NCBI GenBank assembly: GCA_038064195.1
Contig: JBBTTO010000002.1
Location: forward strand, 539,722 to 603,721
Direction of reading: 5' to 3'
Source of the DNA: Patescibacteria group bacterium
GTDB lineage: Bacteria; Patescibacteriota; Microgenomatia; Levybacterales; UBA12049
Length of the DNA stretch: 64,000 nucleotides
A model generated the notes under the pieces. The model ran no database searches, was not told where the DNA came from, and was given only the letters and a program-made list of their open reading frames with translations. Made by a program: the position numbers and the translations under genes. How positions within the stretch are numbered: the stretch's first letter is position 1; every line of letters begins with the position of its first letter. Shown piece after piece: positions 1-64,000 of the stretch.

Positions 1-1
1 T

Positions 2-1714
2 GAGTATCGTGGTTATGACTCATGGGGAATTGCTGTTCAACATAATAAGAAAATAAGTGTTGGCAAAAGAGTAGGCAAGATTAGCGACTTAACAAATGCA
101 GAGGAGCTTGATCTTCCAACTGGTACTATCGCAGTGGGTCATACGCGCTGGGCAACACATGGTGGTGTGACACAGGTCAATGCCCATCCCCATTTTTCGC
201 AGGACAAGTCCTTTGTTCTTGCCCAAAACGGTATTGTCCAAAACTTTGAAGAGTTGAAAGCGTTACTTGTGAAGAAAAAGTATCCTTTCAAGACCGAAAC
301 AGATACTGAAGTTATTGTTCGCCTGATTGAGGAAAAACTATTGTCTGAGAACAATCTTAAAGACGCAGTGAGAAGTGCTTTTTTGGAGCTTGAGGGTCGA
401 AATACAATTATTCTGTTGTCTGACAATAAAAATGAAATTATTGCAGCCAGAAACGGGTCACCACTTGTTATTGGGCTCAACACAAAAACGGGTGAGGTCT
501 TCTTCTCATCAGATACGCTCTCCTTTGCTCCCAGTGCAGATAAGATGATTGTTATTGAGAATGGTCAACTGGTGCACTTTTTAGACGGGGAGATTACCGT
601 TTTTGCTATTAAAACAGGTAAAAAGATTATTTTTGAGATTGAGGACATCAAGATTACGGACAATAAAGTTGATAAGGAAGGCTTTGCTCATTTTATGTTG
701 AAAGAAATCAATGAGCAGCCACTGGTTATTACCCAAGTCGCTAAGCAGGATAAAATAGCCTATCTTGAGTTTGCCAAAGCAATTAAACAGGCAAAAAATG
801 TCTATACCATAGGCTCTGGAACTACGGGTATAGCCGCCGCCCAAATTGCTTATTACTTGCGCAAATTCGGTAACATTAATGTTATAAGCCTTGTAGGTGC
901 AGATGCTCAAGAGTATATTCCTTTCTTTTCGTCTCAGGATCTTCTCATCGCTCCCTCCCAAAGCGGAGAGACTGCAGATGTTTTGGAAGTTTTAGAGGTA
1001 GCTAAACAAAAAGGAATAAAGATAGCGTCATACGTGAATATGGCAGGGTCAACAATGACACGTATGTCAGATTATCAGTTTATGGCTCAAGCTGGACCGG
1101 AAATTTGTGTGATGTCTACTAAAGTCTTCGTGTCCCAAATTAGCTGGGGGTACTTAGTAGCAAAAGCAGTTGCGGGAAAATATGGTGAAGGAAAGCATAA
1201 TTTAGAAGCATTAGCGAAGTCAACTGAAAGCTACCTTAGAGATAAAAAAACACATACGACGCTTAAAAAATTAGCTACAACACTCAAAGATGTTGACGAT
1301 ATTTTCCTCTTAGGGAAGGGACAGAATTTTCAGATTATGAGAGAGGGGATGGTAAAGCTTATTGAGGGAACATACAAGCACGCACACGCTATCCCAGCAG
1401 GCGATCTGAAACACTACGCTATCACTCTTATTGAAAAGAATGTTCCAGTCATCGTTGGTTCCTCACTGGACGAGTCTTTTCAAGACACCATGAACGCAGC
1501 CAGTGAGGTAAAAGCAAGAGGAGCTTATGTCATTGGGCTAAGTAGTAAAGCACATCAAAGTTTTGACTCATTTATTCAGATTCCCGAGACTGGTGAGACG
1601 AGTGCTATTATGCAGGTTGTTCCTTTGCAACTGTTGTCTTACTATCTGACAGTTCTCCTTGGTAATAACGTTGATAAACCAAGGAATATTGCTAAAAGTG
1701 TAACGGTTAAATAA
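2..1714 (+). CDS. glmS: Glutamine--fructose-6-phosphate aminotransferase, 5'-truncated at the window edge (frame open from nt 2)
   Basis: The open frame from nt 2 reads EYRGYDSWGIAVQ...HTRWATHG (class-II glutamine amidotransferase). Two SIS domains follow, and the protein ends in the characteristic ...DKPRNIAKSVTVK tail. Confidence 0.85.
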   Translation, partial: EYRGYDSWGIAVQHNKKISVGKRVGKISDLTNAEELDLPTGTIAVGHTRWATHGGVTQVNAHPHFSQDKSFVLAQNGIVQNFEELKALLVKKKYPFKTETDTEVIVRLIEEKLLSENNLKDAVRSAFLELEGRNTIILLSDNKNEIIAARNGSPLVIGLNTKTGEVFFSSDTLSFAPSADKMIVIENGQLVHFLDGEITVFAIKTGKKIIFEIEDIKITDNKVDKEGFAHFMLKEINEQPLVITQVAKQDKIAYLEFAKAIKQAKNVYTIGSGTTGIAAAQIAYYLRKFGNINVISLVGADAQEYIPFFSSQDLLIAPSQSGETADVLEVLEVAKQKGIKIASYVNMAGSTMTRMSDYQFMAQAGPEICVMSTKVFVSQISWGYLVAKAVAGKYGEGKHNLEALAKSTESYLRDKKTHTTLKKLATTLKDVDDIFLLGKGQNFQIMREGMVKLIEGTYKHAHAIPAGDLKHYAITLIEKNVPVIVGSSLDESFQDTMNAASEVKARGAYVIGLSSKAHQSFDSFIQIPETGETSAIMQVVPLQLLSYYLTVLLGNNVDKPRNIAKSVTVK

Positions 1715-1740
1715 TTCCCTGTTTTTTCATTCTTATTTGA

Positions 1741-1770
1741 TTGCATCTCCTGCTCACTGCGGAGTATAAT
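1741..1770 (+). promoter_or_regulatory. Candidate sigma70-type promoter (TTGCAT - 18 nt - TATAAT) upstream of mraY
   Basis: Hexamers read directly from the sequence: TTGCAT at 1741-1746 and TATAAT at 1765-1770. Confidence 0.35.
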
Positions 1771-1778
1771 AAACATCT

Positions 1779-2792
1779 ATGGCAGCAATGCTTGGTCTGA
1801 CAATTTTATCTTTCTTTATAAGTATCATTTTATTTATTCCCTTTATCGATTTTCTTTATCGTGCCAGACTTCGCCGGCAACACCAGGAGACGCGTGACAT
1901 GTTCAATCAGCGCACGCCATTTTTTGACAAATTCAACAAATGGAAAGTCGGTACACCGGTAGGCGGGGGAATACTCATTATCATCGTCACTACCATTTTG
2001 ACTCTCTGGTCATATGGCATCCTCTCAATTCCTACCAAGGGGTGGGAACTCTTTGTTGTGTTCTTCGGATTTATCAGTTTTGGGCTTCTCGGACTCTACG
2101 ACGACTGGAAGAAATTAGCTGATCCTAAAAAGACTGCCAGTTTTTTCGGTCTCCGTTTTCGTCATAAATTCATTATTCAATGGGTGTTGGCACTCATTAT
2201 TGCTTCGGTATTTTATTATAAATTAGGTTATTCGTTTCTCTTTATTCACGGCCTGGGTCTCGTTGGAATCGGTATTTTCTTTATCCCCTTTGCCGCTTTT
2301 GTTATTGTTTCATTTGTGAATGCGGTCAATATTACCGATGGGCTTGACGGCCTGACTTCAGGGCTTCTGGTTATCTGTTTGGTAGGTTTTTTGGCAATTA
2401 ACTCTCAGCAAATTGATAAATCACTGGGAGTATTTATTTCGGTTTTGCTGGGTTCGGTTATGGCCTTTCTCTACTTTAATATCTATAAAGCCCGAATTTG
2501 GGTTGGGGATGTCGGAGCGCTTTCTTTGGGAGCGGCTCTGGCTATCATCGGACTTCTGACTGGTAAGACATTAACATTAGCTGTTATCGGTGGGGTATTT
2601 ATTATTGAGATAGCCTCCTCGCTTCTGCAGATTCTCAGTAAAAAAATTATGAAAAAGAAATTATTGCCTGCTGCCCCTTTCCATCTCTATCTTCAATTAC
2701 GCGGCTGGGATGAACCCAAGATTGTCATGCGGGCGTGGCTGGTCGGGATGCTTTTTGCTGTTCTCGGTGTTTATTTAGCCTTTGTTACCTGA
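1779..2792 (+). CDS. mraY: Phospho-N-acetylmuramoyl-pentapeptide transferase
   Basis: Polytopic membrane protein with the MraY signature NAVNITDGLDGL. Sits in the dcw cluster. Confidence 0.9.
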   Translation: MAAMLGLTILSFFISIILFIPFIDFLYRARLRRQHQETRDMFNQRTPFFDKFNKWKVGTPVGGGILIIIVTTILTLWSYGILSIPTKGWELFVVFFGFISFGLLGLYDDWKKLADPKKTASFFGLRFRHKFIIQWVLALIIASVFYYKLGYSFLFIHGLGLVGIGIFFIPFAAFVIVSFVNAVNITDGLDGLTSGLLVICLVGFLAINSQQIDKSLGVFISVLLGSVMAFLYFNIYKARIWVGDVGALSLGAALAIIGLLTGKTLTLAVIGGVFIIEIASSLLQILSKKIMKKKLLPAAPFHLYLQLRGWDEPKIVMRAWLVGMLFAVLGVYLAFVT

Positions 2793-2849
2793 TTTTGCTC
2801 ATCCCTCGCAACAATTCCGCCTTTTAGATACAATATAGAAAGAGGTTCT

Positions 2850-3923
2850 ATGAAAAAACTGGATCTAATCCTTCTCTGCACTATTATCTTTTTGACCGTT
2901 TTCGGCTTATTCATGATTTATGACGCGTCATCGGTTATTGCCTTTCGGGATTTTGCTGATAAATATCATTACATTAAAGAACAATGTGTTAACGCGATTC
3001 TCGGGTTTGTGGCCTTAGGCTTTCTTACTTTTTTTGATTACAAACGTTTTTATAATTTAGCCTTGATTATTCTTATCGGGGCGATGGTGATGCTTATGGG
3101 TGTTTTTTTGCCGGGGATTGGCATCTACGCGCTCGGTGCCCATCGCTGGATTAACTTAGGCATTACCGTGTTTCAGCCCGCTGAATTCGTCAAACTCAGC
3201 CTGGCAATCTATCTGGCTGCCTGGTTTTCACGTAAAGAACGGGGGAGACTGCCGGCTTTTGTACTGCTTCTCGGTTTTGTTCTTTTGCTTATCCTTGCTC
3301 AGCCTGATATGGGAACGGCCTCGATTGTCCTTTTTGAAGCAATTGTCCTTTATTTTTTATCAGGGGCCAACATCATGCAATTTATCGTGATGTTGCCGGT
3401 TATCGGTCTTGGGGGATTGATTCTTATCTTACTTGCTCCTTATCGCTTAGCGCGTTTGACAACCTTTCTTCATTTAGGAGATGATTTAGGAGGTGCTTCC
3501 TATCATGTCAAGCAGATTTTGATCGCGCTTGGTTCGGGAGGTCTTTTTGGAGTGGGAGCCGGCAATTCATTACAGAAATTTGCTTATCTTCCCGAAAACG
3601 TTACCGACTCAATTTTTGCTATTATAGCTGAGGAGTTCGGTTTCTTAGGCTCAGTCGGGCTCATTGCCTTATTTATGATAGTTATGTGGAGAGGATTTGT
3701 TATTGCATCGCGGGCGCGTGATACTTTCGGCAGGCTTCTTGCTGCGGGTATTATTTGTTTTTTAGGAGTACAGGCGGTGGTAAATTTGGCAGCTATGACT
3801 GCGCTGATACCCTTAACCGGTGTTCCGTTACCGTTTATTTCGTATGGAGGCTCGGCTCTTCTTGTCGATTTAGCCGCGATCGGAATTTTACTGAATATAT
3901 CACGTCAGGGGCATAGCGTATGA
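2850..3923 (+). CDS. ftsW: SEDS-family peptidoglycan glycosyltransferase, FtsW by context
   Basis: SEDS motifs (PAEFVKL, PDMGTA, FAIIAEEFGFLG). Located between mraY and murG. Confidence 0.8.
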   Translation: MKKLDLILLCTIIFLTVFGLFMIYDASSVIAFRDFADKYHYIKEQCVNAILGFVALGFLTFFDYKRFYNLALIILIGAMVMLMGVFLPGIGIYALGAHRWINLGITVFQPAEFVKLSLAIYLAAWFSRKERGRLPAFVLLLGFVLLLILAQPDMGTASIVLFEAIVLYFLSGANIMQFIVMLPVIGLGGLILILLAPYRLARLTTFLHLGDDLGGASYHVKQILIALGSGGLFGVGAGNSLQKFAYLPENVTDSIFAIIAEEFGFLGSVGLIALFMIVMWRGFVIASRARDTFGRLLAAGIICFLGVQAVVNLAAMTALIPLTGVPLPFISYGGSALLVDLAAIGILLNISRQGHSV

Positions 3924-5041
3924 AAATAATGATAGTCGGCGGGCATGTATCACCTGCATTAGCGGTTATTGACTCTTTACCTGAGGCGTGGGAGGTTGTC
4001 TTTATCGGACGCAAGTATGCCTTTGAAGGCGATACGGCTCTTTCTCTTGAGTATCAGGAAATCCACAAAAGAAGTATTCCCTTTCTGCCTTTAACCACCG
4101 CTCGTGTCCAGCGTTCATTATCCAAACATACTTTGCCGTCTTTTGCTAAATTTCCCTATGGATTTTATCAGGCGGTTGCCTATTTGCGCAAAGAAAAACC
4201 TGATGTAGTCCTTTCCTTCGGCGGGTATCTCTCCGTTCCGGTGGGATACGCGGCCAAAATACTCTCAATTCCTCTTGTGATCCATGAACAGACATTGGAA
4301 GCGGGGCTCGCTAACAAGCTTTTAGGAAAAGTTGCGACCAGAATTTGTATTTCATGGCAGCCGTCTGAAAAATTTTTCCCCAAAAATAAAGTTATCCTGA
4401 CCGGCAATCCGGTCAAACGTTTTGCGACAAGTGAGTTGCCGTTTAGTTTTAAGGACAAGAAATTACCTCTTTTGTATATTACAGGCGGAAGTACGGGTTC
4501 GCATGCTATTAACAAGCTCGTCTCAGACACGCTAACTGATCTTCTCACCATTTTCAGAGTTATTCACCAGACAGGCGATGCATCGCCTCATCATGATTTT
4601 GATAAGCTTGCTAACAAACGGGGAAAATTTCCTGAGGAGATAGGGGACAGATACAAAATTGAAAAGTTTATTTCCCCTGCTGTGATTGGTTCGATTATGC
4701 GGGAAGCAACACTTGTCGTCAGCAGGTCCGGGATTAATACTATTTCTGAGCTTCTTTACTTCGGCAAACCCGCCCTCCTCATCCCGCTTCCCTCAGGGCA
4801 GCACAACGAGCAGCTTAAAAATGCACGCTTTCTTAAAGAGGTCGGTTTGGCAGAGATTCTACCTCAGGAAAACGCGACAGGTGAGAAGCTGGTTGCCGGT
4901 CTTCAAAAAATGCTGATCAGACGTCAGGCTTACGCGGCTCGAGCAGCGTACGCTCAACAACTGATTCACTCCGATGCGGCTGAAAATATTATCAAAACAA
5001 TCACCTATGTGGTCAGGAAAACGGGTTCTCAAGAAAAATAA
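3920..5041 (+). CDS. murG: UDP-GlcNAc:lipid I N-acetylglucosaminyltransferase
   Basis: N-terminal GGHVSPALAV and central GGSTGS motifs of MurG. 4-nt overlap with ftsW. Confidence 0.85.
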   Translation: MKIMIVGGHVSPALAVIDSLPEAWEVVFIGRKYAFEGDTALSLEYQEIHKRSIPFLPLTTARVQRSLSKHTLPSFAKFPYGFYQAVAYLRKEKPDVVLSFGGYLSVPVGYAAKILSIPLVIHEQTLEAGLANKLLGKVATRICISWQPSEKFFPKNKVILTGNPVKRFATSELPFSFKDKKLPLLYITGGSTGSHAINKLVSDTLTDLLTIFRVIHQTGDASPHHDFDKLANKRGKFPEEIGDRYKIEKFISPAVIGSIMREATLVVSRSGINTISELLYFGKPALLIPLPSGQHNEQLKNARFLKEVGLAEILPQENATGEKLVAGLQKMLIRRQAYAARAAYAQQLIHSDAAENIIKTITYVVRKTGSQEK

Positions 5042-5441
5042 AAAAAACCTTACCAAAAAACGCATTCTTTTTATAAGCGTTCTGTCAGGGCTTGCGGGTC
5101 TGATTTTGGTGGTGACCGGATTGATAGTTATGCGGCATGAGCCTGCTTTTATCAGCCCGCTCCCGTTTCTGAAATTCCGTACGGAGGCCAGTGATCAAAG
5201 TAAGGCCATAACAAAGATGCTTGAGGAAAAAGGAATCCATCCTCAACAAGTCGTCTCGGCAGGGGGATCAATTTATAAAATTGAATTATCAGACCAAAGC
5301 ACCGTCTACATTAACGGCGCTAAGGATCTCCCTGAGCAAATATCCTCTTTACAAAGAATCGCTTCACGGCTTACAATGGAAGGAAAGAAATTTTTAAGGC
5401 TTGATTTGCGTTACGCCAAGCCTGTTATTGTATTGAAATGA
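4974..5441 (+). CDS. ftsQ: Short FtsQ/DivIB-like cell-division protein (single TM). The start is probably at an internal Met near 5007.
   Basis: Lysine-rich N-terminus followed by one TM and a small periplasmic domain. Positioned between murG and ftsA as in canonical dcw clusters. Assigned mainly by context. Confidence 0.4.
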   Translation: MRLKILSKQSPMWSGKRVLKKNKKNLTKKRILFISVLSGLAGLILVVTGLIVMRHEPAFISPLPFLKFRTEASDQSKAITKMLEEKGIHPQQVVSAGGSIYKIELSDQSTVYINGAKDLPEQISSLQRIASRLTMEGKKFLRLDLRYAKPVIVLK

Positions 5442-6739
5442 AGAATACTATAAATGAGGGTAAAATTGTTGTCGGTATCGACGTCGGAAGTTATAAAATA
5501 GTCACCCTTATTGCTAAAGTTGATGAATTCGTTAACATCCTCGGAGTCTCTGAAGTCAAATCAGCCGGTATTAAAAAAGGGCAAATTGTTGACATCGAAG
5601 AATCAGTCAACGCGATCAATGCCTCACTTGAAGCGGCAGAGCGTATGGCAGGCTATACCGTCTCACATGTTTTTGCCTCAATTGGAGGAAGTCAGATTGA
5701 AAGCCAGAACTCACGAGGTGTTGTCGCGGTATCGACTCCTCAGGGCGAGATTTCGTCCCAGGATCTGAGCCGGGTGATTGACGCGGCTAAAGCAATCTCT
5801 TTGCCTTCAACGAGAGAAATTATTCATGTTCTTCCCCGCAATTACACGGTTGACGGACAGGAAGGGATTAAAGATCCGATCAGCATGTCGGGTGTCCGTC
5901 TTGAGGTCGACACTCACATCATTACAGCCAATAGTATCGCTGTCCGCAACCTGGACCGTGCCTTCTCAGAAGTCGGAGTTGATGTTAATTCATTTGTTTT
6001 TAACGGGTATGCCAGTTCACTTGCGGTCCTCTCAGATACCGAGCGGGAGCTGGGAGTAGTCCTTGTTGACATCGGGGCGGGGACGACCGATATTTCAATC
6101 TATACTGAAGGGTCGGTTGCTTATTCTTCAGTTTTGGCAATCGGTGCCCGTCATATCACCAATGATCTGGCAATTGGTCTTCGAATTTCTTTGGAAAGTG
6201 CCGAAAAGATCAAACTCTTCCTTTCCCAACAAGCCCTCAAGAGGGTCCTTCGTCCCGATGATGAGGAAAAAGCTAGGGAGGCTAAAATTTCAGACGAGAT
6301 AGACCTCTCATCCCTTAACTTACCTGAGGAAGTCCGCAAGGTTTCATACAAAACACTTGTTGATGGGATTATCCGTCCGCGAATGAATGAAATTTTTACC
6401 ATGGTCGGAATTGAAATCAAAAAAAGTGGCTATGGTGGCCAGACACCGGCGGGACTTGTCATAACAGGAGGAGGAGCGATGACTGTGGGTATGAAAGACG
6501 CGGCCAAGAGGATGCTTGCCATGCCTGTGCGTACCGGTATGCCGACAGATTTGAAAGGAATAGTCGATGAAGTACAAAATCCTGCCTACGCGAGTGCGGT
6601 GGGGCTGCTTCTTTATGGAGCCAAAAACGATACCGGTAAATCTTCATCCGGCTTTGGAATGTCTTTCCCTAAAATGCCGGGCAGCTCGGGTAAGACGATG
6701 AGAAAGATTATCGATCTGATCAAATCATTCATCCCCTGA
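5438..6739 (+). CDS. ftsA: Cell-division protein FtsA (actin-like ATPase)
   Basis: N-terminal IVVGIDVGSYKI and DIGAGTTD actin-fold motifs. Immediately upstream of ftsZ. Confidence 0.9.
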   Translation: MKNTINEGKIVVGIDVGSYKIVTLIAKVDEFVNILGVSEVKSAGIKKGQIVDIEESVNAINASLEAAERMAGYTVSHVFASIGGSQIESQNSRGVVAVSTPQGEISSQDLSRVIDAAKAISLPSTREIIHVLPRNYTVDGQEGIKDPISMSGVRLEVDTHIITANSIAVRNLDRAFSEVGVDVNSFVFNGYASSLAVLSDTERELGVVLVDIGAGTTDISIYTEGSVAYSSVLAIGARHITNDLAIGLRISLESAEKIKLFLSQQALKRVLRPDDEEKAREAKISDEIDLSSLNLPEEVRKVSYKTLVDGIIRPRMNEIFTMVGIEIKKSGYGGQTPAGLVITGGGAMTVGMKDAAKRMLAMPVRTGMPTDLKGIVDEVQNPAYASAVGLLLYGAKNDTGKSSSGFGMSFPKMPGSSGKTMRKIIDLIKSFIP

Positions 6740-6766
6740 CGCCGTGTTGCTTGCAAATACTATAAT
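6737..6766 (+). promoter_or_regulatory. Candidate promoter (TGACGC - 18 nt - TATAAT) upstream of ftsZ
   Basis: TATAAT at 6761-6766, which is 24 nt before the ftsZ ATG. Confidence 0.3.
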
Positions 6767-6789
6767 CTTCTGCTAGGATTTACCCACGT

Positions 6790-7968
6790 ATGCTTATACG
6801 TCCTCAGACGTCAAATTTCGCCAAAATCCGTGTCATTGGAGTTGGTGGTGGAGGCGGAAATGCCGTCACTTCGATGATCACCCATAACAACATTCAAGGT
6901 GTTGATTTTGTCTCAATCAATACTGACGCCCAGGCTCTCCTTCGTAACCCCGCCATGACCAAGGTCCAAATCGGTGAAAACCTCACCAAAGGTTTGGGTT
7001 CAGGTGGAGATCCTGAGATAGGTCGTCAGGCTGCTGAGGAGTCGGCTGAGAAGATCAAAGATATGCTGGAGGGATCAGACATGGTCTTTTTGACAGCCGG
7101 GATGGGCGGAGGATCAGGTACAGGGGCCACATCTATTATTGCCAAAATTGCCAAAGAGGTAGGAGCTCTGACTGTCGCAGTTGTTACCAAGCCGTTCTCT
7201 TTTGAAGGCACTCGACGCATGGTCGCGGCTGAGGAGGGAATTGAAAGTCTTAAAGATAAAGTAGATACACTCATTGTTATCCCCAACCAGCGCATCATGG
7301 ATGTCGTTGACCGCAAGCTCTCACTTCTTGAGGCCTTCAAAGTTGCGGATTCTGTTCTCTCCCAGGGAGTCCAGGGTATCTCTGAAATCATTACGCTTCC
7401 CGGGTTAATCAATGTTGATTTTGCCGATATTCGGACCATTATGTCTAACGCCGGCTCGGCGCTCATGGGTATTGGGACGGGGATAGGCGAGAACAGGGCG
7501 CAAGCTGCCGCCAGAGCGGCCATTGCTTCACCTCTTTTGGAGGTAACGATGGATGGTGCTCGGGGAGTACTGTTCAATATAGTTGGCGGTAACGACCTGA
7601 CAATGACTGAGGTCGATGAAGCAGCCAAGATCATCTCAACCTCAGCCGACCCCGATGCCAACATTATTTTCGGCGCGACCATCGATGAATCGATGCATGA
7701 TCAGATCCGTATTACTGTAGTCGCAACTGGTTTTGATCAGACCAAGCAACGCCTGCAGCAGTTCGTCGCACCCCATTATGCGCCGCAAAAGCCTGTCAGT
7801 GAATACAACCCGCTTGTTGTGAACAGCGGCACGATGAGTAGTAACGGATCGGGTATTACCCGGGAGGAAGAGAGAATAGAGCCTGAGCCTCAGTCATCTG
7901 AGCCAGCACCCAAAGAATCAGATGAAGATAAATGGGACATCCCTGCATTCCTCAGGCAGAGAAATTGA
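6790..7968 (+). CDS. ftsZ: Cell-division GTPase FtsZ
   Basis: [10 protein letters not shown] tubulin signature and the conserved C-terminal tail ...[10 protein letters not shown]-stop. Confidence 0.95.
7939..7966 (+). repeat. Copy A of the 28-nt core ATCCCTGCATTCCTCAGGCAGAGAAATT. This is the genuine ftsZ 3' end, encoding IPAFLRQRN.
   Basis: Identical 28-mer recurs at 9715-9742. Diverged copies at 38118, 40030 and 41987. Confidence 0.9.
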
Positions 7969-8068
7969 CTTTCAGTTTTCATATTGCCTCCCTATTAACC
8001 CGCGGCTAAACGATTAGCAAGAGCATAAAACATATCGAATCATCTCATCCTTTTGATATACTGCAGTA

Positions 8069-8725
8069 GTGAATGAATATTTTAATACAGAAGTTGTAAC
8101 CTCCACCTTACGAAAGATGGTAGATGTTCTTGAAGAAAACAATATCGAATATCGTTTTTTAGGTTCTGTTGTTATTGCTGCTATTAATGGTCGTTTACAT
8201 CGAAATTTGGGGGATTTAGACTTCGTGATTGATTCTGAGGGGCGGGAGGTATTATATAAACACCTAAAACATTTCGGATTTAAACCCGCTCCTGGAATGT
8301 TTGCATTTGCTCGTAAATACCTGTGCTTAGAGCAGTTTACTCATGATGACTTTCTTGGGGTAGGGTACTTTTATGGGAAGTTTCAGCAAGATGGCTCATT
8401 CATTATGGGTAATAAGCAGTCGAATGTAAGAGTAGATGCTTTTGCACTAGAAAAGACGAAGTATACTCTTGGTGGGGTAAGTTTTATGGGTATTCCTCAA
8501 AGAGCAGCTGCTGCAGGTGTAAAAGAATCTGAATCAAACCCAAAGAGAAAATTTGAGAAGAAGATTCTAAAAGAGAAGGGCATAGAACCTTTCAAGAACA
8601 ATTACATTCACGTAACTATCTATGGAATAAATGCAGATTGGGTATACCATTTGTCTATGGCAATTCTTAATGTTATAGGAGCAGTAAGAGTAAAATTTGG
8701 TTTGGCATTTGACCCCTGGAGATAG
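8069..8725 (+). CDS. Pol-beta-fold nucleotidyltransferase, Lnu/ANT-like (lincosamide/aminoglycoside nucleotidyltransferase-like)
   Basis: GS-x14-DLDF with HRNLGDLDFVID, which resembles the LnuA-type ...GGWGVDVLTGKQQREHRDIDIDF core. The size (218 aa) fits that family. Confidence 0.45.
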   Translation: MNEYFNTEVVTSTLRKMVDVLEENNIEYRFLGSVVIAAINGRLHRNLGDLDFVIDSEGREVLYKHLKHFGFKPAPGMFAFARKYLCLEQFTHDDFLGVGYFYGKFQQDGSFIMGNKQSNVRVDAFALEKTKYTLGGVSFMGIPQRAAAAGVKESESNPKRKFEKKILKEKGIEPFKNNYIHVTIYGINADWVYHLSMAILNVIGAVRVKFGLAFDPWR

Positions 8726-8783
8726 ATGTAAATAACCTCACCTATGTCGCATTTTCCACTATTGTGCGACGTAATAATAAAAT

Positions 8784-8812
8784 TTGACAAATCAAGAATT
8801 TTAACGTATGCT
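8784..8812 (+). promoter_or_regulatory. Candidate promoter (TTGACA - 17 nt - TATGCT), preceded by the shared motif ATTGTGCGACGT at 8761-8772
   Basis: Hexamers read directly. The same 12-mer occurs at 38380-38391, upstream of another island promoter. Confidence 0.35.
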
Positions 8813-8839
8813 TACCTGAACATAAAGAAGAAAGCTTAG

Positions 8840-9589
8840 ATGAAAGATTACCCATTTAAAACACAAGAGGAAGCAATTAAATATATACAAAAACTATTCA
8901 GACGAATAGGCACTACTCCAGGAGAGAAAGTTTTTTACAAAGAAAGTGGCATGAAATTATACCCACTTCAAAAACTTGGCTTCTCCAATTATGGTCAATT
9001 AGTAAGGGAAGCAGAATTGCCTCCTAATAAGTTTGATAAAACTAAATATACCGAGGATTTTTTAATTAAAGAATTTATAAAAATGATTAGAAAGAATAAA
9101 AAATGGCCTACAAAAGCTGAATTGGATATTAAACACTTTAATGATCCAAATTTTCCTACCTCAGCAACATTCTATAAAAAATTTGGCTTAGTTAAGGGTA
9201 TGGCTGAAAATATCTTAGATTATACCTATGGGAAAAAAGGTTATAAAGACGTGAGAGACATATGCAATGAGATACTCATGAAATATGATAATTCAATGTC
9301 AAATGAAGAAGGAGATTCAAGAAGTGGTTATGTTTATATCCTTAAAAACGGAGGTCGACAAGAATATAAAATCGGGATTAGCGATAGTATACCCAAAAGA
9401 GGAATGCAATTGTCAACATTATCTCCTGAAAATTTAGAATTAATACATTCCATAAAGGCAACTAGTCCTAAAGCTGTTGAAAGATTTCTTCATGACAAAT
9501 TTAATAGCAAAAGAATACAAGGAGAATGGTTTAATCTATCAACGTCCGACATAAAATGGATTAAGAAATGGAACGGAAATGTTCTATAG
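8840..9589 (+). CDS. T5orf172 (GIY-YIG-superfamily) domain protein with two N-terminal homing-endonuclease-associated-type repeats
   Basis: C-terminal GYVYILKNGGRQEYKIGIS...R...L...W motif of the T5orf172/MUG113-like GIY-YIG family. Duplicated ...P..(F/Y)...F..YG repeat units in the N-terminal half. Confidence 0.5.
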   Translation: MKDYPFKTQEEAIKYIQKLFRRIGTTPGEKVFYKESGMKLYPLQKLGFSNYGQLVREAELPPNKFDKTKYTEDFLIKEFIKMIRKNKKWPTKAELDIKHFNDPNFPTSATFYKKFGLVKGMAENILDYTYGKKGYKDVRDICNEILMKYDNSMSNEEGDSRSGYVYILKNGGRQEYKIGISDSIPKRGMQLSTLSPENLELIHSIKATSPKAVERFLHDKFNSKRIQGEWFNLSTSDIKWIKKWNGNVL

Positions 9590-9714
9590 TCCCATACATA
9601 ATTGATCATTGACCTTTCAACTAAAACATCGTAATTTTCCTTAGGTTTTTTTAGTCCATTCGGCAGGCTCAGGATAAATAAGAATTGAAGCTAAAATGAC
9701 TGGATGTCTATAAA

Positions 9715-9742
9715 ATCCCTGCATTCCTCAGGCAGAGAAATT
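9715..9742 (+). repeat. Copy B of the 28-nt ftsZ-tail core (exact repeat of 7939-7966)
   Basis: 28/28 identity with copy A. The upstream context in-frame encodes [14 protein letters not shown]-stop. Confidence 0.9.
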
Positions 9743-10016
9743 AATCTAAAAAATTCCTTACGTAGTTTTTGCAAAGAATGCTATACATAAGCGCGTCTTC
9801 TGCTTTTTTATCAATATCAGAATTAGAAAGAACATTTGGAATGTTATCTAAAATTTTTGCGAAATAAGGTTTGACTTTAGATCTGTTTACCTCCGTAATC
9901 CTTTTCAAAGATTCTTCAGAAAAACGTTCTGCCATCTTTATTGATCTCCTGTGATACCCTATAGCAACACGCATAAGATCCATAGATAGTGATTCTATAG
10001 CTATTTTATTATTCAT
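9741..10016 (-). CDS. Hypothetical small protein (91 aa). Second gene of a two-gene minus-strand pair.
   Basis: ORF only. 4-nt overlap with the upstream 71-aa ORF suggests translational coupling. Its stop abuts repeat copy B. Confidence 0.35.
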   Translation of the reverse strand: MNNKIAIESLSMDLMRVAIGYHRRSIKMAERFSEESLKRITEVNRSKVKPYFAKILDNIPNVLSNSDIDKKAEDALMYSILCKNYVRNFLD

Positions 10017-10228
10017 AATATTTCCTGAAAGAAGAATCGGGTTAATGCATCATATCGTTTTCTAATTTCAGGATCAAGAATCTCATTTCCAGCGTTATTA
10101 TCTGTGGGTCTGATGTTAATAAAGGAATTGAAGTCAATATCTATTACTGTTTTGATGTACGAATCGAACTGTTCTTTTAGATTTTCAATTTCTTTTTTTG
10201 AATAAGGTTCAGCTTTAGTAATAATCAC
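10013..10228 (-). CDS. Hypothetical small protein (71 aa)
   Basis: ORF only, coupled to the 91-aa ORF. Divergent from the 10384 gene. Confidence 0.35.
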   Translation of the reverse strand: MIITKAEPYSKKEIENLKEQFDSYIKTVIDIDFNSFINIRPTDNNAGNEILDPEIRKRYDALTRFFFQEIL

Positions 10229-10337
10229 TCAGATAGTTTAGCATATTATCCTCGTAATTTTAAAAATGATTATGAGTAAAGTACTCTACCACAAATTCAA
10301 TCCTGCGCGACATGGATGAGCTAATAACGTTGAGTTA

Positions 10338-10366
10338 TTGAATTATTACCCCAGCCACTATATAAT
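10338..10366 (+). promoter_or_regulatory. Candidate promoter (TTGAAT - 17 nt - TATAAT)
   Basis: Consensus-like hexamers 18 nt before the ATG at 10384. Confidence 0.35.
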
Positions 10367-10383
10367 TGCCGAAAAGAACATAT

Positions 10384-11157
10384 ATGGAAAGATTTAGAAG
10401 GTTGGTCACAAGAAGAGTTCCTACAGTTGGAGAACCACCCTTAAGCATCGCAGAAGTACCTCCATCGGTTTCAGCTACTACAGCCGCACAATCGGAAACC
10501 AGAGCAAGTGAAGTTTTAGACCAAGAAAGGAAGCAATGGGAGGCTGCGTATATCGGTAGAGACTTCTTGGGTAAACGGGAATATCTGTTATCACTTGCTT
10601 TGCGGGATGACCCTTTAAAAAGAATTTACGCAGCTCTTGGAATTAATGATTTAGGGGCAGAGATTGACATTCCTCTTACTGACCTTACTCCCCAAGAAGA
10701 GTTAGCTCGGGATGCATACTTAAAAGCAACTTTTTTCGGTGAGGTTGATCCAGATAAATACCATGAATTTGCGACTGACTCATTTACAAAAGATCACTTA
10801 CTAGCGCTATTAAATAGAAATGCGGCAGGTGTCCAACCAGGCGATGTTACTGATTGGTTCCACACAACTTTTGGAGTAACCCATCTTGAACGATATGGAT
10901 CTGTTTATATTGGCTCGCATGGTGGATTAGGTGAATATGGGTATGACCACAATGCAACGATTAGCCCTTTAAAACGAGATCATGATTCTAGGCAGAGAGA
11001 TGAGACTGAGGAAATGTCGATGGGGAAAGCTATTGATTTTGCTCATGTTGTTCGTAAATCACTGCCGCATATAGATATGGTACCCTTAGCAATTCCTACC
11101 TACCTCCAAGACGCACAGGATGCTTTACAATTCCTTCCCCGAGATTGGGCAGCATAA
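10384..11157 (+). CDS. Hypothetical protein (the ORF track starts at a TTG at 10366 inside the -10; the ATG at 10384 is preferred)
   Basis: ORF with unusual composition (higher GC, Ala/Pro/Glu-rich N-terminus). No recognisable domain. Confidence 0.5.
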   Translation: MERFRRLVTRRVPTVGEPPLSIAEVPPSVSATTAAQSETRASEVLDQERKQWEAAYIGRDFLGKREYLLSLALRDDPLKRIYAALGINDLGAEIDIPLTDLTPQEELARDAYLKATFFGEVDPDKYHEFATDSFTKDHLLALLNRNAAGVQPGDVTDWFHTTFGVTHLERYGSVYIGSHGGLGEYGYDHNATISPLKRDHDSRQRDETEEMSMGKAIDFAHVVRKSLPHIDMVPLAIPTYLQDAQDALQFLPRDWAA

Positions 11158-11310
11158 GTTCTGATCTTAATACCTCTTGTCATCCTTTTTCAAAGAGCAC
11201 AAAACTTGTTGACTTTGCTTCTTGTTATTGTTACATTCAAGATGTCATAAGATGACAAAGAAATGCCATAAGAAATTTACGGTATTTCTTAAGGGCATGA
11301 AGCTAAAAAG

Positions 11311-11340
11311 CGGGCTCGCTAAGCAGGCGGCCCGTGTTTT
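11311..11340 (+). terminator. Weak rho-independent terminator candidate (CGGGC - 14-nt loop - GCCCG followed by TGTTTT)
   Basis: Hairpin plus T-run read from the sequence. Confidence 0.25.
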
Positions 11341-11365
11341 AAGACAAAGGAATTAAATCTTCTCC

Positions 11366-11394
11366 TTGTTCCCTCATTATCTTTTCAATATAAT
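11366..11394 (+). promoter_or_regulatory. Candidate promoter (TTGTTC - 17 nt - TATAAT). The ATG at 11402 is 7 nt after the -10, so the transcript would be leaderless.
   Basis: Hexamers read directly. Confidence 0.3.
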
Positions 11395-11401
11395 CCAACT
11401 C

Positions 11402-12334
11402 ATGCGTGAGAGAGATGGAAATGGTGTGTCCAGACGGGCAATTCTTGGCGCTGCTCTTGATAAAACAATTTCTCAAGACCCCCTTATCGGAAGAGCCGCG
11501 GATATACTTGCGCCTGAGACCAGACCTCAAGTTCAAAGACTCCGCGAGTTGCAAGAAGGTGTAGAGAATATCCCAACACAGATAATTGCTTCAGCTATAG
11601 GAGATGTTATTAAACTTTATCCGATAGTTTATCAAGTCGATAGTTTGGGGCCAGGTATGAACTATGTCATTGGCGCGGTTCTTCTTCCCTTAGGCTCTGT
11701 AGATGTAGAATTGCAAAATATTTATTGGCACGGAATAATTTACAGCGGTATTGAAAAATCTTCAGTCCATTTCAATCCAGATTCACAGAGTCTTGCAGAA
11801 GTACATATAAATTTTGATGGAAGTGGTGAGGATACAGGTATGTCAAATTATGGAGCAGCTGAGGATTTTAATCCTTTAATACAAATGAGCAGAGAAGAGT
11901 CTGATCTCTATGGTGAGGAGCTTGATAACCAAGGATTTCTGAACTTTGACCAGAGTATTATTTTAGAAGCTATTTATCAAGCAGTCGTCTATGGCGAGAG
12001 AAGTACCTATTGGCAAGATACTGTTGTGCCGATGCTCAGGATGGATGAATTAACCGCATTTAATAGGGCATGGCACGAGGGGTTATTGCGCTCGCGTAAT
12101 ATTGATCCCGAGTTATTTGAAGTTGTTAGTCGGCAGCTACCTATAAGAGAAAGTATGGAGCTTATTAAATCTGGAGGTAGAATAAAAAGATTGGATGCCA
12201 TGAGATATCTGGGTCGTGAAGCAACAAGGCGAGCTCGGGATTTGCTTGTGCCAAGGAATGAAGCTGGAGATTCACTGAGGCAGCTTAATGGTAGAATCAT
12301 TTTTAATGAAACTGATTTTGAAATTGATGAGTAG
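11402..12334 (+). CDS. Hypothetical protein (310 aa from the ATG at 11402)
   Basis: ORF with higher GC than surroundings. No recognisable domain. Confidence 0.5.
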   Translation: MRERDGNGVSRRAILGAALDKTISQDPLIGRAADILAPETRPQVQRLRELQEGVENIPTQIIASAIGDVIKLYPIVYQVDSLGPGMNYVIGAVLLPLGSVDVELQNIYWHGIIYSGIEKSSVHFNPDSQSLAEVHINFDGSGEDTGMSNYGAAEDFNPLIQMSREESDLYGEELDNQGFLNFDQSIILEAIYQAVVYGERSTYWQDTVVPMLRMDELTAFNRAWHEGLLRSRNIDPELFEVVSRQLPIRESMELIKSGGRIKRLDAMRYLGREATRRARDLLVPRNEAGDSLRQLNGRIIFNETDFEIDE

Positions 12335-12400
12335 TTTTTTTATATACTATCGCGTATTTCTACGGCAGAGGAACTAGCTTCAGATTAATCCCGGCAATTA

Positions 12401-13426
12401 CTATTTTGTAAATAGGAGCTGTAAGAATTCTTTATATCCTCTTTTAAATCTTCTTCGCGTCGCTACTTCAAGCATAAGTTCAATCATTGCTACAAATAAC
12501 AACCAGTAAACAAAAATAGCTATTTTCTGACTGATATATATATTACCAGATATATACGCTGCAAAGGACAAAAATATTAATACACCTGATACTAAAAAAG
12601 TTACCTCACTTCGTAAACGATAGATTAAAATACCCATCATCCAAATTATTCCAAATATACGGAAATCCTGCAGCACAAGCGAATTAAATTCAGGTGAAAA
12701 CGTCATAAAGATAATAAGAAGTGAAAGATAAAAATAATTTACTTTGGCACCGAGATTTTTATTAAACAGAGCGAAAAATACATAAAAAATGAAAGGAGTG
12801 AGATGAAGTAATTGTTGAGCTGAATCTGCTACATTTGAAGAGGGTTTTGTTGTTTTTCTTTCAATAAAATTAACTGTATCACCAATATTTAGTAGGGCAT
12901 ATTTTATGGAGTATTTGTATTTAGTGACAAAAATTTGTTCATGTGGAGAAACATAGATTGCATCATCCTTTTTACCCAGCGTTGATTCGATCTGAAAATC
13001 ATACGTTTTCCCTTTTGAGTTGACAATTACCGGAAAGCCGAAGGTAAAAAGTTGATTATCCTGGAATTGGTCAACTTTATAATTTGCTTGATAATACCAG
13101 TCTCTTTCACCTTTTTCTTTTATCTTAAAAATAAGGATGTCATTACCTGCTCGTTTATAAGTGCCAAACCTTATCGCGAGGATTCCCAAATTGTTTGAGT
13201 GTGCGACGAACTCTCCGGTTATTATTTCCCCTTTCATAAGAGGTGTTTTAATCGGAGCAATTATATCTTTTTGAGTTTTTGGGTAAGCAATTATTGAAAC
13301 TGGCTCGCTTGTATCGAAGTTACGAAAAAAATAAAGAAAAAAACCAAATAGGAGAAGAGCACAAGGAATAATGAGCCATTTTAAGAGCAGATAAAAGAAA
13401 TGATGTGTTTTCATAACAAGTAACAA
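12401..13426 (-). CDS. Hypothetical integral membrane protein
   Basis: Multiple hydrophobic segments. No motif recognised. Confidence 0.45.
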   Translation of the reverse strand: MLLVMKTHHFFYLLLKWLIIPCALLLFGFFLYFFRNFDTSEPVSIIAYPKTQKDIIAPIKTPLMKGEIITGEFVAHSNNLGILAIRFGTYKRAGNDILIFKIKEKGERDWYYQANYKVDQFQDNQLFTFGFPVIVNSKGKTYDFQIESTLGKKDDAIYVSPHEQIFVTKYKYSIKYALLNIGDTVNFIERKTTKPSSNVADSAQQLLHLTPFIFYVFFALFNKNLGAKVNYFYLSLLIIFMTFSPEFNSLVLQDFRIFGIIWMMGILIYRLRSEVTFLVSGVLIFLSFAAYISGNIYISQKIAIFVYWLLFVAMIELMLEVATRRRFKRGYKEFLQLLFTK

Positions 13427-13469
13427 TTATTCTAATCTAAATCGGTAAAATGATAAAATATCATTTTTC

Positions 13470-15014
13470 TTGTTTGCTGGGCTTTGGCATTATGTTACTA
13501 TGTTATTATGCTACCATAATGCCATAAAAATGTTTATCAACTTTCTTAAGAAAAATTTTCATATTCTTTTACTTCTCACTATCCTTTCCAGTATATTCAG
13601 AATTTTCTTTATGGACAACATTCAGTTCGCGGCTGATCAATCTTTCAGTTTTTGGACTGTATATTCCTTAGTTGTTAATCACCAGGTTCCATTTATTGGA
13701 ATGATGTCAAGTGCTGGATACTATAATTTCCCGTTATTTGTCTATTTTTTGTCCTTTCTTTCTCTTATATACACTGAGATACGATTCTTAACTTTTGAGA
13801 TCGCTCTGTTGAATGTTCTAGCTGTCCTGGGCTTCTATTATTTTGCCAGAAAATTTTATTCTCAGTTTGTGGCAGTTTCATCGTCATTATTGCTCTCCCT
13901 TGCGCCGTGGCCTATTCTTTTTTCACGTGTTATTTGGCAACAGGATGTCATTATAGTATTTCTTCTTCCTTTTCTCTATTTTCTCCATCGCCTCATCTAT
14001 CTTAAGGACAAAAATTCTTCCTTTGGCTTATTTCTTTTCGGAACACTACTTATGCAAATTCACACTTCGGGTATATTCTTTGTCGTGATAACCGCAGTCT
14101 ACGCTTACTCCCAAAAAGTTTCGATCAAAAAAATACATGCGATTTTAGGAACTGTTCTTGGACTCATACCGGCTCTTCCTTACTTCAGATATCAATTTTT
14201 CTCAGGTATCCTTTGTGCTGATTGCTCCCGCTTAGCCCATACCCGTTCAAATACATTTACCCTTGATATATTTAATTTTTTACGACCCTTAGAACTGTTA
14301 ACAACTTCTAACTTTGATTTCCAGCTAGGGAAAAGTTATCAGGAGTTTGTTAACTCCAGTTTTTTGGTAACCCCCATACAAATTGTTACGTTATTTAGTA
14401 GCATTTTGGTACTCATTGGTATCTATGTTGTTCTTAAGAAAAAGAGAAAGTATAACTTGTTAGCAGTCTACGTCATATTTTTACCAATTTTATATTTTTT
14501 TACTGGGAACGTTGCCTATATGCATTACTACGCTGTTATTGTTCCAATTGTGGCCTTACTTGCCGGTCTCGGGTTCCAGTATTTGCTGCAGCTAACCAAA
14601 AACAAAAGAATACGGAGATCTCTTTACGTTCTGTTTTCACTTGTTTTGATAAGTTTTTTTCTTTTTGAAGTTCTGTTTAATTCATTTCTCTCGACCAAAA
14701 AGATAGTGTTAGGAGATTATGCTCGTATCTGGGAAGTCGGAGAAAATATAATGAATCGCCGGCTACAACCGTATAGGCATGAACCTTATTATACAGAGTT
14801 AAAATACCTTTCATCTATTTATATCTATAGTACTCTGTTTCATTTAGTAGCAGGAGATTATTTAGTAACAAAAAACAATGTAAAAGGAGCCATCTTTGAA
14901 TATTCACAGTACTTAGATGGTACACCTGACATACCAGGTACACCTGGCGATATTCAAGTAAGACAAAAACTGGAAAACCTTAAAGGCTTACTGCAAAATG
15001 AAAAGCAGAAGTAA
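13470..15014 (+). CDS. Polytopic membrane protein, possible GT-C-type (ArnT/PMT-like) glycosyltransferase. Start may be at 13530.
   Basis: At least 10 predicted TM segments and a composition similar to the GT39/83-like proteins elsewhere in this window. Confidence 0.35.
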   Translation: MFAGLWHYVTMLLCYHNAIKMFINFLKKNFHILLLLTILSSIFRIFFMDNIQFAADQSFSFWTVYSLVVNHQVPFIGMMSSAGYYNFPLFVYFLSFLSLIYTEIRFLTFEIALLNVLAVLGFYYFARKFYSQFVAVSSSLLLSLAPWPILFSRVIWQQDVIIVFLLPFLYFLHRLIYLKDKNSSFGLFLFGTLLMQIHTSGIFFVVITAVYAYSQKVSIKKIHAILGTVLGLIPALPYFRYQFFSGILCADCSRLAHTRSNTFTLDIFNFLRPLELLTTSNFDFQLGKSYQEFVNSSFLVTPIQIVTLFSSILVLIGIYVVLKKKRKYNLLAVYVIFLPILYFFTGNVAYMHYYAVIVPIVALLAGLGFQYLLQLTKNKRIRRSLYVLFSLVLISFFLFEVLFNSFLSTKKIVLGDYARIWEVGENIMNRRLQPYRHEPYYTELKYLSSIYIYSTLFHLVAGDYLVTKNNVKGAIFEYSQYLDGTPDIPGTPGDIQVRQKLENLKGLLQNEKQK

Positions 15015-15067
15015 CTATTACTAAATCTGCTGGACCTCTGAAATCCCTAAAGTCGTATAATACGTAA

Positions 15068-17383
15068 GTGTACATGAATTTCTTAAGATTTCTCGGAATA
15101 TTTTCTTGTTGCCTCTTACTCGTTAGTTTTATAATCTACCTTTTCCCTAAATTTAACAATATAGCCACTTTTTCAGCAGCTATCCAGTCTGCACATAACT
15201 CAGGTTCCGTCAAATTATTTCCCATTGAGTCATTTGTTTATTTCTTGATGTTAAGCGGGGACTGGCTTTTTGCAAGAATAGATAACCTCATTCCGTTCTT
15301 TCCATCGTTTATCCGAGTTGTCTGGTGGAATACTCAGGTAATTTCTTTCGTTTCGTTAATACCGGTGATCGGATTATTTGCCTTCGGGATCTTGAGAAAA
15401 CCCAAAGTTTCACTATTTCTTTTCTGTCTCTTTTTTCTCTGGCTACTTTCTCCCGGCAAATTGATGACCAATAGCTGGAATTCCTATGTTATTACCCATA
15501 GATTTGACATCAAATTTCCCTGGTCAGAAAGATATATTTGGATGAATGACGGCAATGATCATAACAATGAGTATGTACAGTACAACTATTCCTGGCTTCA
15601 GAAAAATAGAATACAAAAGTCAGAGATTACTATTTCTTGCCTCGGACATTATCGTCTCTCAGTCAATAATAAGCGAGTTTATCATGGTCCAGCATTTGCT
15701 GTTTTACCGAAAGTCTATACTGATACGCTGAATATCGCTCCATTTATACATCTAGGGGAGAATGAGATCGAAATTGTCTGTCTTCATATTGATGGTATAA
15801 ATCATGAATATCCTGCTTATCTTACAAGCGGTCTTTTGGTCGGAGGTCAAATTCAGGATGGGATTTTGGCTCATAATTTGGCTGACAATCGGCTGTGGAA
15901 GCACACCATTACGCAAACAGTCAAACCTGTAGAGCGGATATTTGATGCTGGGTATAAAGAGGCATATGACCTTACCAAGTCAGAAGTATTTTCTCATATT
16001 CCTTATAAAATCGAACCAAAATATATAATTCTTCCTCGTCCAATACCTCTTTTGAACTATCAGTTTGCTAAGTTAAATGAGATAGCCCCAGGTATCTATG
16101 ATTTAGGTACTTTCTCAACCGGTTATTTACGTATACAGTCAAAGCAAATCAAACCGTGTAGCGAAAATATTATATACGGAGTAAGTCTCGATCAGACCGG
16201 CTTTCCTCTGATCTATATGGGACAAAAAGATTCGTTAGTTTTTCCGGCAAAAAGTATAGACTGGGAACAAATGTCACGTCGATCGGGAAGGTATATCGGA
16301 TTTAAAGGTAATTGTGATATGAATAAAATGAAGGTTTCCTTCACACGGGTTTTAAATAACTTATCTCTCCCCAATGCTCCGAAAAGTTTAACAGCCGAGG
16401 ACAAATCAATTTTTGAGATCAGTCTTAATTCTCTGCGAAATAATGTTCAGGATCATATCGAAGATTCTGTTGATCGGGAGAGAGCGACTTATTTGGGGGA
16501 CGCTCTTGCCGTCTCACGCTGTCTTCTTGTTGAAAGCGGCAATGAGGATATGGTCAAACAAACGATTTTACAATTTGCGGAGAGTCAAAAGAGCAATGGT
16601 TCTTTCCCGTCAATGGCTCCCTCAGGCCTTGATCAGTTCATACCATCGTACTCACTCCAGTGGTCTGAGCTTTTGGATTTGTATATGGTTAAAACCAATG
16701 ATAAGCAGTTTGCTAAGGCAATGTGGCCCCATCTTCAAAAATTGGCAGGTTGGGCTAAAGACAATACTTCTCCGGAGGGGTTTTTTACAAACATTCATCA
16801 TGAAAAAAACTGGTGGAATTTTTTTGACTGGACACCCACCTCGACATCACTTGCGTATCAAACCCAAAATCAGTTGTTGTACCTGCGCACGCTGGAAATT
16901 ACAGCGGAAGTAACAAAAACACTTGGTAGGGATTCAGATCAATATCAAAAACAAGCACTAACACTTAAGAAAAATCTTTTGGTCTATGCCTTTGACTCAA
17001 ATAAAAAAGTGTTTTTTGATAGTTTTGATTTGACAAAGAGAGATGGAATTAGCTTGGTAACCAACGCTCTGGCAGGATCATTGGGAATTTTTCCAACCAG
17101 TCTGGCCAATGATTCAGCAATCGAGTATTTTAAGGATGACTACACAACGCAAAGTCCATATTCCGAATCTTGGGTAGTAGACTGGATGATCCGTTCCGGT
17201 AAAAAAGATTTGGCTTTACATACAATACGTGACTACTGGGGAGGTATGGTCAGAGACGGAGCCACAAATGTTTACGAGGTTTATAAGCCCGGGGTACTGA
17301 GGCCTGACGAGCTCAACCAAAGCTATTCTCATGCCTGGGGCTGTGGCCCTGTATATCAATATAAAAAGATAGTTACGGAGTAA
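15068..17383 (+). CDS. Membrane-anchored six-hairpin glycosidase-like protein (GH78 alpha-L-rhamnosidase-like C-terminal domain)
   Basis: N-terminal TM segments. The C-terminal region has DRERATYLGDA, which resembles the RDER.GW.GD motif of GH78, and W/F-rich (alpha/alpha)6-type sequence. Confidence 0.35.
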   Translation: MYMNFLRFLGIFSCCLLLVSFIIYLFPKFNNIATFSAAIQSAHNSGSVKLFPIESFVYFLMLSGDWLFARIDNLIPFFPSFIRVVWWNTQVISFVSLIPVIGLFAFGILRKPKVSLFLFCLFFLWLLSPGKLMTNSWNSYVITHRFDIKFPWSERYIWMNDGNDHNNEYVQYNYSWLQKNRIQKSEITISCLGHYRLSVNNKRVYHGPAFAVLPKVYTDTLNIAPFIHLGENEIEIVCLHIDGINHEYPAYLTSGLLVGGQIQDGILAHNLADNRLWKHTITQTVKPVERIFDAGYKEAYDLTKSEVFSHIPYKIEPKYIILPRPIPLLNYQFAKLNEIAPGIYDLGTFSTGYLRIQSKQIKPCSENIIYGVSLDQTGFPLIYMGQKDSLVFPAKSIDWEQMSRRSGRYIGFKGNCDMNKMKVSFTRVLNNLSLPNAPKSLTAEDKSIFEISLNSLRNNVQDHIEDSVDRERATYLGDALAVSRCLLVESGNEDMVKQTILQFAESQKSNGSFPSMAPSGLDQFIPSYSLQWSELLDLYMVKTNDKQFAKAMWPHLQKLAGWAKDNTSPEGFFTNIHHEKNWWNFFDWTPTSTSLAYQTQNQLLYLRTLEITAEVTKTLGRDSDQYQKQALTLKKNLLVYAFDSNKKVFFDSFDLTKRDGISLVTNALAGSLGIFPTSLANDSAIEYFKDDYTTQSPYSESWVVDWMIRSGKKDLALHTIRDYWGGMVRDGATNVYEVYKPGVLRPDELNQSYSHAWGCGPVYQYKKIVTE

Positions 17384-17436
17384 CTGCGAGAATTTAAGCC
17401 TGTTTTTTCTTCTCCAGACAGGTATACTGGAGAGAG

Positions 17437-18780
17437 ATGAAGAGAATCGCTTTTTACGGTGCTTCCGGTGAGGTTACGGGATCTTCATATTTGGTTACCA
17501 ACGCGAATGATTCCCAATTTCTTATAGATTTTGGTATGTTCCAGGGTCCCAAAGAAGTCGTTGATCTCAACTACAAACCCCTGCCCTTCAAACCCTCAAG
17601 TATTGCTGCTGTTTTTCTGACGCATGCTCATTTAGATCATTGCGGGAGACTGCCCTTACTTGTTTTTAACGGATTCAACGGCAAAATCTACATGACCGCT
17701 CCGACCAGAGCTTTTGTCGAGATCATCCTGAATGATTCCGCCAAAATTGCCATGGAGAGTACGGACTATGCTCCGCTTTATGGTATGGAGGAAGTAGAGA
17801 AAGTCATGCGAATGATTGAGGTAGTCAGTTACGAAAAAGAGTTCTCGGTTGGCAATTCATCAATTATCTACCATGATGCAGGTCATATTCTCGGTTCCGC
17901 AAGCATTGAAATTCATGACCGGGGGGATAATAAGCGGATGGTTTTCAGCGGTGATCTGGGTAACAGCCCCGAAGACATTGTCAGGCCAACAACCTTTATT
18001 GATCAGGCAGATTACGTCGTCATGGAGTCAACGTATGGTGATAAATCCCACCCTAGAGAGGATGTTTCAGTAATTATTAAAGAGGAAATTAACGCCACTG
18101 AAAAAAACAGCGGCGTTCTTCTCATTCCTGCCTTTTCACTTGAGCGGACACAGGAACTTTTGCACCGGATCCATCATTTAAAAAAAGACGGCAGCATTAA
18201 CGCCGATACGCCGGTTTTTCTGGATAGTCCCATGGGTATTCATGCCACAGTCATTTTCAGGGACTTCAAAGAGTTTTATAACGACGAGCTTAGATCACAT
18301 ACCGATGATCCTTTTGATTTTCCGGGACTGGTCATCACTGAAGAGGCTCGGGATAGTAAAGAGATTATTAAAGCCATGGCTCCTAAAGTCATCATTGCCG
18401 GATCGGGAATGCTCTCAGGCGGCCGCATCATGCATCACGCGGTTAATTATTTGAGTGATAAATATACGCGGGTGCTTTTTGTAGGCTATCAGTCAGAAGA
18501 GACGTTGGGGCGAAAAGTCAGTGAGGGGGCTAAGCATATCCAGATTGATCGTCATCAGATCAACGTAAAAGCAACAATTAATTCGATTCAGTCACTTAGT
18601 TCACATGCCGACCAGCCAAAGCTGATTACCTGGATAGGTCATATAAAAGGCGTGCAAAAGCTTTTTCTTACCCATGGAGAAATCACTCAGCGGGAAGTCC
18701 TTGCCCAAAAGATTAAAGATACTCTCCACTCACCAAGCATCATACTTCCGCTCAACGGTCAGGAGGAAGTCTTAGAATAA
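17437..18780 (+). CDS. MBL-fold beta-CASP metallo-hydrolase (RNase J / CPSF-like RNA-metabolising nuclease)
   Basis: HAHLDHCGRLP metallo-beta-lactamase motif plus a beta-CASP-like C-terminal half. Confidence 0.7.
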   Translation: MKRIAFYGASGEVTGSSYLVTNANDSQFLIDFGMFQGPKEVVDLNYKPLPFKPSSIAAVFLTHAHLDHCGRLPLLVFNGFNGKIYMTAPTRAFVEIILNDSAKIAMESTDYAPLYGMEEVEKVMRMIEVVSYEKEFSVGNSSIIYHDAGHILGSASIEIHDRGDNKRMVFSGDLGNSPEDIVRPTTFIDQADYVVMESTYGDKSHPREDVSVIIKEEINATEKNSGVLLIPAFSLERTQELLHRIHHLKKDGSINADTPVFLDSPMGIHATVIFRDFKEFYNDELRSHTDDPFDFPGLVITEEARDSKEIIKAMAPKVIIAGSGMLSGGRIMHHAVNYLSDKYTRVLFVGYQSEETLGRKVSEGAKHIQIDRHQINVKATINSIQSLSSHADQPKLITWIGHIKGVQKLFLTHGEITQREVLAQKIKDTLHSPSIILPLNGQEEVLE

Positions 18781-18799
18781 GTTAATAGTAATTATCCTC

Positions 18800-18828
18800 T
18801 TGACAGTGTTATTAGCAAGGAGTATATA
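18800..18828 (+). promoter_or_regulatory. Candidate strong promoter (TTGACA - 17 nt - TATATA) for the RHS/Tc-like operon
   Basis: Consensus -35 at 18800-18805 and -10 at 18823-18828. Confidence 0.4.
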
Positions 18829-18857
18829 GTGAGGGTAAGGTAGAGATCCTACCATAT

Positions 18858-20168
18858 ATGGGTAAGCTAACACACAAAGTTGCCCTGTTATCATTAACAA
18901 TTCTTTTCTTCTTTTCCACCTCGGTTGCTCCTGCGCTGGCTGCAATTACTTACCTTTATGATGCCAACGGTAATCTGACATCCGACGGGAGCAAATGTTA
19001 TGAGTACAATCAGGAAAATCAATTGGTCAAAGTTAAGACGTGTGGCAACAGTCAGACTATCGCCGAGTATGTCTATGATTATCAAGGTCAGCGATTAGTC
19101 AAAAAAGAATACAGTAACGGTACGCTGCAAAAGACCACTTTTTCTCCCGGCGATTCATATGAAACCGTAAAGTTAGTAAGCGGTACGACGCAAAACACTT
19201 CATATTATTTTGCCAATGATGAGCTCATCGCTAAGAAAAATCCCGATGGCTCAAAAAATTATTTCCTCACTGATCACTTAGGCTCTGATTCCGTCCAGAC
19301 AAATCAAACCGGGACATCGGTTGAGTCTACTCAATACGATCCGTGGGGAGAAGTATTGGCTGGAGGAACGAAAAATAAATTCCAGTACACAGGTCAGGAA
19401 AAAGACAGTGAGACAGGGCTCAACTACTACAACGCGCGCTACTACGATCCCCACACCCGCCATTTTACCCAGGCAGATGGGTTAGTGCAGGACATTTATG
19501 ATCCACAACTACTTAACAGATACGCTTACGTACGTAATAATCCGATCAAATATTCAGATCCAAGTGGAAACTTTGTTTTCTTGGCTGTACCTCTAACAAT
19601 GTGGGTGGTAGCAGCATTCTTAGGTGGTTCAGCAGTCTATACTGCAACTCCTCAGGGACAAAAAACAGTTCAGAGTGCACTTAGATCGGCTTATCAAGGA
19701 GCCAATAGTTTAGTATCACAGTCTAGGAACGCTGTATCGAATGTATCAAAAGCAATAGCTAATTCTACAAAAACTGGATCTCAATCTACCAACCCGTCCA
19801 ACTCTTCTCCAAAGAATAACTCACCATATGGGAAGAGTCCAAACTTAGGGCCAATTCAAAAAATAGCACCACTCGCTCCAGCAGCAGAACAGGCAATCGA
19901 AAAAATCCATGGTAACGATCTCAGAAATTCTTTGAATACAATTGGTTACACCTTGAGAGATACAGGTTCCGGGGTCATTCAAAAATTCGGTATAACCTCA
20001 AATCAAGCGAGTAGATATTCCCAAACTTATCTCAATTCAAATAAGCTTGAGCTTGTACAAGAGGTTGAGGGCTCCAGGCATGATGTTTATGTCTGGGAGC
20101 ATGAGCAAATAGGAGAGTACTTAATGAAGAATTTAGAATTACCTTCACTTAATAAGTCATTGCATTAG
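18858..20168 (+). CDS. Secreted short RHS protein: signal peptide, a few YD repeats, RHS repeat-associated core, and a variable C-terminal toxin domain
   Basis: Signal peptide. YD repeats (YLYDANGNLTSDG...). Rhs core ...GLNYYNARYYDPHTRHFTQADGL...NRYAYVRNNPIKYSDPSGN (TIGR03696-type). This is followed by a ~200-aa unrelated C-terminal domain with a hydrophobic helix. Confidence 0.7.
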   Translation: MGKLTHKVALLSLTILFFFSTSVAPALAAITYLYDANGNLTSDGSKCYEYNQENQLVKVKTCGNSQTIAEYVYDYQGQRLVKKEYSNGTLQKTTFSPGDSYETVKLVSGTTQNTSYYFANDELIAKKNPDGSKNYFLTDHLGSDSVQTNQTGTSVESTQYDPWGEVLAGGTKNKFQYTGQEKDSETGLNYYNARYYDPHTRHFTQADGLVQDIYDPQLLNRYAYVRNNPIKYSDPSGNFVFLAVPLTMWVVAAFLGGSAVYTATPQGQKTVQSALRSAYQGANSLVSQSRNAVSNVSKAIANSTKTGSQSTNPSNSSPKNNSPYGKSPNLGPIQKIAPLAPAAEQAIEKIHGNDLRNSLNTIGYTLRDTGSGVIQKFGITSNQASRYSQTYLNSNKLELVQEVEGSRHDVYVWEHEQIGEYLMKNLELPSLNKSLH

Positions 20169-20170
20169 TT

Positions 20171-20581
20171 ATGAGATTTTTTATTACATCAGAAAACCAT
20201 ACAACTATAGCAGATAAGGTGAGATCTGTTCGTAATTCGATTGGACAGAAAATTAGTAAAATGGCTGAAATGAAAGATTATGGACAAAGCGTTAGTTATT
20301 GGGGCCATATCTCAATTGTAAATCCTTCTAGTGTATATGATAAGGGTTTCTATCCTGAAGTTAAAAAATATTCTGGTAGTAAAAAAGAGGTCGAGCTTCG
20401 ATTGAAAATAGACTATGATGATGTCGTTAATGGTGACGAGAAAAAGTTATATACACTTTTTACGGATTCAATTCTTAGAGGAGTTCATATCGCAGAATCT
20501 GAATTAAAAATTGATGACTTTGATTTCAAAAGATTTAGAGCAGATTTAAATGAACTGTTTAGTAAGGAGGGATGGCTATGA
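20171..20581 (+). CDS. Putative cognate immunity protein of the RHS C-terminal toxin
   Basis: Small cytoplasmic ORF starting 3 nt after the toxin gene. It overlaps the next gene by 10 nt. Assigned by position only. Confidence 0.3.
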   Translation: MRFFITSENHTTIADKVRSVRNSIGQKISKMAEMKDYGQSVSYWGHISIVNPSSVYDKGFYPEVKKYSGSKKEVELRLKIDYDDVVNGDEKKLYTLFTDSILRGVHIAESELKIDDFDFKRFRADLNELFSKEGWL

Positions 20582-23500
20582 GAATATCTTTTGGGATCAT
20601 TAAAGTATTAGTTATAGTATTATTATTCGTAATTGCTAGTGTAACTACGACTTCAGCTGCGATGCAGGTGATTCCGCAAAATAATCCCCCGCAACAACCG
20701 AGGGATAAATTCCAGACAGATCTTTTTACCGGATCAGCTACCTATAGCTATCCTATTAACGTGCCAAAGGGCACCAATGATCTTACCCCCGAAGTTAGCT
20801 TTTCATACAACAATCAAGGCGCACACGACACAACAATGCAAAATGGTCTGGGGTGGCAGTTGGAGCGTGATTATATCCAAAGAGATGTTAATTACTCACC
20901 CTGGAATATTACAGATGACAAGTATAAACTGCATTTCAAAGGCCAGACCTATGATCTTGTCTATAACCCAACCGACAGTCTCTTCCATACAAAACAGGAG
21001 TCATTTCTTAAAATTCAACAATTCTTAACCGGCGGACAAGGGACAACCGGTATGTACTGGCAGGTGACTACTCCCGATGGAACGCTCTACCGTTTCGGTT
21101 ATACTACAAACTCAGCTCTTATTTGTGGCGGTCAGACATATGATGGATCCTGGAATGTGGATCAGGTAACTGATACGCATAACAATCATATCTATTTTAG
21201 CTATTTGCAGACTAATGGTGTTGCCTATCTCAGTCAGATCAAATACAACAACGATCAGCTTAGGGAAGTCAACTTTACCTACACTTCCAACTCTTACCAA
21301 AAGCCTGTCTCAGTCCAGGGATGTAGTATTAACGAGACATCAAAATTGTCTGCTATTTCAATCAAAGCAAGCGGAAGTGTCGTCAGAGGCTATGATCTTA
21401 CATATACAAATGCTTCAAATGGTCAGCCGTTGCTCTCCTCAATAACTGAAAAAGGTTCTGACAGCTCCTCTCCCCCCCCAACCACATTTACCTATAACCC
21501 TTCAAGCTCAGGGAATGGTTCAGGTATTGATTTCACAGGTGGAACAAATATAGATGCGGAGCTCAATCATTCAGATGTTGGTCTTTGTGATATGAACGGT
21601 GATGGGTACGTCGATCTTATAAAAACAACAGGAGGAGGGAATTTCAATTGGAATGTTAAACCAGGCAGTGGTACTGCTTTTGCAGCCACCTGGGTAACTA
21701 TGGCCTCAATTCCTGTTCAGTTAGGCGCTTCCAATATGAGACTTACTGATGTGACAGGGGACGGGAAATGTGATGTGGTTCAGACCGTCTATCGGGGAGG
21801 ACCAAATCCTAATTATGACTGGTTTGTCTGGACCAACACATCCGACAAACAGGCCGGGACACTTTCTTTTAGTGGTCAGACCAAATGGGAAGACAATATT
21901 AACTTTGATCAGGCAGCCGGCCTCACTGATACGAGCCTCACGCTTATCGATATGAATGGTGATGGGCTTTCTGATATTGTGCATGTCGGACAAAACAATG
22001 ACTGGGCAGTCTATCTTAACTTACCGGGACAAAATACCTGGAACAATGACAATACTAACTGGGCGCATGGGGTCTCATCTTTCAATAATCCGAGTACCAG
22101 ACTTGCTGATGTGAATGGTGATGGATTCCCTGATGTCATTATCTCAAGTAGTAACGGGGGGCCAAATGAAACCTATGAGGTTCTTCTTAATAGTGGTGGC
22201 TCACTCATGCCTTCTAAGAAATGGATTGATAATGCGAGTGTTGATGCCATTGATTTCAGTAATCACAACGTAGTTATTGCCGATGTCAATGGAGATGGAC
22301 TCCCTGATATTGTGCGGGGCAATGGCTTTAATTCAAGTAATACCAGTGCCCATTGGCAGGTATTACTTAATATGGGAGATCATTTTTCTACAACTATTAC
22401 TACCTGGTTTGATGCGACTATGAATGGGAGTAATGACTTTGACTTAGTTAAAGTTGTCGATCTCAATGGTGATGGTCTGACAGATGTTCTCAATCAGGCT
22501 TTTGGTTCATGGCAGGGTTATATTTCCCAGGGTTTTGCTCCTAATGCTCTTTATGAAATTACCACATCACAAGGGGGGTATATCGCCTTCGATTATACTC
22601 CGTCCACACGGTATTCTAATGGCAGTAATTTATCGTTCCCTCTTTGGCTGGTTAATAGGATGACTGTGCGGAATGGGCTTCCGGCACCGCACAGTACATC
22701 TGATGTTACAAACTATTTCTATGGAAATGGTAAATACAATGTCCAGCAGAGAGAGTTCCGAGGCTTTGGCAGCGTCAATGAAATATTAGCTAGTGGGACT
22801 AAGAGAGCATATAATTTTAATCAAGACGACGCACTGAAAGGAAGGCTTGCGTTGGAGGCTACCAGGGACACTAATGATAACCTCTACGCACGAACCGATT
22901 ATAGCTGGAGTAATTCACAAAGCAATAGTATTTATACTGTCTTGCTACAGTCTCAGCAAAAGTTTACCTATGATGGTGCGGGTGCAAATGCAAAGATCAT
23001 CCAGACTGATTATACGTATGATATCTTCGGGAATATTACCAAAACCTCAGAACTCGGTGATACGAGTTTAACAGGAGATGAGCGCTTCACTTACTCAGAG
23101 TATGCCTCAAATCCGACTCTTTGGCTGGTTAGCACTCCGAAACATACGTATAAAAGAGCAGCCGACGACACGACTAAACTCTCAGAGTCATGGTTTTACT
23201 ATGACGGTCATACAGGTCTTGATGACGCACCGACGAGAGGTGATGTCACGAAAGAAGTTAAATGGCTTAATACAGCCTCCGTAAATCCGACTATTCTTTC
23301 TGAGTATGATGCGTTTGGTAATCTTATTAAAGTAACTGATGCCAATAGTCACATTACGGGGTATCACTATGGTACGAGTGATACCACCTCAACATACCCT
23401 GACAATTCAACCAACGCCAAAAATCAAATAACTTCATACCTGTATGATCTCGGGACTGGCAACCTCCTTTCATCGTCTGATCCGAACGGATTTATCACTT

Positions 23501-26500
23501 CTTATCTGTATGATACTTTCGGCAGACTCAGCAAGGAGATCAAACCATATGATACCGCCAGCTTCCCAACGACTAGTTATCAATATTTTACTGATGGAGT
23601 AGCTCCTGAGGGTATCCTGGTTGCCAAACGTCAGACCAGCGGAGCTGCAGGAACACTTGATACCTATACCTGGGCTGATGGACTCGGAAGGGTTCTTCAG
23701 ACACGTGCACCTGCAGAGAATACTTCTCAGCAGATCGTAGTTGATTCATTCTATGGGCCAAGTAGTAAGGTAATTAAGCAAACAGTGCCTTATTTGACGA
23801 CGCTGAGTGCTGCGTATGCAACGCCTGTGAGTGGAGTAAGGGCGACAACAACGGTCTATGATCCGCTTGATCGGCCGACACTTGTAACCAATCCCAACGG
23901 GACGACTCGCACTACAGCGTATGATCACTGGAAAGTCAGTACAACTGATGAGAATAGTCATGTCGTGAATAAGATTTTCAACGCTTTTGACAAAATAATC
24001 AGAATTGAAGAGATTGTGGCCTCACTCCCACAAGTCACCACGTATGCTTACAATGGGTTAGACAATTTGATCGCGATTACCGATAGCGCGGGTAACAATT
24101 TTTCACTCTCCTATGACTCATTGGGTAGACGAGTTACTCAAGTCGATCCGGATTTGGGTACATGGCGCTATGAATATGATAGTGTCGGAAATCTGACGAA
24201 AAGAACAGATAATCGTAATATAGCGATTGTGAAAAACTATGATGAGTTAGATCGCTTGACTAAAGTAGATTATCCAACTGATACCGATATCACGTATACC
24301 TATGATGGTAATACGAGGATTGGGAGCCTGACATCTGTCATCGATACAGCCGGGACGATCAACTATACTTATGACAACCGTCTCCGCAAATTATCAGAGC
24401 AACGCACGATCGATGGTACGAGCTGGACGACACAATACGCCTACGATGCGCTTGATCGGATAATGAGCCAAACAAATCCGGATGGCGAGGTGGTAGGGTA
24501 TACCTTTAACTCCCAAGGCGAGATAGATAAAGTGACCGGAATTCTCAACAATATCGACTACAGTGCTTTGGGAAAGATTACTAAAAAAGATTTTGCCAAT
24601 GCTTTGTCTACAGTATATTCGTACAACTCCGATGACTTCCGGCTGCATAACATCAAAACAGGTTCGCTGCAGGATCTGACCTATACATACGATAATGTGG
24701 GGAATATAACAAGTATTGCTAATGCAGTAACGAGTAAGACTCAAAATTTCGGTTACGATGATCTGAACAGGTTGCTTACAGCTTCGCTCACCGGAGGCTA
24801 TAATTATGCTTACAGCTACAACGCAATCGGTAATTTACTGACATTCAATAATGGTTCAGCCACTATTAATTACACATATGGCCAGAATGTCGGGGTACAT
24901 GCCCTGACCACCTCTTCCGAAACTGCAGTAGCTACACCGACGCCGACTCCAACGTCCACCCAACCTACGCCCACTCCGACACCATTACCTGGGGGCGGGA
25001 CTGAACTCCTGGGTACGATCTGGACGCTCTCAGGCAATAATAGTGACGCACAGAATGATAAAGTAATTACTTCCAATTCTCTTAACGGGATGACATCGGC
25101 TCAGGTTACGTTCAATTTACATGGCAAGACATTCGGCACAGGAGACGATGAAGCATCAATTATCTTTATTCAAAATGGAGTATGGCTGGCAGCAAATGTC
25201 ACCAAATTCGGTGCTCAAAATGGTTTGGATGGTTTACAAACGGTAACGATCCCCTTGACAAGCTTCCATAAGGTTAATGATGCAAGTGTAACCCTCGATC
25301 CGAGTCAGCCAGTCTCAAATCTGCATGCCAGGTTCTGGAATAGTTTTTCATTCACAGTCGATATTACGAGCGTTAAAGTCACAGCAGTGACGAGTACTCT
25401 TCAGTCTCAGGGTAAACCAATCGTCGCATCGACACAAAAGACGGGATATGAGGCCACAAAAGCCAATGATGGCAATATTGGTTCGTACTGGGAAGGAGTG
25501 GATCATGCCTTTCCAGCTTCGCTTACGGTGGATTTGGGAGCAGTCTATTCAGTAGACAAAGTGGTTATGAAGCTTAACTGGGGCGCGAGAACGGAAAATG
25601 TTACGATTTTAGGGAGCACGGATAACACTACTTTCACCACTATCGTTGGAGCTACTAATTATTCTATAGGCAATGTTCCTGTTACCTTTACGTCGCGAAA
25701 TATACGTTATGTACGGATTATGGTTAATGCCAATAGTGTAACGCCTGCTGGACAAATGGCAGAGTTTGAAGTATGGGGACAAGGTTCAGGTGGACCGACT
25801 CCAACCCCTACAGTTCAGCCAACGCCTACACCAACTGCTACACCCACTCCAACACCAACGCCTGCAAGTGGTTATACTGGTCAGTACTATTCAAATAAAA
25901 CACTCTCTGGTTCACCTACGTTGACGAGAAATGATACTGCCATTAATTTTGACTGGGGATCTGGAAGACCCGATCCATTGCTGCCTGTTGATAACTTTTC
26001 CGTACGTTGGAACAGAACCATTAATTTCACAGCCGGTTCATATAAATTCTCGATGACCGGGGATGATGGAGTAAGACTTAAGATAGACGGAGTCACAGTA
26101 ATCGATAAATGGATTGACCAGGGACCAACTACCTATACAACCACCCAACAGTTAACAGCAGGTAACCATACGATAGTTATGGAGTATTACGAAAGTGGTG
26201 GTGGAGCTGTGGCTAAACTCTCCTATCTGGAAGTTCAGGCGCCGACCCCAACGCCTACGCCCTCTGGTAGTGGCACAGAGATACTCGGAACTATCTGGAC
26301 GCTTATCGGCAATAATGGTGCTGCTGAGAGAGACAAAACACTTGCGGCCAATACCTTAAATGGTAAAACATCCGCACAAATTACCTTTGATCTGCATGGT
26401 GCAACTTTCGGCGGGGGAGATGATGAGGCCTCAATTGTTTTCGTCCAAAGCGGCGATTGGCGGGCAGCCAACGTCACTAAGTTCGGGGCGCAAAACGGCT

Positions 26501-26664
26501 TGAATGGGAGTCAGACAGTGACGATCCCATTGACGAGCTTTCACAAAGTAGGCAATGCGGGTATTACTCTTAATCCTGCGCTGTCAGTTTCCAACCTCCA
26601 TGCCAGGTTCTGGAGGAGCTCTTCATTTACTGTTGATATAACCAGCGTCAAGCTCCTCCCCTAA
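20572..26664 (+). CDS. Giant secreted SpvB/TcB-like YD(RHS)-repeat protein. It has FG-GAP-type beta-propeller repeats and C-terminal PT-linkers, a discoidin-like domain, a PA14 domain and two copies of a ~130-aa lectin-like domain. It has no RHS core or toxin tip.
   Basis: Signal peptide. SpvB N-terminal motif DLFTGSATYSYPINVPKG...LGWQL. Repeated D(V/M/L)NGDG(L/Y)(P/T)D units. Many YD repeats (YTYDIFGNITKT, YDSLGRRVTQ..., and others). PA14-like segment (GYTGQYYSN...NFSVRW...). Discoidin-like segment (ANDGNIGSYWEG). Two ~65%-identical C-terminal modules. Confidence 0.8.
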   Translation: MAMRISFGIIKVLVIVLLFVIASVTTTSAAMQVIPQNNPPQQPRDKFQTDLFTGSATYSYPINVPKGTNDLTPEVSFSYNNQGAHDTTMQNGLGWQLERDYIQRDVNYSPWNITDDKYKLHFKGQTYDLVYNPTDSLFHTKQESFLKIQQFLTGGQGTTGMYWQVTTPDGTLYRFGYTTNSALICGGQTYDGSWNVDQVTDTHNNHIYFSYLQTNGVAYLSQIKYNNDQLREVNFTYTSNSYQKPVSVQGCSINETSKLSAISIKASGSVVRGYDLTYTNASNGQPLLSSITEKGSDSSSPPPTTFTYNPSSSGNGSGIDFTGGTNIDAELNHSDVGLCDMNGDGYVDLIKTTGGGNFNWNVKPGSGTAFAATWVTMASIPVQLGASNMRLTDVTGDGKCDVVQTVYRGGPNPNYDWFVWTNTSDKQAGTLSFSGQTKWEDNINFDQAAGLTDTSLTLIDMNGDGLSDIVHVGQNNDWAVYLNLPGQNTWNNDNTNWAHGVSSFNNPSTRLADVNGDGFPDVIISSSNGGPNETYEVLLNSGGSLMPSKKWIDNASVDAIDFSNHNVVIADVNGDGLPDIVRGNGFNSSNTSAHWQVLLNMGDHFSTTITTWFDATMNGSNDFDLVKVVDLNGDGLTDVLNQAFGSWQGYISQGFAPNALYEITTSQGGYIAFDYTPSTRYSNGSNLSFPLWLVNRMTVRNGLPAPHSTSDVTNYFYGNGKYNVQQREFRGFGSVNEILASGTKRAYNFNQDDALKGRLALEATRDTNDNLYARTDYSWSNSQSNSIYTVLLQSQQKFTYDGAGANAKIIQTDYTYDIFGNITKTSELGDTSLTGDERFTYSEYASNPTLWLVSTPKHTYKRAADDTTKLSESWFYYDGHTGLDDAPTRGDVTKEVKWLNTASVNPTILSEYDAFGNLIKVTDANSHITGYHYGTSDTTSTYPDNSTNAKNQITSYLYDLGTGNLLSSSDPNGFITSYLYDTFGRLSKEIKPYDTASFPTTSYQYFTDGVAPEGILVAKRQTSGAAGTLDTYTWADGLGRVLQTRAPAENTSQQIVVDSFYGPSSKVIKQTVPYLTTLSAAYATPVSGVRATTTVYDPLDRPTLVTNPNGTTRTTAYDHWKVSTTDENSHVVNKIFNAFDKIIRIEEIVASLPQVTTYAYNGLDNLIAITDSAGNNFSLSYDSLGRRVTQVDPDLGTWRYEYDSVGNLTKRTDNRNIAIVKNYDELDRLTKVDYPTDTDITYTYDGNTRIGSLTSVIDTAGTINYTYDNRLRKLSEQRTIDGTSWTTQYAYDALDRIMSQTNPDGEVVGYTFNSQGEIDKVTGILNNIDYSALGKITKKDFANALSTVYSYNSDDFRLHNIKTGSLQDLTYTYDNVGNITSIANAVTSKTQNFGYDDLNRLLTASLTGGYNYAYSYNAIGNLLTFNNGSATINYTYGQNVGVHALTTSSETAVATPTPTPTSTQPTPTPTPLPGGGTELLGTIWTLSGNNSDAQNDKVITSNSLNGMTSAQVTFNLHGKTFGTGDDEASIIFIQNGVWLAANVTKFGAQNGLDGLQTVTIPLTSFHKVNDASVTLDPSQPVSNLHARFWNSFSFTVDITSVKVTAVTSTLQSQGKPIVASTQKTGYEATKANDGNIGSYWEGVDHAFPASLTVDLGAVYSVDKVVMKLNWGARTENVTILGSTDNTTFTTIVGATNYSIGNVPVTFTSRNIRYVRIMVNANSVTPAGQMAEFEVWGQGSGGPTPTPTVQPTPTPTATPTPTPTPASGYTGQYYSNKTLSGSPTLTRNDTAINFDWGSGRPDPLLPVDNFSVRWNRTINFTAGSYKFSMTGDDGVRLKIDGVTVIDKWIDQGPTTYTTTQQLTAGNHTIVMEYYESGGGAVAKLSYLEVQAPTPTPTPSGSGTEILGTIWTLIGNNGAAERDKTLAANTLNGKTSAQITFDLHGATFGGGDDEASIVFVQSGDWRAANVTKFGAQNGLNGSQTVTIPLTSFHKVGNAGITLNPALSVSNLHARFWRSSSFTVDITSVKLLP
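24999..25392 (+). repeat. Internal coding repeat unit 1 (~130-aa module GTELLGTIWTLSGNN...FTVDITSVKV)
   Basis: Paralogous to 26266-26661 at both DNA (~75%) and protein level. Confidence 0.7.
26266..26661 (+). repeat. Internal coding repeat unit 2 (GTEILGTIWTLIGNN...FTVDITSVKL)
   Basis: Paralogous to 24999-25392. Confidence 0.7.
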
Positions 26665-26695
26665 CTGCAATTTATTTTTATTTAGAGTTCCTCCC

Positions 26696-26743
26696 TTGAC
26701 AGTATGGTCTTTCGGGTGTTTAATATCCCTGTAGGGGGGATAT
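26696..26743 (+). promoter_or_regulatory. cop operon promoter (TTGACA - 17 nt - TTTAAT) overlapped by a CsoR-type operator palindrome ATATCCCTGTAGGGGGGATAT (26723-26743)
   Basis: Perfect 7-bp inverted arms ATATCCC/GGGATAT of the GC-rich type described for CsoR operators, over the -10 and immediately upstream of csoR. Confidence 0.55.
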
Positions 26744-26762
26744 TCTTGAGAAAAGGACACAT

Positions 26763-27038
26763 ATGTCATACCGACCGAAAAATACTGACGAACGCATCTT
26801 GCACCGCTTGAAAATTGCCCGGGGGCACTTGGAGAAGGTTATTTCTATGGTTGAGAACGATACATATTGTATTGACGTCATGCATCAAATGCAGGCTGTT
26901 GAGAAAGGACTTAATCAAACAGGAAATCTTATTCTTGAAAATCACTTAAAGACATGTGTCGCGGATGCTATCAGTAAGGGGCGAAAGGACGAAGCGATAA
27001 CTGAGATAATGAGCGTCTTTAAGCAAAAAAACAGCTAG
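26763..27038 (+). CDS. csoR: CsoR/RcnR-family copper-sensing transcriptional repressor
   Basis: About 90 aa. HRLKIARGHL...YCIDVMHQ...AV...C pattern with the Cys-His-Cys metal ligands. Confidence 0.75.
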   Translation: MSYRPKNTDERILHRLKIARGHLEKVISMVENDTYCIDVMHQMQAVEKGLNQTGNLILENHLKTCVADAISKGRKDEAITEIMSVFKQKNS

Positions 27039-27052
27039 AAAGTAAGCTAACT

Positions 27053-27412
27053 ATGGAAATTGATAAGATAATTATTTTGCTGTCAGGATTAGGCGGAATT
27101 GCACTTACCTATTGGTTTTTTCTCATGAAAAAAGATGAAATCGTAAAGGCCAGAGGGGAAATAAAAATACTTGTGAAAGGCGGCTATAAGCCAAGCGTCA
27201 TTGAGGTTCCACGAGGGGAGAGGACGACACTCACATTCCTGCGAGAAGACCCCAGCACGTGCCTTGAAGAGGTTATCTTAGGGGATTTTAAGGTTAAAAA
27301 GTATTTACCCCTTAATGAGGAAGTAAAGATCGAAATAATTCCGCAAAAAAAGGGTGTCTTTCATTTCTCATGTGGAATGAACATGTTTCATGGAAAGGTA
27401 TTAGTAAAGTGA
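27053..27412 (+). CDS. Membrane-anchored cupredoxin-like (cupredoxin_1-type) copper-binding protein
   Basis: N-terminal TM. C-terminal [18 protein letters not shown] matches the G.Y.F.C...GH..M.G.L.V cupredoxin pattern. Confidence 0.5.
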
Positions 27413-27413
27413 T

Positions 27414-29636
27414 ATGACACAGGTCACCAAAACATACCCGTTACTCGGCATGCATTGTGCTTCATGTGTACGGGTGACAGAACGTGCGTTAAAGAAAGTT
27501 CCTGGTGTGAAAGACGCTGTCGTGAATCTCTCATCAGAAAAAGCCACTGTTATCTATGATGAAGAAGAGTGCTCTCCTGAAAATCTCTCAGCGTCAGTTG
27601 CTAAGACTGGCTACACACTCTCAATTGACGAAAAAAGTGAGGAGCGAATAAAAGCCACCAAAGAAAAAGAACTCCGAGATCTTCGAATCAAGACTACTTT
27701 TAGCCTCGTAGGAGGGTTATTTATCTTCTGGGGAAGTTTTCCAGGGCTGATGGACTTTGCCCCTGAGTTTTTGAAGAGTTTTCTTATCCAGTTTTTGATC
27801 GCTCTTCCGATTCAGTTTTGGGCTGGTTCAACGTTCTATCGCGCAGCAGTCCCAGCGCTTAAGAACCGTCTGGCAAATATGGACACGCTTGTGGCGCTTG
27901 GGACGACAGTGGCTTTTGTCTACTCAGCTTTTGTGACCTTTTTCCCAACTCTTATTGAACAAATTGGACTGGAGGCTAGTCCATATTTTGACGTTGCAAC
28001 CATTGTCATCGGCCTTATTCTTTTAGGTCGGTACTTTGAGGCACGAGCAAAGAGCCGGACCTCAGAAGCCATTAAAAAATTGATTGGAATGCAAGCGAAA
28101 ACAGCTCGCGTTGTGCGCGATAATAAGGAAATTGATCTACCTATCGAACAGGTAATTATTGGGGATGTAATTAGGGTCAGGCCCGGAGAGAAGATCCCAG
28201 TTGATGGAGAGATTATCGAAGGCAATTCAGCTATCGATGAATCAATGGTGACGGGTGAGAGTATGCCTGTAGAAAAGACTCCGGGTGATGAGGTTATCGG
28301 TGCAACACTAAATAAATCTGGCTCATTCCTCTATAAAGCAACTAAAGTAGGTGATGAAACCATGCTCGCACAGATTATTAAGCTGGTCCAGGAAGCGCAA
28401 GGGAGCAAAGCCCCCATCCAGCGAATTGCCGATACGATTTCATCATATTTCGTTCCGATCGTTATTATGCTCGCGATCCTAACCTTTGTAATCTGGTATT
28501 TGTTTGGTACATCACCGGCATTTCTTTATGCAATGCTAAATACTGTTGCTGTACTGATTATCGCCTGTCCATGTGCGATGGGACTTGCTACACCCACAGC
28601 GATAATGGTTGGGACAGGGAAGGGAGCTGAACATGGGATTCTGATAAAAGATGCAGGGAGCCTTGAGATTGCCGGGAAAATAAAAACAGTGATTTTTGAT
28701 AAGACAGGAACGCTCACTAGAGGCGAGCCGGAGGTGACCGATGTAGAGTCACACAATGGATTTTCTGAAGAGCAGGTCCTTCAAATAGCAGCCTCTTTAG
28801 AGAAAGGCTCAGAACATCCATTAGCAAGTGCAATTTTAAAATACGCTGAAACGAAAAAAATTGAGGAGAAAAAAATTGATAATTTTAGCGCGATTGCAGG
28901 GCATGGCATCACGGGAAAAGTTGGCGAGAAGCAGCTGCTCCTTGGCAACAAGCGCCTTATGGAAAAAGAAAAGGTTGATATGAATGTATTTACCGATAGT
29001 ATTAAACGTTTAGAGGGTGAAGCGAAGACGGTTATATTAGTTGCTGTTGATACTAAGATCGCAGGTATCATTGCAGTTGCAGATACTATAAAAGACTCGG
29101 CAAAGGAGGGAGTAAAACTCCTACAAAAGATGGGTATTGAGGTTATCATGCTTACAGGTGACAACACGGCCACAGCACAAGCGATAGCAGAACAGTTAGG
29201 TATATCACGCGTGATCGCTGAAGTTCTACCGGGTGATAAAGAACGTCAGGTGCGAACGGTTCAACATGAGGGGAAAGTAGTTGCCATGGTGGGAGACGGT
29301 ATCAATGATGCACCGGCGCTGGCGGCTGCAGATGTTGGCATAGCCATGGGCAGTGGGACAGATATAGCAATTGAGGCTGCTGATATTACTCTCATTAACA
29401 AAGATCTTCAAACAGTAGGTCAGGCTATCAAGCTCTCCCGTAGTACGATGCGAACCATCAAACAAAATTTATTTTGGGCATTTGCTTACAATGTGATCCT
29501 TATTCCGGTAGCGATGGGAGCTTTATACCCATTGTTCGGGTTGCTTCTTAGTCCAATTTTTGCTTCAATAGCCATGGCTTCCAGCTCAATTTCAGTTGTT
29601 TCTAACTCATTATTGCTTAAAAGGACGAGGTTATAA
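27414..29636 (+). CDS. copA: Copper-translocating P1B-type ATPase
   Basis: N-terminal HMA domain [11 protein letters not shown] motif ([11 protein letters not shown]), DKTGTLT and GDGINDAP. Confidence 0.9.
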
Positions 29637-29637
29637 T

Positions 29638-30759
29638 ATGCGGATAAAAATCTCAAAAAAGGTTCTCAAAATTTTTATGGGGCTTGGAGGAGTGATTCTC
29701 TTTTTCCTTGCGCTCAATATATTTATTAAAGCACCAAGCACGGGGAGTGGAACACAGGTAAATCTGATAAGTGTATTCTTAACGGGACTGCTCACCGGTG
29801 GACTCACCTGTCTGGCAGTTCAAGGTGGGTTATTAGCAGCCACTCTTGCTCAGCGTGAGGAGCAAAAATTAAAAGAAAAAACAGTGAGCTCCGGTAACGC
29901 CATCCCGATTCTTTCTTTTCTCCTGTCAAAACTTCTGGCTTATACCATACTCGGAATGTTGCTTGGCTGGCTTGGTTCGCTCTTTACTCTTTCACTTTCA
30001 GCCATGGGAATTATCACGATCGTGGTTGGGGTATTCATGATAGGTACTGCTCTCAATATGCTGAACGTCCACCCCATCTTTAGATACTTTGTTATCCAAC
30101 CTCCGCGTTTTTTGACACGATTTGTCCGTAAACAGTCAAAGAGTAGTGATCTCTTTGCTCCGGCTATTGTTGGTTCTTTGACTGTCTTTATTCCTTGTGG
30201 CACGACACAGGCCATGATGGCTTTGGCAATTGCGTCTGCTAATCCGTGGCTTGGGACGCTTATTATGTTTTCATTCGTGTTGGGGACATCACCTGTCTTT
30301 TTTACTCTCGGGTACTTTACAACAAAACTCACCGAGTCCTTACACGGAAAATTTCTTAAGTTCGCGGCCGTTATGATTATCCTGATTTCTCTTTACACGA
30401 TGAATAATGCCTTATTTCTGACAGGGAGTAGATTCGCAGCGCAAAATTTTCTCTCTTTAGCTAAGGAAGGCACTCCTTCTGATCAACAAGTCGTGACTGA
30501 AGCAACAATAACAATTAATGATAAAGGTTATTCACCTCAGGAAATCTCAATGAGAGCAGGTGAGAAAGTAAAGATCACCTTCGTTAATACAAATGGTCTT
30601 GGCTGTCAGCAAGCCTTCAGTATCCCGCAGCTTAATTTTCAAAAAATCATAAGAGTAGGAGAGACATCAACAGCTGAAGTAGTTATGCCGAAGGAGAGCG
30701 GGGATATTGCTTTTACTTGTAGTATGGGTATGTATACGGGGGTGATACACGTTATATGA
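29638..30759 (+). CDS. Polytopic membrane protein (TauE/CcdA-like permease fold) fused to a C-terminal cupredoxin-like domain. The ORF track start 29596 overlaps copA; the ATG at 29638 is preferred.
   Basis: Multiple TM segments with conserved Cys. The C-terminal ...GDIAFTCSMGMYTGVIHVI is paralogous to the 27053 cupredoxin domain. Confidence 0.45.
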   Translation: MRIKISKKVLKIFMGLGGVILFFLALNIFIKAPSTGSGTQVNLISVFLTGLLTGGLTCLAVQGGLLAATLAQREEQKLKEKTVSSGNAIPILSFLLSKLLAYTILGMLLGWLGSLFTLSLSAMGIITIVVGVFMIGTALNMLNVHPIFRYFVIQPPRFLTRFVRKQSKSSDLFAPAIVGSLTVFIPCGTTQAMMALAIASANPWLGTLIMFSFVLGTSPVFFTLGYFTTKLTESLHGKFLKFAAVMIILISLYTMNNALFLTGSRFAAQNFLSLAKEGTPSDQQVVTEATITINDKGYSPQEISMRAGEKVKITFVNTNGLGCQQAFSIPQLNFQKIIRVGETSTAEVVMPKESGDIAFTCSMGMYTGVIHVI

Positions 30760-30971
30760 TGACGATAACTCTTAAAATAAATGGCATGCATTGCACAAGC
30801 TGTGCTTTCAATATTGACGGCGAATTGGAAGATATGGATGGAGTGAAGGAGGCTTCAACTAACTATGCCAAGCAGGTGACACGTGTCACCTTTGATGAGC
30901 AAAAAGTATCCCCCGATAAATTCCAAATGATTATTTCCGGACTCGGTTACTCTGCATCTGTTGAAAATTAG
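30756..30971 (+). CDS. copZ: HMA-domain copper chaperone
   Basis: GMHCTSCAFNI heavy-metal-associated motif. 71 aa. Confidence 0.7.
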   Translation: MMTITLKINGMHCTSCAFNIDGELEDMDGVKEASTNYAKQVTRVTFDEQKVSPDKFQMIISGLGYSASVEN

Positions 30972-31060
30972 TTGAATTGAAGACTTCGGTATGGCCTTAT
31001 TGGCATTGTTATTACTCTTGATCTAATTGACTTATTTTATTTTTCTGATATAAGAAGAAC

Positions 31061-31522
31061 ATGCGTCTAAGTAAAGACAGTGGGTACCTGTTTGTTGATG
31101 TTTCAGTAGGAGAAGCCTATAGGTTGATGGAGGGAAGAGGTTGTGGAGAACGTGGTGGTCTGACTCCTGATGCAAAAGTAGAAGTATATCCTCTAAGTAT
31201 GAGAGATCCTGAAGCCGCAGTAGTAAATCCCTACACTGAGAGTAGTTTATATCTTACTGCTTTGAAAACAAGCCAAGAGCCAAAACCACAAGCAGAGCTC
31301 CTCGGAAATGAAGACTTGCTCGTTTTTGTCCCCGATATTGTTCCTCACAGACAAGATATAGGAGGGGTGCATGTCCCAAGAAGCACTATTCAGACTCCGG
31401 GGGTTGAAGAAGATGCAAGAGAACATCGATTAGGAATAGTGCCAAGAGGAGGAGTTATCGTTAATTTTGACGATTCGATAGTCAGGATCGCTCCGACGTA
31501 CCGTTTCCCTGACGAGAAGTAG
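31061..31522 (+). CDS. Doubtful ORF with GC-rich, atypical composition. Possibly a foreign fragment or non-coding leader.
   Basis: ORF only. Composition (Gly/Glu/Pro/Val-rich, GC about 48%) is unlike neighbouring genes. An overlapping antisense ORF also exists. Confidence 0.2.
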   Translation: MRLSKDSGYLFVDVSVGEAYRLMEGRGCGERGGLTPDAKVEVYPLSMRDPEAAVVNPYTESSLYLTALKTSQEPKPQAELLGNEDLLVFVPDIVPHRQDIGGVHVPRSTIQTPGVEEDAREHRLGIVPRGGVIVNFDDSIVRIAPTYRFPDEK

Positions 31523-31529
31523 TACCTCA

Positions 31530-34436
31530 TTGAACAATCTGCTTATTTCAGCTAGAATTGAGGCTATGGTAACGCAGTTCAAATCCGTCAGTCCCAAAGT
31601 CAATTTCCCTGAACTTGAGCAGGACATACTCACATTCTGGAAAGATAAAAAGATTTTTGAAAAGTCGATCGAGTCTCGCCCCGTAGACAAAAAATGGACC
31701 TTTTTAGACGGTCCGCCATTTGTCACCGGTATGCCTCATTATGGTTCATTACTTTCTAGTATCCCCAAGGACGTTTTCGGCCGTTATTTCACCATGAAAG
31801 GTTATCGTGTCAGGCGTGTCTGGGGTTGGGACGGGCATGGTCTGCCGATTGAGAATAAAGTTGAGAATAAATTAGAGATCAAACGTAAAAAAGATATTGA
31901 AGATGTCGTCGGAGTCAAGCGATTTATTGAGGAATGTAAAAAATACGTTACTGAGATCTCAGGGGAGTGGGAATGGTATGTCGATCATATCGGACGTTGG
32001 GTAGATTTTCAAAACGCCTACAAGACGTGGGATACGCCATACATGGAGTCGGTGATGTGGGTTTTCAGGCAGCTGTATGATAAAGGCCATATCTATAAAG
32101 GACTCAAGGTTACTCTTTACTGTCCCCACTGTGCCACCCCTATCTCCAACTTTGAAGTTGCGATGGATGCGGATAACTATAAAGAAGTCCCGGATGCAGC
32201 CACAACATACAAATACCAACTACGATCTACCAACTACGATCTACCAACTTATATTCTGGCCTGGTCGACCACTCCCTGGAACAAAATTGTGACACCGGCA
32301 CTAGCTGTCAATCCTGAGCTCACCTACGTCAAAGTAAAGCAAAACAATGAGTTTTATATTCTGGCCAAGCCGACACTCAAGATACTCGGAGAGACACCTT
32401 ACGAAATTGTTGAGGAAATGAAAGGTGAGGATTTGATCGGTACTAAATTTGTCCCGCACTATGATTACTATAAAATAAAAGAAGGGGAGAAAGCTTTTGT
32501 GGTCATCGGCGGTGACTTCGTGACAGCCGAAGAGGGGACAGGTGTCGTGACTATAGCAGCATATGGCGAGGAAGACTTGGTCGTTATGCTCAAAGAAAAC
32601 ATCCACATCGAAATGCATGTCGATGAGGAGGGTATTATAAAATCTGACGTGCCTAAATTTGGCGGGATGTATTATTTAAAGGCCAATAAAGCCGTTAATG
32701 AAGATTTGGCCTCTCGTGGACTGATTTACAAAGACGAAGAAGTACCCCACAATGTTCCCCTCTGTTGGCGTTGTCATACCCGGCTTTACTATGCGCCGAT
32801 TGACGCCTGGTATGTCAATATTCAGAACATGAAAGAACTTCTCAAAAAGACCAATGAAGACGTCAACTGGTTTCCTAAGCATTTTAAAACTGGCCGCTTT
32901 CTTAAAAGTCTTGAGAATGCGCCTGACTGGAATATCTCACGCAACCGCTACTGGGGATCGCCTGTTCCGGTCTGGGAATGTGAGTGCGGAGAGCGTTTTG
33001 TTCCCGGATCGATCAAAGAGCTTGAAGAAAAATCCGGGAAAGAAATAAAGGATTTACACAAACCCGAAATTGATGAAGTCACAGTTCCCTGTAGCAAATG
33101 CGGTAAGGATATGCATCGTGTATCTGAGGTTTTGGATAGTTGGATCGAAGCAGGGAGCGCGTCATTTGCCGAGAGACATTTCCCCTTTAATTCGACTGAA
33201 AAGCTGGAAGACTTTTTCCCGCCTGACTATATTGCTGAGTATACAGGACAGATCAGAGCCTGGTTTTATGTCCTCCATGTTATAGGTGGCGCGCTGTATG
33301 ATTCTCCCGCTTTCAAAAATGTTTCGGTAAGCGGTGTTATTTTAGGTACTGACGGGCGTAAGATGAGTAAGAATTTCAAAAACTACCCAGATCCGAAAGA
33401 AATGCTCGAGAAATTCGGGGGAGATGCTCTCAGGCTTTATCTCATGGGAAGTCCTGTGATGAACGGGGAAGATATCCTTATTTCTGAGGAGCAATATCGC
33501 AATCAAGTGCGTGGCATGATGCTTATTTTATGGAATGTCTATAATTTCTTTATTCAAAACGCGTTGATTGACGACTGGACACCGGGTGAGGAGGTAGCAT
33601 CAGAAAATGTTTTAGATCAGTGGTTGGTGTCTCTTCTTCATGGATTGGTCCGTGATGTAACAAAAGCGCTTGACTCCTATGACACGGTTGTCGCTATCGA
33701 TCAGATTAAAGTTTTTGTCGATAATTTTTCGACCTGGTATCTCAGACGAAGTCGTGATCGGGTCGGACCTAACGCAGATGATGACTCAGATAAAAATGCC
33801 TTTTATGCTACCTCCTACGAGGTGCTTGTTACACTGACTAAGCTTTTAGCCCCTATAGCGCCTTTTATTTCAGAGTCAATATATAAGAATTTGACTGATG
33901 AAGAGTCAGTGCATCTCTCAGATTGGCCTGCATTTGATGACTCAAAAATCAATAGAGAGCTGGAAGAGCAGATGGAGTTGGCACGTAGGCTAGTTGAGGT
34001 TGGACATTCACTTAGGAAAGAATTAGGCATTAAATTGCGTCAGCCTTTAGAGAGGGCATGGCATGATGAACCTAAAAAGAAAATCAGCAATATAGATGTT
34101 TTACATCTTGTTCTTGGGGAAGTGAATGTTAAATATTGGATCAATAACGAAGCTTATGATGAGTTTGAAAAAAAAGATGGGGTTAAGTTTAAAAATATTG
34201 ACGGGTTTACATTTTATCTTGATACGACTTTGACACCCGAACTTGAGGCTGAAGGACAAGCTCGAGAGATTATCAGAAAAATTCAGGATGAGCGAAAAAG
34301 GCTCGAAACCAGCCCAACTGAAGAGATAATCGTTACTCTTGAAGAGTGGCCTGAACAATTTGAGTCAGAGATAAAAAAGAAAACGCTAAGTAAAACTCTT
34401 TCCAAAGGACCTTTTAGTGTTACCCGTTTAACATGA
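31530..34436 (+). CDS. ileS: Isoleucyl-tRNA synthetase, eukaryote/archaeal-like type 2 (start may be the Met at 31566)
   Basis: PPFVTGMPHYGSLL variant HIGH region, KMSKNFKNYPDP (KMSKS), editing-domain and anticodon-binding regions. Type-2-like signature and length. Confidence 0.9.
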   Translation: MNNLLISARIEAMVTQFKSVSPKVNFPELEQDILTFWKDKKIFEKSIESRPVDKKWTFLDGPPFVTGMPHYGSLLSSIPKDVFGRYFTMKGYRVRRVWGWDGHGLPIENKVENKLEIKRKKDIEDVVGVKRFIEECKKYVTEISGEWEWYVDHIGRWVDFQNAYKTWDTPYMESVMWVFRQLYDKGHIYKGLKVTLYCPHCATPISNFEVAMDADNYKEVPDAATTYKYQLRSTNYDLPTYILAWSTTPWNKIVTPALAVNPELTYVKVKQNNEFYILAKPTLKILGETPYEIVEEMKGEDLIGTKFVPHYDYYKIKEGEKAFVVIGGDFVTAEEGTGVVTIAAYGEEDLVVMLKENIHIEMHVDEEGIIKSDVPKFGGMYYLKANKAVNEDLASRGLIYKDEEVPHNVPLCWRCHTRLYYAPIDAWYVNIQNMKELLKKTNEDVNWFPKHFKTGRFLKSLENAPDWNISRNRYWGSPVPVWECECGERFVPGSIKELEEKSGKEIKDLHKPEIDEVTVPCSKCGKDMHRVSEVLDSWIEAGSASFAERHFPFNSTEKLEDFFPPDYIAEYTGQIRAWFYVLHVIGGALYDSPAFKNVSVSGVILGTDGRKMSKNFKNYPDPKEMLEKFGGDALRLYLMGSPVMNGEDILISEEQYRNQVRGMMLILWNVYNFFIQNALIDDWTPGEEVASENVLDQWLVSLLHGLVRDVTKALDSYDTVVAIDQIKVFVDNFSTWYLRRSRDRVGPNADDDSDKNAFYATSYEVLVTLTKLLAPIAPFISESIYKNLTDEESVHLSDWPAFDDSKINRELEEQMELARRLVEVGHSLRKELGIKLRQPLERAWHDEPKKKISNIDVLHLVLGEVNVKYWINNEAYDEFEKKDGVKFKNIDGFTFYLDTTLTPELEAEGQAREIIRKIQDERKRLETSPTEEIIVTLEEWPEQFESEIKKKTLSKTLSKGPFSVTRLT

Positions 34437-35515
34437 GGAAAAAAAGTCTGCTCGGAATTGACTGGTGGCTATTTACTCCTGTTATAGCACTCATTGCTAT
34501 TAGCCTGGTGACACTTTTGTCACTGAATAAAGCTCTTTTCTTCAATCAGTTATTTACACTCTGTGTCGGTCTGGTGGGATTTTATCTTATCTCACGTCTT
34601 CGTATTGAGACGCTTCAGCAGCTAGCAGTTCCGATCTATATCGTCTCACTTATTTTACTCTTTATTGTTCTTATCATAGGCTTTGAAAGCCACGGAGCAG
34701 TACGCTGGATCTCACTCTTTGGATTTCCCATCCAGTTCTCAGAGGTTCTTAAGCCTTTTCTGGCCTTGGCTCTCGCGTCACATCTGAGCAAAGTCGACAA
34801 ATCATCATTCAAAAGTTTTTTAATGATAATAGTGCTATTATTGCCTGTATTTCTACTCATCGCTTTTCAGCCTGATTTGGGTAACGCGGTCATCTATGCC
34901 GGAGTCGTTTTGTTGGTACTTGTTGTGTACGGGTTTCCCTGGCGCTGGTTTTTGCTCCTTTTGTTACCTTTTCTTTTGGTTTCACCGGTTCTCTGGAGTA
35001 TCCTCCACGATTATCAAAGAAGACGCCTTTTGACTTTTCTTAATCCGACCAGTGATCCTTTGGGCGCGTCTTACAACGTTATTCAAGCCACGATAGCCGT
35101 CGGTTCGGGGATGTTTTTGGGCAAAGGACTAACGCAGGGCACTCAGTCCGGACTTCGTTTTTTGCCTGAACGCCATACCGACTTTATTTTTGCTACTCTG
35201 TCAGAAGGCCTGGGTTTTGTCGGAGGTTTTATCGTGCTTATTGCTTTTTTTGCTCTTAGTTTGAGGATTTATATGATTTTTAAAGAAATAGATGACTCAT
35301 TTGCCAAGCTTTTCAGCGTAATAATGTTTTTCTTTTTTGTGTCACATTTTTTTATCAATATAGGGATGAATGTGGGTTTGCTGCCTATTGTCGGTGTCAC
35401 CTTGCCGTTTGTTTCGTATGGAGGCAACTCATTGTTATCTAATTTTATTTTTCTGGGTATCCTGTCCGCGACAGCCGCTACTTATTCACGGCGTAATGTG
35501 CTGGAAATCAAGTAA
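34433..35515 (+). CDS. rodA: SEDS-family protein, RodA-type
   Basis: PDLGNAVIY, FIFATLSEGLGF and VSYGGNSLL SEDS motifs. Second SEDS gene, outside the dcw cluster. Confidence 0.7.
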   Translation: MRKKSLLGIDWWLFTPVIALIAISLVTLLSLNKALFFNQLFTLCVGLVGFYLISRLRIETLQQLAVPIYIVSLILLFIVLIIGFESHGAVRWISLFGFPIQFSEVLKPFLALALASHLSKVDKSSFKSFLMIIVLLLPVFLLIAFQPDLGNAVIYAGVVLLVLVVYGFPWRWFLLLLLPFLLVSPVLWSILHDYQRRRLLTFLNPTSDPLGASYNVIQATIAVGSGMFLGKGLTQGTQSGLRFLPERHTDFIFATLSEGLGFVGGFIVLIAFFALSLRIYMIFKEIDDSFAKLFSVIMFFFFVSHFFINIGMNVGLLPIVGVTLPFVSYGGNSLLSNFIFLGILSATAATYSRRNVLEIK

Positions 35516-35530
35516 ACTTTCTGCTATAAT
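35502..35530 (+). promoter_or_regulatory. Candidate promoter (TGGAAA - 17 nt - TATAAT) for rplU, inside the rodA 3' end
   Basis: Hexamers read directly. Confidence 0.3.
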
Positions 35531-35533
35531 GTC

Positions 35534-35935
35534 GTGACAACTATGAACTACGCAGTCATCCGCACGGGTGGTAAACAATATAAGGTTTCAGAGGGTGATA
35601 TTATCACTATTGAGCGTGTATCTAACCCTGCTCAGGATCAGATCACGTTCACCGATGTATTGATGACCGCTCAGGACGGTCAGGCTAATTTTGGCCAGCC
35701 GCTTATTACAGGCATGACAGTTACCGGTAAAGTGCTTGAGCACATCCGCGGAGAGAAAATCCGTGTTGCGAAATACAAAGCTAAAGTACGCTACCGACGT
35801 GTTACAGGTCACAGGCAGGAGCTCTCTCAGGTTCAAATTGAATCTATCGGGGGAGCGAAAAAAACGTCTGTAAAAGCAGCAACTGAAGCCAAAACACCTA
35901 GCGAGAAAAAGACACGAAAATCTTCTCAAAAATAG
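35534..35935 (+). CDS. rplU: 50S ribosomal protein L21 (with Lys-rich C-terminal extension)
   Basis: MNYAVIRTGGKQYKVSEGD... L21 signature. Confidence 0.9.
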   Translation: MTTMNYAVIRTGGKQYKVSEGDIITIERVSNPAQDQITFTDVLMTAQDGQANFGQPLITGMTVTGKVLEHIRGEKIRVAKYKAKVRYRRVTGHRQELSQVQIESIGGAKKTSVKAATEAKTPSEKKTRKSSQK

Positions 35936-35938
35936 CTA

Positions 35939-35967
35939 TTGACATCTGTGAAAACAAGGTCTATGAT
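35939..35967 (+). promoter_or_regulatory. Candidate promoter (TTGACA - 17 nt - TATGAT) upstream of rpmA
   Basis: Consensus -35. AAGGAG ribosome-binding site before the ATG at 36018. Confidence 0.35.
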
Positions 35968-36017
35968 AATCTTGTTTTCACAACGTCAAACGTTGCCGAG
36001 GTAAAGGAGAATAAAAA

Positions 36018-36269
36018 ATGGCACATACAAAATCACAAGGGGCAGTCAAAGGTAATAGAGATTCCATAGCCAAAAGACTCGGTGTCAAGGTATACGGCAA
36101 TGGTGTTGTCAAACCCGGTAGTATTCTCGTTCGTCAACGCGGGACACAGTTCCGCGCGGGTGAAGGAGTCGAAATGGGTAAGGACTTCACACTCTTTGCC
36201 ATTAAAAATGGTAACGTTAATTTTAAGACCCGTAAGGGAAAGAAAATCATTGAAGTAACCAATGGATAG
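36018..36269 (+). CDS. rpmA: 50S ribosomal protein L27
   Basis: [16 protein letters not shown]...[11 protein letters not shown]27 signature. Confidence 0.9.
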
Positions 36270-37143
36270 TACAGTCGGTCAACTAACAGAACTCGAACCA
36301 GCCCAACTCCAGTCCAACCCTCTTCAGCCCCGTGGTGTCATTCTCCAGGACTCACTCACTGATCTCGTCGAGTCAATTCGTGAACAGGGAATCCTCGAGC
36401 CGATCGTCGTTGCCAAAACACCGGCAGGTTTTCAAATCATCGCAGGCGAGAGACGTTGGCGGGCAGCCAAGATTTTGGGTCTTCCCAAAGTACCGGTTGT
36501 GATCAGAGAGACGACTCCACAGGGGATGCTGGAGATGTCAATTGTGGAGAATGTGCAGCGGGAAGATCTTAACCCCATCGAAAGAGCTCTCTCATATAGA
36601 AGATTGATTGATGAATTCGGACTCGGTACCAATGAGGTCGCTAAGAGAATCGGTAAAAGTGCACCAACCGTCTCCAATACCATTCGTTTGCTTTCACTCC
36701 CCGATGCTATTAAAGATGCACTCGTTGCGGGTGTTATCACCGAGGGGCATGTACGTCCTCTCATATCACTTGGTGATCCTAAATTAATGCTTGAGCTTTT
36801 TAAGAGAATTCTACGGGACAATCTGACGGTTAGACAGACTGAGGACATATCACGCAAAGTAAAAGGTGAAGTCCAGCAAAAAGAGCCGATCACGAAAAAA
36901 GATCGACTTTGGGTACCTGAACAAGATACCATGGCCCAGCAACTTCAGGAAAAGTATCGGGTTGACGATGTAAAAATATTTCAGTCCAGCAAATTGGCCC
37001 GCATGACGATTGTTATTAAAGGGGATGTCGATGTCACGACCAAAAAACTCAAACAGCTTCATGAAATACTCAGCGGGGCGGATGTTAATGAAGAAAATCT
37101 TCAAGAAGAGCCGGCAGCTCCTGAAACCCTCACAGCTCAATAA
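36262..37143 (+). CDS. parB: ParB/Spo0J chromosome-partitioning protein
   Basis: [26 protein letters not shown] and HTH region. Confidence 0.85.
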
Positions 37144-37148
37144 CTAAG

Positions 37149-37718
37149 CTATTTATAAGGATTTGAGATGGCGTGTGCTTCACTTATCGGCCAATAGACA
37201 AAGAAAGATTTACCGATCACCTCAGACTTTTTCAAAAATCCCCACTCCCGTGAATCAGAACTGTTAGCTCTGTTATCGCCCATAACAAAGATCTCGCCTG
37301 TAGGCACTTTTTTGGGTGCATTTTCAGGTAAAAATGTCCCACCAAACGTTTTGACATCAGAGCTGAGATAACTCTGTTCATTCAGTCTTTCACCATTGAC
37401 ATAGACGCTGCCTTCTTTGATCTCTACAGTGTCACCATTCATACCGATAACTCTTTTTATGAAATCCTTACTGCTATCAACCGGAGCCTTAAAGACGATC
37501 ACGTCCCCCTTATTAAGATGTCCCATTTTAAGTCCGATAATATTAGTGAAAATATATTCTTTATCTTTGTAGGTCGGGAACATCGAATCACCTGAGACCT
37601 GAAAAGGTCTAGCGATGATAAAATAAATCACCAAAAAGACGGCCAGTGCCATGCCGAAAGTCTGCAGAGTGTCTGAAAAAAATCCCAGGGCTTTTTTGTG
37701 AACAGGTTGTTGTTCCAT
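37149..37718 (-). CDS. lepB: Signal peptidase I
   Basis: GDSMFPTY (catalytic Ser box) and GDNRANSSDSREWG (box E). Convergent with parB, stops 5 nt apart. Confidence 0.85.
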   Translation of the reverse strand: MEQQPVHKKALGFFSDTLQTFGMALAVFLVIYFIIARPFQVSGDSMFPTYKDKEYIFTNIIGLKMGHLNKGDVIVFKAPVDSSKDFIKRVIGMNGDTVEIKEGSVYVNGERLNEQSYLSSDVKTFGGTFLPENAPKKVPTGEIFVMGDNRANSSDSREWGFLKKSEVIGKSFFVYWPISEAHAISNPYK

Positions 37719-37752
37719 AATGATTGGTCTATTATTCAGGACTACGCACGAT

Positions 37753-37781
37753 TTGTCAACCGCAATTCAATTTGCTAAGAT
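37753..37781 (+). promoter_or_regulatory. Candidate promoter (TTGTCA - 17 nt - TAAGAT) for the tRNA transcript
   Basis: Hexamers read directly. Confidence 0.3.
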
Positions 37782-37850
37782 TCCTGTACGGTTGCATAGC
37801 TCAGCCCCGATTTAATCGGGGTCAGCAGGTTAGACCTGTCCGACATGTCT

Positions 37851-37924
37851 GGATCCTTAGCTCAGTTGGTTAGAGCGTTGCATTCACATTGCAAAGGTCG
37901 GAAGTTCGAGTCTTCTAGGATCCA
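37851..37924 (+). tRNA. tRNA-Val (anticodon CAC), CCA not encoded
   Basis: Folded by hand. 7-bp acceptor GGATCCT/AGGATCC. D-arm TAGCTCAGTTGGTTAGAGC. Anticodon stem TTGCA/TGCAA with loop TTCACAT. T-arm GGAAGTTCGAGTCTTCT. Discriminator A. Confidence 0.85.
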
Positions 37925-37944
37925 CATTCCGCGTTGGTTCCCTG

Positions 37945-37979
37945 CCCGCCATAGCTATCGCTAGGCGATTGCAGGCGGG
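37945..37979 (+). other. Branched GC-rich stem-loop immediately 3' of tRNA-Val (CCCGCC...GGCGGG with inner hairpin ATCGC-TAG-GCGAT). Possible processing or terminator structure.
   Basis: Inverted repeats read from the sequence. No adjacent U-run, so a terminator call is weak. Confidence 0.25.
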
Positions 37980-38117
37980 GAGTCCAGCTGCGACCACAGA
38001 TTATTTTCTCAGAAAATAGGTATTCCAATAGTAACATTCGGGTTAATGAAGGCTACTTATGCGCTTTCTTCTGGACTTTCTTGAATTTCCCGACGTTCAG
38101 GCATACGAGCTGATTAT

Positions 38118-38138
38118 ACATTCCTCAGGCATAAATGA
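38118..38138 (+). repeat. Copy E: degenerate ftsZ-tail core (ACATTCCTCAGGCATAAATGA), 200 nt after tRNA-Val
   Basis: 13/13 match to CATTCCTCAGGCA of the core. Flanks diverged. Confidence 0.5.
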
Positions 38139-38404
38139 AAATAGAGGGCTATTAATCCATAACTGGTTTGTGGATAGGTTAATAGACTTAAATAAATACC
38201 ATAAATATCTTGAATTCAAGTCCTTTTCATCACAATGAGATATGGTTCATAAGGTTGTGGTAGAGATGAGATCTTAGCCTTACTCTTTTCGAGGATTAGC
38301 CACAAATTGTGATAAAGTAGCCTCAAAAATTTCCGATCCACAACCCACAACTTGTGGTGTTTTAATACAGACAACAATCATTGTGCGACGTTAAAGCTTA
38401 CTTT

Positions 38405-38433
38405 TTGATAAACTTAAAGTTTTGATGTATAAT
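38405..38433 (+). promoter_or_regulatory. Candidate promoter (TTGATA - 17 nt - TATAAT). The ATG at 38440 lies 7 nt after the -10 (leaderless). Shared 12-mer ATTGTGCGACGT at 38380-38391.
   Basis: Hexamers read directly. The 12-mer is identical to 8761-8772. Confidence 0.4.
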
Positions 38434-38439
38434 TTCACT

Positions 38440-38856
38440 ATGAATCAATCTAAGGTGAACTTTATTCATTTATGTGATGCTGCAACTATTGACGGGTCAG
38501 GTAAATTAAATATGCTTGGAATATTTAGCATAATTTATCTACAAGAAATCCCTGGTAAGTTTCCAAAGTTCACTGCAGTTGTGAGTATCGGAATTGAGGG
38601 GAAAGAAGGCTCAAAAAATATTTTAGATATTAAAATTGTTGCGCCAGATAATAAAGATTTGACTGTTAACCCTCCCATAAAAACTGAATTTACTACACCT
38701 AAAATACCTTTTAAAAAAACACCAACGCTTAATTTAATTCTTGATATAGGCAATCTCGGATTTAACACTGGTGGGAAACACACCCTAAATGTTTTTTTAA
38801 ATGGGAAGAATATTGGTTCTAAAAGTTTCGATGTTGAAAAAAGAGAGGTTAAATAA
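38440..38856 (+). CDS. Hypothetical protein, gene 1 of a tightly coupled three-gene cassette (the ORF track starts at a TTG at 38422 inside the -10)
   Basis: ORF with no recognisable domain. 2-nt gap to the next gene. Confidence 0.5.
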   Translation: MNQSKVNFIHLCDAATIDGSGKLNMLGIFSIIYLQEIPGKFPKFTAVVSIGIEGKEGSKNILDIKIVAPDNKDLTVNPPIKTEFTTPKIPFKKTPTLNLILDIGNLGFNTGGKHTLNVFLNGKNIGSKSFDVEKREVK

Positions 38857-38858
38857 AT

Positions 38859-39359
38859 ATGTGGGTAACACCTATACCAGCAACTCAAACAGCCGTTAAT
38901 GATTTTTCAGAAAGAAACCAATTAACAAGTGGCTTCGTTAGCAATGCTTTGAAAGTGGAAAGCTTGAAACCATTGCAAAACCTAACATCGGTATACGTGT
39001 CTGGAGCAACAATTATTGAAGGCATCATAGCTTTCCGACCCCAGCCTATACAAAACATGCTCAGTTCTGGTGTGGTAACACTTGCGGGTAATTATCCTGA
39101 GGAACAGGGGTTGAAGGCATTAGATTTTGTCGATATGACAACTCAGACTATGTTAAATTATTTTGACCCAAGTATTCAAAGGGGTCTTCCTGCTCCTAGC
39201 GAAACTTTAGTAAAAGACGAACAAGATGAGCTTATAGATTATATGTTAAAAAATGAAAATGTAGAATTTCACCCTCATGCGAAAACCATGCAGATTACTG
39301 TAAAAATTGGCAAAGCAGAGCACATCGTCCCTCAAATATCTATAGATGATGACGAATAA
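38859..39359 (+). CDS. Hypothetical protein, gene 2 of the cassette
   Basis: ORF with no recognisable domain. Its stop overlaps the next start (ATAATG). Confidence 0.5.
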   Translation: MWVTPIPATQTAVNDFSERNQLTSGFVSNALKVESLKPLQNLTSVYVSGATIIEGIIAFRPQPIQNMLSSGVVTLAGNYPEEQGLKALDFVDMTTQTMLNYFDPSIQRGLPAPSETLVKDEQDELIDYMLKNENVEFHPHAKTMQITVKIGKAEHIVPQISIDDDE

Positions 39360-39910
39360 TGAGTCAAAGATTCAAATGGTATAAGCGAGTATCAAGTGCT
39401 TCAGATTTGGAGCAAGGGGATTTTATTTATGGGTGTCCAATTATTGTTCCCCCAGACGAATATCCTGAACGTTTAGAAAATGCAACCATAAATACCACAG
39501 TTAAATCAAATAACGTTATAATTCTGACTCAATCATGCGACTTAATTGGAACCAGAGATAAACCAGAAGTTATTTTGGTCTGTCCGTATTGGGAGTTTCA
39601 TGAAGTTAAAGAGTCAAATCCCACATTATTAAGTAAGAGCTTTATAGAATCTGTAAAAAAGGGCTATCGGCCACGCTTCCACATTCTTAATAAATGCGAT
39701 ATAAATGGACACAAAAAGGAATATATGCTAGTAGACTTTACATATGTCTACGCTATCCCTACAGTTTCGCTCCCTAAGATTTTAACTCGGAATAAGACTA
39801 GGTTAAGAATGCTTCCTCCATACAGAGAACAGTTTGCCCAATCTTTTGCACACTTTTATAGTAGAATAGGGTTGCCAGAAAATTTGCCTGCCGGAATCGG
39901 TAGCATATAA
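39359..39910 (+). CDS. Hypothetical protein, gene 3 of the cassette (four conserved-looking Cys, including a QSCDL motif)
   Basis: ORF with no recognisable domain. Confidence 0.5.
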   Translation: MSQRFKWYKRVSSASDLEQGDFIYGCPIIVPPDEYPERLENATINTTVKSNNVIILTQSCDLIGTRDKPEVILVCPYWEFHEVKESNPTLLSKSFIESVKKGYRPRFHILNKCDINGHKKEYMLVDFTYVYAIPTVSLPKILTRNKTRLRMLPPYREQFAQSFAHFYSRIGLPENLPAGIGSI

Positions 39911-40007
39911 ATCTGTTGGTTGACTTCTTAGAGCTTCTTTGTTAAATTCATCTTGTAGACTTAAAAAGCAAACTTTATTTTCAGGTGTTTTACTTGAATT
40001 TAGCTTC

Positions 40008-40059
40008 AAAAGTAGGGGATGACTCATGAATCCCCGCATTCCTCAGACAGCGTAATTAA
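40008..40059 (+). repeat. Copy C: AAAAGTAGGGGATGACTCATGA + ATCCCCGCATTCCTCAGACAGCGTAATTAA. The core still encodes IPAFLRQRN-stop via synonymous changes.
   Basis: 25/30 nt identity to the ftsZ end, with all differences synonymous in the FtsZ reading frame. The 5' flank is shared with copy D. Confidence 0.7.
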
Positions 40060-40125
40060 CTAGTTTTAGCTTCAACTTTCTAGTAAGCACCTTAGGGTGC
40101 TTTTTTAATTGTCATAGTTTCAGCA

Positions 40126-40798
40126 CTACCAATATACAATGTCGCCTTTAGCTGTGTATAAAACGATTTTAAAAAATCTACTTTGATCAACAATAACTTT
40201 TCTTATATATGAAGGTTTTATTGATATTTTCGAGATGGATTCATCGAGATTGAAAAGGTCTCTGTTGGCAAGAACGAACTTTCTCACTTTTGTCTCTTCA
40301 TTGTTAATAACACCATCTCTATGGACAAGAATGTTTCTGATCTCAATATAACGTTGAAGTGTAGTAAGAAGCTCATCTGAAAGTGAAGTTATATTTGGGT
40401 GATTGGATTTCTGTAGAAGCTCTCTAAACCATTTTTCGAAGAGGCTCATTTTATGTTCATGTTTAGGATTGTATGTTATTGAAGGGTTATTTTTCGAAAT
40501 TGTTCTGGAGATAAGATCAATATGCTTTTCAAATGCAGTGTTGAGTGTAATTCCCAAACCACTTAGCAAATTCCTTTCCAGCTCAGATATCATAAATGAG
40601 TCGTCTGAAAAGGAGTCGATTCGTGATTGGTAATACTCTTCGTTCTTAATTCGTTCATGCTCGTTTTCATTTATCCACTGTTGTGCAGAAACTTCGAGCT
40701 CGTCCTTTTTTTTTAGATATTAGTTCTTCAATTTCTCCAAGAACAAAAATACTTGTTTCAAAGTCAAAGTGAGGGTCAATAAATGATATTATTGGCAT
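40126..40798 (-). pseudogene. HEPN-like (R-x4-H) protein gene, apparently frameshifted at an A9 tract (plus-strand T9 at 40712-40720). The annotated 155-aa ORF (40126-40593) is the downstream frame. An ATG at 40798 opens the upstream frame 8 nt after the PIN gene stop.
   Basis: Frames traced by hand. MPIISFIDPHFDFETSIFVLGEIEELISKKK then shifts +1 into ...DELEVSAQQWINENEHE...MISELERNLL.... With 8 rather than 9 A the two frames fuse into a ~225-aa protein. EIRNILVHRDG matches the HEPN Rx4-6H motif. Confidence 0.45.
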
Positions 40799-40804
40799 TT
40801 TCTT

Positions 40805-41929
40805 CTAAAATATAGTGTAGATTTCCTCACAATTAGGACAAACTTCACCAAATTTTACTTCTCCAGAAGCACAATACCCGCAAGTTTTATCAATTTTTAT
40901 GTCAGGTTTATAGAATGAGCTATATTTTGCTAATAGTTCTTCGGGTATTATCTCCTGATATTTCTCAATAAGATGACTAAAGAATGTTTTGACGTCATCA
41001 TCTTCTATAATCAGCAGTATTTGGTCATTATCTAGGCCAGCTTGAAGCATCTTACATACTTCATTATCGGAAAAGTTAGTAAATAATGATAATCTTCTAA
41101 GAACAGCATGTGTTGTTGCGAATGATGGGCTTTCTACTAAGATTTGAACATAAGGCTCATGTTCTAATTCACTTGCGAGTTTTATATTTGGGAAGTGCTG
41201 ACTGAAAAATGCAGAGAGGGTAGTGTAAAAGAAGATTTGAGAGTTTTTTTCTTGATTCCATTCTTCTTGTAGGAAATCTGAAATTGCTTCAGCACTAATC
41301 TTAGAAATATAGTCTTTATCTTTTGCAATCAAATGTAATCCTTCCTCGTCTGGAACTGCGCTTAGAAGGCTTTCCCAATTTATTGAATCACCATAAGAGC
41401 CATCTTTGCCAGGTGGGTTTCCTATTTCATATCTACGTCTTGCTTGGTTTAGCAACTCAGAAGTAGTAGGGATAACCTTAGCAAGATTAAACAAGTTAAG
41501 AATTAGCTTGTCAGCATCTAAAGACTTATTTTCTATATCTACATGAACTTTTTGAAGGAGTTGATCTTTTGTCCGTATATAATCCCCAATGAGCGATTTT
41601 AGTTTGGAGTATTCTTGATAATCGTGGACGAACCTAGGAAATGAGTCAGGAATTGATTGAACACTCATTACTTTGAGAGAACTGGCAATCTTTGCCTCCC
41701 TATTTCTCCGATACTCGCCTATTGTTTGTTGAGGAACAAAAAGATTTATTTTCTTAGCTTTGATAGCTACCTCTAGTTTTCTAAGTTCTTCAATATCATC
41801 TTTAGAAAAATCATAGAATGTTAAATAAATATTTGTGTCGATAAACAAATTCATGAGCTCTATTATATCACTTGATTGACTTTCATTAGCTTTGCTGTTA
41901 AATTCTTTTCTAAGACATAAGAAAGTCAT
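40805..41929 (-). CDS. PIN-like nuclease domain protein with a C-terminal CxxC...CxxC zinc ribbon
   Basis: N-terminal LFIDTNIYL (PIN first-Asp motif), downstream acidic residues including GKDGSYGDSINW, and C-terminal CGYCASGEVKFGEVCPNCEE. Confidence 0.45.
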   Translation of the reverse strand: MTFLCLRKEFNSKANESQSSDIIELMNLFIDTNIYLTFYDFSKDDIEELRKLEVAIKAKKINLFVPQQTIGEYRRNREAKIASSLKVMSVQSIPDSFPRFVHDYQEYSKLKSLIGDYIRTKDQLLQKVHVDIENKSLDADKLILNLFNLAKVIPTTSELLNQARRRYEIGNPPGKDGSYGDSINWESLLSAVPDEEGLHLIAKDKDYISKISAEAISDFLQEEWNQEKNSQIFFYTTLSAFFSQHFPNIKLASELEHEPYVQILVESPSFATTHAVLRRLSLFTNFSDNEVCKMLQAGLDNDQILLIIEDDDVKTFFSHLIEKYQEIIPEELLAKYSSFYKPDIKIDKTCGYCASGEVKFGEVCPNCEEIYTIF

Positions 41930-41964
41930 TTCTTAATAGGTGTCTTTTAGGAGTTTTTAAGGCT

Positions 41965-42006
41965 AAAAGTAGGGGACAACTAATGAATTCCCGCATTTCT
42001 AAGACG
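41965..42006 (+). repeat. Copy D: AAAAGTAGGGGACAACTAATGA + ATTCCCGCATTTCTAAGACG. The core encodes IPAFLRR.. (synonymous changes plus loss of one codon).
   Basis: Aligns with copy C over ~45 nt. Overlaps the stop of the 41999-42745 gene. Confidence 0.6.
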
Positions 42007-42745
42007 TTTTTACTGCGACAATTGAAATATTGGATTCGCCAAACATTGGGATTGTATAGGAGTCAAGTGTTGTAACCAGATTGGATAAATGTCCCCGAAT
42101 AAATCTGACTGACTGTCCAAGAATTTTACTTGTAAATAAAAAATTCCTAAGAACACCTTCATGCCTACCTGACTGAATTACCTTATAGCCATTATTCTCT
42201 ACAAGAGATATAAGATTAGATAATGTATAACGTCGTAAGTGTCCGACCTCTTTATCAAACCTGTTTAACAATCCGAGACGGTACAAGGGCGCATTTAAAG
42301 AAGGAGTTGTAATAACAAGTAATCCATTTGGTTTGAGAACACTTCTGATATCACGTAAAGCTTTTGCATCATCCTCAAGGTGTTCGATAACTTCCGAGAA
42401 TATGACTAGGTCATAGTTTTTTGTTGGAATTTTAGATGGAAATGCAGCATTAATAAAAGTTATCTTTTTATTAAGATTAAATAATTCAGCATTTTTTCTT
42501 GCAAGTTCCACAGCACTTTTAGAAATTTCTATTCCAGTAACTTCTTTACCTTTTGAAGCAAGGTAAAAATCTATCGTACCAACTCCGGAACCTATATCTA
42601 ATATCTTTTTGACTTTTGGAAGGTAGGGTTTTAAAATTCTTATCAAATGACGATATGTAAAATCATTTTCATTGATGATTCTTTTCTGTAGACGTCGATC
42701 TTGATGAAATGCTTGATAGAGAGCTAAATCTTTTTTCATAGTCAT
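41999..42745 (-). CDS. Class I SAM-dependent methyltransferase
   Basis: Motif I ILDIGSGVGTIDF and post-I acidic residue (EISKSA). DLVIFSEVIEHL motif. Confidence 0.7.
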   Translation of the reverse strand: MTMKKDLALYQAFHQDRRLQKRIINENDFTYRHLIRILKPYLPKVKKILDIGSGVGTIDFYLASKGKEVTGIEISKSAVELARKNAELFNLNKKITFINAAFPSKIPTKNYDLVIFSEVIEHLEDDAKALRDIRSVLKPNGLLVITTPSLNAPLYRLGLLNRFDKEVGHLRRYTLSNLISLVENNGYKVIQSGRHEGVLRNFLFTSKILGQSVRFIRGHLSNLVTTLDSYTIPMFGESNISIVAVKTS

Positions 42746-42791
42746 CTTGCAAAGTAGTATATCAGATGAGCCAATCTAGTATAATATTATC

Positions 42792-43808
42792 ATGAAAAAA
42801 TTGAACATAGTTTTCCTTACTCGGTCGTATTATCCCAATGTAGGTGGGGTGGAGAAGCATGTTTATGAGATTTCCAAAAGATTAGCTGCTTTAGGTCATC
42901 ACGTTACTATCATTACCGAGGATACAAAGAGGGAAAAAGGAGTAGATTTTGATTTCCGGCTAAAAAATGTTGATGTCATTGAGATTCCTGTAGGAGGGGA
43001 TGATTGGTTTAAAAAGTTTCGTATCTGGAAATGGGTGTGGCAACATAAAAATATTTTTCTCAAATCAGATATCATCCATTGCCATGATGTCTTTTTCTGG
43101 TATTTACCTTTAGCATTTCTTTATCCTTTGAAAAATGTTTATACCACTTTTCATGGCTACGAAAGTTATCCAATTAAAAAAAAGGCAATTATTTATCGCA
43201 AGATATTTGAATACATGTCCAATCGCACGATCTGCGTAGGCGCCTTTATGACGAAGTGGTATCACGCTCATCCGGCCAAAATGATCTATGGAGCAGCTGA
43301 GATTCCTAAAAAAACTACTGCTCCTAAGAAAAATTCAGCGATTTTTATTGGTCGCTTGGATGAACATACCGGAATTGATGTCTATCTAAAGGCAACAGAG
43401 TTAATCAGAAAAAAAATAAAGAACTTCACCCTCACAGTATATGGTGACGGGCCATATACTGAGCAATTAAAAGGTCAGAAAGGCATCATTTTCAAAGGGT
43501 ACGATCTCTCAGCTGAGAAGGAAATTATTAAATATGAATATGCCTTCGTCTCGCGCTATTTGGCAATTCTTGAAGCGCTGGCAGCTAAACGTCGAGTTGT
43601 CGCAGTCTATGATAATCCAGTAAAGAAAGATTATTTAACGATGACCCCCTTTAAGGACTGGATCGATATTTGTCGCGATGAAGAAGATGTTGCAAAAATT
43701 GTCACAGAAAAAACCGGTAATGAAGCGATAACCAAGGCGTACACCTGGGTTAGCGAGCAGACCTGGGTCCGACTCGCCGAGGTTTATCTTTCTCTTTGGC
43801 AGAAATAA
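42792..43808 (+). CDS. Glycosyltransferase family 4 (GT-B)
   Basis: N-terminal YYPNVGGVEKHVYEISKRLAALGHHVTII and C-terminal LAILEALAAKRRVVA regions typical of GT4. Confidence 0.65.
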   Translation: MKKLNIVFLTRSYYPNVGGVEKHVYEISKRLAALGHHVTIITEDTKREKGVDFDFRLKNVDVIEIPVGGDDWFKKFRIWKWVWQHKNIFLKSDIIHCHDVFFWYLPLAFLYPLKNVYTTFHGYESYPIKKKAIIYRKIFEYMSNRTICVGAFMTKWYHAHPAKMIYGAAEIPKKTTAPKKNSAIFIGRLDEHTGIDVYLKATELIRKKIKNFTLTVYGDGPYTEQLKGQKGIIFKGYDLSAEKEIIKYEYAFVSRYLAILEALAAKRRVVAVYDNPVKKDYLTMTPFKDWIDICRDEEDVAKIVTEKTGNEAITKAYTWVSEQTWVRLAEVYLSLWQK

Positions 43809-45558
43809 TTATATTTTTAGAATGTTTAGTTTTTAGACAAAGATTGAGCAATCCAAAAATTCCTAATGCTATTGCTGTCAAAAGACTCACCATCTTAGCT
43901 ATCCACCGATCAGGAGTATCCCTAAATATCACATCAATTTTTGCAAGCCCTTCCGGAACTCTAAAAGTTATCACACCAGAATATTTTTTATTTTTAAAAT
44001 CAATTGGGGTGGGCTTATTGTTGATCAATACTTGCCAACCAGGATAGTAGTATGTATTCTCTTTCAGAAGCAGTGGAGTAGTCGCGTCGATAAGATACTG
44101 ATGTCGGGTCATGTCATGACGTAGGGTTTTGATCTGGGTCTTGGGCCCTGATAGAACTTCGATTGATTGATTTGGTATAGTTCCAATCCACGACTGGCTT
44201 CTGTCAACTGAGTGGGGAGTTGTGATGTCCACCCAGTTTGGTCGCTCATCAAAGAGTTTTTGCGAATATATCATTGCGTCGGTCATGGGATAGACTGTTT
44301 TGCGATTACCCCAATTTAAAATAGTATAGAGGGAGGTTATCAAGCATAAGAGAACTATAAAATATTTATTTTTGAAAACTTTGACTACAATCCCTGCCAT
44401 TACGGAGATAAGGAAAATATTTTCAAGCATCAGTCTCCAGGTGAACTGAAAATTCTTAAGAAAAGGCAAAATATTCCAAACCGGTCGGGTAACTTCTTGC
44501 ATAAGAGCAAAAAATATTACAAATAACCCTACGACTGCCCCAAGCAAGTAGAACTCTTTATGCTTTACTTTATGTTTAAGAAGAATATATATTGCTAGCG
44601 CAACGATGATCCATTCTGTGTATCCGACATTAAAATATAATTCACCGAAATGCCCCTGAAACAATAAGCCATAACGATTAGGTGAAAAAAGAAAACTCGT
44701 AATAGGGTGGAACTCTATCTTATTATCAGCTACATACCATGTGAGTTTGCCTTCAAAAAGAATTGGTAGCCAATAAAATGCGGTAAGGAGCATACCGATC
44801 AGTAGGCTTATTCCTAAAAGTATAAGAGGTAATATTTTTTTCCTTTTGCTTCTCAACCACACCAAAAATCCATAGCCAACCAACAATGGTAGAGAAACCA
44901 GGGATGAAACTTGATGCGAGAGGATCATTGAGCCAAAAATAAGAGCCTGTATTAGTACAGCATTGAATTCTTTTGTTTCAACAATTTTTTTGGTGAAGTA
45001 AAAAGCAAAAGGAAGAAAAGTCATAGAAAGAAGTTCTCCGATGCTTACTCTAAAATGAAGATCGATGAGATGAAAAGGAGCAAAAAGGTAGAAAATACTG
45101 GCGACAAAAGCAGATTTTTCTCCTAACTCATTTTTTATCCAGATATACATTCCTACCCCTGAGATGATAAATGAAGATGCGATCAGAAGTTTGACACTAT
45201 CGACAAAAGAAAAACCGATAAGGTGGAAGATAGAAGCAATATAATAAGGTAAGAAAAAAATAAAGATATAAACAGGACAACCATACGTCGCGCAGTGCCT
45301 ACCCATCCATTCAGGTATGATATTCCCTTGCATGATGTTATCAAAAAATTGAGCAGTAAATTTAGCATGGAGAGTCAGATCACCGCTTTCATAGGATCCC
45401 TTTCGCAGGATGCTGATAAGTGGCAGTAATGAAATAATAATAAGTAAAGCTAACAAATTTACTTTACGCTTAAAAATTTGCGTGTAGATAAAAAGTCCTG
45501 TCAGTAGTATCCCTGAGGCAATAATGTTGATGACTACCATTTTGTAAGGTTCAAGCAT
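43750..45558 (-). CDS. Large polytopic membrane protein, possible GT-C-type glycosyltransferase/polymerase
   Basis: At least 12 hydrophobic segments. Context is a glycan locus. No definitive motif. Confidence 0.35.
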   Translation of the reverse strand: MLEPYKMVVINIIASGILLTGLFIYTQIFKRKVNLLALLIIISLLPLISILRKGSYESGDLTLHAKFTAQFFDNIMQGNIIPEWMGRHCATYGCPVYIFIFFLPYYIASIFHLIGFSFVDSVKLLIASSFIISGVGMYIWIKNELGEKSAFVASIFYLFAPFHLIDLHFRVSIGELLSMTFLPFAFYFTKKIVETKEFNAVLIQALIFGSMILSHQVSSLVSLPLLVGYGFLVWLRSKRKKILPLILLGISLLIGMLLTAFYWLPILFEGKLTWYVADNKIEFHPITSFLFSPNRYGLLFQGHFGELYFNVGYTEWIIVALAIYILLKHKVKHKEFYLLGAVVGLFVIFFALMQEVTRPVWNILPFLKNFQFTWRLMLENIFLISVMAGIVVKVFKNKYFIVLLCLITSLYTILNWGNRKTVYPMTDAMIYSQKLFDERPNWVDITTPHSVDRSQSWIGTIPNQSIEVLSGPKTQIKTLRHDMTRHQYLIDATTPLLLKENTYYYPGWQVLINNKPTPIDFKNKKYSGVITFRVPEGLAKIDVIFRDTPDRWIAKMVSLLTAIALGIFGLLNLCLKTKHSKNIIISAKEKDKPRRVGPRSAR

Positions 45559-45644
45559 ATATAATTATCATTATAAGCTTTGGGGTTGGTTATGCAAAGG
45601 GCTTGATTTTCCGACCACAATTAACTAGTATGTGATTATTATTA

Positions 45645-46865
45645 ATGAAAAAAAGTAACTCCTCTCTCCGCGTCACTTATGCCAAAGCTGTCCATGATGA
45701 AAAAGAAGAAGCGGCAGTTATTAAGGTCCTCCGCGAACATAGAACAATTCTTGGCCAGGAAACCAAGAAATTTGAAGAAGGTGTTGCTAAAGAATTTGGT
45801 AAAAAATTTGGCATCATGACCAATTCCGGTTCAAGTGCTAATTTATTGGCAGTGGAGCTCCTTAGTCTCCCTAAAGGTTCTGAGGTTATTACTCCTATGC
45901 TTACCTTTTCAACTACAGTTGCACCTCTTATCATGAAAGGGCTGATACCTGTTTTTATTGATGTAGTGCCTCAGACCTATCAGATTGACGTCAGCAAAGT
46001 TGAAAAAGCCATCACCAAAAAGACTAAAGCCCTTTTCATTCCTAATCTCTTGGGAAATATTCCTGATATGGCAGCGCTGAGTCGGATTGCCAAAAAATAC
46101 AAATTATTTTATATCGAGGATTCATGTGACACATTAGGTGCAACGTTTAACGGAAAGCCGACCGGGGTATATTCCGATATTTCTACGACCAGTTTTTACG
46201 GGTCACATATTATTACAGCAGGAGGAGGCGGTGGAATGCTTATGGTTAATAAAGAGACATGGCGAGACAGAGCGAAAGTCTTGCGTGGATGGGGGAGAGG
46301 ATCTGCCTCACTCAATGAATCCGAAGATTTAGATTTACGGTTTGCAACTAAAATTGGCAAAATGCCTTATGACGCCAAATTTATCTTTGGTGAGATTGGT
46401 TATAACTTTTTGCCGATAGAAATGGGAGCTGCCTTTGGTAATGTTCAGCTACAAAAGCTACCAAGATTTCGCCGCAGCAGGGAGCGAAATTATGCCAGGC
46501 TCTCTAAATTCTTTGCCAAATATACTGATTACTTTGCACTGCCAATTCAGGATTCCAAAGTTATTACCCAGTGGCTGTCGTTTCCTTTGACTATTAAAAA
46601 GAGTGCTCCATTCACCAGATTAGATATAGTAACCTATCTTGAACAGCATAATATTCAGACACGACCCATCTTTACCGGAGTTATTACCAAGCAACCCGGT
46701 TTCAAAAGCATAAAACATAGAAATGGTCAAAGATCATTTCCCGCTTCCGAGGAGATTATGGAGAGAGGCTTTGTCGTGGGTGTCCATCATGGCATGGAGC
46801 CCGAACATCTGAAAAAACTTGAAGAGACTATTACAGAATTTGTTACACGTTTCCCCAAGGAATAA
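45645..46865 (+). CDS. DegT/DnrJ/EryC1/StrS-family PLP/PMP enzyme. Likely CDP-4-keto-6-deoxyglucose 3-dehydrase (E1/DdhC-like) by context.
   Basis: DegT-family N-terminal region ...LGQETKKFEEGVAKEFGKKFGIMTNSGSSANLLAVELL. Length ~406 aa. Neighbouring rfbF, dehydratase and RfbJ-like genes. Confidence 0.5.
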   Translation: MKKSNSSLRVTYAKAVHDEKEEAAVIKVLREHRTILGQETKKFEEGVAKEFGKKFGIMTNSGSSANLLAVELLSLPKGSEVITPMLTFSTTVAPLIMKGLIPVFIDVVPQTYQIDVSKVEKAITKKTKALFIPNLLGNIPDMAALSRIAKKYKLFYIEDSCDTLGATFNGKPTGVYSDISTTSFYGSHIITAGGGGGMLMVNKETWRDRAKVLRGWGRGSASLNESEDLDLRFATKIGKMPYDAKFIFGEIGYNFLPIEMGAAFGNVQLQKLPRFRRSRERNYARLSKFFAKYTDYFALPIQDSKVITQWLSFPLTIKKSAPFTRLDIVTYLEQHNIQTRPIFTGVITKQPGFKSIKHRNGQRSFPASEEIMERGFVVGVHHGMEPEHLKKLEETITEFVTRFPKE

Positions 46866-46867
46866 AT

Positions 46868-47755
46868 CTAGAATTTCTCCAAACTACTCATATCAATTAT
46901 ACTTTTGTTTTGCTCGTAGTAACTGTAAAGTTTTTTCAGAGCTTCATCAAGTGGAGTAAAATAAAGTTCTTTGATCTCATTTTTTAGCCGTTCGATATTA
47001 CACGTATATTCTTTCCCTAAGTTTTTATTTTTGATGACTATTGGTTTATTACTTTTTGAGATTGCGATGATTTTTTGAGCAATAGTATAAAGATCGACTT
47101 TTTGTCCGACTCCGATATTGTAGACTCTATACTTTGGAGTATGAGTGAGGAAATATTCAAGTATTTTCATAAAGTCGTCGATATAGAGATAATCAAAATA
47201 TACGTTTTGATTGATAGTTATTGGGACTCCAACGATGCTTTTACAAATTGATTGCGATATAAAACGGATGTCGTAATCTTCGTATTTACCATAAAGCCCA
47301 AAAATTCTCAGGATTACTGCATCTTTATCATTTTCCAATAATTTTGAGCATAAAAATTTATATAAGCCATAATCGTCTTTTGGTATTGATCGTCCGAAAT
47401 TCTCTTCCTTGATATCAATAAGTGGGAATTCTTTATTATACTCAGCTCCGGAACCAAAAAATATAATTTTTTTAAAGTATTTCCGACACCTCAGGAGATT
47501 AACAAACATTCTCAAATTGGGATTTAGATAATTCAGAGTCGGATCGGATTTGCGGGTCCCTCCAACGTTTGCAGCGTGAATGAGAACATCCGATGGATGA
47601 GCTTTAAGAAACTCTCCGACTTTCTCTATATCAAGTAAGTCCAGTTCCCGATGTGTTGGGGCGATGATAGTATATCGGTCAGAAAATGCTTCTTGGATAT
47701 TACGGCCGATAAAACCATTTCCACCGGTAAGGAAAAGAGTAGTTGTTTTCATCAA
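46868..47755 (-). CDS. Extended-SDR NAD(P)-dependent reductase/epimerase, CDP-abequose/paratose synthase (RfbJ/RfbS)- or YerF-like
   Basis: TGGNGFIGRNI Rossmann motif. ~295 aa. Context. Confidence 0.5.
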   Translation of the reverse strand: MMKTTTLFLTGGNGFIGRNIQEAFSDRYTIIAPTHRELDLLDIEKVGEFLKAHPSDVLIHAANVGGTRKSDPTLNYLNPNLRMFVNLLRCRKYFKKIIFFGSGAEYNKEFPLIDIKEENFGRSIPKDDYGLYKFLCSKLLENDKDAVILRIFGLYGKYEDYDIRFISQSICKSIVGVPITINQNVYFDYLYIDDFMKILEYFLTHTPKYRVYNIGVGQKVDLYTIAQKIIAISKSNKPIVIKNKNLGKEYTCNIERLKNEIKELYFTPLDEALKKLYSYYEQNKSIIDMSSLEKF

Positions 47756-47758
47756 GGG

Positions 47759-49552
47759 TTAGTCTTCTTTGGGAGGAACTCCTAGCTCATTTTCCATTAA
47801 CTCTTTACGAGAAAGGAAAGGGAACATATCCTCATAGGTCTTAGAGACCATGGTCCCATCCGGCTTTTTGTAGGAGGAAATTCGGGGGACAATTGGTTGC
47901 CAGAGAGGTGTCATCACATCGCAAATGACAGGGCCATCGTAGTCCAAAACTGCTTTTAATTTGCTGGCTAAGTTACGAGATGAAGAGATACGTACACCTT
48001 TTATCTTGTACGTTTTTGCAATCTCAAGCATGTCGGGAAGCCAGAGACCCGTCTCAGGGCTTTCTCCCATAAATCTACCCTCCATATGCGTTTTCTGGGT
48101 ATGGCGGATCAGAAGGTAGCCGTTATTATTAAAGATAAACAATTTGATCGGAAGATTATTTTGTTTTATTGTTGCCAGTTCCTGAATATTCATTGATAGA
48201 CTGCCGTCCCCCGTGATGACAATAGTTCGTTTTTTAGGACTGGTCATCGCTAGCCCAAGGCCTGCGGGCCAGTAACCTAGCGTTGAGAGTCCGCCTGTAG
48301 TCATGAAGCGCTGGCCCTTTTTGATTTTCCATGCCTGACAAACGACATGAAAGCACGAACTTGTATCGATAAGTATGCTATCGTCGTTGCTCGCGATATC
48401 TGAAAGAACATCGCTGAAATAATAGGTATTTACTAATTTTTCCTGTCTGTATTCAGGTAAAGTAGTGGGATATTTTTCTTTCCACTGATTGCAAATTTTA
48501 ACCCATTCACTAAAGCTTGGGAAAATAATTTTCTTTCCTTGTTTGAGTACTTCTGCTATAAATACTTTTGCATCACTCTGAATTTTGAGGTCGATGGAAA
48601 CACCTGGTTTTGCGAGCTCACTTGATTCCAGGTCGACAACAACTTTTTTTGCATTACGTCCCCAGTCTTTCGGATCATAGCCGACAAGTCCGGTATCGAG
48701 TCTTGCACCAATTGCGATGATAAGATCGGCATTCTGAACAGCAAAATTTGCATAACGATCACCATAAAGCCCCGGCCTACCGGCAAAAAGCCTGTTATTG
48801 CTATCGATCAGATCAATGCCGAGTCGTGTAGTGATCACCGGAGCTTTCAAGAGTTTCAGGAGCTCATCAAGTTCTTTTTCTGCATGCGCAATTTTTATAC
48901 CCTGCCCTGCAAGGAGAAGGGGGCGTTTAGCTTTTTTAAGCATATTCAGGAGTTGATTGATGTCGCTTGATCTTGGTTGAGGCGTCGTCTCTTTGGGTGG
49001 CTGAAAATGTGTAAGCAGCTTTTCCGGGACTTGCATACGTTGAATATCAAGCGGGACATCAATCCAGACGGGACCGGTTCTCCCACTCATTGCCAGATAG
49101 TAAGCTTCTTCGAGGTAATAGGCAATTTTTGAAGGATCATCGACTCGTTTAAAGTATTTAGTACTTGCTTTACCAAAGGGGGCCATATTGATGCCTTGAA
49201 TACCGTACTGCCTTATATCATTTTGTTCCATATATTCAATGACTGAGGAATTAGACTGGCCAGAAATGACCATCATTGGGGCAGAGTCAACAAGTGCTCC
49301 GACTACACCGTTGAGAATATTCAGACCGGCCGGGCCAGCAGTTACCATGGCTACACCCAATTCTCCGTAGGCTCTTCCGTATGCTTCCGCAGCCATTCCT
49401 GCTGCTTGTTCATGGTGCGTAAAGATTGGGGTAATTGTTTTGTGTCGGTATACAGAGTCGTTAAGAAACATTGCTTGCCCACCAGTTAGCATAAAGATAG
49501 TTTTAACGCCTTTTTTGACGAGAAAGTTGACGATGTAATCCGCTACATTCAT
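47759..49552 (-). CDS. Thiamine-diphosphate-dependent acetolactate-synthase-like enzyme (YerE-like C2-branching enzyme candidate)
   Basis: Three-domain TPP enzyme architecture (N-terminal Pyr domain GGQAMFLND..., central domain, C-terminal PP domain with GDG...N motif region). ~597 aa. Confidence 0.55.
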   Translation of the reverse strand: MNVADYIVNFLVKKGVKTIFMLTGGQAMFLNDSVYRHKTITPIFTHHEQAAGMAAEAYGRAYGELGVAMVTAGPAGLNILNGVVGALVDSAPMMVISGQSNSSVIEYMEQNDIRQYGIQGINMAPFGKASTKYFKRVDDPSKIAYYLEEAYYLAMSGRTGPVWIDVPLDIQRMQVPEKLLTHFQPPKETTPQPRSSDINQLLNMLKKAKRPLLLAGQGIKIAHAEKELDELLKLLKAPVITTRLGIDLIDSNNRLFAGRPGLYGDRYANFAVQNADLIIAIGARLDTGLVGYDPKDWGRNAKKVVVDLESSELAKPGVSIDLKIQSDAKVFIAEVLKQGKKIIFPSFSEWVKICNQWKEKYPTTLPEYRQEKLVNTYYFSDVLSDIASNDDSILIDTSSCFHVVCQAWKIKKGQRFMTTGGLSTLGYWPAGLGLAMTSPKKRTIVITGDGSLSMNIQELATIKQNNLPIKLFIFNNNGYLLIRHTQKTHMEGRFMGESPETGLWLPDMLEIAKTYKIKGVRISSSRNLASKLKAVLDYDGPVICDVMTPLWQPIVPRISSYKKPDGTMVSKTYEDMFPFLSRKELMENELGVPPKED

Positions 49553-49553
49553 A

Positions 49554-50648
49554 TTAGATCAGGGCTTCTATTTCTGCATTTTTATTTTTAACATTTTTTT
49601 TATTTTTTAGATAGAGGGCGACGTCAATGATAATTCCTTCTTGTCCGGCAATTATTTCTCGTTTGCCAAGCTCTACCAGAATATCACGTGGATCTACATC
49701 AAACCTCTTGCCTGCTTTGACCGCATGTCTGCCAAAACCTGAGAAAACACCAGCCAGGCCGCTTGTAAGCCCGATTCCGTCAATGACCTGAGGTTTGGTC
49801 ATAATAGGTGCAATGATTTTGTCACTATTATCCATAAGCGTATAGAGATCAAGCCCTGTTTTAAATCCCATTTTTTCAATAACAGCTACAAAAACTTCCA
49901 GTTGACAGTTCCCGGCACCAGCTCCCATTCCTCGAGAAGTAGTGTCGATGATAGTTGCACCAGCTTCAACTGCCGCCACTGAATTCATTACAGCCAGACT
50001 CAAATTATTATGAGCATGAAAACCCACCTCAACTGAAAGACCATTGACGAGTATTCCGACTTTCTCTGTTACATCCTCTGGGAGATAAGCTCCTGCAGAG
50101 TCCATTAAAAGTACACCTTTTACACCATATGCTTGCATTAAGAGTGCTTGCGCGAGAAGTTCTTTGCTGGAGATCATATGCGACATCATCAGTACACCAT
50201 ATGTGGTGAGCTCTTTTTTTTTGGCATGGAGGAGATGCTCTTTGGTGACATTGGCTTCTGTACAATGTGTCGCTACCATTAGGGTCTCAAGGCCTGCTTC
50301 TATTGCCGGGTCAAGATCATCTGTAATCGTACCAAACCCAGGAATCAAAAAAGCACCCAGCTTGGTGTTTTTAAGTTCTTTTTTTGCTGTCATGAGCATC
50401 TCCTTATCACTCAGTAAAGATTTACCTAGTTGAATAGAAGAAGCGCCAAGTCCGTTACCATGCCCGACGATAAGTAGCTCTATCCCTGCTTTCTCAGCCC
50501 CTCTGGCATAGTCTTTGATATGTTCTTTACTAAATTGATGGGCAATTGCATGTGATCCGTCTCGAAGCGTTGAGTCCACTACTAAAAGTTTTTTTCCTGA
50601 TGTGTTATTTTTGTTTTGCATATGCTTCAGCTGCTGCGATTGCAGCAC
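49554..50648 (-). CDS. DmpG/HMGL-like aldolase (4-hydroxy-2-oxovalerate aldolase family)
   Basis: LVVDSTLRDGSHAIAHQFS pyruvate-carboxyltransferase (DRE-TIM) motif as in DmpG/BphI. Confidence 0.6.
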   Translation of the reverse strand: MLQSQQLKHMQNKNNTSGKKLLVVDSTLRDGSHAIAHQFSKEHIKDYARGAEKAGIELLIVGHGNGLGASSIQLGKSLLSDKEMLMTAKKELKNTKLGAFLIPGFGTITDDLDPAIEAGLETLMVATHCTEANVTKEHLLHAKKKELTTYGVLMMSHMISSKELLAQALLMQAYGVKGVLLMDSAGAYLPEDVTEKVGILVNGLSVEVGFHAHNNLSLAVMNSVAAVEAGATIIDTTSRGMGAGAGNCQLEVFVAVIEKMGFKTGLDLYTLMDNSDKIIAPIMTKPQVIDGIGLTSGLAGVFSGFGRHAVKAGKRFDVDPRDILVELGKREIIAGQEGIIIDVALYLKNKKNVKNKNAEIEALI

Positions 50649-51474
50649 AATTGATAATATCTAGATTACCTGCATAGGGTGGCAGATAATCTCCTCGTCC
50701 GACGACCTCACTAATCATAGTGATGACCCCGTTATCATAGAGAGGTGCGACAGTGAGTTTGTAGCCGGGGACATATTTTTTGATTGCTATAACTGTTTTA
50801 TCGATCGCTTTACTAATTGTATCGATTTTGGCATTCTTGACTTGAGTATAGACCATGTTGTGCATGATGATAGGGGGATCAGCGGGATTGAGGATAATGA
50901 TAGCTTTGGCTTTGGGTACATTCGTAAAGCTTTTAATACCCTCACTGGTTGTCTGAGTATACTCATCAATATTGTTACGCGTTCCAATGCCTGCTGATTT
51001 AGAGGAAATACTCCCTACAATTTCTGCATATTCTGTCTGGGGTTCAAGTTCTATGAGCGTTTTGATCAGTGGAATAGTGGCCTGACCTCCACAAGTTATC
51101 ATATTGATATTGTCTTCTTTAAGACATTCATCCATATTCAGAAAAGGGATGCACATTTTGCCGATACGAGAGGGTGTAAGATCGATAGTAAATTTCTTAA
51201 GCTTTTTAAGGATAGGCGCATGGATTACATGTGCGTCAGCAGTTGTAGCATCAAAGACGATATCACAACATTCAGGATTGTTTTCTATTGCTTGAATGGA
51301 AAGGTGAGAGGTAGGGACTCCAAGCTTTTTGGCTCTGGCAATATTTTCTGATTCTGGGTTTTGTCCGGCAAACATTCCCACCTCCAAGTATTCAGATTTG
51401 AGGGCTTTCATCAAAAGATCAGAACCAAGATTTCCGGTTCCAATGATACCAACTTTTACTTTCTTTTTTGTCAT
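50605..51474 (-). CDS. Acetaldehyde dehydrogenase (acetylating), DmpF-like
   Basis: KVGIIGTGNLGSDLLMKALKS...DIVFDATTADAHV... closely parallels the DmpF N-terminus (KVAIIGSGNIGTDLMIK...DFVFDATSA). Directly upstream of the DmpG-like gene, as in dmpFG. Confidence 0.6.
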   Translation of the reverse strand: MTKKKVKVGIIGTGNLGSDLLMKALKSEYLEVGMFAGQNPESENIARAKKLGVPTSHLSIQAIENNPECCDIVFDATTADAHVIHAPILKKLKKFTIDLTPSRIGKMCIPFLNMDECLKEDNINMITCGGQATIPLIKTLIELEPQTEYAEIVGSISSKSAGIGTRNNIDEYTQTTSEGIKSFTNVPKAKAIIILNPADPPIIMHNMVYTQVKNAKIDTISKAIDKTVIAIKKYVPGYKLTVAPLYDNGVITMISEVVGRGDYLPPYAGNLDIINCAAIAAAEAYAKQK

Positions 51475-51524
51475 GGATCTAAGCTTCGGCTATTGTAACA
51501 TACCAAAGAACGAGTAAGGGTAGG

Positions 51525-52427
51525 TTATTTTTTGGCGGAGAGTCCAAATGTTTTATCAACAATGAATTTTGGCCGATTTCGAGTTTCGTCCATAATTCGT
51601 TTGATATATTCATTTTGTATACCAAGAATGATGCAAATGAGCGTGAAGCCAAAAAGAACAACCGCGAGTTCAAGTCTTAGAAATGCAAAGGCAATAAGTG
51701 TCGCAATCCCAAAAAATCCTCCAAACATCCAGGGTGAGAGGAGAGTAATATAGGAAAATGAGTAAATACCGTTCAGCGCAACTCTAAACATTGTGACATA
51801 ATCAGCCTTTGACTTGCCAGCAAATCGTTCAGGACGGTCAAAGGGGATGCCAATTTGCTTAAATCCTACCCAGACGGCTATCCCTCTAAAAAATTGATTA
51901 TGTTCAGGAATTTTTGTTATAACGCTATAGACACGTCGGTCGAGAAGGCGAAAGTCACTAACATTTTCAGGGAGTGAACCTTTGGTAGTAAAGTCCATAA
52001 GGCGATAGAACGCTAAACTTCCGATAATCTTGAGAAATGGAACTTTTTTTCGTTTTTTTACTATTCCATATACGATATCGTAGCCTTCCTCCCATTTTTC
52101 AGTAAATTGAGGAATCAGTTCGGGAGGCTCTTGCAGGTCAGCCATCATGATGACTGCTGCGTCGCCTGAGGCGAAATTAAGCCCAGCGATAATTCCTCCA
52201 TCACATCCTTCATTTTTCGCCAGTTTAAGGATTTTAATACGTTTATCTTTTTTGTGAGCTTTGATGAGTTCACTCAGTGTTTTATCTTTGGAGCCATGCT
52301 CAACTACTACAACTTCAAAGTTGTATGTTGTAAACGTGTCCATGAATTTACTGAGTCTCTTCGTAAGCTCCGGTACAACTTCTTCCTCATTATAGGCGGG
52401 GATGACAATGGATATGAGCTTCTTCAT
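51525..52427 (-). CDS. GT2 polyprenyl-phosphate glycosyltransferase (GtrB/ArnC/DPM1-like) with C-terminal TM helices
   Basis: ISIVIPAYNEEE and ADLQEPPE (DxDLQDPPE-type) motifs. Two C-terminal TM segments. Confidence 0.7.
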   Translation of the reverse strand: MKKLISIVIPAYNEEEVVPELTKRLSKFMDTFTTYNFEVVVVEHGSKDKTLSELIKAHKKDKRIKILKLAKNEGCDGGIIAGLNFASGDAAVIMMADLQEPPELIPQFTEKWEEGYDIVYGIVKKRKKVPFLKIIGSLAFYRLMDFTTKGSLPENVSDFRLLDRRVYSVITKIPEHNQFFRGIAVWVGFKQIGIPFDRPERFAGKSKADYVTMFRVALNGIYSFSYITLLSPWMFGGFFGIATLIAFAFLRLELAVVLFGFTLICIILGIQNEYIKRIMDETRNRPKFIVDKTFGLSAKK

Positions 52428-52443
52428 GTGTAGCTATTGTACA

Positions 52444-53478
52444 CTAAAATATCCGTTTCCAGTAGAGGTGCTTAGTGAGGCTTTTTGTCTTTAGATGTTT
52501 TTTGAGAGCTGTAAGACGCGCATATCGCTTTGAGAGAAAGTCATCACTGCTAAAGTTAGTCTTTTTAAGACCTGAGACGAGATCTGCTACCGACTTCTCG
52601 ATGTCCCACTCCTGCTTGATATGAGGCATGATCTTCTGAAATCTCTGGAAATTCACTTTATAACTGCGTGAGTCTGGTTGAGTACCGGTATAACTGATTT
52701 TAGTATCCGGGAGTTTTTGATGAACTATCTTTACGAGTTCATTGACCTGGAAATTATTTTCAGGATAACCGATATTGATAATTTGCTTATTCACTTTTCG
52801 GGAGTCAATCTTCAGGAAGTGGATAAAGATACTACTAAGGTCACGCACGTCAATCAAAGGTCTCCATGGGCTTCCATCGCTTTCAATTCTAATTTCACCC
52901 ATTGAATATGCACAGGTGGTAAAGTTGTTGACGACCAAATCGTTGCGGAAAGCAGGGGAGAAGCCATAGACAGTTGAGTTCCTCAGTGATATCACACAGA
53001 AAGACCGATCTGCAAGCTCCTTAAGACTTTTTTCGGAAGCGATTTTTGAGCGGGCGTACTCAGTAAGTGGGTGGGGAATCGATTCCTCTGTGACAGTGTC
53101 TTGATCAGCGATTCCATAGATACTACAAGATGAGGAGAAAATAAAACGTTTAACACCGGCTTTTTTACTTAATGAAGCTAATCGTTTAGTTGCTTTGAAA
53201 TTAATTGAGCGAGTTAATTTTGATTCCAGTTCACCCAACGCGTCATTTGAAAGCGCTGCTAAATGGATGACGGCGTCAATCCCTTGAAGATCGCTCAACG
53301 TAACTTTCCTGACGTCCTTGCGTAGGAGTCTGTATTGAGCTTGAGGGCTGACTTTCGTATCTTGAAAAAAAAGCGTATCCAGTCCGACGACATCGTACTC
53401 TTCCTCCAGAAGCTTATCAATGAGTACCGAGCCAATATATCCTTCAGAACCGGTTACCAATACTTTTTTTATGGCCAT
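52444..53478 (-). CDS. NAD-dependent epimerase/dehydratase (extended SDR); candidate CDP-glucose 4,6-dehydratase by context
   Basis: VTGSEGYIGSVL Rossmann motif and YxxxK region. ~344 aa. Overlaps rfbF by 10 nt. Confidence 0.5.
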   Translation of the reverse strand: MAIKKVLVTGSEGYIGSVLIDKLLEEEYDVVGLDTLFFQDTKVSPQAQYRLLRKDVRKVTLSDLQGIDAVIHLAALSNDALGELESKLTRSINFKATKRLASLSKKAGVKRFIFSSSCSIYGIADQDTVTEESIPHPLTEYARSKIASEKSLKELADRSFCVISLRNSTVYGFSPAFRNDLVVNNFTTCAYSMGEIRIESDGSPWRPLIDVRDLSSIFIHFLKIDSRKVNKQIINIGYPENNFQVNELVKIVHQKLPDTKISYTGTQPDSRSYKVNFQRFQKIMPHIKQEWDIEKSVADLVSGLKKTNFSSDDFLSKRYARLTALKKHLKTKSLTKHLYWKRIF

Positions 53479-54287
53479 AATTTCCAGGGTGGATTATCAC
53501 TATTCCAGATTTTATTAAGATCTTCAAGTTCTTTGTATGTATCTACTGCAAACCAAAAGCCACTGTGCTTATAGACAGATAGGGTTTTCTCTTCTGCCAT
53601 TTTAGTAAGTAACTCAATTTCTGAATTATAATCCTTGAATTTTCTGAGCACACTTCTATTAAATACCATATAGCCACCATTCACCCAATCTGATAAAGTA
53701 GGTTTTTCCTGAAATCCCGTGACCGCGTTATCGACACTTATTTTAATATGGCCATATTTGGACCTCGGATGCACACCTGTGATCGTCCCCAAGCGTTTAT
53801 TCTTCTTATGGAAGCGGAGGAGTTCTTTCATGTTTAGATTGGTTACTCCATCTCCGTACGTCACCATAAAGTACGGATCGTTTGTCGGAACGTACTTACT
53901 ACAGCGAAAAATCCTCTCTCCTGGAAGACTTTCAAGTCCAGTATCGACAAATGTGATTTTGAAGTCATCAGTACCGCGTTGTTTTTTGATATGGTAGGTC
54001 GTTTTATGATTTTTTGTTTCGATTGTAAAGTCTGAAGTAAATGCTTTTTGGTTAAGGAAAAAGTCTTTTATATAATTTGCTTTGTAGCCGAGAGCGAGGA
54101 TAAAATCATTATACCCATAGGAGGAGTAGATTTTCATGATGTGCCAAACGATTGGCTGATTGCCTACCAAGACCATGGGTTTTGGCTTGAACTCGGTCTC
54201 CTCTTTGAGTCTGGTGCCCGCCCCTCCACAGAGAATAATAACTTTCATCTCGAAAATTATTCTAAGCAAAAGAGATTGAAATAGCAA
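53469..54287 (-). CDS. rfbF: Glucose-1-phosphate cytidylyltransferase
   Basis: VIILCGGAGTRLKEETEFKPKPMVLVGNQPIVWHIMKIYSSYGYNDFILALGYK parallels RfbF/DdhA (AVILAGGLGTRL...KPKPMVEIGGKPILWHIMK...). Confidence 0.7.
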   Translation of the reverse strand: MLFQSLLLRIIFEMKVIILCGGAGTRLKEETEFKPKPMVLVGNQPIVWHIMKIYSSYGYNDFILALGYKANYIKDFFLNQKAFTSDFTIETKNHKTTYHIKKQRGTDDFKITFVDTGLESLPGERIFRCSKYVPTNDPYFMVTYGDGVTNLNMKELLRFHKKNKRLGTITGVHPRSKYGHIKISVDNAVTGFQEKPTLSDWVNGGYMVFNRSVLRKFKDYNSEIELLTKMAEEKTLSVYKHSGFWFAVDTYKELEDLNKIWNSDNPPWKLWP

Positions 54288-54354
54288 CCATAATATATGA
54301 TCACTCGATTTTCCTGGGCTGGTTTCAAAGCTACCTATACGCTACAATACACAT

Positions 54355-55545
54355 ATGAACTCTATGCGGATCTTCGCATTTGTTGGTCTGGTAGTTTTTC
54401 TCTATTATTGCCTCTATTATCTTTATTTCGGCTTTTTACATCCGATGCCTGGTCTGGGTGATAGCTGGGATTACCATATACCTATTTCTCAAACAATTTT
54501 GCAAGGGACATTTCTCAGCCCGGTACAGGTGAAGCTGCCGCAGTGGTATTATCCAGGCTCGGCTGAAGCTATTAACGGTATTCTTATATTTTTAGGTATC
54601 CCTTTGACAATTTCTAACCTGTTGGCAGTTTTTTGTTTATTTTTTATTTGCTGGAAATTAGGAGGAGTCTTCAAATTGAGTTTTTATGAAAGTCTTTTTT
54701 TTGCTTCCACGATTGTGACTTTAAATGTCTTTGTTCGTTGGTACAATGCCGTCAGTGTTGATGTTTGGTTGGTCAACTTCTTTCTTCTTGGGATTATTTT
54801 GTTTGAGAGGCCCAAAGAGAGTCTGCGTTATGTTCTTTTCCTGGGTTTTATTCTGGGGATGTTAATTGGTACGAAATTAAGTGGGTGGTATTATCTTGTT
54901 ATGCTTAGTCTCATCTATGGAAAATCTTTGCTTGCGCTTATGTCTTTTAAAAAGATTATCATTTTTATGATCCCTTTTTCCATTTTTGGACTCTTTTGGT
55001 ACCTGCGCAATCTGTTACTTTTTGCTAATCCATTTTATCCAATAGCCTTTTTATCTCTTCCTATGAAAATGTATTTTCCTATCAAAATATCAACAATTAT
55101 CGTTTCATCCCCAAAATTTTTCTGTGACGCACTCATTGCCGAATACAAGGTTTGGGTAGTAGTCATTCCGCTAGCAATTTTTACGAGTATCAGACCTATA
55201 TTCAGTCATACAAGGGTTTCTTCTCAGATGATCAAGCTTTTGTTACTTATAACTTTTAGTTTTGGCGTTTTTCTGTTATCACCATCTGAATTTCAAGCTG
55301 AAGTAGTTGTCTCAAGCCTTCGCTATTCATATCCGGCTTTCATTTTGATGATCCTTCTCACATTTATTGTCGCCAAGCATTATCATAAATTGGAAATGCT
55401 CAGTATACTAAGTATTGCCTCGATGATTATGGTGACATCGTTTCTTTATTATCCGAAATTAGTTTTTATCTATGGCTCGTTGAGTCTTTTCGTTGTCTTT
55501 TTACTGGACAAATATCAACGAACACTGGAGAGGATTTTTGCCTAA
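54355..55545 (+). CDS. Hypothetical polytopic membrane protein (possible glycan polymerase/GT-C)
   Basis: Many TM segments. No motif. Confidence 0.4.
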   Translation: MNSMRIFAFVGLVVFLYYCLYYLYFGFLHPMPGLGDSWDYHIPISQTILQGTFLSPVQVKLPQWYYPGSAEAINGILIFLGIPLTISNLLAVFCLFFICWKLGGVFKLSFYESLFFASTIVTLNVFVRWYNAVSVDVWLVNFFLLGIILFERPKESLRYVLFLGFILGMLIGTKLSGWYYLVMLSLIYGKSLLALMSFKKIIIFMIPFSIFGLFWYLRNLLLFANPFYPIAFLSLPMKMYFPIKISTIIVSSPKFFCDALIAEYKVWVVVIPLAIFTSIRPIFSHTRVSSQMIKLLLLITFSFGVFLLSPSEFQAEVVVSSLRYSYPAFILMILLTFIVAKHYHKLEMLSILSIASMIMVTSFLYYPKLVFIYGSLSLFVVFLLDKYQRTLERIFA

Positions 55546-55547
55546 CT

Positions 55548-56486
55548 ATGAAAATCTCACTTATTACTACTATCTTTAATGAAGAGAAATCGATTAAAGA
55601 GTTTCTTGCAGGTTTGTCGGGACTATCGCTGATGCCAGACGAAGTAATTATTGTTGATGGGGGATCAACGGATCAGACATTAGCCAAGATTGCAGAGTTT
55701 AGGGATGATACAAAGTTACCTTTTGATTTTATTATAGCTACTAAAAAAGGGAATCGCTCAGTAGGGAGGAACGAGGGCGTACGAATTGCCAAAGGAGAGA
55801 TTATTGCTTTCACTGACGCTGGTTGTATTTTGGACAAAGACTGGCTTAAAGAGATTACCAAACCATTCGCGGACAGAAGCGTTGATGTTGCAGCCGGCTA
55901 CTATGCAGCCAGGGCGGAGACTATCTTTCAAAAATGTCTGGTTCCGTATGTTCTGGTGATGCCTGACAAAGTCAATCCGGATAGTTTTTTGCCAGCTACT
56001 CGTTCAATGGCTATTCGTAAAAGTGTTTTTGAAAAAATGGGAGGATTTGATCCTAAATATTCTCACAATGAAGATTATGTTTTTGCCCGTAAGTTGCGCT
56101 TTGAGGGAAGGACAATAGTATTTGCCCCCAAAGCAATCGTCAACTGGATCCCGCGCCGAACTCTCAAAGAAGCATATACTATGTTTTGGAGATTCGCCTA
56201 TGGAGATATTGAGGCCGGTATCCTTAGACCAAAGGTCTTATTGATTTTCACAAGGTATGTACTAGGAATTATTCTGGTTATTACTTTTCTCTTAACGTTA
56301 AATTTTTACATTCTTATAATGCTTATTTTGGGTTTAGTTGGTTATGCTATTTGGGCAGTACAGAAAAATTATCTTTATGTAAAGAATAGGCAAGCGATTT
56401 ATGTTCTACCTCTTATTCAATTTACCGCAGATGCTGCTGTTCTTATGGGTTCTACCCAGGGAGTGATAAAACGATATGGGATATAA
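55548..56486 (+). CDS. Glycosyltransferase family 2 with C-terminal TM segments
   Basis: ISLITTIFNEE...IIVDGGSTDQT GT2 N-terminal motifs and DAG (DxD-like). Confidence 0.65.
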   Translation: MKISLITTIFNEEKSIKEFLAGLSGLSLMPDEVIIVDGGSTDQTLAKIAEFRDDTKLPFDFIIATKKGNRSVGRNEGVRIAKGEIIAFTDAGCILDKDWLKEITKPFADRSVDVAAGYYAARAETIFQKCLVPYVLVMPDKVNPDSFLPATRSMAIRKSVFEKMGGFDPKYSHNEDYVFARKLRFEGRTIVFAPKAIVNWIPRRTLKEAYTMFWRFAYGDIEAGILRPKVLLIFTRYVLGIILVITFLLTLNFYILIMLILGLVGYAIWAVQKNYLYVKNRQAIYVLPLIQFTADAAVLMGSTQGVIKRYGI

Positions 56487-57702
56487 AAAAGATGTTATCA
56501 AGGGAATATCCTGGATTGGAATTCTTCGTTTTCTAACGAAAGCAATAGGATTTGCCGAAGCGATAATTTTGGCGAGAATTCTTCTTCCAGAGCAATTCGG
56601 GGCATATGCGGTAGCTCTCCTGGCACTTGGGCTTCTCGAGGTTATAACAGAGACTGGAGTCAATATCGTTTTGATTCAGGAACAAAATGTGGATGACTAT
56701 GTTAGCTCAGCATGGATAGTTTCCATCGTGAGGGGAGTAGGAATTATGCTTATTCTTCTCATTGGATCTCCTTTTATTGCTGGTTTTTTCCACTCTAGCC
56801 AATCACTTCCATTACTCTATATTATCGCCATAGTTCCGCTTTTAAGAGGTTTTATCAATCCGGCGATTGTCAAATTCCAAAAAGACCTGCTTTTTGGTAG
56901 AGATTTTTTGTATCGACTTGCTATTCTCTTAGTTGATACATCAATTTCTTTAACAGTTACTTTATTAACTAAAAGTCCAATTGGTATAGTATGCGGCTTA
57001 GTTTCAGGGGTAATTGTTGAAGTGGTACTTTCTTACATAATTATTAGTCCTCGACCTCATCTTGATTTCAAAAAAGGTTATCTTCATAGACTATTCCATA
57101 GGGGTAAATGGATTACAGGAACGAGTATCTTCAATTATTTGTTTTTTAACGCAGACAATATTGTTGTAGGTAGATTACTGGGTGCGGGATCTTTAGGTAT
57201 ATATCAGCTTGCGTATTCGTTATCTGTCGTTCCACTCACAGAATTAAGCAATGTATTTGTTCACGTTACCTTTCCGATTTTCAGCAAACTTTCTAGTGAT
57301 CATAATCGTCTTAAATCTGGGTTTTTTAAAACAATGCTTCTGCTCTCAATTTTAACTTTGCCGCTAGTATTCGTACTTGTTTTTCTGCCGGGAATATTTA
57401 TTTATATCCTTGGAGAAAAATGGTCGGGGATAGTTTCTGTATTACCTATTCTTGGGATTTTGGGTTTGATAAAAACAGTCTTTGGTTCTTCAACTGCGTT
57501 ATTTTTGAGTGAAAAAAAACAAAGCTATGCTACAGTAACTTCTCTCATTAATATTCTTGGATTAATGATTCCCATTGTCCCACTTGTGAGTCACTATGGA
57601 ATTGTTGGAGCAGGAACGGCTGCTCTTATTGGTTCGTTGGTTGCGACTCCATTTTATATTTACTATATTGCAAAAATATTCCAATTTCATAAGAATATCT
57701 GA
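56476..57702 (+). CDS. MOP-superfamily polysaccharide flippase (Wzx-like)
   Basis: ~408 aa with 12-14 predicted TM helices, typical Wzx-like N-terminal region. Sits in the glycan locus. Confidence 0.55.
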   Translation: MGYKKDVIKGISWIGILRFLTKAIGFAEAIILARILLPEQFGAYAVALLALGLLEVITETGVNIVLIQEQNVDDYVSSAWIVSIVRGVGIMLILLIGSPFIAGFFHSSQSLPLLYIIAIVPLLRGFINPAIVKFQKDLLFGRDFLYRLAILLVDTSISLTVTLLTKSPIGIVCGLVSGVIVEVVLSYIIISPRPHLDFKKGYLHRLFHRGKWITGTSIFNYLFFNADNIVVGRLLGAGSLGIYQLAYSLSVVPLTELSNVFVHVTFPIFSKLSSDHNRLKSGFFKTMLLLSILTLPLVFVLVFLPGIFIYILGEKWSGIVSVLPILGILGLIKTVFGSSTALFLSEKKQSYATVTSLINILGLMIPIVPLVSHYGIVGAGTAALIGSLVATPFYIYYIAKIFQFHKNI

Positions 57703-57704
57703 AT

Positions 57705-59330
57705 ATGAGGCAATTGAAAAAAGTCAACCTGGGTTCTGGCAGAGATTATCTCGAGGGATGGATAAATGTAGATATAGATCCGCACGCTAAGGTTGATGTC
57801 GTTGCTGATTTGAGCTCAACCTTCCCTTTTAAAGACGACACTATTGATGAAGTCAAGGCTTCGGATATACTGGAGCATTTCACAAAAGAGGATGGAGTTA
57901 AGTTCTTGACAGAATGTCATCGTGTACTACGTCACGGAGGTAAAATTTTTATCAGGACTCATGATCTTCAGGCGATCACTAGGAAATTTTCCGGTGATCC
58001 CTTAGTTATGACGCATTTCATCTATGGAGATACTTCAGATACAGGGGTTTTTGGAGCTCACAAGTATGCGTATACTGAAGATTCTCTTCGATTTGTCCTT
58101 AAAAAAACAGGATTTGAAATTGAATCGTATCGTTTGGATGAGACAAATCACGTCGTCGCGGCTGTTAAGAAGCCAATAAAAAAGAAAAATTTGAAGATCG
58201 CAATTATTCAGCAAACCCCCGACATTGGGGGAGCGGAGACTTATATGCATTCCCTCGTTGAAAAATTCCTAAAAAAGGACAATCAGATCTACTTAGTAAC
58301 AAATCTTGACCGATATGTAAAGTTATTTTCGGATCGCGTTGTTATAGATATTGTGCCATACAATTTAGATTTCAATGGAGATTGGAGAGGATTAATAAAA
58401 TCAACATTTATTCTCCCCATGGCTATTATTTACTATTTACGTTTGCTAAATAGGTATAGGAAAGAAGGAGTTGATGTCCTTTTGGCTAGTAATTTTAGCG
58501 ACAAGCTTTTGGTAACATTTCTTTCACTGTTTTATCACCTGCCAATAGTTTGGATTGAATATGGTAGGTTAGGAGCTATCTTTAAGCGTAATTTTTTGAT
58601 TCCTAAAATTCTATATCGCTTATTTAAAAATATTCCGAAAGAAGTAATCGTCCCTAGCAAAAATACACAACAAAGCTTGATTGTTGACGCGAGGGTATCC
58701 TTGGCCAAACTCCGTGTTATTCCATGCGGTACGGAGATTCAGTCAAAAAAAATAAAAAAGTCCAAATTATCAGCAGAGTTTAAAGATAATTTTGTTATCG
58801 GTAACATATCCCGCATGACAAGAGAAAAAGGACAGCAAGTTATTATTAATGCCGCTCCGCTTATTATTAAGAAAGTTCCCAATGCTAAGTTCCTACTTGT
58901 GGGTGATGGGCCTGATAGAGATTATTTTCAGTCGTTAATAAATACACTTGGATTAAAGGAATATTTTATCCTCCCCGGATTTGTTGAAGACACGAACGAA
59001 TATTATTCTTTAATGGATATTTTTATTTTCCCGACTATATGGGAATTAGAAGGATTTGGTGTAGTAGCGATTGAGGCAATGATGAGGGAGATTCCTGTTA
59101 TTGCAAGTAACTTCGGACCTATTCCTGAGATTATCGATGATTGCAGGACCGGGTTACTTTTCAAACCTGGGGACAGTGAGGATTTGTCCCAAAAGGTTAT
59201 AAAATTGGCAGATGACTCGAAATTGAGAACTACGCTGGCCGGGAATGCTCTTAATAAAGCCAGGGAAGAATACGCTATTGATAAGATCAGTGAAAAGGTG
59301 CTTGAGGTGCTTAATGATGCTACGCTTTAA
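57705..59330 (+). CDS. Fusion protein: N-terminal class I SAM methyltransferase and C-terminal GT4 glycosyltransferase
   Basis: N-terminal VNLGSGRDYLEGWINVDID...LRHGGKIFI. C-terminal GT4 motif EGFGVVAIEAMMREIPVIASN. Confidence 0.6.
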   Translation: MRQLKKVNLGSGRDYLEGWINVDIDPHAKVDVVADLSSTFPFKDDTIDEVKASDILEHFTKEDGVKFLTECHRVLRHGGKIFIRTHDLQAITRKFSGDPLVMTHFIYGDTSDTGVFGAHKYAYTEDSLRFVLKKTGFEIESYRLDETNHVVAAVKKPIKKKNLKIAIIQQTPDIGGAETYMHSLVEKFLKKDNQIYLVTNLDRYVKLFSDRVVIDIVPYNLDFNGDWRGLIKSTFILPMAIIYYLRLLNRYRKEGVDVLLASNFSDKLLVTFLSLFYHLPIVWIEYGRLGAIFKRNFLIPKILYRLFKNIPKEVIVPSKNTQQSLIVDARVSLAKLRVIPCGTEIQSKKIKKSKLSAEFKDNFVIGNISRMTREKGQQVIINAAPLIIKKVPNAKFLLVGDGPDRDYFQSLINTLGLKEYFILPGFVEDTNEYYSLMDIFIFPTIWELEGFGVVAIEAMMREIPVIASNFGPIPEIIDDCRTGLLFKPGDSEDLSQKVIKLADDSKLRTTLAGNALNKAREEYAIDKISEKVLEVLNDATL

Positions 59331-60741
59331 TGTTTTTTTTACTAGAAAACCCTTTATTCCTCTGTTAGGTATTCCTCTTTATTTTTTTTATAGTTACAAC
59401 ATAACGCAGTTAATGCCTTTTTACGGAGATATAGGTTGGTTTTATCTTTCAGCGAGGGATTTATTACTAGGGAAGGGGTTTCCTCTCGTAGGTATAACTT
59501 CGAGTCATACTTGGCTTCATCAAGGCCCCCTATGGACATATTTTTTGAGTGTTGCATTGTGGCTCGGTAATTTTGACCCTCTTGCAGGAGGATATCTGTC
59601 AATATTACTGGGAATTTTAACAGTATACTGTATCTACTATATAGGCAAAAGAATGTTCTCAGAAAGGGTGGGTGTGATAGCGGCATTTCTCTATAGCTTG
59701 TCACCTTTGGTTATTCTAAATATCCGTACTCCTTACCATACGACTCCTATTCCGATTTTTGCACTTTTATACTTCATGAGTATCTATCTTTGGGTAAAGG
59801 GTCAAAAGTCATTCTTAGGTTTTAGTCTTTTTTTCCTGGCCATTCTGTATAATTTGGAACTTGCCACTGTCATATTGGTAGTACCAATGGTGGCTTTTCT
59901 CATGTATGGGCTATGGCAAAAAAAGAGCTATACAAAAAAAATAGGGAAGACTGACGCGTTCAAGGCATTCTTACTGGGGCTGATTCCGATGCTTCCTATT
60001 CTTATTTATGACGTGACACACGGATTCAAACAAACTCTCATTTACGGGGGTTGGTTGTTTTATTCCTTTACAAGGGGACTTCTCGGATTTTTATACGGTT
60101 CATCTGACACAACAGAAAAAATTGAAGTTCTGAATTTTCTCTATTCTTCACTGAGAAGCCTTATTTTTTTTGATAACGGTTTGATTGCTCTTTTACTCCT
60201 GGGGATCTCATTTTTATGGGTAGCTTATTTATTATTTAGACAATATAAGCAGTCTAGAATCAACCCTGCATATGTATTAGTTATTTTTTGGTTTTTATTA
60301 ACGGTTAGTATTTTGATTCTTAATGGAGTAGCATCTGATGCTTATCTTCCTCAGCTTTATCCTGCCATTTTTTTAATTTTGGCCTTAGGGGCTGATTCAT
60401 TACATCGCATTTCGCCTAAGTTACCATATTTTATTATAATTGTAGTTTTCATATTTAACATACACTCGGTTATTACTCATAACTACTTTATGGCTGAAGG
60501 TGAAGGTATACCGTTGAGTTCACGTCAAGCAATCGCTAACGAGATGATTAGCAAATCTGACTCCAAAGCCATTATAATAAAAGGTGAGGGGATTGGGAGT
60601 CAATTCAGAAGCTTTACTATGCCTTACGAATATTTAGTCTGGTATTACGATCCGGGTAGGCGTGTCGGCAAGTCCTCTAAATTATTTATAGTAAGCGAAA
60701 GAGAATTTAGGATTAACCTTGATGAGAAATACTATGATTAG
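59314..60741 (+). CDS. GT-C-type membrane glycosyltransferase (ArnT/PMT-like). The ATG at 59314 is preferred over the ORF track start at 59245.
   Basis: Many TM segments. Similar architecture to 61485 and 13470. Confidence 0.4.
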   Translation: MMLRFNVFFTRKPFIPLLGIPLYFFYSYNITQLMPFYGDIGWFYLSARDLLLGKGFPLVGITSSHTWLHQGPLWTYFLSVALWLGNFDPLAGGYLSILLGILTVYCIYYIGKRMFSERVGVIAAFLYSLSPLVILNIRTPYHTTPIPIFALLYFMSIYLWVKGQKSFLGFSLFFLAILYNLELATVILVVPMVAFLMYGLWQKKSYTKKIGKTDAFKAFLLGLIPMLPILIYDVTHGFKQTLIYGGWLFYSFTRGLLGFLYGSSDTTEKIEVLNFLYSSLRSLIFFDNGLIALLLLGISFLWVAYLLFRQYKQSRINPAYVLVIFWFLLTVSILILNGVASDAYLPQLYPAIFLILALGADSLHRISPKLPYFIIIVVFIFNIHSVITHNYFMAEGEGIPLSSRQAIANEMISKSDSKAIIIKGEGIGSQFRSFTMPYEYLVWYYDPGRRVGKSSKLFIVSEREFRINLDEKYYD

Positions 60742-61501
60742 CGCGGTAGTACTCGTAAAAAATCAGGAAGGTCAGCTTAAAGATTGTCTGGACTCATTAA
60801 AATGGTGTGATGAAATTGTGGTGATCGATGATGATTCCACTGATTACTCTGTTGAAGTCGCTAAAAATATGGGGGCTAAAGTATACACACGTTCTCTTCG
60901 AGGCAATTTTTCACAGCAACGCAACTACGCTCTGGAGAAAGTAAAAAATGATTGGGTTCTTTTTGTCGATGCTGATGAGAGAGTGAGTCCGGAGCTTTCA
61001 GAGGAGATCTATCAGCAGACCTCACAGTTTCTGACCTCTGTTAACGGTTTTTTAATACCCAGAGTAGATTACTTATGGGGAAGACGATTGCGTTTTGGTG
61101 AGACTAAGTCCAGCAAATTTTTACGATTGGCGAGAAAGGATAAAGGAGAGTGGGTAGGACAAGTCCATGAACAGTGGAAAGTCATTGGTAATACCGCAAC
61201 CTTTAAGAACTCGCTAAGTCACTATCCGCATCAGACTATCAGAGAGTTTCTCTCAGAGATCAATTTCTACTCTACCTTACGAGCTCAAGAATTGCATTCC
61301 CAAAAGAAATCGGTAACCAAACTTGAAATCTTGTTATACCCATTAGGTAAGCTCTTCTATAATTATTTTCTAAGACTTGGTTTTCTTGACGGTGTGCCCG
61401 GATTACTCGTCTGTTTTATGATGAGTTTTCATTCTTTCTTAGTGAGAGGGAAGTTGTGGCAGTTAAATCAACGAAAAAAAGACTATGATTTCGGGAATTA
61501 A
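60719..61501 (+). CDS. Glycosyltransferase family 2 (WaaE/KdtX-like)
   Basis: ISAVVLVKNQEGQLKDCLDSLKWCDEIVVIDDDSTDYS...FVDADERV motifs. Confidence 0.65.
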   Translation: MMRNTMISAVVLVKNQEGQLKDCLDSLKWCDEIVVIDDDSTDYSVEVAKNMGAKVYTRSLRGNFSQQRNYALEKVKNDWVLFVDADERVSPELSEEIYQQTSQFLTSVNGFLIPRVDYLWGRRLRFGETKSSKFLRLARKDKGEWVGQVHEQWKVIGNTATFKNSLSHYPHQTIREFLSEINFYSTLRAQELHSQKKSVTKLEILLYPLGKLFYNYFLRLGFLDGVPGLLVCFMMSFHSFLVRGKLWQLNQRKKDYDFGN

Positions 61502-62996
61502 ACGATTTAGCCTCAGGCATCCTCTTATTCTCCTGAGTACTTTTTTTCTTTTTTTAAGATTACCATACCTTACAAAACTCCCGATTTTTAACGATGAGGC
61601 TATTTACTTAGATTGGGGCTGGAGAGAAACGCATAATCCCGGTTTTCTTTTTTACTCATTATACGACGCTAAGCAGCCTTTAATTATGTGGGCTTTTGGT
61701 TTGTCACAAGAATTATTCTCCGACACTCTTTTGGCGGGAAGATTGGTATCGGTTCTGATCGGCCTACTGGGAGCTTTGGGATTATATAAGTTACTCAGCC
61801 AAACAATTAATAGACAATATGCATTAATCGGTTCTTTGATCTATAGTCTAATACCTATTTTTCTTTTCTTTGATAGACAGGCCCTTATGGAGAGTGCGAT
61901 GGTGACTGTAGTTTTTTGGGGATGTTTTTACACACTTGAAGTTATCGAAAATCAATCGTTCGGCTCATCTGCCATGCTGGGAGTCGTCTATGGGCTGGGA
62001 TTTTTTAGTAAATCAACTGCTTTATTATTCTTCCTAGTTTCTCTGCTTATTATTTTGTATAGCTTTGTTAAGGAACGCAAAACCGCGTTAACCATAAGAC
62101 ATCTATCCTTGATACTCCTGGTTTTTTTGGGAGTATGCTTGTTACTTCTTATCCAGCCTGAATTCTGGGCTACATTAGGGTCAAATAGTAGGTACACCCT
62201 CTCACTCAAAGAGCTAGTTAATCAGTCATCCTTATATTGGGTAGATAAGGCCAGCAAGAATACTCTTATTCTTTTCTTAAGTTTGACTCCAATAATAGTT
62301 CTGACTGGTATATTTGGGATATACAAGAGCTTAAAAGGTAAGGAGGATCTCCTTAAAAGGGTCGTATATATATTTGCTATTACGTTTTTTTTACAATTTC
62401 TCTTTTCACGCTTCGCTACTCCGCGTTACTTAGTTACCTTTATGGCACTATTTACCCCATTTATCATATTTGGCTACAAATCTTTGACTGAAAATCTCAA
62501 GCGTGTTTTTCTCATCTCGCTTATTATGCCAGTCACAATTTCATTATTATCCATTACTTATCCAATACAATATTTGAACCTTATTGGCTTTGGAGTTGAT
62601 GAGGGATACACGAGAGGGCAGACTTCAGGAATAGGTGTGAAAGAGGCAGGGTACTATGTTCAGTCTCTTACTAAAGGCAAAAGAGCATTCGTGGCAATGG
62701 CATTAAATGCAGGAAATCCGGAAAGCGGTATTATTGATTTTTTTCAAAAAGATGAACTTATTAAGACTGGATTTATGGATAGTCAGGGTTTAGGAGATTT
62801 AAGCTCAATTGAGTGTCTTAAAGCACCTATACCTCTGTATTATCTTACACGCAATGAAGAGATAGGGGAGTTTGCTCGGTATTTCAAGAAAATAAAAACT
62901 ATTCATCAACCCTCAGGGGGATACTCAATCGGCATTTATCAGCTAAATACGGAGTGTAAAGGTAAAAGTATTACACTAAAAACTATTAAAACATGA
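61485..62996 (+). CDS. GT-C-type membrane glycosyltransferase (GT39/GT83 ArnT/PMT-like)
   Basis: N-terminal LPYLTKLPIFNDEAIYLDWGWRE-type first-loop motif with conserved acidic residues. At least 10 TM segments. Confidence 0.45.
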   Translation: MISGIKRFSLRHPLILLSTFFLFLRLPYLTKLPIFNDEAIYLDWGWRETHNPGFLFYSLYDAKQPLIMWAFGLSQELFSDTLLAGRLVSVLIGLLGALGLYKLLSQTINRQYALIGSLIYSLIPIFLFFDRQALMESAMVTVVFWGCFYTLEVIENQSFGSSAMLGVVYGLGFFSKSTALLFFLVSLLIILYSFVKERKTALTIRHLSLILLVFLGVCLLLLIQPEFWATLGSNSRYTLSLKELVNQSSLYWVDKASKNTLILFLSLTPIIVLTGIFGIYKSLKGKEDLLKRVVYIFAITFFLQFLFSRFATPRYLVTFMALFTPFIIFGYKSLTENLKRVFLISLIMPVTISLLSITYPIQYLNLIGFGVDEGYTRGQTSGIGVKEAGYYVQSLTKGKRAFVAMALNAGNPESGIIDFFQKDELIKTGFMDSQGLGDLSSIECLKAPIPLYYLTRNEEIGEFARYFKKIKTIHQPSGGYSIGIYQLNTECKGKSITLKTIKT

Positions 62997-63126
62997 AGAT
63001 CGTTCAGAAAAACAATAAGGACAAATACATGCCCCTTCTCTTCTTAGTATGGACTATAGCTATAATGTTTTTTTTTGTTTATCATTTACTTTGTAAAAAC
63101 AAATTCTGCTTATTAGGAGAGCTATT

Positions 63127-63828
63127 ATGGTGAATTATAGAGGAGTCAAAACATTAGAAGTTCTTGAGGGAGCGAAGAATTATAATCGCTGGATCGCTTC
63201 CGAGATGAGCAAGTATATAACCGCTCCCGTTCTTGAGATAGGAGCTGGTTCTGGAAGCGTTTCTTCCTTAATTATCAAAAAACGTCCATATACTCTTTCA
63301 GATATTGATAGCGGATTAGTGAAGCTTTTAAATGAAAAGTTTAAAGGAAAGATCGGCATAGCAGTTAAAATACTTGATATTGAGAAAAAACCACCTTCTC
63401 ATTTGCAAAATACTTTCAAGTCTATAGTAGGAGTTAATGTCTTTGAACATATTCGCGATGATCGTAGGGCATTTATTCATGCGAACCAGCTTCTTAAAAA
63501 GAGAGGAAGACTGATTATGCTTGTTCCCGCCAAGCAATTTGCCTTTACCAAACTTGATCGGGAGCTAGGACATTTTAGGAGATATGAAAAAGCAGAACTT
63601 GAACAGAAACTTTTAGGTGCGGGATTTATCATTGATCATATATATTTTTTTAATCTCGTAGGTCTTATAAGTTGGCTTATTCGCGATCGTGTCGACAGAA
63701 GTCATATTCAGTTGAAACCGTATCAAATCAAACTTTTTGATAGCATAGTTCCTATACTTCGCTTTGTCGAAACTAAAATTCGTCCGGTCATAGGAATTTC
63801 TCTAATAGTAGTAGCTCGCAAAGTTTGA
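63127..63828 (+). CDS. Class I SAM-dependent methyltransferase
   Basis: VLEIGAGSGSVSSLI motif I. IVGVNVFEHI motif. Confidence 0.65.
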   Translation: MVNYRGVKTLEVLEGAKNYNRWIASEMSKYITAPVLEIGAGSGSVSSLIIKKRPYTLSDIDSGLVKLLNEKFKGKIGIAVKILDIEKKPPSHLQNTFKSIVGVNVFEHIRDDRRAFIHANQLLKKRGRLIMLVPAKQFAFTKLDRELGHFRRYEKAELEQKLLGAGFIIDHIYFFNLVGLISWLIRDRVDRSHIQLKPYQIKLFDSIVPILRFVETKIRPVIGISLIVVARKV

Positions 63829-63829
63829 C

Positions 63830-64000
63830 ATGAAAAAAAATATTGTCGCTCATATAGTTGTTTTTCTCTTATTCTTTTTTTTAGCTGCTTTTATAACCTA
63901 CCCGCTTATTTTTCATCTGGGGGATCTTTCGACTGGTACGGGTGATGAGCTTCTTATTGCGTGGATAAATAAATGGATTATTCACGCGCTTACGTCCCAA
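63830..64000 (+). CDS. 5' part of a membrane protein gene, truncated by the window end
   Basis: ATG at 63830, 2 nt after the previous stop. Hydrophobic N-terminus (IVAHIVVFLLFFFLAAFITYPLIF). Confidence 0.35.
   Translation, partial: MKKNIVAHIVVFLLFFFLAAFITYPLIFHLGDLSTGTGDELLIAWINKWIIHALTSQ

Follow-up and report, generated by a model that had tools for sequence, protein, structure and literature searches.

A tail-first locus in a Patescibacteria group bacterium that probably encodes an Rhs-type polymorphic toxin divided into two proteins

Here we describe three tightly packed genes on the forward strand (18858-26664) of a 64,000-nucleotide stretch of Patescibacteria (CPR) DNA, referred to as the window, which in our judgement probably constitute a Sec-exported Rhs-type polymorphic toxin system whose single chain has been divided into two proteins and is encoded tail first (Table 1). 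The initial annotation had already proposed a split and re-ordered locus of this type, and the list of its parts, their collinearity with single-chain toxins and the existence of natural fusions all support that proposal.

Table 1. Features of the three-gene locus, with positions counted from the first letter of the window
Feature	Coordinates	Strand	Residues and details
Candidate promoter	18800..18830	+	perfect -35, imperfect -10; weak, read from sequence
Gene 1, small Rhs "cartridge" protein (ORF1)	18858..20168	+	436 aa; NCBI MEK7605434.1, exact match
Gene 1 Sec-type signal peptide	18858..18941	+	1-28, predicted cut after APALA; by-eye features
Shell tail and Rhs core plug	18942..19571	+	29-238; last YD strands and aspartyl-protease domain, ending YSDPSGN
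Hydrophobic TM-like segment	19572..19646	+	239-263, directly after predicted cleavage site
Ser/Asn/Pro-rich low-complexity linker	19647..19874	+	264-339; composition
Toxin tip, predicted GIY-YIG/URI-fold nuclease	19875..20165	+	340-436; Y364, K376-x-G378, R386, E416, N432
Gene 2, Imm44-family immunity protein (ORF2)	20171..20581	+	136 aa; NCBI MEK7605435.1; no signal peptide
Gene 3, giant core-less shell protein (ORF3)	20578..26664	+	ORF, domains, start-codon reasoning
Giant Sec-type signal peptide	20572..20661	+	about 1-30, ...TTTSAA/M; sequence features
SpvB N-terminal domain	20728..21303	+	53-244; PF03534, E 5.5e-10
FG-GAP beta-propeller	21559..22422	+	~330-617; FG-GAP_3, 5 stretches, E 6.2e-19; FG-GAP, E 1.5e-14
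TcdB_toxin_midN region	22423..22815	+	618-748; PF12256, E 1.1e-20
YD/RHS shell body	22816..24912	+	~749-1447, ending ...YTYGQNVGVHALTT; RHS_repeat, 10 stretches, E 8e-38
Pro/Thr linker 1	24913..24990	+	1448-1473; sequence
Module A, unannotated beta-sandwich, CBM-like	24991..25380	+	1474-1603
F5/8 type C (discoidin) domain	25420..25767	+	1617-1732; PF00754, E 5.6e-15; PF22633
PA14 domain	25864..26223	+	1765-1884; PF07691, E 1.1e-19
Module A', paralogue of module A	26263..26661	+	1898-2030

The three reading frames first annotated (18858-20168, 436 aa; 20171-20581, 136 aa; 20572-26664, 2030 aa) were recovered, as was their coupling: 2 nt lie between the ORF1 stop and the ORF2 ATG, and an ATG of the giant at 20578 overlaps the ORF2 stop as ATGA. 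Because of this overlap, and of AAGGAGGG located 6 nt upstream, ATG 20578 is a better start than ATG 20572, and gives a giant of 2028 rather than 2030 aa. The consensus promoter placed at 18800 stands only in its first half: the -35 is a perfect TTGACA (18800-18805), but the -10 is imperfect (TATATA at 18823-18828, spaced by 17 nt, or TATAGT at 18825-18830, spaced by 19 nt), a promoter scan of the region did not list the site, and the region shows no excess of promoter-like sites over shuffled sequence (17 found, 19.1 expected).

The small protein begins with a Sec-type N-terminus (MGKLTHK, a hydrophobic stretch and APALA/A, as read from the sequence), and a hydrophobic N-terminus is present in 76 of its 81 full-length relatives; the consensus reads FFxSxVxPVxAA. 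An RHS_repeat (Pfam, 24 bits) and, over residues 160-237, the Rhs-associated core (NCBIfam TIGR03696, E 1.7e-22) follow, in agreement with the signal peptide and the core (...DPSGN) of the initial annotation. Residues 29-237 align with the closing ~210 residues of all solved Rhs, teneurin and SGS1 cocoons (for example 946-1151 of the 1152 in 8h8a), and since they match only this end of the shell, ORF1 cannot form a cocoon alone. D207 and D234, invariant in 33 of 33 sequences, fit the two-motif aspartyl-protease rule for cleavage of the Rhs core (PMC8636562), with a predicted cut after N238; the core ends at a median residue of 238 among the relatives, which number more than 482 and are nearly all 350-480 aa long. 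The hydrophobic segment that comes next (Kyte-Doolittle 19-residue mean of 2.1, with K269 and R275 after it) falls on TM-like helices when ORF1 and SGS1 are aligned, and a similar stretch scores above 1.2 in 75% of 108 relatives, above 1.6 in 42% and below 1.2 in 25%. No Pfam model matches residues 238-436, toxin tip included, even at E<10.

The last ~95 aa of ORF1 form the toxin tip, which had been described as a novel domain. Its predicted fold is beta-beta-alpha-alpha-beta-alpha, with GIY-YIG nucleases as the best structural matches, and the model makes it most likely a GIY-YIG/URI nuclease, a known class that Pfam does not recognise here. Its neighbour, presented as an immunity gene in the initial annotation, is indeed a full-length match to Imm44 (PF15571, E 2.7e-15), a family that pairs with Tox-URI1/URI2 toxins (PMC3482391), and the modelled fold of the toxin agrees with this partner class. 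The tip shares with Tox-URI2/Tox-URI1 the Y, KxG, E signature, the GIY-YIG matches, the Imm44 partner and the position at the C-terminal tip of Rhs and PT-HINT proteins; it differs in escaping Pfam and in an extra invariant HGN motif before the first strand, and its nuclease activity is a prediction. Toxin and immunity gene vary together: Imm44 adjoins the same tip in 3 of 3 loci (window, L093, L094), and loci with other tips have different middle genes, or none. With its cognate immunity gene and predicted nuclease tip, the system looks aimed at prokaryotic cells.

Pfam annotation and sequence features upheld the SpvB domain, FG-GAP repeats, YD shell, Pro/Thr linkers, discoidin and PA14 domains ascribed to the giant. 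Its signal-like hydrophobic N-terminus recurs in the giants of L001, L002, L004, L021 and L091. Six D-x-[NT]-G-D-G motifs lie between residues 340 and 630, the last just within the adjoining midN region, and we propose a six-bladed propeller. The YD shell body (~700 aa) matches the shells of T6SS Rhs proteins, and homology with all other giants ends where this body ends. Beyond it are four carbohydrate-binding-type modules on Pro/Thr linkers, which would bind glycans: the F5/8 type C domain resembles discoidin domains of Paenibacillus glucanases/chitosanases, the PA14 domain resembles that of RsgI3 (6qe7, E 2e-32), and A and A', already noticed as two paralogous modules of ~130 aa, are 73% identical over 130 aa. 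In other giants this position is taken by CBM35, CBM96 or further kinds of module. The giant had been reported to have neither core nor toxin, and a search for a cryptic core in ORF3 agrees with this, as NCBIfam gave no core match and the sole DP.G sits within a YD repeat (residue 970); TcdB_toxin_midC was undetected in ORF3 by Pfam.

When ORF3(1-1445) and ORF1(29-436) are joined in this order, BLASTP aligns the product without a break, across the junction, to single-chain SpvB-Rhs toxins (L072, q54-1655 against s129-1733; also L075, L020, L060 and L016). All giants interrupt the shell at one and the same place; the small protein takes up the sequence exactly where it should continue. In natural fusions the shell body comes first, then lectin modules, shell tail, core and toxin: in P0123 (2418 aa) the shell body runs to ~1568 (...YTYGQTAGPHALT) and leads to module A, an F5/8C domain, another module, a Gly/Ser linker, tail, core and toxin, the stretch after the Gly/Ser linker being 62% identical to ORF1 32-244, and in P0140 the shell body is followed by two CBM96 domains, tail/core and Ntox44.

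The small gene lies ahead of the giant, or of its remnants, in all 12 loci examined (window, L001, L002, L004, L086, L087, L088, L089, L090, L091, L093 and L094), L091 being from the cultured Geobacter sp. AOG2. The layout is no one-off rearrangement but a conserved architecture common in public sequence data (hundreds of the small protein's relatives have ~400 aa) and spans CPR bacteria and Geobacter; our literature search found no paper describing a two-piece, reversed-order Rhs layout. L089 and the Geobacter locus have no middle gene, an absence that we counted against the two-chain reading.

We propose that gene 1 would serve as a cartridge, made of a signal peptide, the last ~210 cocoon residues (closing strands and plug) and, behind these, hydrophobic segment, flexible linker and nuclease tip, and gene 3 as its launcher, with signal peptide, SpvB, propeller, TcdB_midN and shell body and no plug or toxin of its own. 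The tail of the cartridge would complete the open shell of the giant by strand complementation, as TcC does for TcB; the plug would then cleave the chain after N238, turning hydrophobic segment, linker and nuclease into free cargo inside the cocoon; the sugar-binding arms may tether the complex to glycans on a surface, be it the wall of the producer or that of a neighbour; and the cargo would be released into a neighbouring cell, there to cleave nucleic acid, with cytoplasmic Imm44 shielding the producer and its kin. Several points count against the two-chain reading. As each chain has a separate Sec signal peptide, assembly and cargo enclosure would be needed after export, and we found no precedent for this in the papers on Rhs cocoons that we consulted; the post-core hydrophobic segment, with the K and R that follow it, would normally halt export through Sec, so that the toxin stayed in the cytoplasm of the producer; no TcA-like translocator is encoded in the 64-kb window; and L088 and L090 retain an undamaged small gene and partner gene beside an IS-broken or fragmented giant, so either the cartridge persists alone or these loci are decaying.

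The strongest competitor, clearly less probable but deserving serious consideration, is that the two proteins are independent products sharing ancestry and an operon, the small one a self-sufficient Sec-secreted mini-Rhs toxin and the giant a toxin-less surface adhesin with the shell as a lectin scaffold. The separate signal peptides, the survival of the small gene and its partner in L088/L090 and the opposite-strand gene lying between small gene and giant in L087 would fit such independence, and co-divergence of tail and giant body over 7 loci is not demonstrable (Pearson 0.74, driven by the closest pairs; Spearman 0.19, not significant). Teneurins illustrate that YD shells can act in adhesion without toxin delivery, and teneurin matches to the ORF1 tail were seen. 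Against this stand the linkage of the two genes in 12 of 12 loci, from CPR bacteria and Geobacter alike, the single point at which all giants have their shell cut, with the small protein starting exactly there, and the presence of both parts on one chain in P0123 and P0140; moreover, a 210-residue tail and plug have no obvious role lacking a shell body.

We regard as rather unlikely a second possibility, suggested by the example of CdiA, whose secretion is arrested, in which the post-core segment would be a stop-transfer anchor, with tail and plug outside, docked to the giant, and linker and nuclease held in the producer's cytoplasm with Imm44 until a contact-triggered event passes them on. 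The hydrophobicity of residues 239-263 and the K269 and R275 that follow fit the positive-inside rule, the immunity protein has no signal peptide, and the 42% of relatives above 1.6 would be compatible with an anchor. In many relatives, however, the segment is amphipathic or weak, and with 25% below 1.2 a membrane anchor is therefore not family-wide. Autocleavage at the core end would also part the outside portion from the anchored toxin, SGS1 stores such helices within its cocoon (PMC9935623), and the fusion proteins, exported chains of 2400 aa, still carry the segment at their end.

The two-chain reading gives the locus both similarities to and differences from four known groups: (i) TcB-TcC (Photorhabdus TcdB2-TccC3, Yersinia YenB-YenC2) is also a two-chain Rhs cocoon, one chain bearing SpvB, beta-propeller, TcdB_midN and YD repeats and the other the shell closure, an aspartyl-protease plug and a variable C-terminal toxin, and one shell can be loaded by exchangeable toxin subunits. 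A canonical tripartite (ABC) toxin against eukaryotic cells, with TcA encoded elsewhere in the genome, would explain these TcB hallmark domains, and a TcC encoded at a distant locus is reported to be able to enter the BC complex (PMC11067744); yet we consider this very improbable, and the Tc label of the initial annotation overstated, because there is no TcA gene in the window (no other ORF there exceeds 1000 aa) and the small protein, at 436 aa, is less than half the size of TcC proteins, 97% of which have 851-1050 aa (PMC7861908). In addition, the chain is split ~210 residues before the plug rather than roughly midway along the shell, the genes stand in reversed order with an immunity gene between the chains, both chains have Sec signal peptides, the shell subunit ends in carbohydrate-binding modules, TcdB_midC is undetected, and the likely target is prokaryotic. 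(ii) Single-chain "TcdB/TcaC-type" Rhs polymorphic toxins combine signal peptide, SpvB, integrin-like propeller, RHS and toxin (Zhang et al. 2012, PMC3482391). Those considered here, P0123, P0137 and P0140 among them, have the same domains in the same order once the window proteins are joined, tail regions of 62-65% identity, CBM/lectin modules between shell body and tail, and variable tips with immunity genes. They are, however, one polypeptide whose toxin/immunity cassette closes the 3' end and often has orphan cassettes after it, whereas the window has tail, core and toxin encoded apart, in an upstream gene that brings a signal peptide of its own. In our comparison panel, single-chain Rhs genes are commonly followed by orphan core-toxin fragments, and L088 and L090 are visibly degraded, but a decayed locus (an orphan rhs-CT/immunity cassette beside a truncated, end-less Rhs gene, without selected function) is strongly disfavoured: the small genes lie upstream of the giant, exist in hundreds and encode proteins that are uniform in length (core end at median 238) and conserved in their signal peptide, the reading frames are intact and coupled, the giant terminates in well-folded modules and not in a truncation, and the catalytic aspartates are invariant. 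(iii) T6SS Rhs effectors (P. laumondii Rhs1, 7q97; P. protegens RhsA) and Bacillus WapA, which a monoderm exports through Sec and which has wall-binding domains, share the YD shell, the C-terminal plug bearing two DPxG-type motifs, the variable toxin and the immunity gene downstream of it; they are single chains, have no SpvB/propeller gate and never keep plug and toxin apart on a small protein, and the T6SS effectors rely on PAAR/VgrG delivery. (iv) SGS1 of Aedes aegypti (8fjp), a Tc-like Rhs/YD cocoon that we take as a precedent, bears a CBM and a lectin domain on its outer surface and encloses in the shell predicted TM helices that come after the aspartyl-protease site (PMC9935623), and its similarity to ORF1 extends through the hydrophobic segment; it is, however, a single eukaryotic protein of 3364 aa with lectin modules inserted in the shell and neither nuclease tip nor immunity gene, whereas in the window the lectin-type modules are at the end of a separate chain.

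The toxins of this family are highly diverse, the 102 tips of relatives falling into 46 similarity groups. L086, the orthologous locus of a close relative, occupies the same site on the chromosome, and its DNA is ~82% identical to that of the window up to 19562, the core-end codon; identity resumes from 20637, in the giant's signal peptide, with no similarity in between, and only the toxin tip and the immunity gene have been replaced, from the core cleavage site on. Lying between conserved core-coding DNA upstream and the 5' end of the giant downstream, the toxin/immunity cassette is placed where clean replacement by double crossover would be possible.

From domain content and alignment, the giant (ORF3, a core-less shell protein) and the small protein (ORF1) of this locus appear to be two halves of one known architecture. 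The core lies on ORF1 only and the shell body on ORF3 only, so this is not an Rhs protein made as a single polypeptide. ORF3 begins with a signal peptide, an SpvB domain (residues 53–244), FG-GAP repeats and six D-x-[NT]-G-D-G motifs, continues with TcdB_toxin_midN at 618–748 and ten RHS-repeat stretches (RHS_repeat E 8e-38; YD_repeat_2x E 1.4e-28), and ends, after Pro/Thr linkers, in an otherwise unannotated module A (1474–1603), an F5/8 type C domain (1617–1732), a PA14 domain (1765–1884) and a second copy of module A (1898–2030) that is 73% identical to the first. PF03534, FG-GAP/FG-GAP_3 and PF12256 all scored above their Pfam cutoffs, and TcdB_toxin_midC was absent from the Pfam matches of ORF3 at E<=0.1. 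Pfam and the module identity bear out the SpvB domain, propeller, YD shell, discoidin domain, PA14 domain and paralogous modules that the initial annotation had read in the giant. Module A has a beta-sandwich CBM fold, the PA14 domain is similar to that of RsgI3 (E 2e-32) and the discoidin domain to chitosan-binding domains of a Paenibacillus glucanase; these C-terminal arms look like candidate glycan binders. A core or toxin hidden in the giant was considered and rejected: there is no NCBIfam core, no terminal DPxG and no phmmer match with the ORF1 core, in keeping with the earlier claim that it has neither.

ORF1, whose exact sequence is recorded at NCBI as an "RHS repeat-associated core domain-containing protein", has a Sec-type signal peptide (read by eye: MGKLTHK, a hydrophobic run, APALA/A) and a few YD repeats (RHS_repeat 24 bits, Pfam). 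An Rhs core ending in DPSGN had been proposed for it, and TIGR03696 confirms this at residues 160–237 with 79.7 bits against a cutoff of 32.5 (NCBIfam, E 1.7e-22), the match ending YSDPSGN. The core is followed by a hydrophobic segment of 25 residues, then by a linker rich in Ser, Asn and Pro, and the protein closes with a ~95-residue C-terminal domain. In Rhs1, the aspartyl-protease plug closing the barrel forms the last ~95 residues, and cleavage falls after the second of two DPLGL-type motifs (PMC8636562); the counterparts in ORF1 of the aspartates in these motifs, D207 (QADGL) and D234 (DPSGN), are invariant in all 33 aligned family members. Among all solved structures, ORF1 ~29–237 matches the end of each Rhs, teneurin and SGS1 shell over its last ~210 residues (for example 8h8a 946–1151 of 1152, 7q97 1072–1289 and YenC2 595–689 of 690), and the similarity to SGS1 extends through the hydrophobic segment. 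Since it aligns to shell ends and has the plug aspartates, ORF1 carries the closing strands, plug and cargo, but no part able to form a barrel alone.

The two halves also align as one. We compared a chimera of ORF3 (1–1445) and mature ORF1 with SpvB-propeller-Rhs toxins that are single chains; they came from a panel of broad taxonomic range among the reference-genome matches listed for generic Rhs-core patterns and not from CPR relatives. Against L072, L075, L020, L060 and L016 from this panel the chimera gave one unbroken alignment across the junction, at similar total lengths (L072, q54–1655 vs s129–1733; L075, q45–1654 vs s27–1686). The similarity of all related giants to ORF3 stops at the same point, near residue 1440 ("...YTYGQxxGxHALT"), and beyond it the modules differ between giants and are often duplicated (CBM35 in L002, other repeats in L001 and L004, a MopE-type motif in L021). 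Natural fusions have the same plan. The single-chain relative P0123 (2418 aa) runs from signal peptide, SpvB and propeller through a shell body to ~1568, then through module A, F5/8C, another module and a Gly/Ser linker into "TYTYDADGNMTSDG...", from which point it is 62% identical to ORF1 32–244, with core and toxin next; in P0140, two CBM96 domains stand between shell body and tail, and Ntox44 follows the tail. Together, the chimera alignment, the shared endpoint of the giants and the fusions indicate that the sugar-binding modules form an excursion, lying between the body of the shell and its tail; the window's chain seems to have been cut after this excursion, with the tail gene placed upstream.

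A first reading, that shell is missing from the split system, came from the ~610 residues that separate the core from the 'shell end' in P0137 and P0141–P0146, and was dropped. In the three single chains checked (P0123, P0137 and P0140) the homology to the ORF1 tail is again confined to the last ~210 residues; the interval before it holds inserted binding modules in P0123 and P0140 and gave no Pfam match in P0137, and P0141 has a 'shell end'-to-core gap of similar size. In some relatives PA14 lies between propeller and TcdB_midN (P0123 686–798; the giant of L087) and not C-terminally, and such differences in position indicate that binding modules move around the scaffold. The signal peptide of P0123 (…FFFLLFFFASFFPVLAA) is closer to the small-protein consensus FFxSxVxPVxAA than to that of the window's giant; signal peptides being of low complexity, this is a weak hint that the small gene began as a duplicated single-chain gene with an internal deletion.

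All three ORFs were called exactly where the initial annotation had placed them, the middle gene starting 2 nt after the small one (Table). The more likely start of the giant is nevertheless ATG 20578 and not the one first given: AAGGAGGG lies 6 nt upstream of this ATG, which overlaps the stop codon of the middle gene as ATGA. A single consensus promoter had been proposed for the trio. Its -35 is perfect and its -10 imperfect; it is not among the scanner's calls, and sites of this kind are no commoner than in shuffled sequence. Since the promoter and terminator scans did no better than on shuffles, the single-promoter claim gains no strength.

Features of the trio and of PMT_2-family membrane glycosyltransferase genes near it
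Feature	Locus	Position	Strand	Basis
ORF1, small Rhs protein, 436 aa	window	18858-20168	+	ORF call; NCBI MEK7605434.1
Toxin tip, predicted GIY-YIG/URI-type nuclease	window	ORF1 340-436	+	fold model and motif residues
ORF2, Imm44, 136 aa	window	20171-20581	+	PF15571; NCBI MEK7605435.1
ORF3, core-less shell protein, 2030 aa	window	20572-26664	+	ORF call; likelier start ATG 20578
PMT_2 gene	window	13470-15014		
PMT_2 gene	L002			
PMT_2 gene	L004	8039-9547		
PMT_2 genes	L087	403-2040 and 4268-5827		
PMT_2 gene	L090	6744-8102		
PMT_2 gene	L093	1359-2999		

The genes flanking the trio are ordinary chromosomal genes: a dcw-type division cluster, a rhamnosidase-like gene and a beta-CASP RNase upstream, and CsoR, a cupredoxin, a copper ATPase and IleRS downstream. 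The division cluster occupies window 1–8000 (GlmS, MraY, FtsW, MurG, FtsA, FtsZ), with a strongly negative AT skew at 2–4 kb, where the membrane proteins MraY and FtsW are encoded. Beside it, a 249-aa ORF with a MUG113/T5orf172 domain of the GIY-YIG superfamily (8840–9589) lies in a low-GC stretch (GC 0.34 at 8–10 kb vs 0.49 at 6–8 kb) and is perhaps a mobile or foreign insertion. A single RNA gene, tRNA-Val(CAC) at 37851–37925, was found within the window. PMT_2 genes adjoin the trio in about half of the loci examined, one of those in L087 lying between the middle gene and the giant; the Pro/Thr linkers of the giant could be O-glycosylated.

The tail-first layout is conserved across loci and occurs widely. 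There are more than 482 relatives of ORF1, nearly all of 350–480 aa, in which signal peptide and tail are conserved, the core ends at median residue 238 and the tips are very diverse (HNH, RNase, Tox-REase, GH-E, Ntox and M23 by Pfam); 102 of these tips fell into 46 similarity groups. A giant or its remnants lies downstream of the small protein in 8/8 loci (L001, L002, L004, L088, L089, L090, L093, L094), and a small Rhs-core gene lies upstream of 3/3 core-less giants (L086, L087, L091), so that, the window counted, the small gene is ahead of the giant in 12/12. The Rhs core is absent from 49 of 120 giant relatives, most of the closest ones among them. Single chains with orphan cassettes behind predominate among the matches listed for the wider panel, where a few loci show a split with TcB before TcC. 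The layout extends to a cultured organism, Geobacter sp. AOG2 (L091; GCA_019972295.1, BLJA01000001.1, 5783–15529). Its small protein (422 aa) has a signal peptide, a tail 47% identical to that of ORF1, "IDPSGN" and, as its tip, a CHAP domain, a cell-wall hydrolase; 41 nt downstream stands a core-less giant of 2319 aa with glycan-related modules at its end. A secreted 296-aa ORF precedes this small gene, and a 173-aa lipoprotein-like ORF after the giant could be a periplasmic immunity protein.

In its sequence, the trio has the marks of a polymorphic toxin-immunity system. A close relative has the trio at the same chromosomal site (L086: beta-CASP, trio, CsoR, cupredoxin, Cu-ATPase, IleRS), with a giant 86% identical to ORF3. 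The L086 DNA is ~82% identical to the window from 17437 to 19562, the core-end codon, and again from 20637, in the giant signal peptide, to 27099; between 19562 and 20637, the stretch of tip and middle gene, we found no DNA similarity. The tail-first order sets the cassette between two conserved DNA stretches and would allow its replacement by double crossover, and the L086 breakpoints fit such a replacement. Such a clean swap at an orthologous site implies that the system is actively diversifying. The middle gene, proposed as putative immunity, is by Pfam an Imm44 family member (PF15571, E 2.7e-15, 57.2 bits vs a cutoff of 25, 1–122 of 126 profile positions); it has no signal peptide, and NCBI names it "Imm44 family immunity protein". 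The middle gene tracks the tip: Imm44 adjoins this tip in 3/3 loci (window, L093 and L094), and loci with other tips have DUF7674, Imm33-like or unannotated ORFs in the middle position, or nothing. The earlier polymorphic-toxin reading is upheld by the hypervariable tip in the L086 comparison, the 46 tip groups and the co-varying Imm44. An extra RraB-like ORF of 123–127 aa, absent in the window, lies between Imm44 and giant in L093 (7921–8304) and L094 (2714–3085), and the Imm44 of L093, unlike the window's, is of double length (268 aa).

What the tip is could not be named from sequence: it had no Pfam match even at E<10, no NCBIfam name and no significant match in a profile search against the PDB (best E 0.64), and none of 46 sampled tip carriers had a toxin or GIY-YIG Pfam model, RHS repeats being found in 16 and PT-HINT in 4. 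With the sequence searches giving none, its identity comes only from fold comparison and motif logic. The AlphaFold model (pLDDT 81.6) has a beta-beta-alpha-alpha-beta-alpha layout of GIY-YIG fold; the top Foldseek match in the PDB was UvrC, without significance. Y364, K376-x-G378, R386, E416 and N432, in the GIY-YIG catalytic order Y...(Y/K)xG...R...E...N, are invariant in 7/7 tips, and Y, KxG, R and N keep a conservation of 90% or more across a wider set of 46 relatives; the invariant residues agree with the signature of Tox-URI2, "Y, KxG, [EQ]". PMC3482391 names Imm44 as a partner of Tox-URI1 and Tox-URI2. We therefore consider the tip a probable GIY-YIG/URI nuclease, and given the fold model, motif order and Imm44 partner the toxin domain is probably not the novel one it had been taken for. 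Among 1.84 billion proteins the tip is found in 230 cluster representatives, and it lies at the extreme C-terminus in nearly all matches listed, in proteins of 56–3125 aa. The small protein of L089 also ends in a canonical-looking GIY-YIG domain.

The system shares parts with several known ones and differs from them as follows: (i) Rhs polymorphic toxins share the YD shell, the core before a variable tip, tip exchange and the immunity gene directly downstream, but have shell, core and toxin on one chain, whereas the window has two. (ii) The TcB-type SpvB, propeller and TcdB_toxin_midN of Tc BC are also in ORF3; TcC, at 851–1050 aa (PMC7861908), supplies a large part of the shell, whereas the 436-aa ORF1 has ~210 shell/plug residues. 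(iii) Tc toxins have a TcA and the TcB-then-TcC order; the window has the reversed order, and a TcA within its 64 kb was rejected, no other ORF exceeding 1000 aa. (iv) TcdB/TcaC-type toxins have a signal peptide, SpvB and an integrin-like propeller ahead of RHS (Zhang et al. 2012, PMC3482391), and ORF3 is of this type in N-terminus and domains, with the toxin on the other chain. (v) A solved precedent is SGS1 (PMC9935623), whose Tc-like cocoon bears CBM and lectin domains on its outer face and keeps TM-like helices enclosed past the protease site. The system belongs to the SpvB-type Rhs polymorphic toxins and would work like a TcB-TcC cocoon; the original Tc-toxin/RHS label holds for the former and fails on TcA (none in the window), TcC size, TcdB_toxin_midC and gene order. 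A tail-first split Rhs was described for no organism in the literature searched, most subscription journals being outside its scope, and searches of the same literature for Rhs, Tc or YD in Patescibacteria, Saccharibacteria and Microgenomates found neither this layout nor Rhs in CPR bacteria. To that extent the architecture is novel, as had been claimed, although the twelve loci share it and its parts are of known kind.

In the mechanism that we propose, both chains would be exported by Sec; the tail of the small protein, or cartridge, would complete the giant's shell as TcC completes TcB; the plug would cleave after N238; and the hydrophobic segment, linker and nuclease would be held as cargo. 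The lectin arms would attach the complex to a glycan surface, the cargo would enter a neighbouring cell, and Imm44 would protect producer and kin. We found no precedent for assembly after export in the papers on Rhs cocoons that we consulted. A live rival is an anchored toxin, in which the hydrophobic segment of ORF1 is a stop-transfer anchor, since such a segment should act as a stop-transfer signal. Two pairs of loci also weigh against the two-chain toxin-immunity model: in L088 (6020–11511) and L090 (11720–16051), both from one sample (ERZ25039550), the giant is fragmented or interrupted by several IS elements beside an intact small gene and partner, and in L091 and L089 (10001–21353) the middle gene is absent, the L089 giant (at least 4053 aa) starting 2 nt after the small gene.

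Taking the two-chain model further, we offer tentatively, and as unlikely to hold in full, a joint reading: an Rhs cocoon would be finished in trans after secretion, with a reusable glycan-docking giant loaded outside the cell with interchangeable 210-residue tail-plug-toxin cartridges; passage of the nuclease across the membrane of the neighbour would depend on the hydrophobic helix behind the plug instead of a TcA syringe; the system would be the main contact weapon of small-genome CPR episymbionts, and of some free-living bacteria such as Geobacter, against hosts or rivals; and the tail-first order would have been selected because two homology arms flank the cassette and permit clean swapping.

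If the chains do assemble, ~210 residues plus cargo would be enough to load a protein into an Rhs cocoon, a natural design whose small loading module would be relevant to the development of protein delivery by Tc/Rhs cocoons. Geobacter sp. AOG2, a cultured organism, has this layout too, which opens the idea to bench tests, and in metagenomes the ~400-aa 'RHS repeat-associated' proteins, hundreds in number, and the core-less 'YD repeat' giants should be read as pairs. An assembled pair would also offer the first handle on how TcA-less, SpvB-type Rhs toxins reach their targets, and would show how the monoderm, ultra-small CPR bacteria, of which few weapons are known, attack or discriminate their neighbours.

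Follow-up and report, generated by a model that had tools for sequence, protein, structure and literature searches.

Organisation of the locus

The window, that is, the whole 64-kb stretch of DNA that was analysed, contains three consecutive genes on the forward strand, here named P1, P2 and P3. P1 (38440..38856) encodes a DUF6941 protein of 138 aa, P2 (38859..39359) is a hypervariable middle gene encoding 166 aa, and P3 (39359..39910) encodes a protein of 183 aa that has a MazF/PemK/CcdB/ToxN-type fold and belongs to a large unnamed family. P1 and P2 are separated by 2 nt, and P2 and P3 overlap by 1 nt in the sequence TAATG. The first-pass annotation of this DNA had described three tightly coupled open reading frames of 138, 166 and 183 aa, and their coordinates, the gap and the overlap were all verified. 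Homologues of P1 have lengths of 136–138 aa, and because of these lengths we prefer the start at 38440 over a call of 143 aa.

Upstream of P1, a sigma-70-type promoter was found on the forward strand (TTGATA-17 nt-TATAAT, 38405..38433), which agrees with the consensus at 11 of 12 positions and has the top score of the region. The ATG of P1 follows 7 nt past the -10 element, and a Shine-Dalgarno sequence is absent before it. A Levyibacteria genome (L085) has kept the block of -35, -10 and ATG in front of its orthologous cassette. The consensus-like promoter and the 7-nt distance that had been proposed are confirmed. With this single strong promoter the three genes would form one translationally coupled operon, and its mRNA is probably leaderless, with the 5´ end directly at the ATG of P1 (38440) or close to it. 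A terminator-like hairpin followed by a T run is located on the forward strand at 40085..40102, 175 nt past the stop codon of P3; it is the likely end of the operon and would be shared with the convergent gene for a HEPN-like protein.

Two further elements lie in front of the promoter. The exact palindrome CACAA-N-TTGTG is present at 38301-38311 and 38346-38356 and nowhere else in the 64 kb, and the copy at 38346-38356 overlaps a terminator-like hairpin. The palindromes might serve as an operator or form a hairpin. The 12-mer ATTGTGCGACGT (38380..38391, forward strand) is located 13 nt upstream of the -35 element of the cassette and has exactly one further copy, at 8761; the cassette shares it with an island on the ftsZ side (island 1), as had been claimed. 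The copy in the ftsZ-side island is found 11 nt upstream of a second promoter (TTGACA-17-TATGCT). That both copies lie 11–13 nt upstream of a -35 hexamer is more striking than the sharing itself. In L085, the first 7 nt of the 12-mer are kept. One shared 12-mer, taken alone, is within chance expectation according to our own estimate, and at most it hints at a possible regulator site common to both islands.

A groundwater metagenome contig of 90 kb is 100% identical to the window. A strain variant (L171) differs by low-coverage frameshifts only and is uninformative.

Boundaries of the cassette

A tRNA-Val(CAC) gene is located upstream of the cassette (37851-37925), as had been noted. Copies of the 3´ end of ftsZ are present at 7942 (ftsZ proper), 9718, 40033 and 41990, and the interval from the tRNA-Val gene to P1 is free of them. 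Those at 40033 and 41990 are parts of an imperfect repeat of 143 nt on both sides of the genes for the HEPN-like and PIN_12 proteins; ftsZ-tail repeats are therefore not the boundaries of the trio. The remnant directly downstream of the cassette (40030..40061, forward strand), which encodes IPAFLRQRN and a stop codon, is the left edge of the HEPN-like/PIN_12 segment and not one half of a pair enclosing the trio. Thus, the proposal that the cassette is bounded by such repeats holds for its downstream side (40033) and fails upstream, where the tRNA-to-cassette interval contains no copy.

A direct repeat of the 3´ end of the tRNA-Val gene was not found elsewhere in the window, which leaves a tRNA-integrated island unsupported. 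The G+C content changes from about 0.44 in the upstream core genes to 0.33–0.36 from 38200 on, and the low values extend past the cassette into the downstream glycosylation genes.

The third gene encodes a protein with a MazF-type fold

The model of P3 shows an SH3-like barrel and places the protein in the MazF/PemK/CcdB/ToxN structural superfamily, with the RNases MazF, Kid, CptN and ToxN predominating among the fold matches. The link is drawn from structure alone, in a medium-confidence model whose TQSCD loop has a pLDDT below 50. Searches with P3 yielded no match in Pfam, NCBIfam or PADLOC; PemK_toxin, CcdB and MazF of Pfam were not matched even at E up to 1, so that no gathering threshold was reached, and a profile of 49 P3 sequences detected neither MazF nor CcdB among PDB sequences at E up to 10. 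A search with a profile of five homologues showed that the family comprises 2,680 clusters at 50% identity, with E ≤1e-10 for 1,364, and its members in RefSeq and UniProt are annotated as 'hypothetical protein'. The module had been considered possibly undescribed; this stands insofar as its parts are annotated as hypothetical only, but the fold of P3 is the known fold of MazF/PemK toxins.

The most conserved loop of the family consists of T57-Q58-S59-C60-D61 (codons 39527..39541, forward strand), which follows strand 47-55 in the model and is the candidate active-site loop. Among 147 representatives, C60 is conserved in 100%, D61 in 99%, Q58 in 97%, C75 in 90% and H108 in 82%. Further conserved positions in this set are W7, Y8, Q19-G20-D21 and K68, and the C-terminal part contains the conserved block R148-x-R150-L-x-x-P154-Y155-R156-E157...Q161...R169-x-G-L-P. 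A Cys/His-rich pattern had been pointed out in P3 before, and of this pattern QSCD is kept in the representatives, whereas conservation is lacking for the Cys of 'NKCD' and for the His of 'WEFH'.

Three resemblances to MazF, which have no statistical support, are that of the QGD strand to the 'RGD' start of MazF, that of the [ST]-Q-S-C-D loop, a region of low model confidence, to the T-T-Q-S-K loop, and that of the C-terminal helix to the terminal helix. Unlike P3 with its invariant C60, MazF-type RNases do not usually have an invariant Cys, and for the Arg that is conserved in the N-terminal loop of MazF, we see no obvious equivalent in P3.

On the basis of the model we propose that P3 is a toxin, probably an endoribonuclease. 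It would be the effector of the trio, most likely cutting RNA, and its chemistry may involve the invariant [ST]-Q-S-C-D loop, H108 and the Arg/Tyr/Glu-rich C-terminal strand-helix. The superfamily also includes CcdB, and P3 might instead be a CcdB-like poison or another non-nuclease binder that blocks, for example, gyrase, a reading that would keep the tripartite logic but that we consider quite improbable: the invariant residues Q58, C60, D61, K68, H108, R148, R150, Y155, R156, E157 and R169 resemble an active site together with a nucleic-acid-binding surface, and it is mainly RNases that the fold matches.

The three-gene operon is widespread and variable in its first gene

The first-pass annotation had stated that its reading would fall if the trio were not conserved as a unit elsewhere, and such conservation was found. 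For the survey, open reading frames were called around 84 P3 genes, and the gene order and coupling at these loci match those of the window. At 80 of the 84 loci a gene on the same strand is located directly upstream of P3. In 41 of these 80 cases the stop codon of this gene and the start of P3 share 1 or 4 nt; when all overlaps and all gaps of up to 30 nt are counted, the number is 75 of the 80. The first gene encodes a TIGR04255 protein of about 250 aa at 55 of the 84 loci and a DUF6941 protein at four, namely the window, the metagenome contig L001, Aquibacillus koreensis (L017) and Salinicoccus siamensis (L018). At 21 loci the first gene is another one or is missing, and some of these appear to be two-gene forms.

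In reference genomes, the P3 profile detected 112 loci. They are distributed sporadically over more than ten phyla, with the nearest genome relatives being 31–42% identical, and the lineages include Chloroflexota, Cyanobacteria, Planctomycetota, Actinomycetota, Bacillota, Acidobacteriota, Nitrospirota, Armatimonadota, Bacteroidota, Binatota, Chlamydiota and Proteobacteria. Two copies (L006 and L082) are pseudogenised. The trio is a widespread operon type that has not been named.

P1 itself matches the Pfam family DUF6941 with E=9e-21 and 75 bits (cut-off 27) at profile positions 2-124 of 125, a score that exceeds the gathering threshold and covers the full domain; the statement that none of the three reading frames has a recognisable motif was therefore wrong for P1. 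The nearest named relative comes from a Candidatus Levyibacteriota MAG. The structure model of P1 is a small, generic Ig-like beta-sandwich, and in most relatives the slot that P1 seems to occupy is that of the TIGR04255 protein. The possibility that TIGR04255 is a duplicated DUF6941 was rejected, since hhalign gave a probability of 0.3 and the two families are thus not detectably related. The TIGR04255 profile yielded only weak matches to complement C3 in the PDB (E about 0.002), which we judged to be spurious. Within the set of papers whose full text was searched, neither family is named.

None of 80 metagenome DUF6941 loci had a P3-like gene beside it, so that DUF6941 is not specific to P3. 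It is present in many other operons, where its partners include CAAX/Rce1-like proteases, ClpP-like SDH proteases, DNA methylases, RelA/SpoT-like proteins and response regulators. We propose that P1 is an accessory subunit, a binder or sensor, which docks the N-terminal part of P2.

The middle gene is hypervariable and ends in an acidic tail

P2 could not be assigned to any family, and only close homologues of it were found. For all three proteins together, the searches of Pfam, NCBIfam, PADLOC and PHROGs yielded DUF6941 for P1 and otherwise weak PHROG families of unassigned role. A DNA-binding domain was not detected with Pfam, NCBIfam or PHROG. The middle genes across the P3 loci are mostly BLAST singletons that share little beyond a C-terminal strand and an acidic tail. 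In P2, this tail is KTMQITVKIGKAEHIVPQISIDDDE (39285..39356, forward strand), an amphipathic strand with an acidic end, and the end '...KTMQITVKIGKAEHIVPQISIDDDE' aligns with a cyanobacterial '...RSERVIMRAQFKGRKKPLPYIFDEE'. At least two D/E in the last six residues are present in 56 of 64 non-redundant middle proteins compared to 6.9% of control ORFs, and at least three in 43 of 64 (67%) compared to 0.8%. An amphipathic basic strand usually precedes the acidic end. We propose that P2 is an adaptor and antitoxin and that its C-terminal tail is the toxin-neutralising peptide: strand and tail, matched to P3, would block the substrate groove of P3.

The same tail could also have another role, if P3 were a thiol-dependent enzyme, a peptidase or transferase using C60, H108 and D61 on a MazF-like barrel, with the P2 tail as its substrate or processed peptide and P1 as carrier or partner. 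In this case the full conservation of C60, with Q58 two residues before it and with H108 and C75 conserved as well, would be expected, and middle proteins that are alike in a C-terminal motif alone are what recognition-tail substrates would look like. We regard this alternative, too, as quite improbable. The earlier suggestion of a catalytic Cys/His pattern is only partly right, the fold being that of MazF/PemK toxins and not one of a thiol enzyme.

Parts of the operon are exchanged between relatives

Comparison with relatives showed that the two halves of the middle protein are inherited with different partners. Between the window and the related Levyibacteria genome L085, P1 is 78% identical and residues 1-80 of P2 are 44% identical (E=2e-20), whereas the C-terminal half of P2 is unrelated and P3 is only 24% identical; the product of the third gene of L085 is distantly related to P3 and has the loop I-S-Q-D-C-D. 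For locus L003, residues 48-166 of P2 are 48% identical to the middle protein, and the P3 encoded after it is 79% identical to that of the window. A third pair, L013 and L017, has P3 proteins that are 57% identical, first genes from unrelated families and middle proteins that resemble each other at the C-terminus alone, and weakly so (E=0.07). In these sequence comparisons the N-terminal part of the middle protein (about 80 aa in P2) goes with the first gene and the C-terminal part with the third.

Prophage-like IMG/VR contigs carry TIGR04255-led triads with a different third gene of about 150 aa, and their middle proteins share the end motif PY-x-PE-x-WF, which is unlike the acidic tail. At L087, the middle gene behind the DUF6941 gene lacks the acidic tail, and the third gene of this locus has a D-S-G-A motif which, by eye, resembles that of retropepsins; Pfam gives no support for this.

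It is conceivable, and we suggest it tentatively, that the trio belongs to a class of modular conflict systems with three genes that is widespread and has not been recognised so far, consisting of a leader (TIGR04255 or DUF6941), a hypervariable adaptor and a swappable effector. The N-terminus of the adaptor would then fit the leader, its C-terminal tail would fit the effector, and the leader might be a sensor of infection or stress. The effectors would include the MazF-fold Q-x-C-D family, the second unnamed family of about 150 aa in the prophage contigs and perhaps more.

Genomic neighbourhood and mobility

The cassette adjoins two RNase-type genes. One encodes a HEPN-like protein of 155 aa with an R-x4-H HEPN motif and weak matches to HepT and RT-associated HEPN, the other a PIN_12 protein of 374 aa with a C-terminal CxxC...CxxC, which matches the PADLOC candidate PDC-S34. 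In L084 and L085 the cassette has another location, and its neighbours there include genes for a resolvase, an HTH protein and an Eco57I-type restriction-modification methylase. Among 110 flanking genes at 38 diverse loci, most are metabolic or housekeeping genes; the others include three integrases and one each of BrxL, a GajA/OLD-like protein and a type I R-M S subunit. With flanks that are mostly housekeeping, enrichment next to known defence genes, which had been put forward as a check, was not evident in this set, and an enrichment in defence islands is thus not shown. P3 homologues were absent from PLSDB plasmids and from the GenBank phage collection, and P3 trios were present on three contigs only in IMG/VR. 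One of these trios adjoins a gene that resembles a serine recombinase by eye. PADLOC-DB v2 contains no model that matches P1, P2, P3 or the TIGR04255-type relatives.

The trio had been interpreted as a mobile accessory module. The sporadic spread, the change of locus in L084/L085, the lower G+C content and the RNase-type neighbours agree with this, while the lack of bounding repeats and of a tRNA repeat, the absence from PLSDB and phages and the housekeeping flanks do not. It might also be possible that the three proteins form a niche-specific complex outside of any conflict, for example an RNA-processing or regulatory factor without toxin-antitoxin behaviour, and that the patchy occurrence is due to gene loss. 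The housekeeping flanks and the missing plasmid, phage and PADLOC matches would fit such a complex. Its patchiness would then, however, have to extend over more than ten phyla with 31–42% identity between the nearest genome relatives, and the location beside a resolvase and a restriction-modification gene in a related genome, the swaps of modules among relatives, the pseudogenised copies, the integrases flanking some loci and the three IMG/VR contigs with the trio argue against it; we think this explanation unlikely.

A proposed tripartite toxin-antitoxin module

The interpretation that we favour, with somewhat more confidence than doubt, is that the trio is a tripartite toxin-antitoxin or abortive-infection module with the accessory binder P1, the adaptor and antitoxin P2 and the MazF-fold toxin P3. 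Since P3 has a MazF/PemK fold, this is most likely a new three-part toxin-antitoxin system and not a wholly new kind of system. The N-terminal 80 or so residues of P2 would be matched to P1, which may bind and stabilise P2 or sense a trigger; loss of P2 would then free the toxin, and an anti-phage function might be the result. Of this picture, the analysis shows the fold of P3, the conserved operon, the tail motif and the co-inheritance of modules, from which toxicity, neutralisation, RNase chemistry, the role of P1 and any action against phages are inferred.

If P3 is an active toxin, a large MazF-fold clade, the 2,680 clusters described above, has been missed by Pfam, NCBIfam and PADLOC, and the orphan families DUF6941 and TIGR04255 would receive their first functional context. 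The apparently two-sided adaptor offers a testable rule for the exchange of parts in tripartite toxin-antitoxin and defence modules. In addition, the host is a small-genome bacterium of the CPR (candidate phyla radiation), in which knowledge of conflict systems is sparse and to which the trio adds.

Comparison with known systems

With the type II systems MazEF and Kis-Kid (PemIK) the trio shares the MazF/PemK/Kid fold of the last gene product, a small, fast-evolving and acidic-tailed protein encoded directly upstream in a coupled gene, and the sporadic distribution. It differs from them in that P3 is outside of the PemK_toxin and CcdB sequence families, is about 70 residues longer and has a helical insert and the invariant Q-x-C-D loop, and in that an extra conserved gene (DUF6941 or TIGR04255) leads the operon. 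The DNA-binding domain that characterises type II antitoxins is not recognisable in P2; palindromes are present upstream of the operon.

In the type III systems ToxIN, AbiQ and CptIN, the antitoxin consists of tandem RNA repeats upstream of the toxin, a position at which the trio has two protein genes. No tandem repeats were detected in 37700-40800, and TRF over 37700-42100 reported one weak two-copy array at 40881-40900 in the PIN_12 gene. The Rfam search returned nothing except the tRNA. Because of the missing tandem repeats and Rfam matches, a type III RNA antitoxin was ruled out.

Tripartite toxin-antitoxin-chaperone systems are known from M. tuberculosis (TAC, PMC9098466) and as CmdTAC (PMC11618068). 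Like the trio, they consist of three genes, and a dedicated segment of the antitoxin would be the site at which their accessory protein controls it; in the trio, the co-inheritance of the N-terminus of P2 with P1 and of its C-terminus with P3 may reflect a comparable arrangement. The accessory protein of TAC and CmdTAC is SecB-like and encoded by the last gene, whereas that of the trio is encoded by the first gene and is a TIGR04255 or DUF6941 protein, the latter Ig-like; a SecB-like third component is thus not present in the trio, P1 being a DUF6941 protein with a model of an Ig-like beta-sandwich. Their toxins, a HigB-like RNase or an mRNA ADP-ribosyltransferase, are unlike the MazF-fold P3. 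The accessory protein of CmdTAC reportedly senses phage as well.

For type II Gabija, a recent study describes GajC, an effector that is a split MazF-like protein (PMC13069673). The likeness to P3 is one by description; the partner of GajC is the UvrD-type helicase GajB, whereas the trio is without a helicase.

Leader genes and possible exchange of effectors

Of eight prophage-like IMG/VR contigs analysed (L175-L182), at least five (L175/L176 and L179-L182) contain a three-gene operon in which the first gene encodes TIGR04255. The third gene behind it belongs to a distinct, unnamed family of approximately 150 amino acids (alignment A13) for which no Pfam match was obtained, and the middle proteins of three of the contigs (L179, L180 and L182) end in a common PY-x-PE-x-WF motif. 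The combination of a different third-gene family with a common end of the middle protein suggests that effectors are exchanged behind one and the same leader gene, TIGR04255.

A locus with DUF6941, the family of the first cassette protein P1, is L087 (positions 566-2968). The gene order there begins with a 353 aa protein containing a RelA_SpoT domain; next come DUF6941, with 46% identity to P1, and then proteins of 139 and 142 aa. The 142 aa protein contains a D-S-G-A motif that recalls retropepsin-type aspartic proteases, a reading for which Pfam gave no support. In one Planctomycetota locus (L081, 6427-7947), a 506 aa protein is encoded upstream of P3, the proposed toxin. It carries the same strand-plus-acidic tail at its C-terminal end, fused to a long N-terminal region in which putative peptidase-like and acetyltransferase-like stretches were recognised by eye.

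Repeats and the segments they enclose

The 3´ end of ftsZ is present as an exact 28-nucleotide direct repeat (7939-7966 and 9715-9742), enclosing an insert of about 1.8 kb. The arrangement resembles that of an element which has inserted at the 3´ end of ftsZ. The insert contains a nucleotidyltransferase-like gene (8069-8725) with a weak Aminoglyc_resit match and a T5orf172/MUG113 (GIY-YIG-type) gene (8840-9589).

A probable second toxin or defence module lies 30 kb from ftsZ. Here, a 143-nucleotide imperfect repeat (39908-40048 and 41864-42005, 68% identity), within which ftsZ-tail remnants are found, encloses two minus-strand genes. One encodes a HEPN-like protein of 155 aa with the R-x4-H motif RNILVH and weak matches to HepT and RT-associated HEPN; the other encodes a PIN_12 protein of 374 aa, which has a C-terminal zinc-ribbon-like CxxC...CxxC and matches the PADLOC candidate PDC-S34.

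Sequences upstream of the cassette

The 12-mer ATTGTGCGACGT occurs 11 nucleotides upstream of the -35 element in the promoter preceding the T5orf172 gene (8761-8772; TTGACA-17-TATGCT) and 13 nucleotides upstream of that in the promoter preceding P1 (38380-38391; TTGATA-17-TATAAT). Its ATTGTGC part is also conserved in the related Levyibacteria genome L085. The 12-mer is possibly a regulator site common to both promoters, a weak candidate since there are only two cases.

Upstream of the cassette promoter, two exact CACAA-N-TTGTG palindromes (38301-38311 and 38346-38356) lie 45 nucleotides apart, with no further exact copies in the 64 kb. Both fall within a 53 aa ORF on the minus strand, which is unlikely to be a real gene. 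Immediately 3´ of tRNA-Val, a G/C rich hairpin (37930-37992) is located in an otherwise A/T rich genome. Folding of the 135 nucleotides of this region (37926-38060) yielded -45.6 kcal/mol (z = -2.9 against shuffles), and nothing in Rfam matched. The hairpin may represent either a terminator or what is left of an integration site.

Strain variant and a repeat-rich gene

The metagenome contig L171 (ERZ2470813) represents a 99.5% identical strain assembly with 29 gap positions in the 6 kb aligned to 37000-43000. These indels shorten the gene call for P2, the middle cassette protein, and abolish that for P3; most likely, they are assembly errors resulting from low coverage (4x) and not real pseudogenisation.

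Elsewhere in the window, a 2,030 aa ORF (20572-26664), probably encoding a large surface protein rich in repeats, contains at least five copies of a 35-nucleotide repeat, spaced 159-360 nucleotides apart and coding for D-x-N-G-D-G-type motifs.

Follow-up and report, generated by a model that had tools for sequence, protein, structure and literature searches.

Our results indicate that the PIN-domain and HEPN-type genes described here are probably unrelated, normally stand-alone genes for defence-type nucleases, arranged head to tail within an accessory cassette of low GC content, and that the HEPN gene was probably inactivated recently.

We analysed a stretch of 64,000 nucleotides (the window), whose source is a Patescibacteria genome from groundwater. 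The PIN gene (gene 1), the split HEPN gene (gene 2), the motifs LFIDTNIYL and EIRNILVHRDG and the A-run reported in a first-pass annotation of this DNA were all found on its minus strand. The features of the two genes are as follows:

40805..41854, minus strand: PIN_12/DUF4935 nuclease gene, 349 aa plus stop, placed by the Pfam match and homolog starts
41855-41929, minus strand: 25 in-frame codons upstream, outside the PIN gene according to homolog start sites
40829..40882, minus strand: zinc-ribbon-like C-terminal tail CxxC-x10-CxxC of the PIN protein, C325-C342, seen in the sequence
40706..40798, minus strand: gene 2, authentic codons 1-31 (MPIISFIDPHFDFETSIFVLGEIEELISKKK), with an out-of-frame continuation to a stop at 40667; its N-terminus is conserved in P0002 and in the majority of the family
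40706..40714, minus strand: run of nine A (T9 on the plus strand), the frameshift site
40126..40705, minus strand: remainder of gene 2 in the +1 frame (codons 32-223 and the stop codon), free of further stops or frameshifts
40126..40593, minus strand: annotated 155-aa ORF within gene 2
40321..40338, minus strand: HEPN Rx4H motif R154-N-I-L-V-H159, from the 21-sequence alignment A3

The open frame at 40805..41929 comprises 374 aa, includes LFIDTNIYL and terminates in CGYC-x10-CPNC. The first-pass annotation took it as a 374-aa PIN-like protein; the motif and the CxxC ribbon are there, but the true length is 349 aa. All 24 of 24 aligned PIN homologs, as well as the NCBI model P0003, begin with MNLFIDTN, so the PIN gene was assigned to 40805..41854. 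The PIN-like nature of the protein was borne out by the PIN_12 profile (PF16289; E 1.1e-18), which scored 68.7 bits, far above the Pfam cutoff of 32, and matched over profile positions 1-172 of 172; Pfam also gave a PIN_8 match (E 1.8e-8). We retrieved 441 PIN homologs, which all begin with MNLFIDTN and whose alignments covered 85-98% of the query. Residues D6, E47, D115, D156, D179 and D181 were invariant in a 24-sequence alignment, and the window protein retained every invariant family residue. Its acidic residues are putative metal ligands, following the assignment of Matelska et al. 2017 (PMC5499597). The protein has the architecture of the family, with ~330-350 aa, an N-terminal PIN domain and a family-specific alpha/beta C-terminal region, residues 227-301 of which also gave a partial match to PADLOC PDC-S34, an untested candidate system (E 4.8e-12). 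Judged by its sequence, gene 1 is an intact member of the PIN_12/DUF4935 family, and nuclease activity and a defence role are predicted for its product.

DUF4935/PIN_12 is a VapC-like group of the PIN-domain superfamily with a broad, patchy spread across phyla, and gene 1 shares with it the full-length match, the size, the acidic residues and the C-terminal region (Matelska et al. 2017, PMC5499597). In about half of the family the C-terminus is an acidic stretch followed by PF, whereas the window protein and its nearest relative carry the CxxC-x10-CxxC ribbon at this place. The tail was present in 2 of 120 PIN homologs, P0003 and P0004 only, and this putative zinc ribbon is lineage-specific. 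The window gene is thus a DUF4935 PIN variant in which a zinc ribbon replaces the usual acidic C-terminal tail. It also has another gene 6 nt downstream, whereas DUF4935 genes are usually monocistronic (Matelska et al. 2017, PMC5499597).

Gene 2 encodes a HEPN-type protein. The Rx4H motif noticed earlier as EIRNILVHRDG was recovered at R154 to H159, and R154 and H159 were the sole invariant columns of alignment A3, with N155 nearly so. An AF2 model built on a 21-sequence alignment reached a pLDDT of 93.1 and a pTM of 0.88 (two-sequence input gave an unusable model, pLDDT 41). The modelled fold was an all-alpha HEPN bundle with long predicted N-terminal helices and a predicted beta-hairpin after the Rx4H motif. 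The PADLOC model for RT-associated HEPN (RTasHEPN) matched 11 of the 21 members, with a best E of 2.4e-5 and an E of 0.028 for the window protein. Pfam returned no family for the window protein, and the best HEPN matches of its relatives were below threshold (DUF3644, E 0.022; HEPN_RiboL-PSP, E 0.052). Foldseek against PDB yielded nothing significant, a profile search of PDB sequences yielded nothing relevant, and a structure search of BFVD gave one match, an uncharacterised phage protein (E 2.3e-4). The HEPN membership of gene 2 rests on fold, motif and weak profile matches: the earlier HEPN call is upheld by the AF2 fold, the invariant R and H and the weak RTasHEPN matches, but not by any Pfam HEPN family above threshold.

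The gene-2 family comprised 29 clusters among 1.84 billion proteins, mostly of 203-236 aa and aligned from residue 1 or close to it. Gene 2 belongs to this rare, unclassified family of ~220-aa solo HEPN proteins without a conserved partner, as its fold and motif show, and adds the family to the predicted RNase effectors. By analogy with HEPN domains elsewhere, its product would be an RNase with a toxic or defence effector role. Compared with the HepT-type HEPN toxins of HEPN-MNT systems (PDB 7ae2, 5yep, 8xdj) and minimal HEPN/DUF86 proteins (2hsb, 1ylm, 1jog, 1wwp), gene 2 is ~90 residues longer, has the long N-terminal helices and the beta-hairpin after the motif, and lacks a significant Pfam HEPN match. 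No MNT nucleotidyltransferase, the partner in HEPN-MNT (HepT-MntA) systems, was present beside gene 2 in the window or in nine other gene-2 loci with readable neighbours. HEC-08 (DUF3644 HEPN plus zinc ribbons) is, like gene 2, a solo HEPN with Rx4-6H in defence-type neighbourhoods, and the Rx4-6H histidine is essential in single-gene HEPN defence proteins (Payne et al. 2024, bioRxiv 10.1101/2024.01.29.577857). RTasHEPN, the HEPN of defence reverse transcriptases, gave weak, repeated matches to the gene-2 family. However, the sequence similarity of gene 2 to HEC-08 and RTasHEPN is marginal, no reverse transcriptase is adjacent, and the gene-2 family has no known defence phenotype. The annotated 155-aa ORF is unlikely to be a separate protein; it would start only after a conserved N-terminal part of 68 residues, which in the model spans helix 1 and some of helix 2, and no ribosome-binding site is visible.

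The nine-A run follows codon 31, as the first-pass annotation stated, but lies at 40706-40714 and not at 40712-40720. The expectation that A8 would fuse the two frames into ~225 aa also held, and gene 2 is one gene split at the run. Removing one A (A8) or adding two (A11) gave one ORF of 223 or 224 aa, respectively, ending at 40126, and adding one A (A10) led to a stop 11 codons further on. An intact 223-aa homolog, P0002, aligned with gene 2 through the junction, including the first 31 residues (45% identity, 100% coverage), which indicates that the split is not a chance arrangement. Proteins of the family are ~217-234 aa long, counted from residue 1. The slippery site was not conserved among the homologs: P0002 has no homopolymer there and reads GTGAAAAATAAA, and the intact gene-2 homologs examined were single ORFs of ~220 aa, unsplit at the tract site. 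Ribosomal frameshifting by -1 was rejected, since that frame stops after 11 codons.

We compared the length of the run between assemblies. All four short-read assemblies (L001-L004), 100% identical to the window, had A9, with no heterogeneity among them. These four represent one clonal population (0 mismatches) and, together with the window, come from at least four sequencing runs; because all are one clonal population, they are uninformative on tract stability over evolutionary time. A long-read assembly of the same strain (L096) had A7; over 12.5 kb it carried 36 indels in homopolymers and no mismatches. Exact look-up among ~15 billion proteins found no A8, A10 or A11 product. A second T9 run in the window lies in frame within an intact ORF of 364 aa, which shows that runs of 9 nt are not miscalled as a rule in this DNA. 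The variants that could be taken as evidence of phase variation, namely A7 in L096, an A5-like tract in P0125 and shifted C-termini in P0150-P0153, look like the homopolymer noise of error-prone assembly; P0125 has a second homopolymer frameshift, and the shift of P0150-P0153 is at a T-run.

The simplest reading of the break in gene 2 is a recent inactivation that has since been fixed, and we infer that the gene was inactivated, not that its expression is regulated. One A would have been added to a run of Lys codons (AAA AAA AAG), from A8 to A9, so that translation would terminate after 43 codons with the HEPN part out of frame. The A9 allele appears as the consensus in every short-read assembly of the population with the remaining ORF undamaged, and this would reflect recent inactivation followed by fixation of the broken gene. 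Costly toxic effectors often become inactivated. Among the options listed by the first-pass annotation, its "freshly inactivated" alternative fits best. A break at a homopolymer is also most simply a pseudogene, which calls for caution.

The undamaged downstream frame is equally compatible with recent inactivation and with continued use through slippage. Minority A8 or A11 transcripts, produced by RNA-polymerase slippage, may still encode the full-length gene-2 protein, and leaky expression of this kind is possible by analogy with other genes. The run could even be a functional throttle, in which the toxic HEPN protein would be made only from slipped transcripts (A8 or A11) or by rare +1 ribosomal shifts on AAA-AAG, giving low, stochastic expression; we consider this unlikely, though worth weighing. 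Slippage is plausible on runs of 9 A/T, and a tract of nine A has sufficient length for it to occur during bacterial transcription (PMC5009743); it has been demonstrated on the A11 tract of Citrobacter tssM (PMC4256274). Both A8 and A11 restore the frame, and the 192 downstream codons are without further lesion and keep all family-invariant residues. Genes rescued by poly(A) slippage, such as tssM (PMC4256274) and those with the endosymbiont tracts cited in PMC5009743, likewise have at least nine A in an otherwise intact gene of an AT-rich small genome. Against such use, the gene-2 tract is not conserved in homologs, and rescue requires -1 or +2 nt, whereas most slippage events on A9 insert bases, and an insertion of one leads into a dead frame; there is also no evident stimulatory signal. 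Two further explanations are considerably weaker than slippage-based use. Phase variation, raised by the first-pass annotation, would have replication slippage toggle gene 2 ON (A8/A11) and OFF (A9/A10) as a contingency locus. It is in keeping with a homopolymer that lies towards the 5' end of the coding sequence of a gene that may be costly, but this idea lost ground in our comparison and is now improbable: the four short-read assemblies, from several runs of one clonal population, all have A9, the database look-up returned none of the alternative products, and the only length variants come from noisy assemblies. It is very improbable that the frameshift arose as an error of sequencing or assembly and that the organism carries an intact gene 2. 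Homopolymers are error-prone and the long-read assembly differs at the tract, but A9 is found in the window and four other assemblies of the strain, the other 9-nt run is in frame in an intact gene, and the long-read assembly is itself wrong at 36 homopolymers, with an A7 that would not restore the frame either.

Whether the two genes form a pair was judged from their spacing and from the neighbourhoods of their homologs. Gene 2 starts at 40798, 6 nt past the PIN stop codon, where the first-pass annotation had counted an 8-nt spacer. With a gap of only 6 nt on the same strand, the PIN gene and gene 2 are probably co-transcribed, and a local functional link through such co-transcription is possible. 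The first-pass annotation went further and proposed one two-gene toxin or abortive-infection module; the two genes are both predicted nucleases in a low-GC cassette bounded by repeats, but the comparison of loci leaves this proposal with hardly any likelihood. Gene-2 homologs occurred in 0 of 80 loci around PIN homologs, and no recurrent family was found among 128 immediate neighbours from 64 of these 80 loci. The closest PIN relative stands alone, and DUF4935 is monocistronic in the literature (PMC5499597). Nine gene-2 loci, looked up individually, had unrelated neighbours and no PIN gene nearby, and antitoxin-like neighbours such as MNT are lacking. The neighbours of gene-2 homologs were a kinase, a TIR protein, GroEL or nothing, and some homologs adjoin TIR, Shedu-type SduA_C and Schlafen-like genes. 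PADLOC 2.0 matched neither gene to a defence-system model over its full length, the PIN protein giving the partial PDC-S34 match and gene 2 the weak RTasHEPN match. In a compact CPR (Patescibacteria) genome, two neighbouring genes for nucleases need not form a system, and the reading of two independent genes is preferred.

The flanking element is a more consequential lead than the gene pair. Its features in the window are as follows:

39920..40062, plus strand: repeat copy c1, with a TTGACT-N17-TAAATT box at 39920-39948, core at 39955-40062 and ftsZ-end copy IPAFLRQRN* at 40030-40059
41876..42020, plus strand: repeat copy c2, with a TTGACT-N17-TAAATT box at 41876-41904, core at 41912-42020 and IPAFLR... 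from 41987
41999..42745, minus strand: methyltransferase gene, its stop overlapped by c2
40085..40110, both strands: GC-rich hairpin between an A-run and a T-run, directly past the gene-2 stop, terminator-like on both strands and conserved beside the element in L098
7939..7966, plus strand: left-hand member of a perfect direct repeat of 28 nt, formed by the 3' end of the real ftsZ (6790..7968; Pfam Tubulin 6e-50, FtsZ_C 2.5e-36)
9677..9747, plus strand: repeat copy c3 (partial core), with the right 28-nt copy at 9715-9742, encoding ten protein letters (not shown)

The cassette had been described as bounded by repeats, and we found a direct repeat, 39985-40048 against 41942-42005, with 73% identity, where shuffles expect 0. 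The last nine ftsZ codons plus stop (IPAFLRQRN*) are copied inside the repeats that flank the PIN/HEPN pair. The element consists of a conserved TTGAC[TC]-N17-TAnnnT box, a ~75-nt core and the ftsZ-end copy, which keeps the peptide with synonymous differences; such differences would be expected if each copy tracks a different host's ftsZ. Three cassettes, 1.7-2.1 kb in size, lie between direct copies: one at the end of the real ftsZ, one with the PIN/HEPN pair and one in the metagenome contig L098. They contain accessory, partly defence-type genes with no recombinase inside. The 28-nt perfect repeat (7939-7966 and 9715-9742) encloses the second cassette of the window, which is 1.75 kb and low-GC.

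Prophages e14 and 21 are known to enter the protein-coding gene icd of E. coli at its 3' end, which is duplicated by the integration. Likewise, the 28-nt perfect repeat around a low-GC cassette pairs the 3' end of the real ftsZ with a displaced copy of it. Unlike e14 and 21, neither window cassette has an integrase in or beside it, both are <2 kb, and copies of the element also lie far from ftsZ, each after a conserved promoter-like box. We tentatively suggest that the repeats may be recombination sites of a small Patescibacteria gene-cassette system using the ftsZ 3' end as its attachment sequence. If ftsZ 3'-end copies do serve as insertion sites, this would be a new route for ultra-small Patescibacteria genomes to gain and shuffle accessory genes, including defence-type ones. 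No integron attC-like R'/R'' consensus was seen by eye in the element, and the element was absent from the viral contigs scanned. The element has traits of a small RNA gene, with the promoter-like box and a terminator in c1 and L098a. We rejected this identity: Rfam gave no match, folding z-scores were weak (-2.1 and -1.7), and there was no covariation, RNAalifold on seven element copies giving one hairpin with 0 compensatory pairs. The ftsZ-tail copy also accounts for a 15-aa ORF that runs on the strand opposite to it (MRGFISHPLLLKLNS).

Gene 2, which the first-pass annotation read as a gene split at a run of nine A and fusing into one frame with eight, opens at ATG 40798 as a 43-codon ORF. 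This ATG follows the stop of gene 1, as had been described, with a spacer of six nt instead of 8; the nine-A run was likewise present, six bases away from its first placement, at 40706-40714. Removing one A or adding two gave a fusion of the 43-codon ORF with the downstream frame that stops at 40126 and is 223 or 224 aa long, and adding one A led to a stop 11 codons on. We then used the repaired gene-2 protein as a query. It matched the 155-aa fragment of the annotation and a single intact homolog of 223 aa, P0002 (45% identity, 100% coverage). The alignment was collinear through the frameshift junction, with the first 31 residues conserved (MxxISFxDPxFDFET...), bearing out the split gene. At the tract site P0002 reads GTGAAAAATAAA, without a homopolymer.

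When 1.84 billion cluster representatives were searched exhaustively with a profile, just 29 gene-2 proteins came up at E <= 1e-3, mostly of 203-236 aa and aligning from residue 1 or close to it. R154 and H159 were the sole invariant columns in a 21-sequence alignment, and N155, E90 and G162 were nearly invariant. No Pfam family matched gene 2, and the RT-associated HEPN model of PADLOC (defence-system models) weakly matched 11 of the 21 members (best E 2.4e-5); the invariant R/H pair and these matches support the HEPN assignment. The AlphaFold2 model built from the same alignment had a pLDDT of 93.1 and a pTM of 0.88. We conclude that gene 2 represents a HEPN family that is both new and rare, with a frameshift in the window copy. 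A Foldseek search of the gene-2 model against viral proteins (BFVD) gave one significant match, A0A8S5LJP3 (E 2.3e-4, TM 0.44), a 215-aa protein of Myoviridae sp. ct6F13, and the family may be present in phages too.

The nine-A tract had been proposed to give phase-variable expression. The results showed A9 in four assemblies of different runs (ENA ERZ1292617; Logan ERR3858128, SRR32696697 and SRR32696696), all identical to the window, and exact look-up among ~15 billion proteins found no A8, A10 or A11 product, which leaves phase variation unsupported. A second run, T9, sits in frame within an intact ORF of the window. Other tract lengths stem from noisy assemblies and were discounted as true variants; the one examined, L096, showed no mismatch but 36 homopolymer indels across 12.5 kb. 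Because of these observations, the A9 allele is real and is the consensus in this clonal population. L096 (ENA ERZ1286166, a 721,594-bp contig) comes from a publicly available assembly of this strain in which many genes, among them parB, ftsW and the methyltransferase gene, are fragmented, and spurious truncated variants (P0150-P0155) therefore occur in protein databases. Leaky full-length expression of gene 2 is possible, since runs of 9 A/T cause slippage, with mRNAs gaining up to 6 nt (PMC5009743), and tssM is rescued by an A11 tract (PMC4256274). A selected recoding signal is argued against by the homologs, which lack the tract.

Gene 1 lies in a minus-strand ORF (40805..41929, 374 aa) containing the LFIDTNIYL motif and a C-terminal CGYC-x10-CPNC, as first reported. 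The length did not hold: MNLFIDTN is the start in the NCBI model and in every homolog aligned, and gene 1 is therefore 40805..41854, 349 aa. Its PIN assignment was confirmed by a full-length match to Pfam PIN_12, formerly DUF4935 (E 1.1e-18, 68.7 bits, cutoff 32), with PIN_8 as a secondary match. At least 441 homologs (~320-350 aa, 40-55% identity) occur in many phyla, including Vibrio, Legionella, Bacteroidota, Planctomycetota, Cyanobacteria and CPR, and gene 1 keeps every invariant residue of the homolog alignment, including the acidic D6, E47, D115, D156, D179 and D181. DUF4935 has been placed in the VapC-like PIN group, with its function listed as unknown and its genes usually monocistronic (Matelska et al. 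2017, PMC5499597). Residues 227-301 are matched (E 4.8e-12) by PADLOC PDC-S34, which belongs to a set of 145 'phage defence candidates', still untested, that came from guilt-by-embedding (bioRxiv 10.1101/2024.01.29.577857).

Only 2 of 120 homologs, the window protein and its closest relative P0004, carry the CxxC-x10-CxxC tail. This zinc ribbon stands in place of the PF-ending tail of many other PIN_12 homologs: 54 of the 120 (P0005-P0122 C-termini) end in PF, and 32 of these 54 place [ILV]PF right behind two or more acidic residues, such as DDIPF or EELPF. This ending is similar to DDDIPF, the tip at the C-terminus of bacterial SSB, and such a tail may serve as a docking peptide.

The two genes had also been suggested to form a two-RNase module. 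Around PIN homologs, the gene-2 profile detected no gene-2 homolog in 80 genomic loci. No family recurred among 128 immediate PIN neighbours (64 of the 80 loci), where gaps were mostly 50-300 nt, and the closest PIN relative stands alone. The neighbours of gene-2 homologs differed by locus: a Ser/Thr kinase next, a DUF5655 protein before, groEL upstream, Schlafen/AlbA_2 nearby, or an isolated gene. Three such loci are:

L091 868-3777: gene-2 homolog directly between a TIR_2 protein (before) and a Shedu-type SduA_C gene (after)
L005 8001-10431: gene-2 homolog directly ahead of a Ser/Thr kinase and an AAA_18 protein
L088 1851-3727: gene-2 homolog upstream of a GrpB/LigT 2H-phosphoesterase-type gene

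The 2H-phosphoesterase class can process cyclic-phosphate RNA ends made by HEPN RNases. No MNT-type antitoxin was seen beside gene-2 homologs in the loci whose neighbours were read. These results do not support the module, and the pair is best taken as two accessory nucleases, each solo, that share one cassette, most likely a recently inactivated solo HEPN gene adjoining an intact solo PIN gene.

Contigs of a 'Patescibacteria group bacterium' MAG from Hainich groundwater (Hain_H52, 1.08 Mb) match the window at 100% identity, and the NCBI proteins for the two ORFs are MEK7605452.1, a 349-aa PIN domain-containing protein, and MEK7605451.1, a hypothetical protein of 155 aa. The GC content of the PIN/HEPN stretch is 0.34-0.35; the window as a whole has 0.40, and core genes lying upstream of the island have 0.41-0.45. 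The low-GC stretch comes after a tRNA gene:

37851-37925: tRNA-Val

Between tRNA-Val and repeat copy c1, the same island holds a three-gene plus-strand operon (38422-39910), convergent with the HEPN gene, for a DUF6941 protein (144 aa) and then unknowns of 166 and 183 aa; starts overlap or abut, and PHROG matches are weak only.

The PIN/HEPN pair is moderately interesting in itself; what most merits follow-up is the set of ftsZ-end repeats. The cassette is repeat-bounded, as proposed: the direct repeat 39985-40048 / 41942-42005 is 73% identical and belongs to a ~110-nt conserved core.

39955-40062: core of c1
41912-42020: core of c2
9677-9747: c3, third core copy
7939-7970: partial fourth core copy
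L097 1245-1353 (minus), L098 556-663 and 2751-2860 (both minus), L099 1534-1644 (plus): four further copies on metagenome contigs
39920-39948, 41876-41904, about 9600-9630 (plus): TTGAC[TC]-N17-TAnnnT box, at the same position in L097-L099

The box precedes every full copy on the plus strand, with conserved hexamers, a variable spacer and often an extended -10 TG; a hairpin and T-run follow copies c1 and L098a. From sequence, the element with its box looks like a small transcription unit; neither an Rfam match nor covariation was found for it.

The gene at 6790..7968, preceded by ftsA, is ftsZ (Tubulin 6e-50, FtsZ_C 2.5e-36), and the element tail is a copy of its last nine codons and stop (IPAFLRQRN*). 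The 3' part encodes IPAFLRQ[RK][NS]-stop in every copy, c2 diverging past IPAFLR, and the codons vary synonymously among copies. These ftsZ-end copies are probably not translated, because 5 of 7 have an in-frame stop just ahead of the Ile. The pattern resembles insertion into a gene 3' end with gene-end duplication: direct copies bound the PIN/HEPN cassette and three other genes in L098, the L099 element comes after SIR2-like and HNH genes, and a 28-nt perfect direct repeat links the true ftsZ end (7939-7966) with c3 (9715-9742). Against this likeness, no recombinase was seen at the element-bounded cassettes, and c1 and c2 lie 30 kb away from ftsZ. The 28-nt repeat encloses 1.75 kb at 34% GC with the first two genes listed below, within a second accessory region (8069-10228) directly downstream of ftsZ:

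8069-8725, plus: nucleotidyltransferase-like protein, weak Aminoglyc_resit match
8840-9589, plus: T5orf172/MUG113 (GIY-YIG-like) protein, several phage PHROG matches
9741-10016 and 10013-10228, both minus: two small genes, a convergent pair, one DUF5674-like
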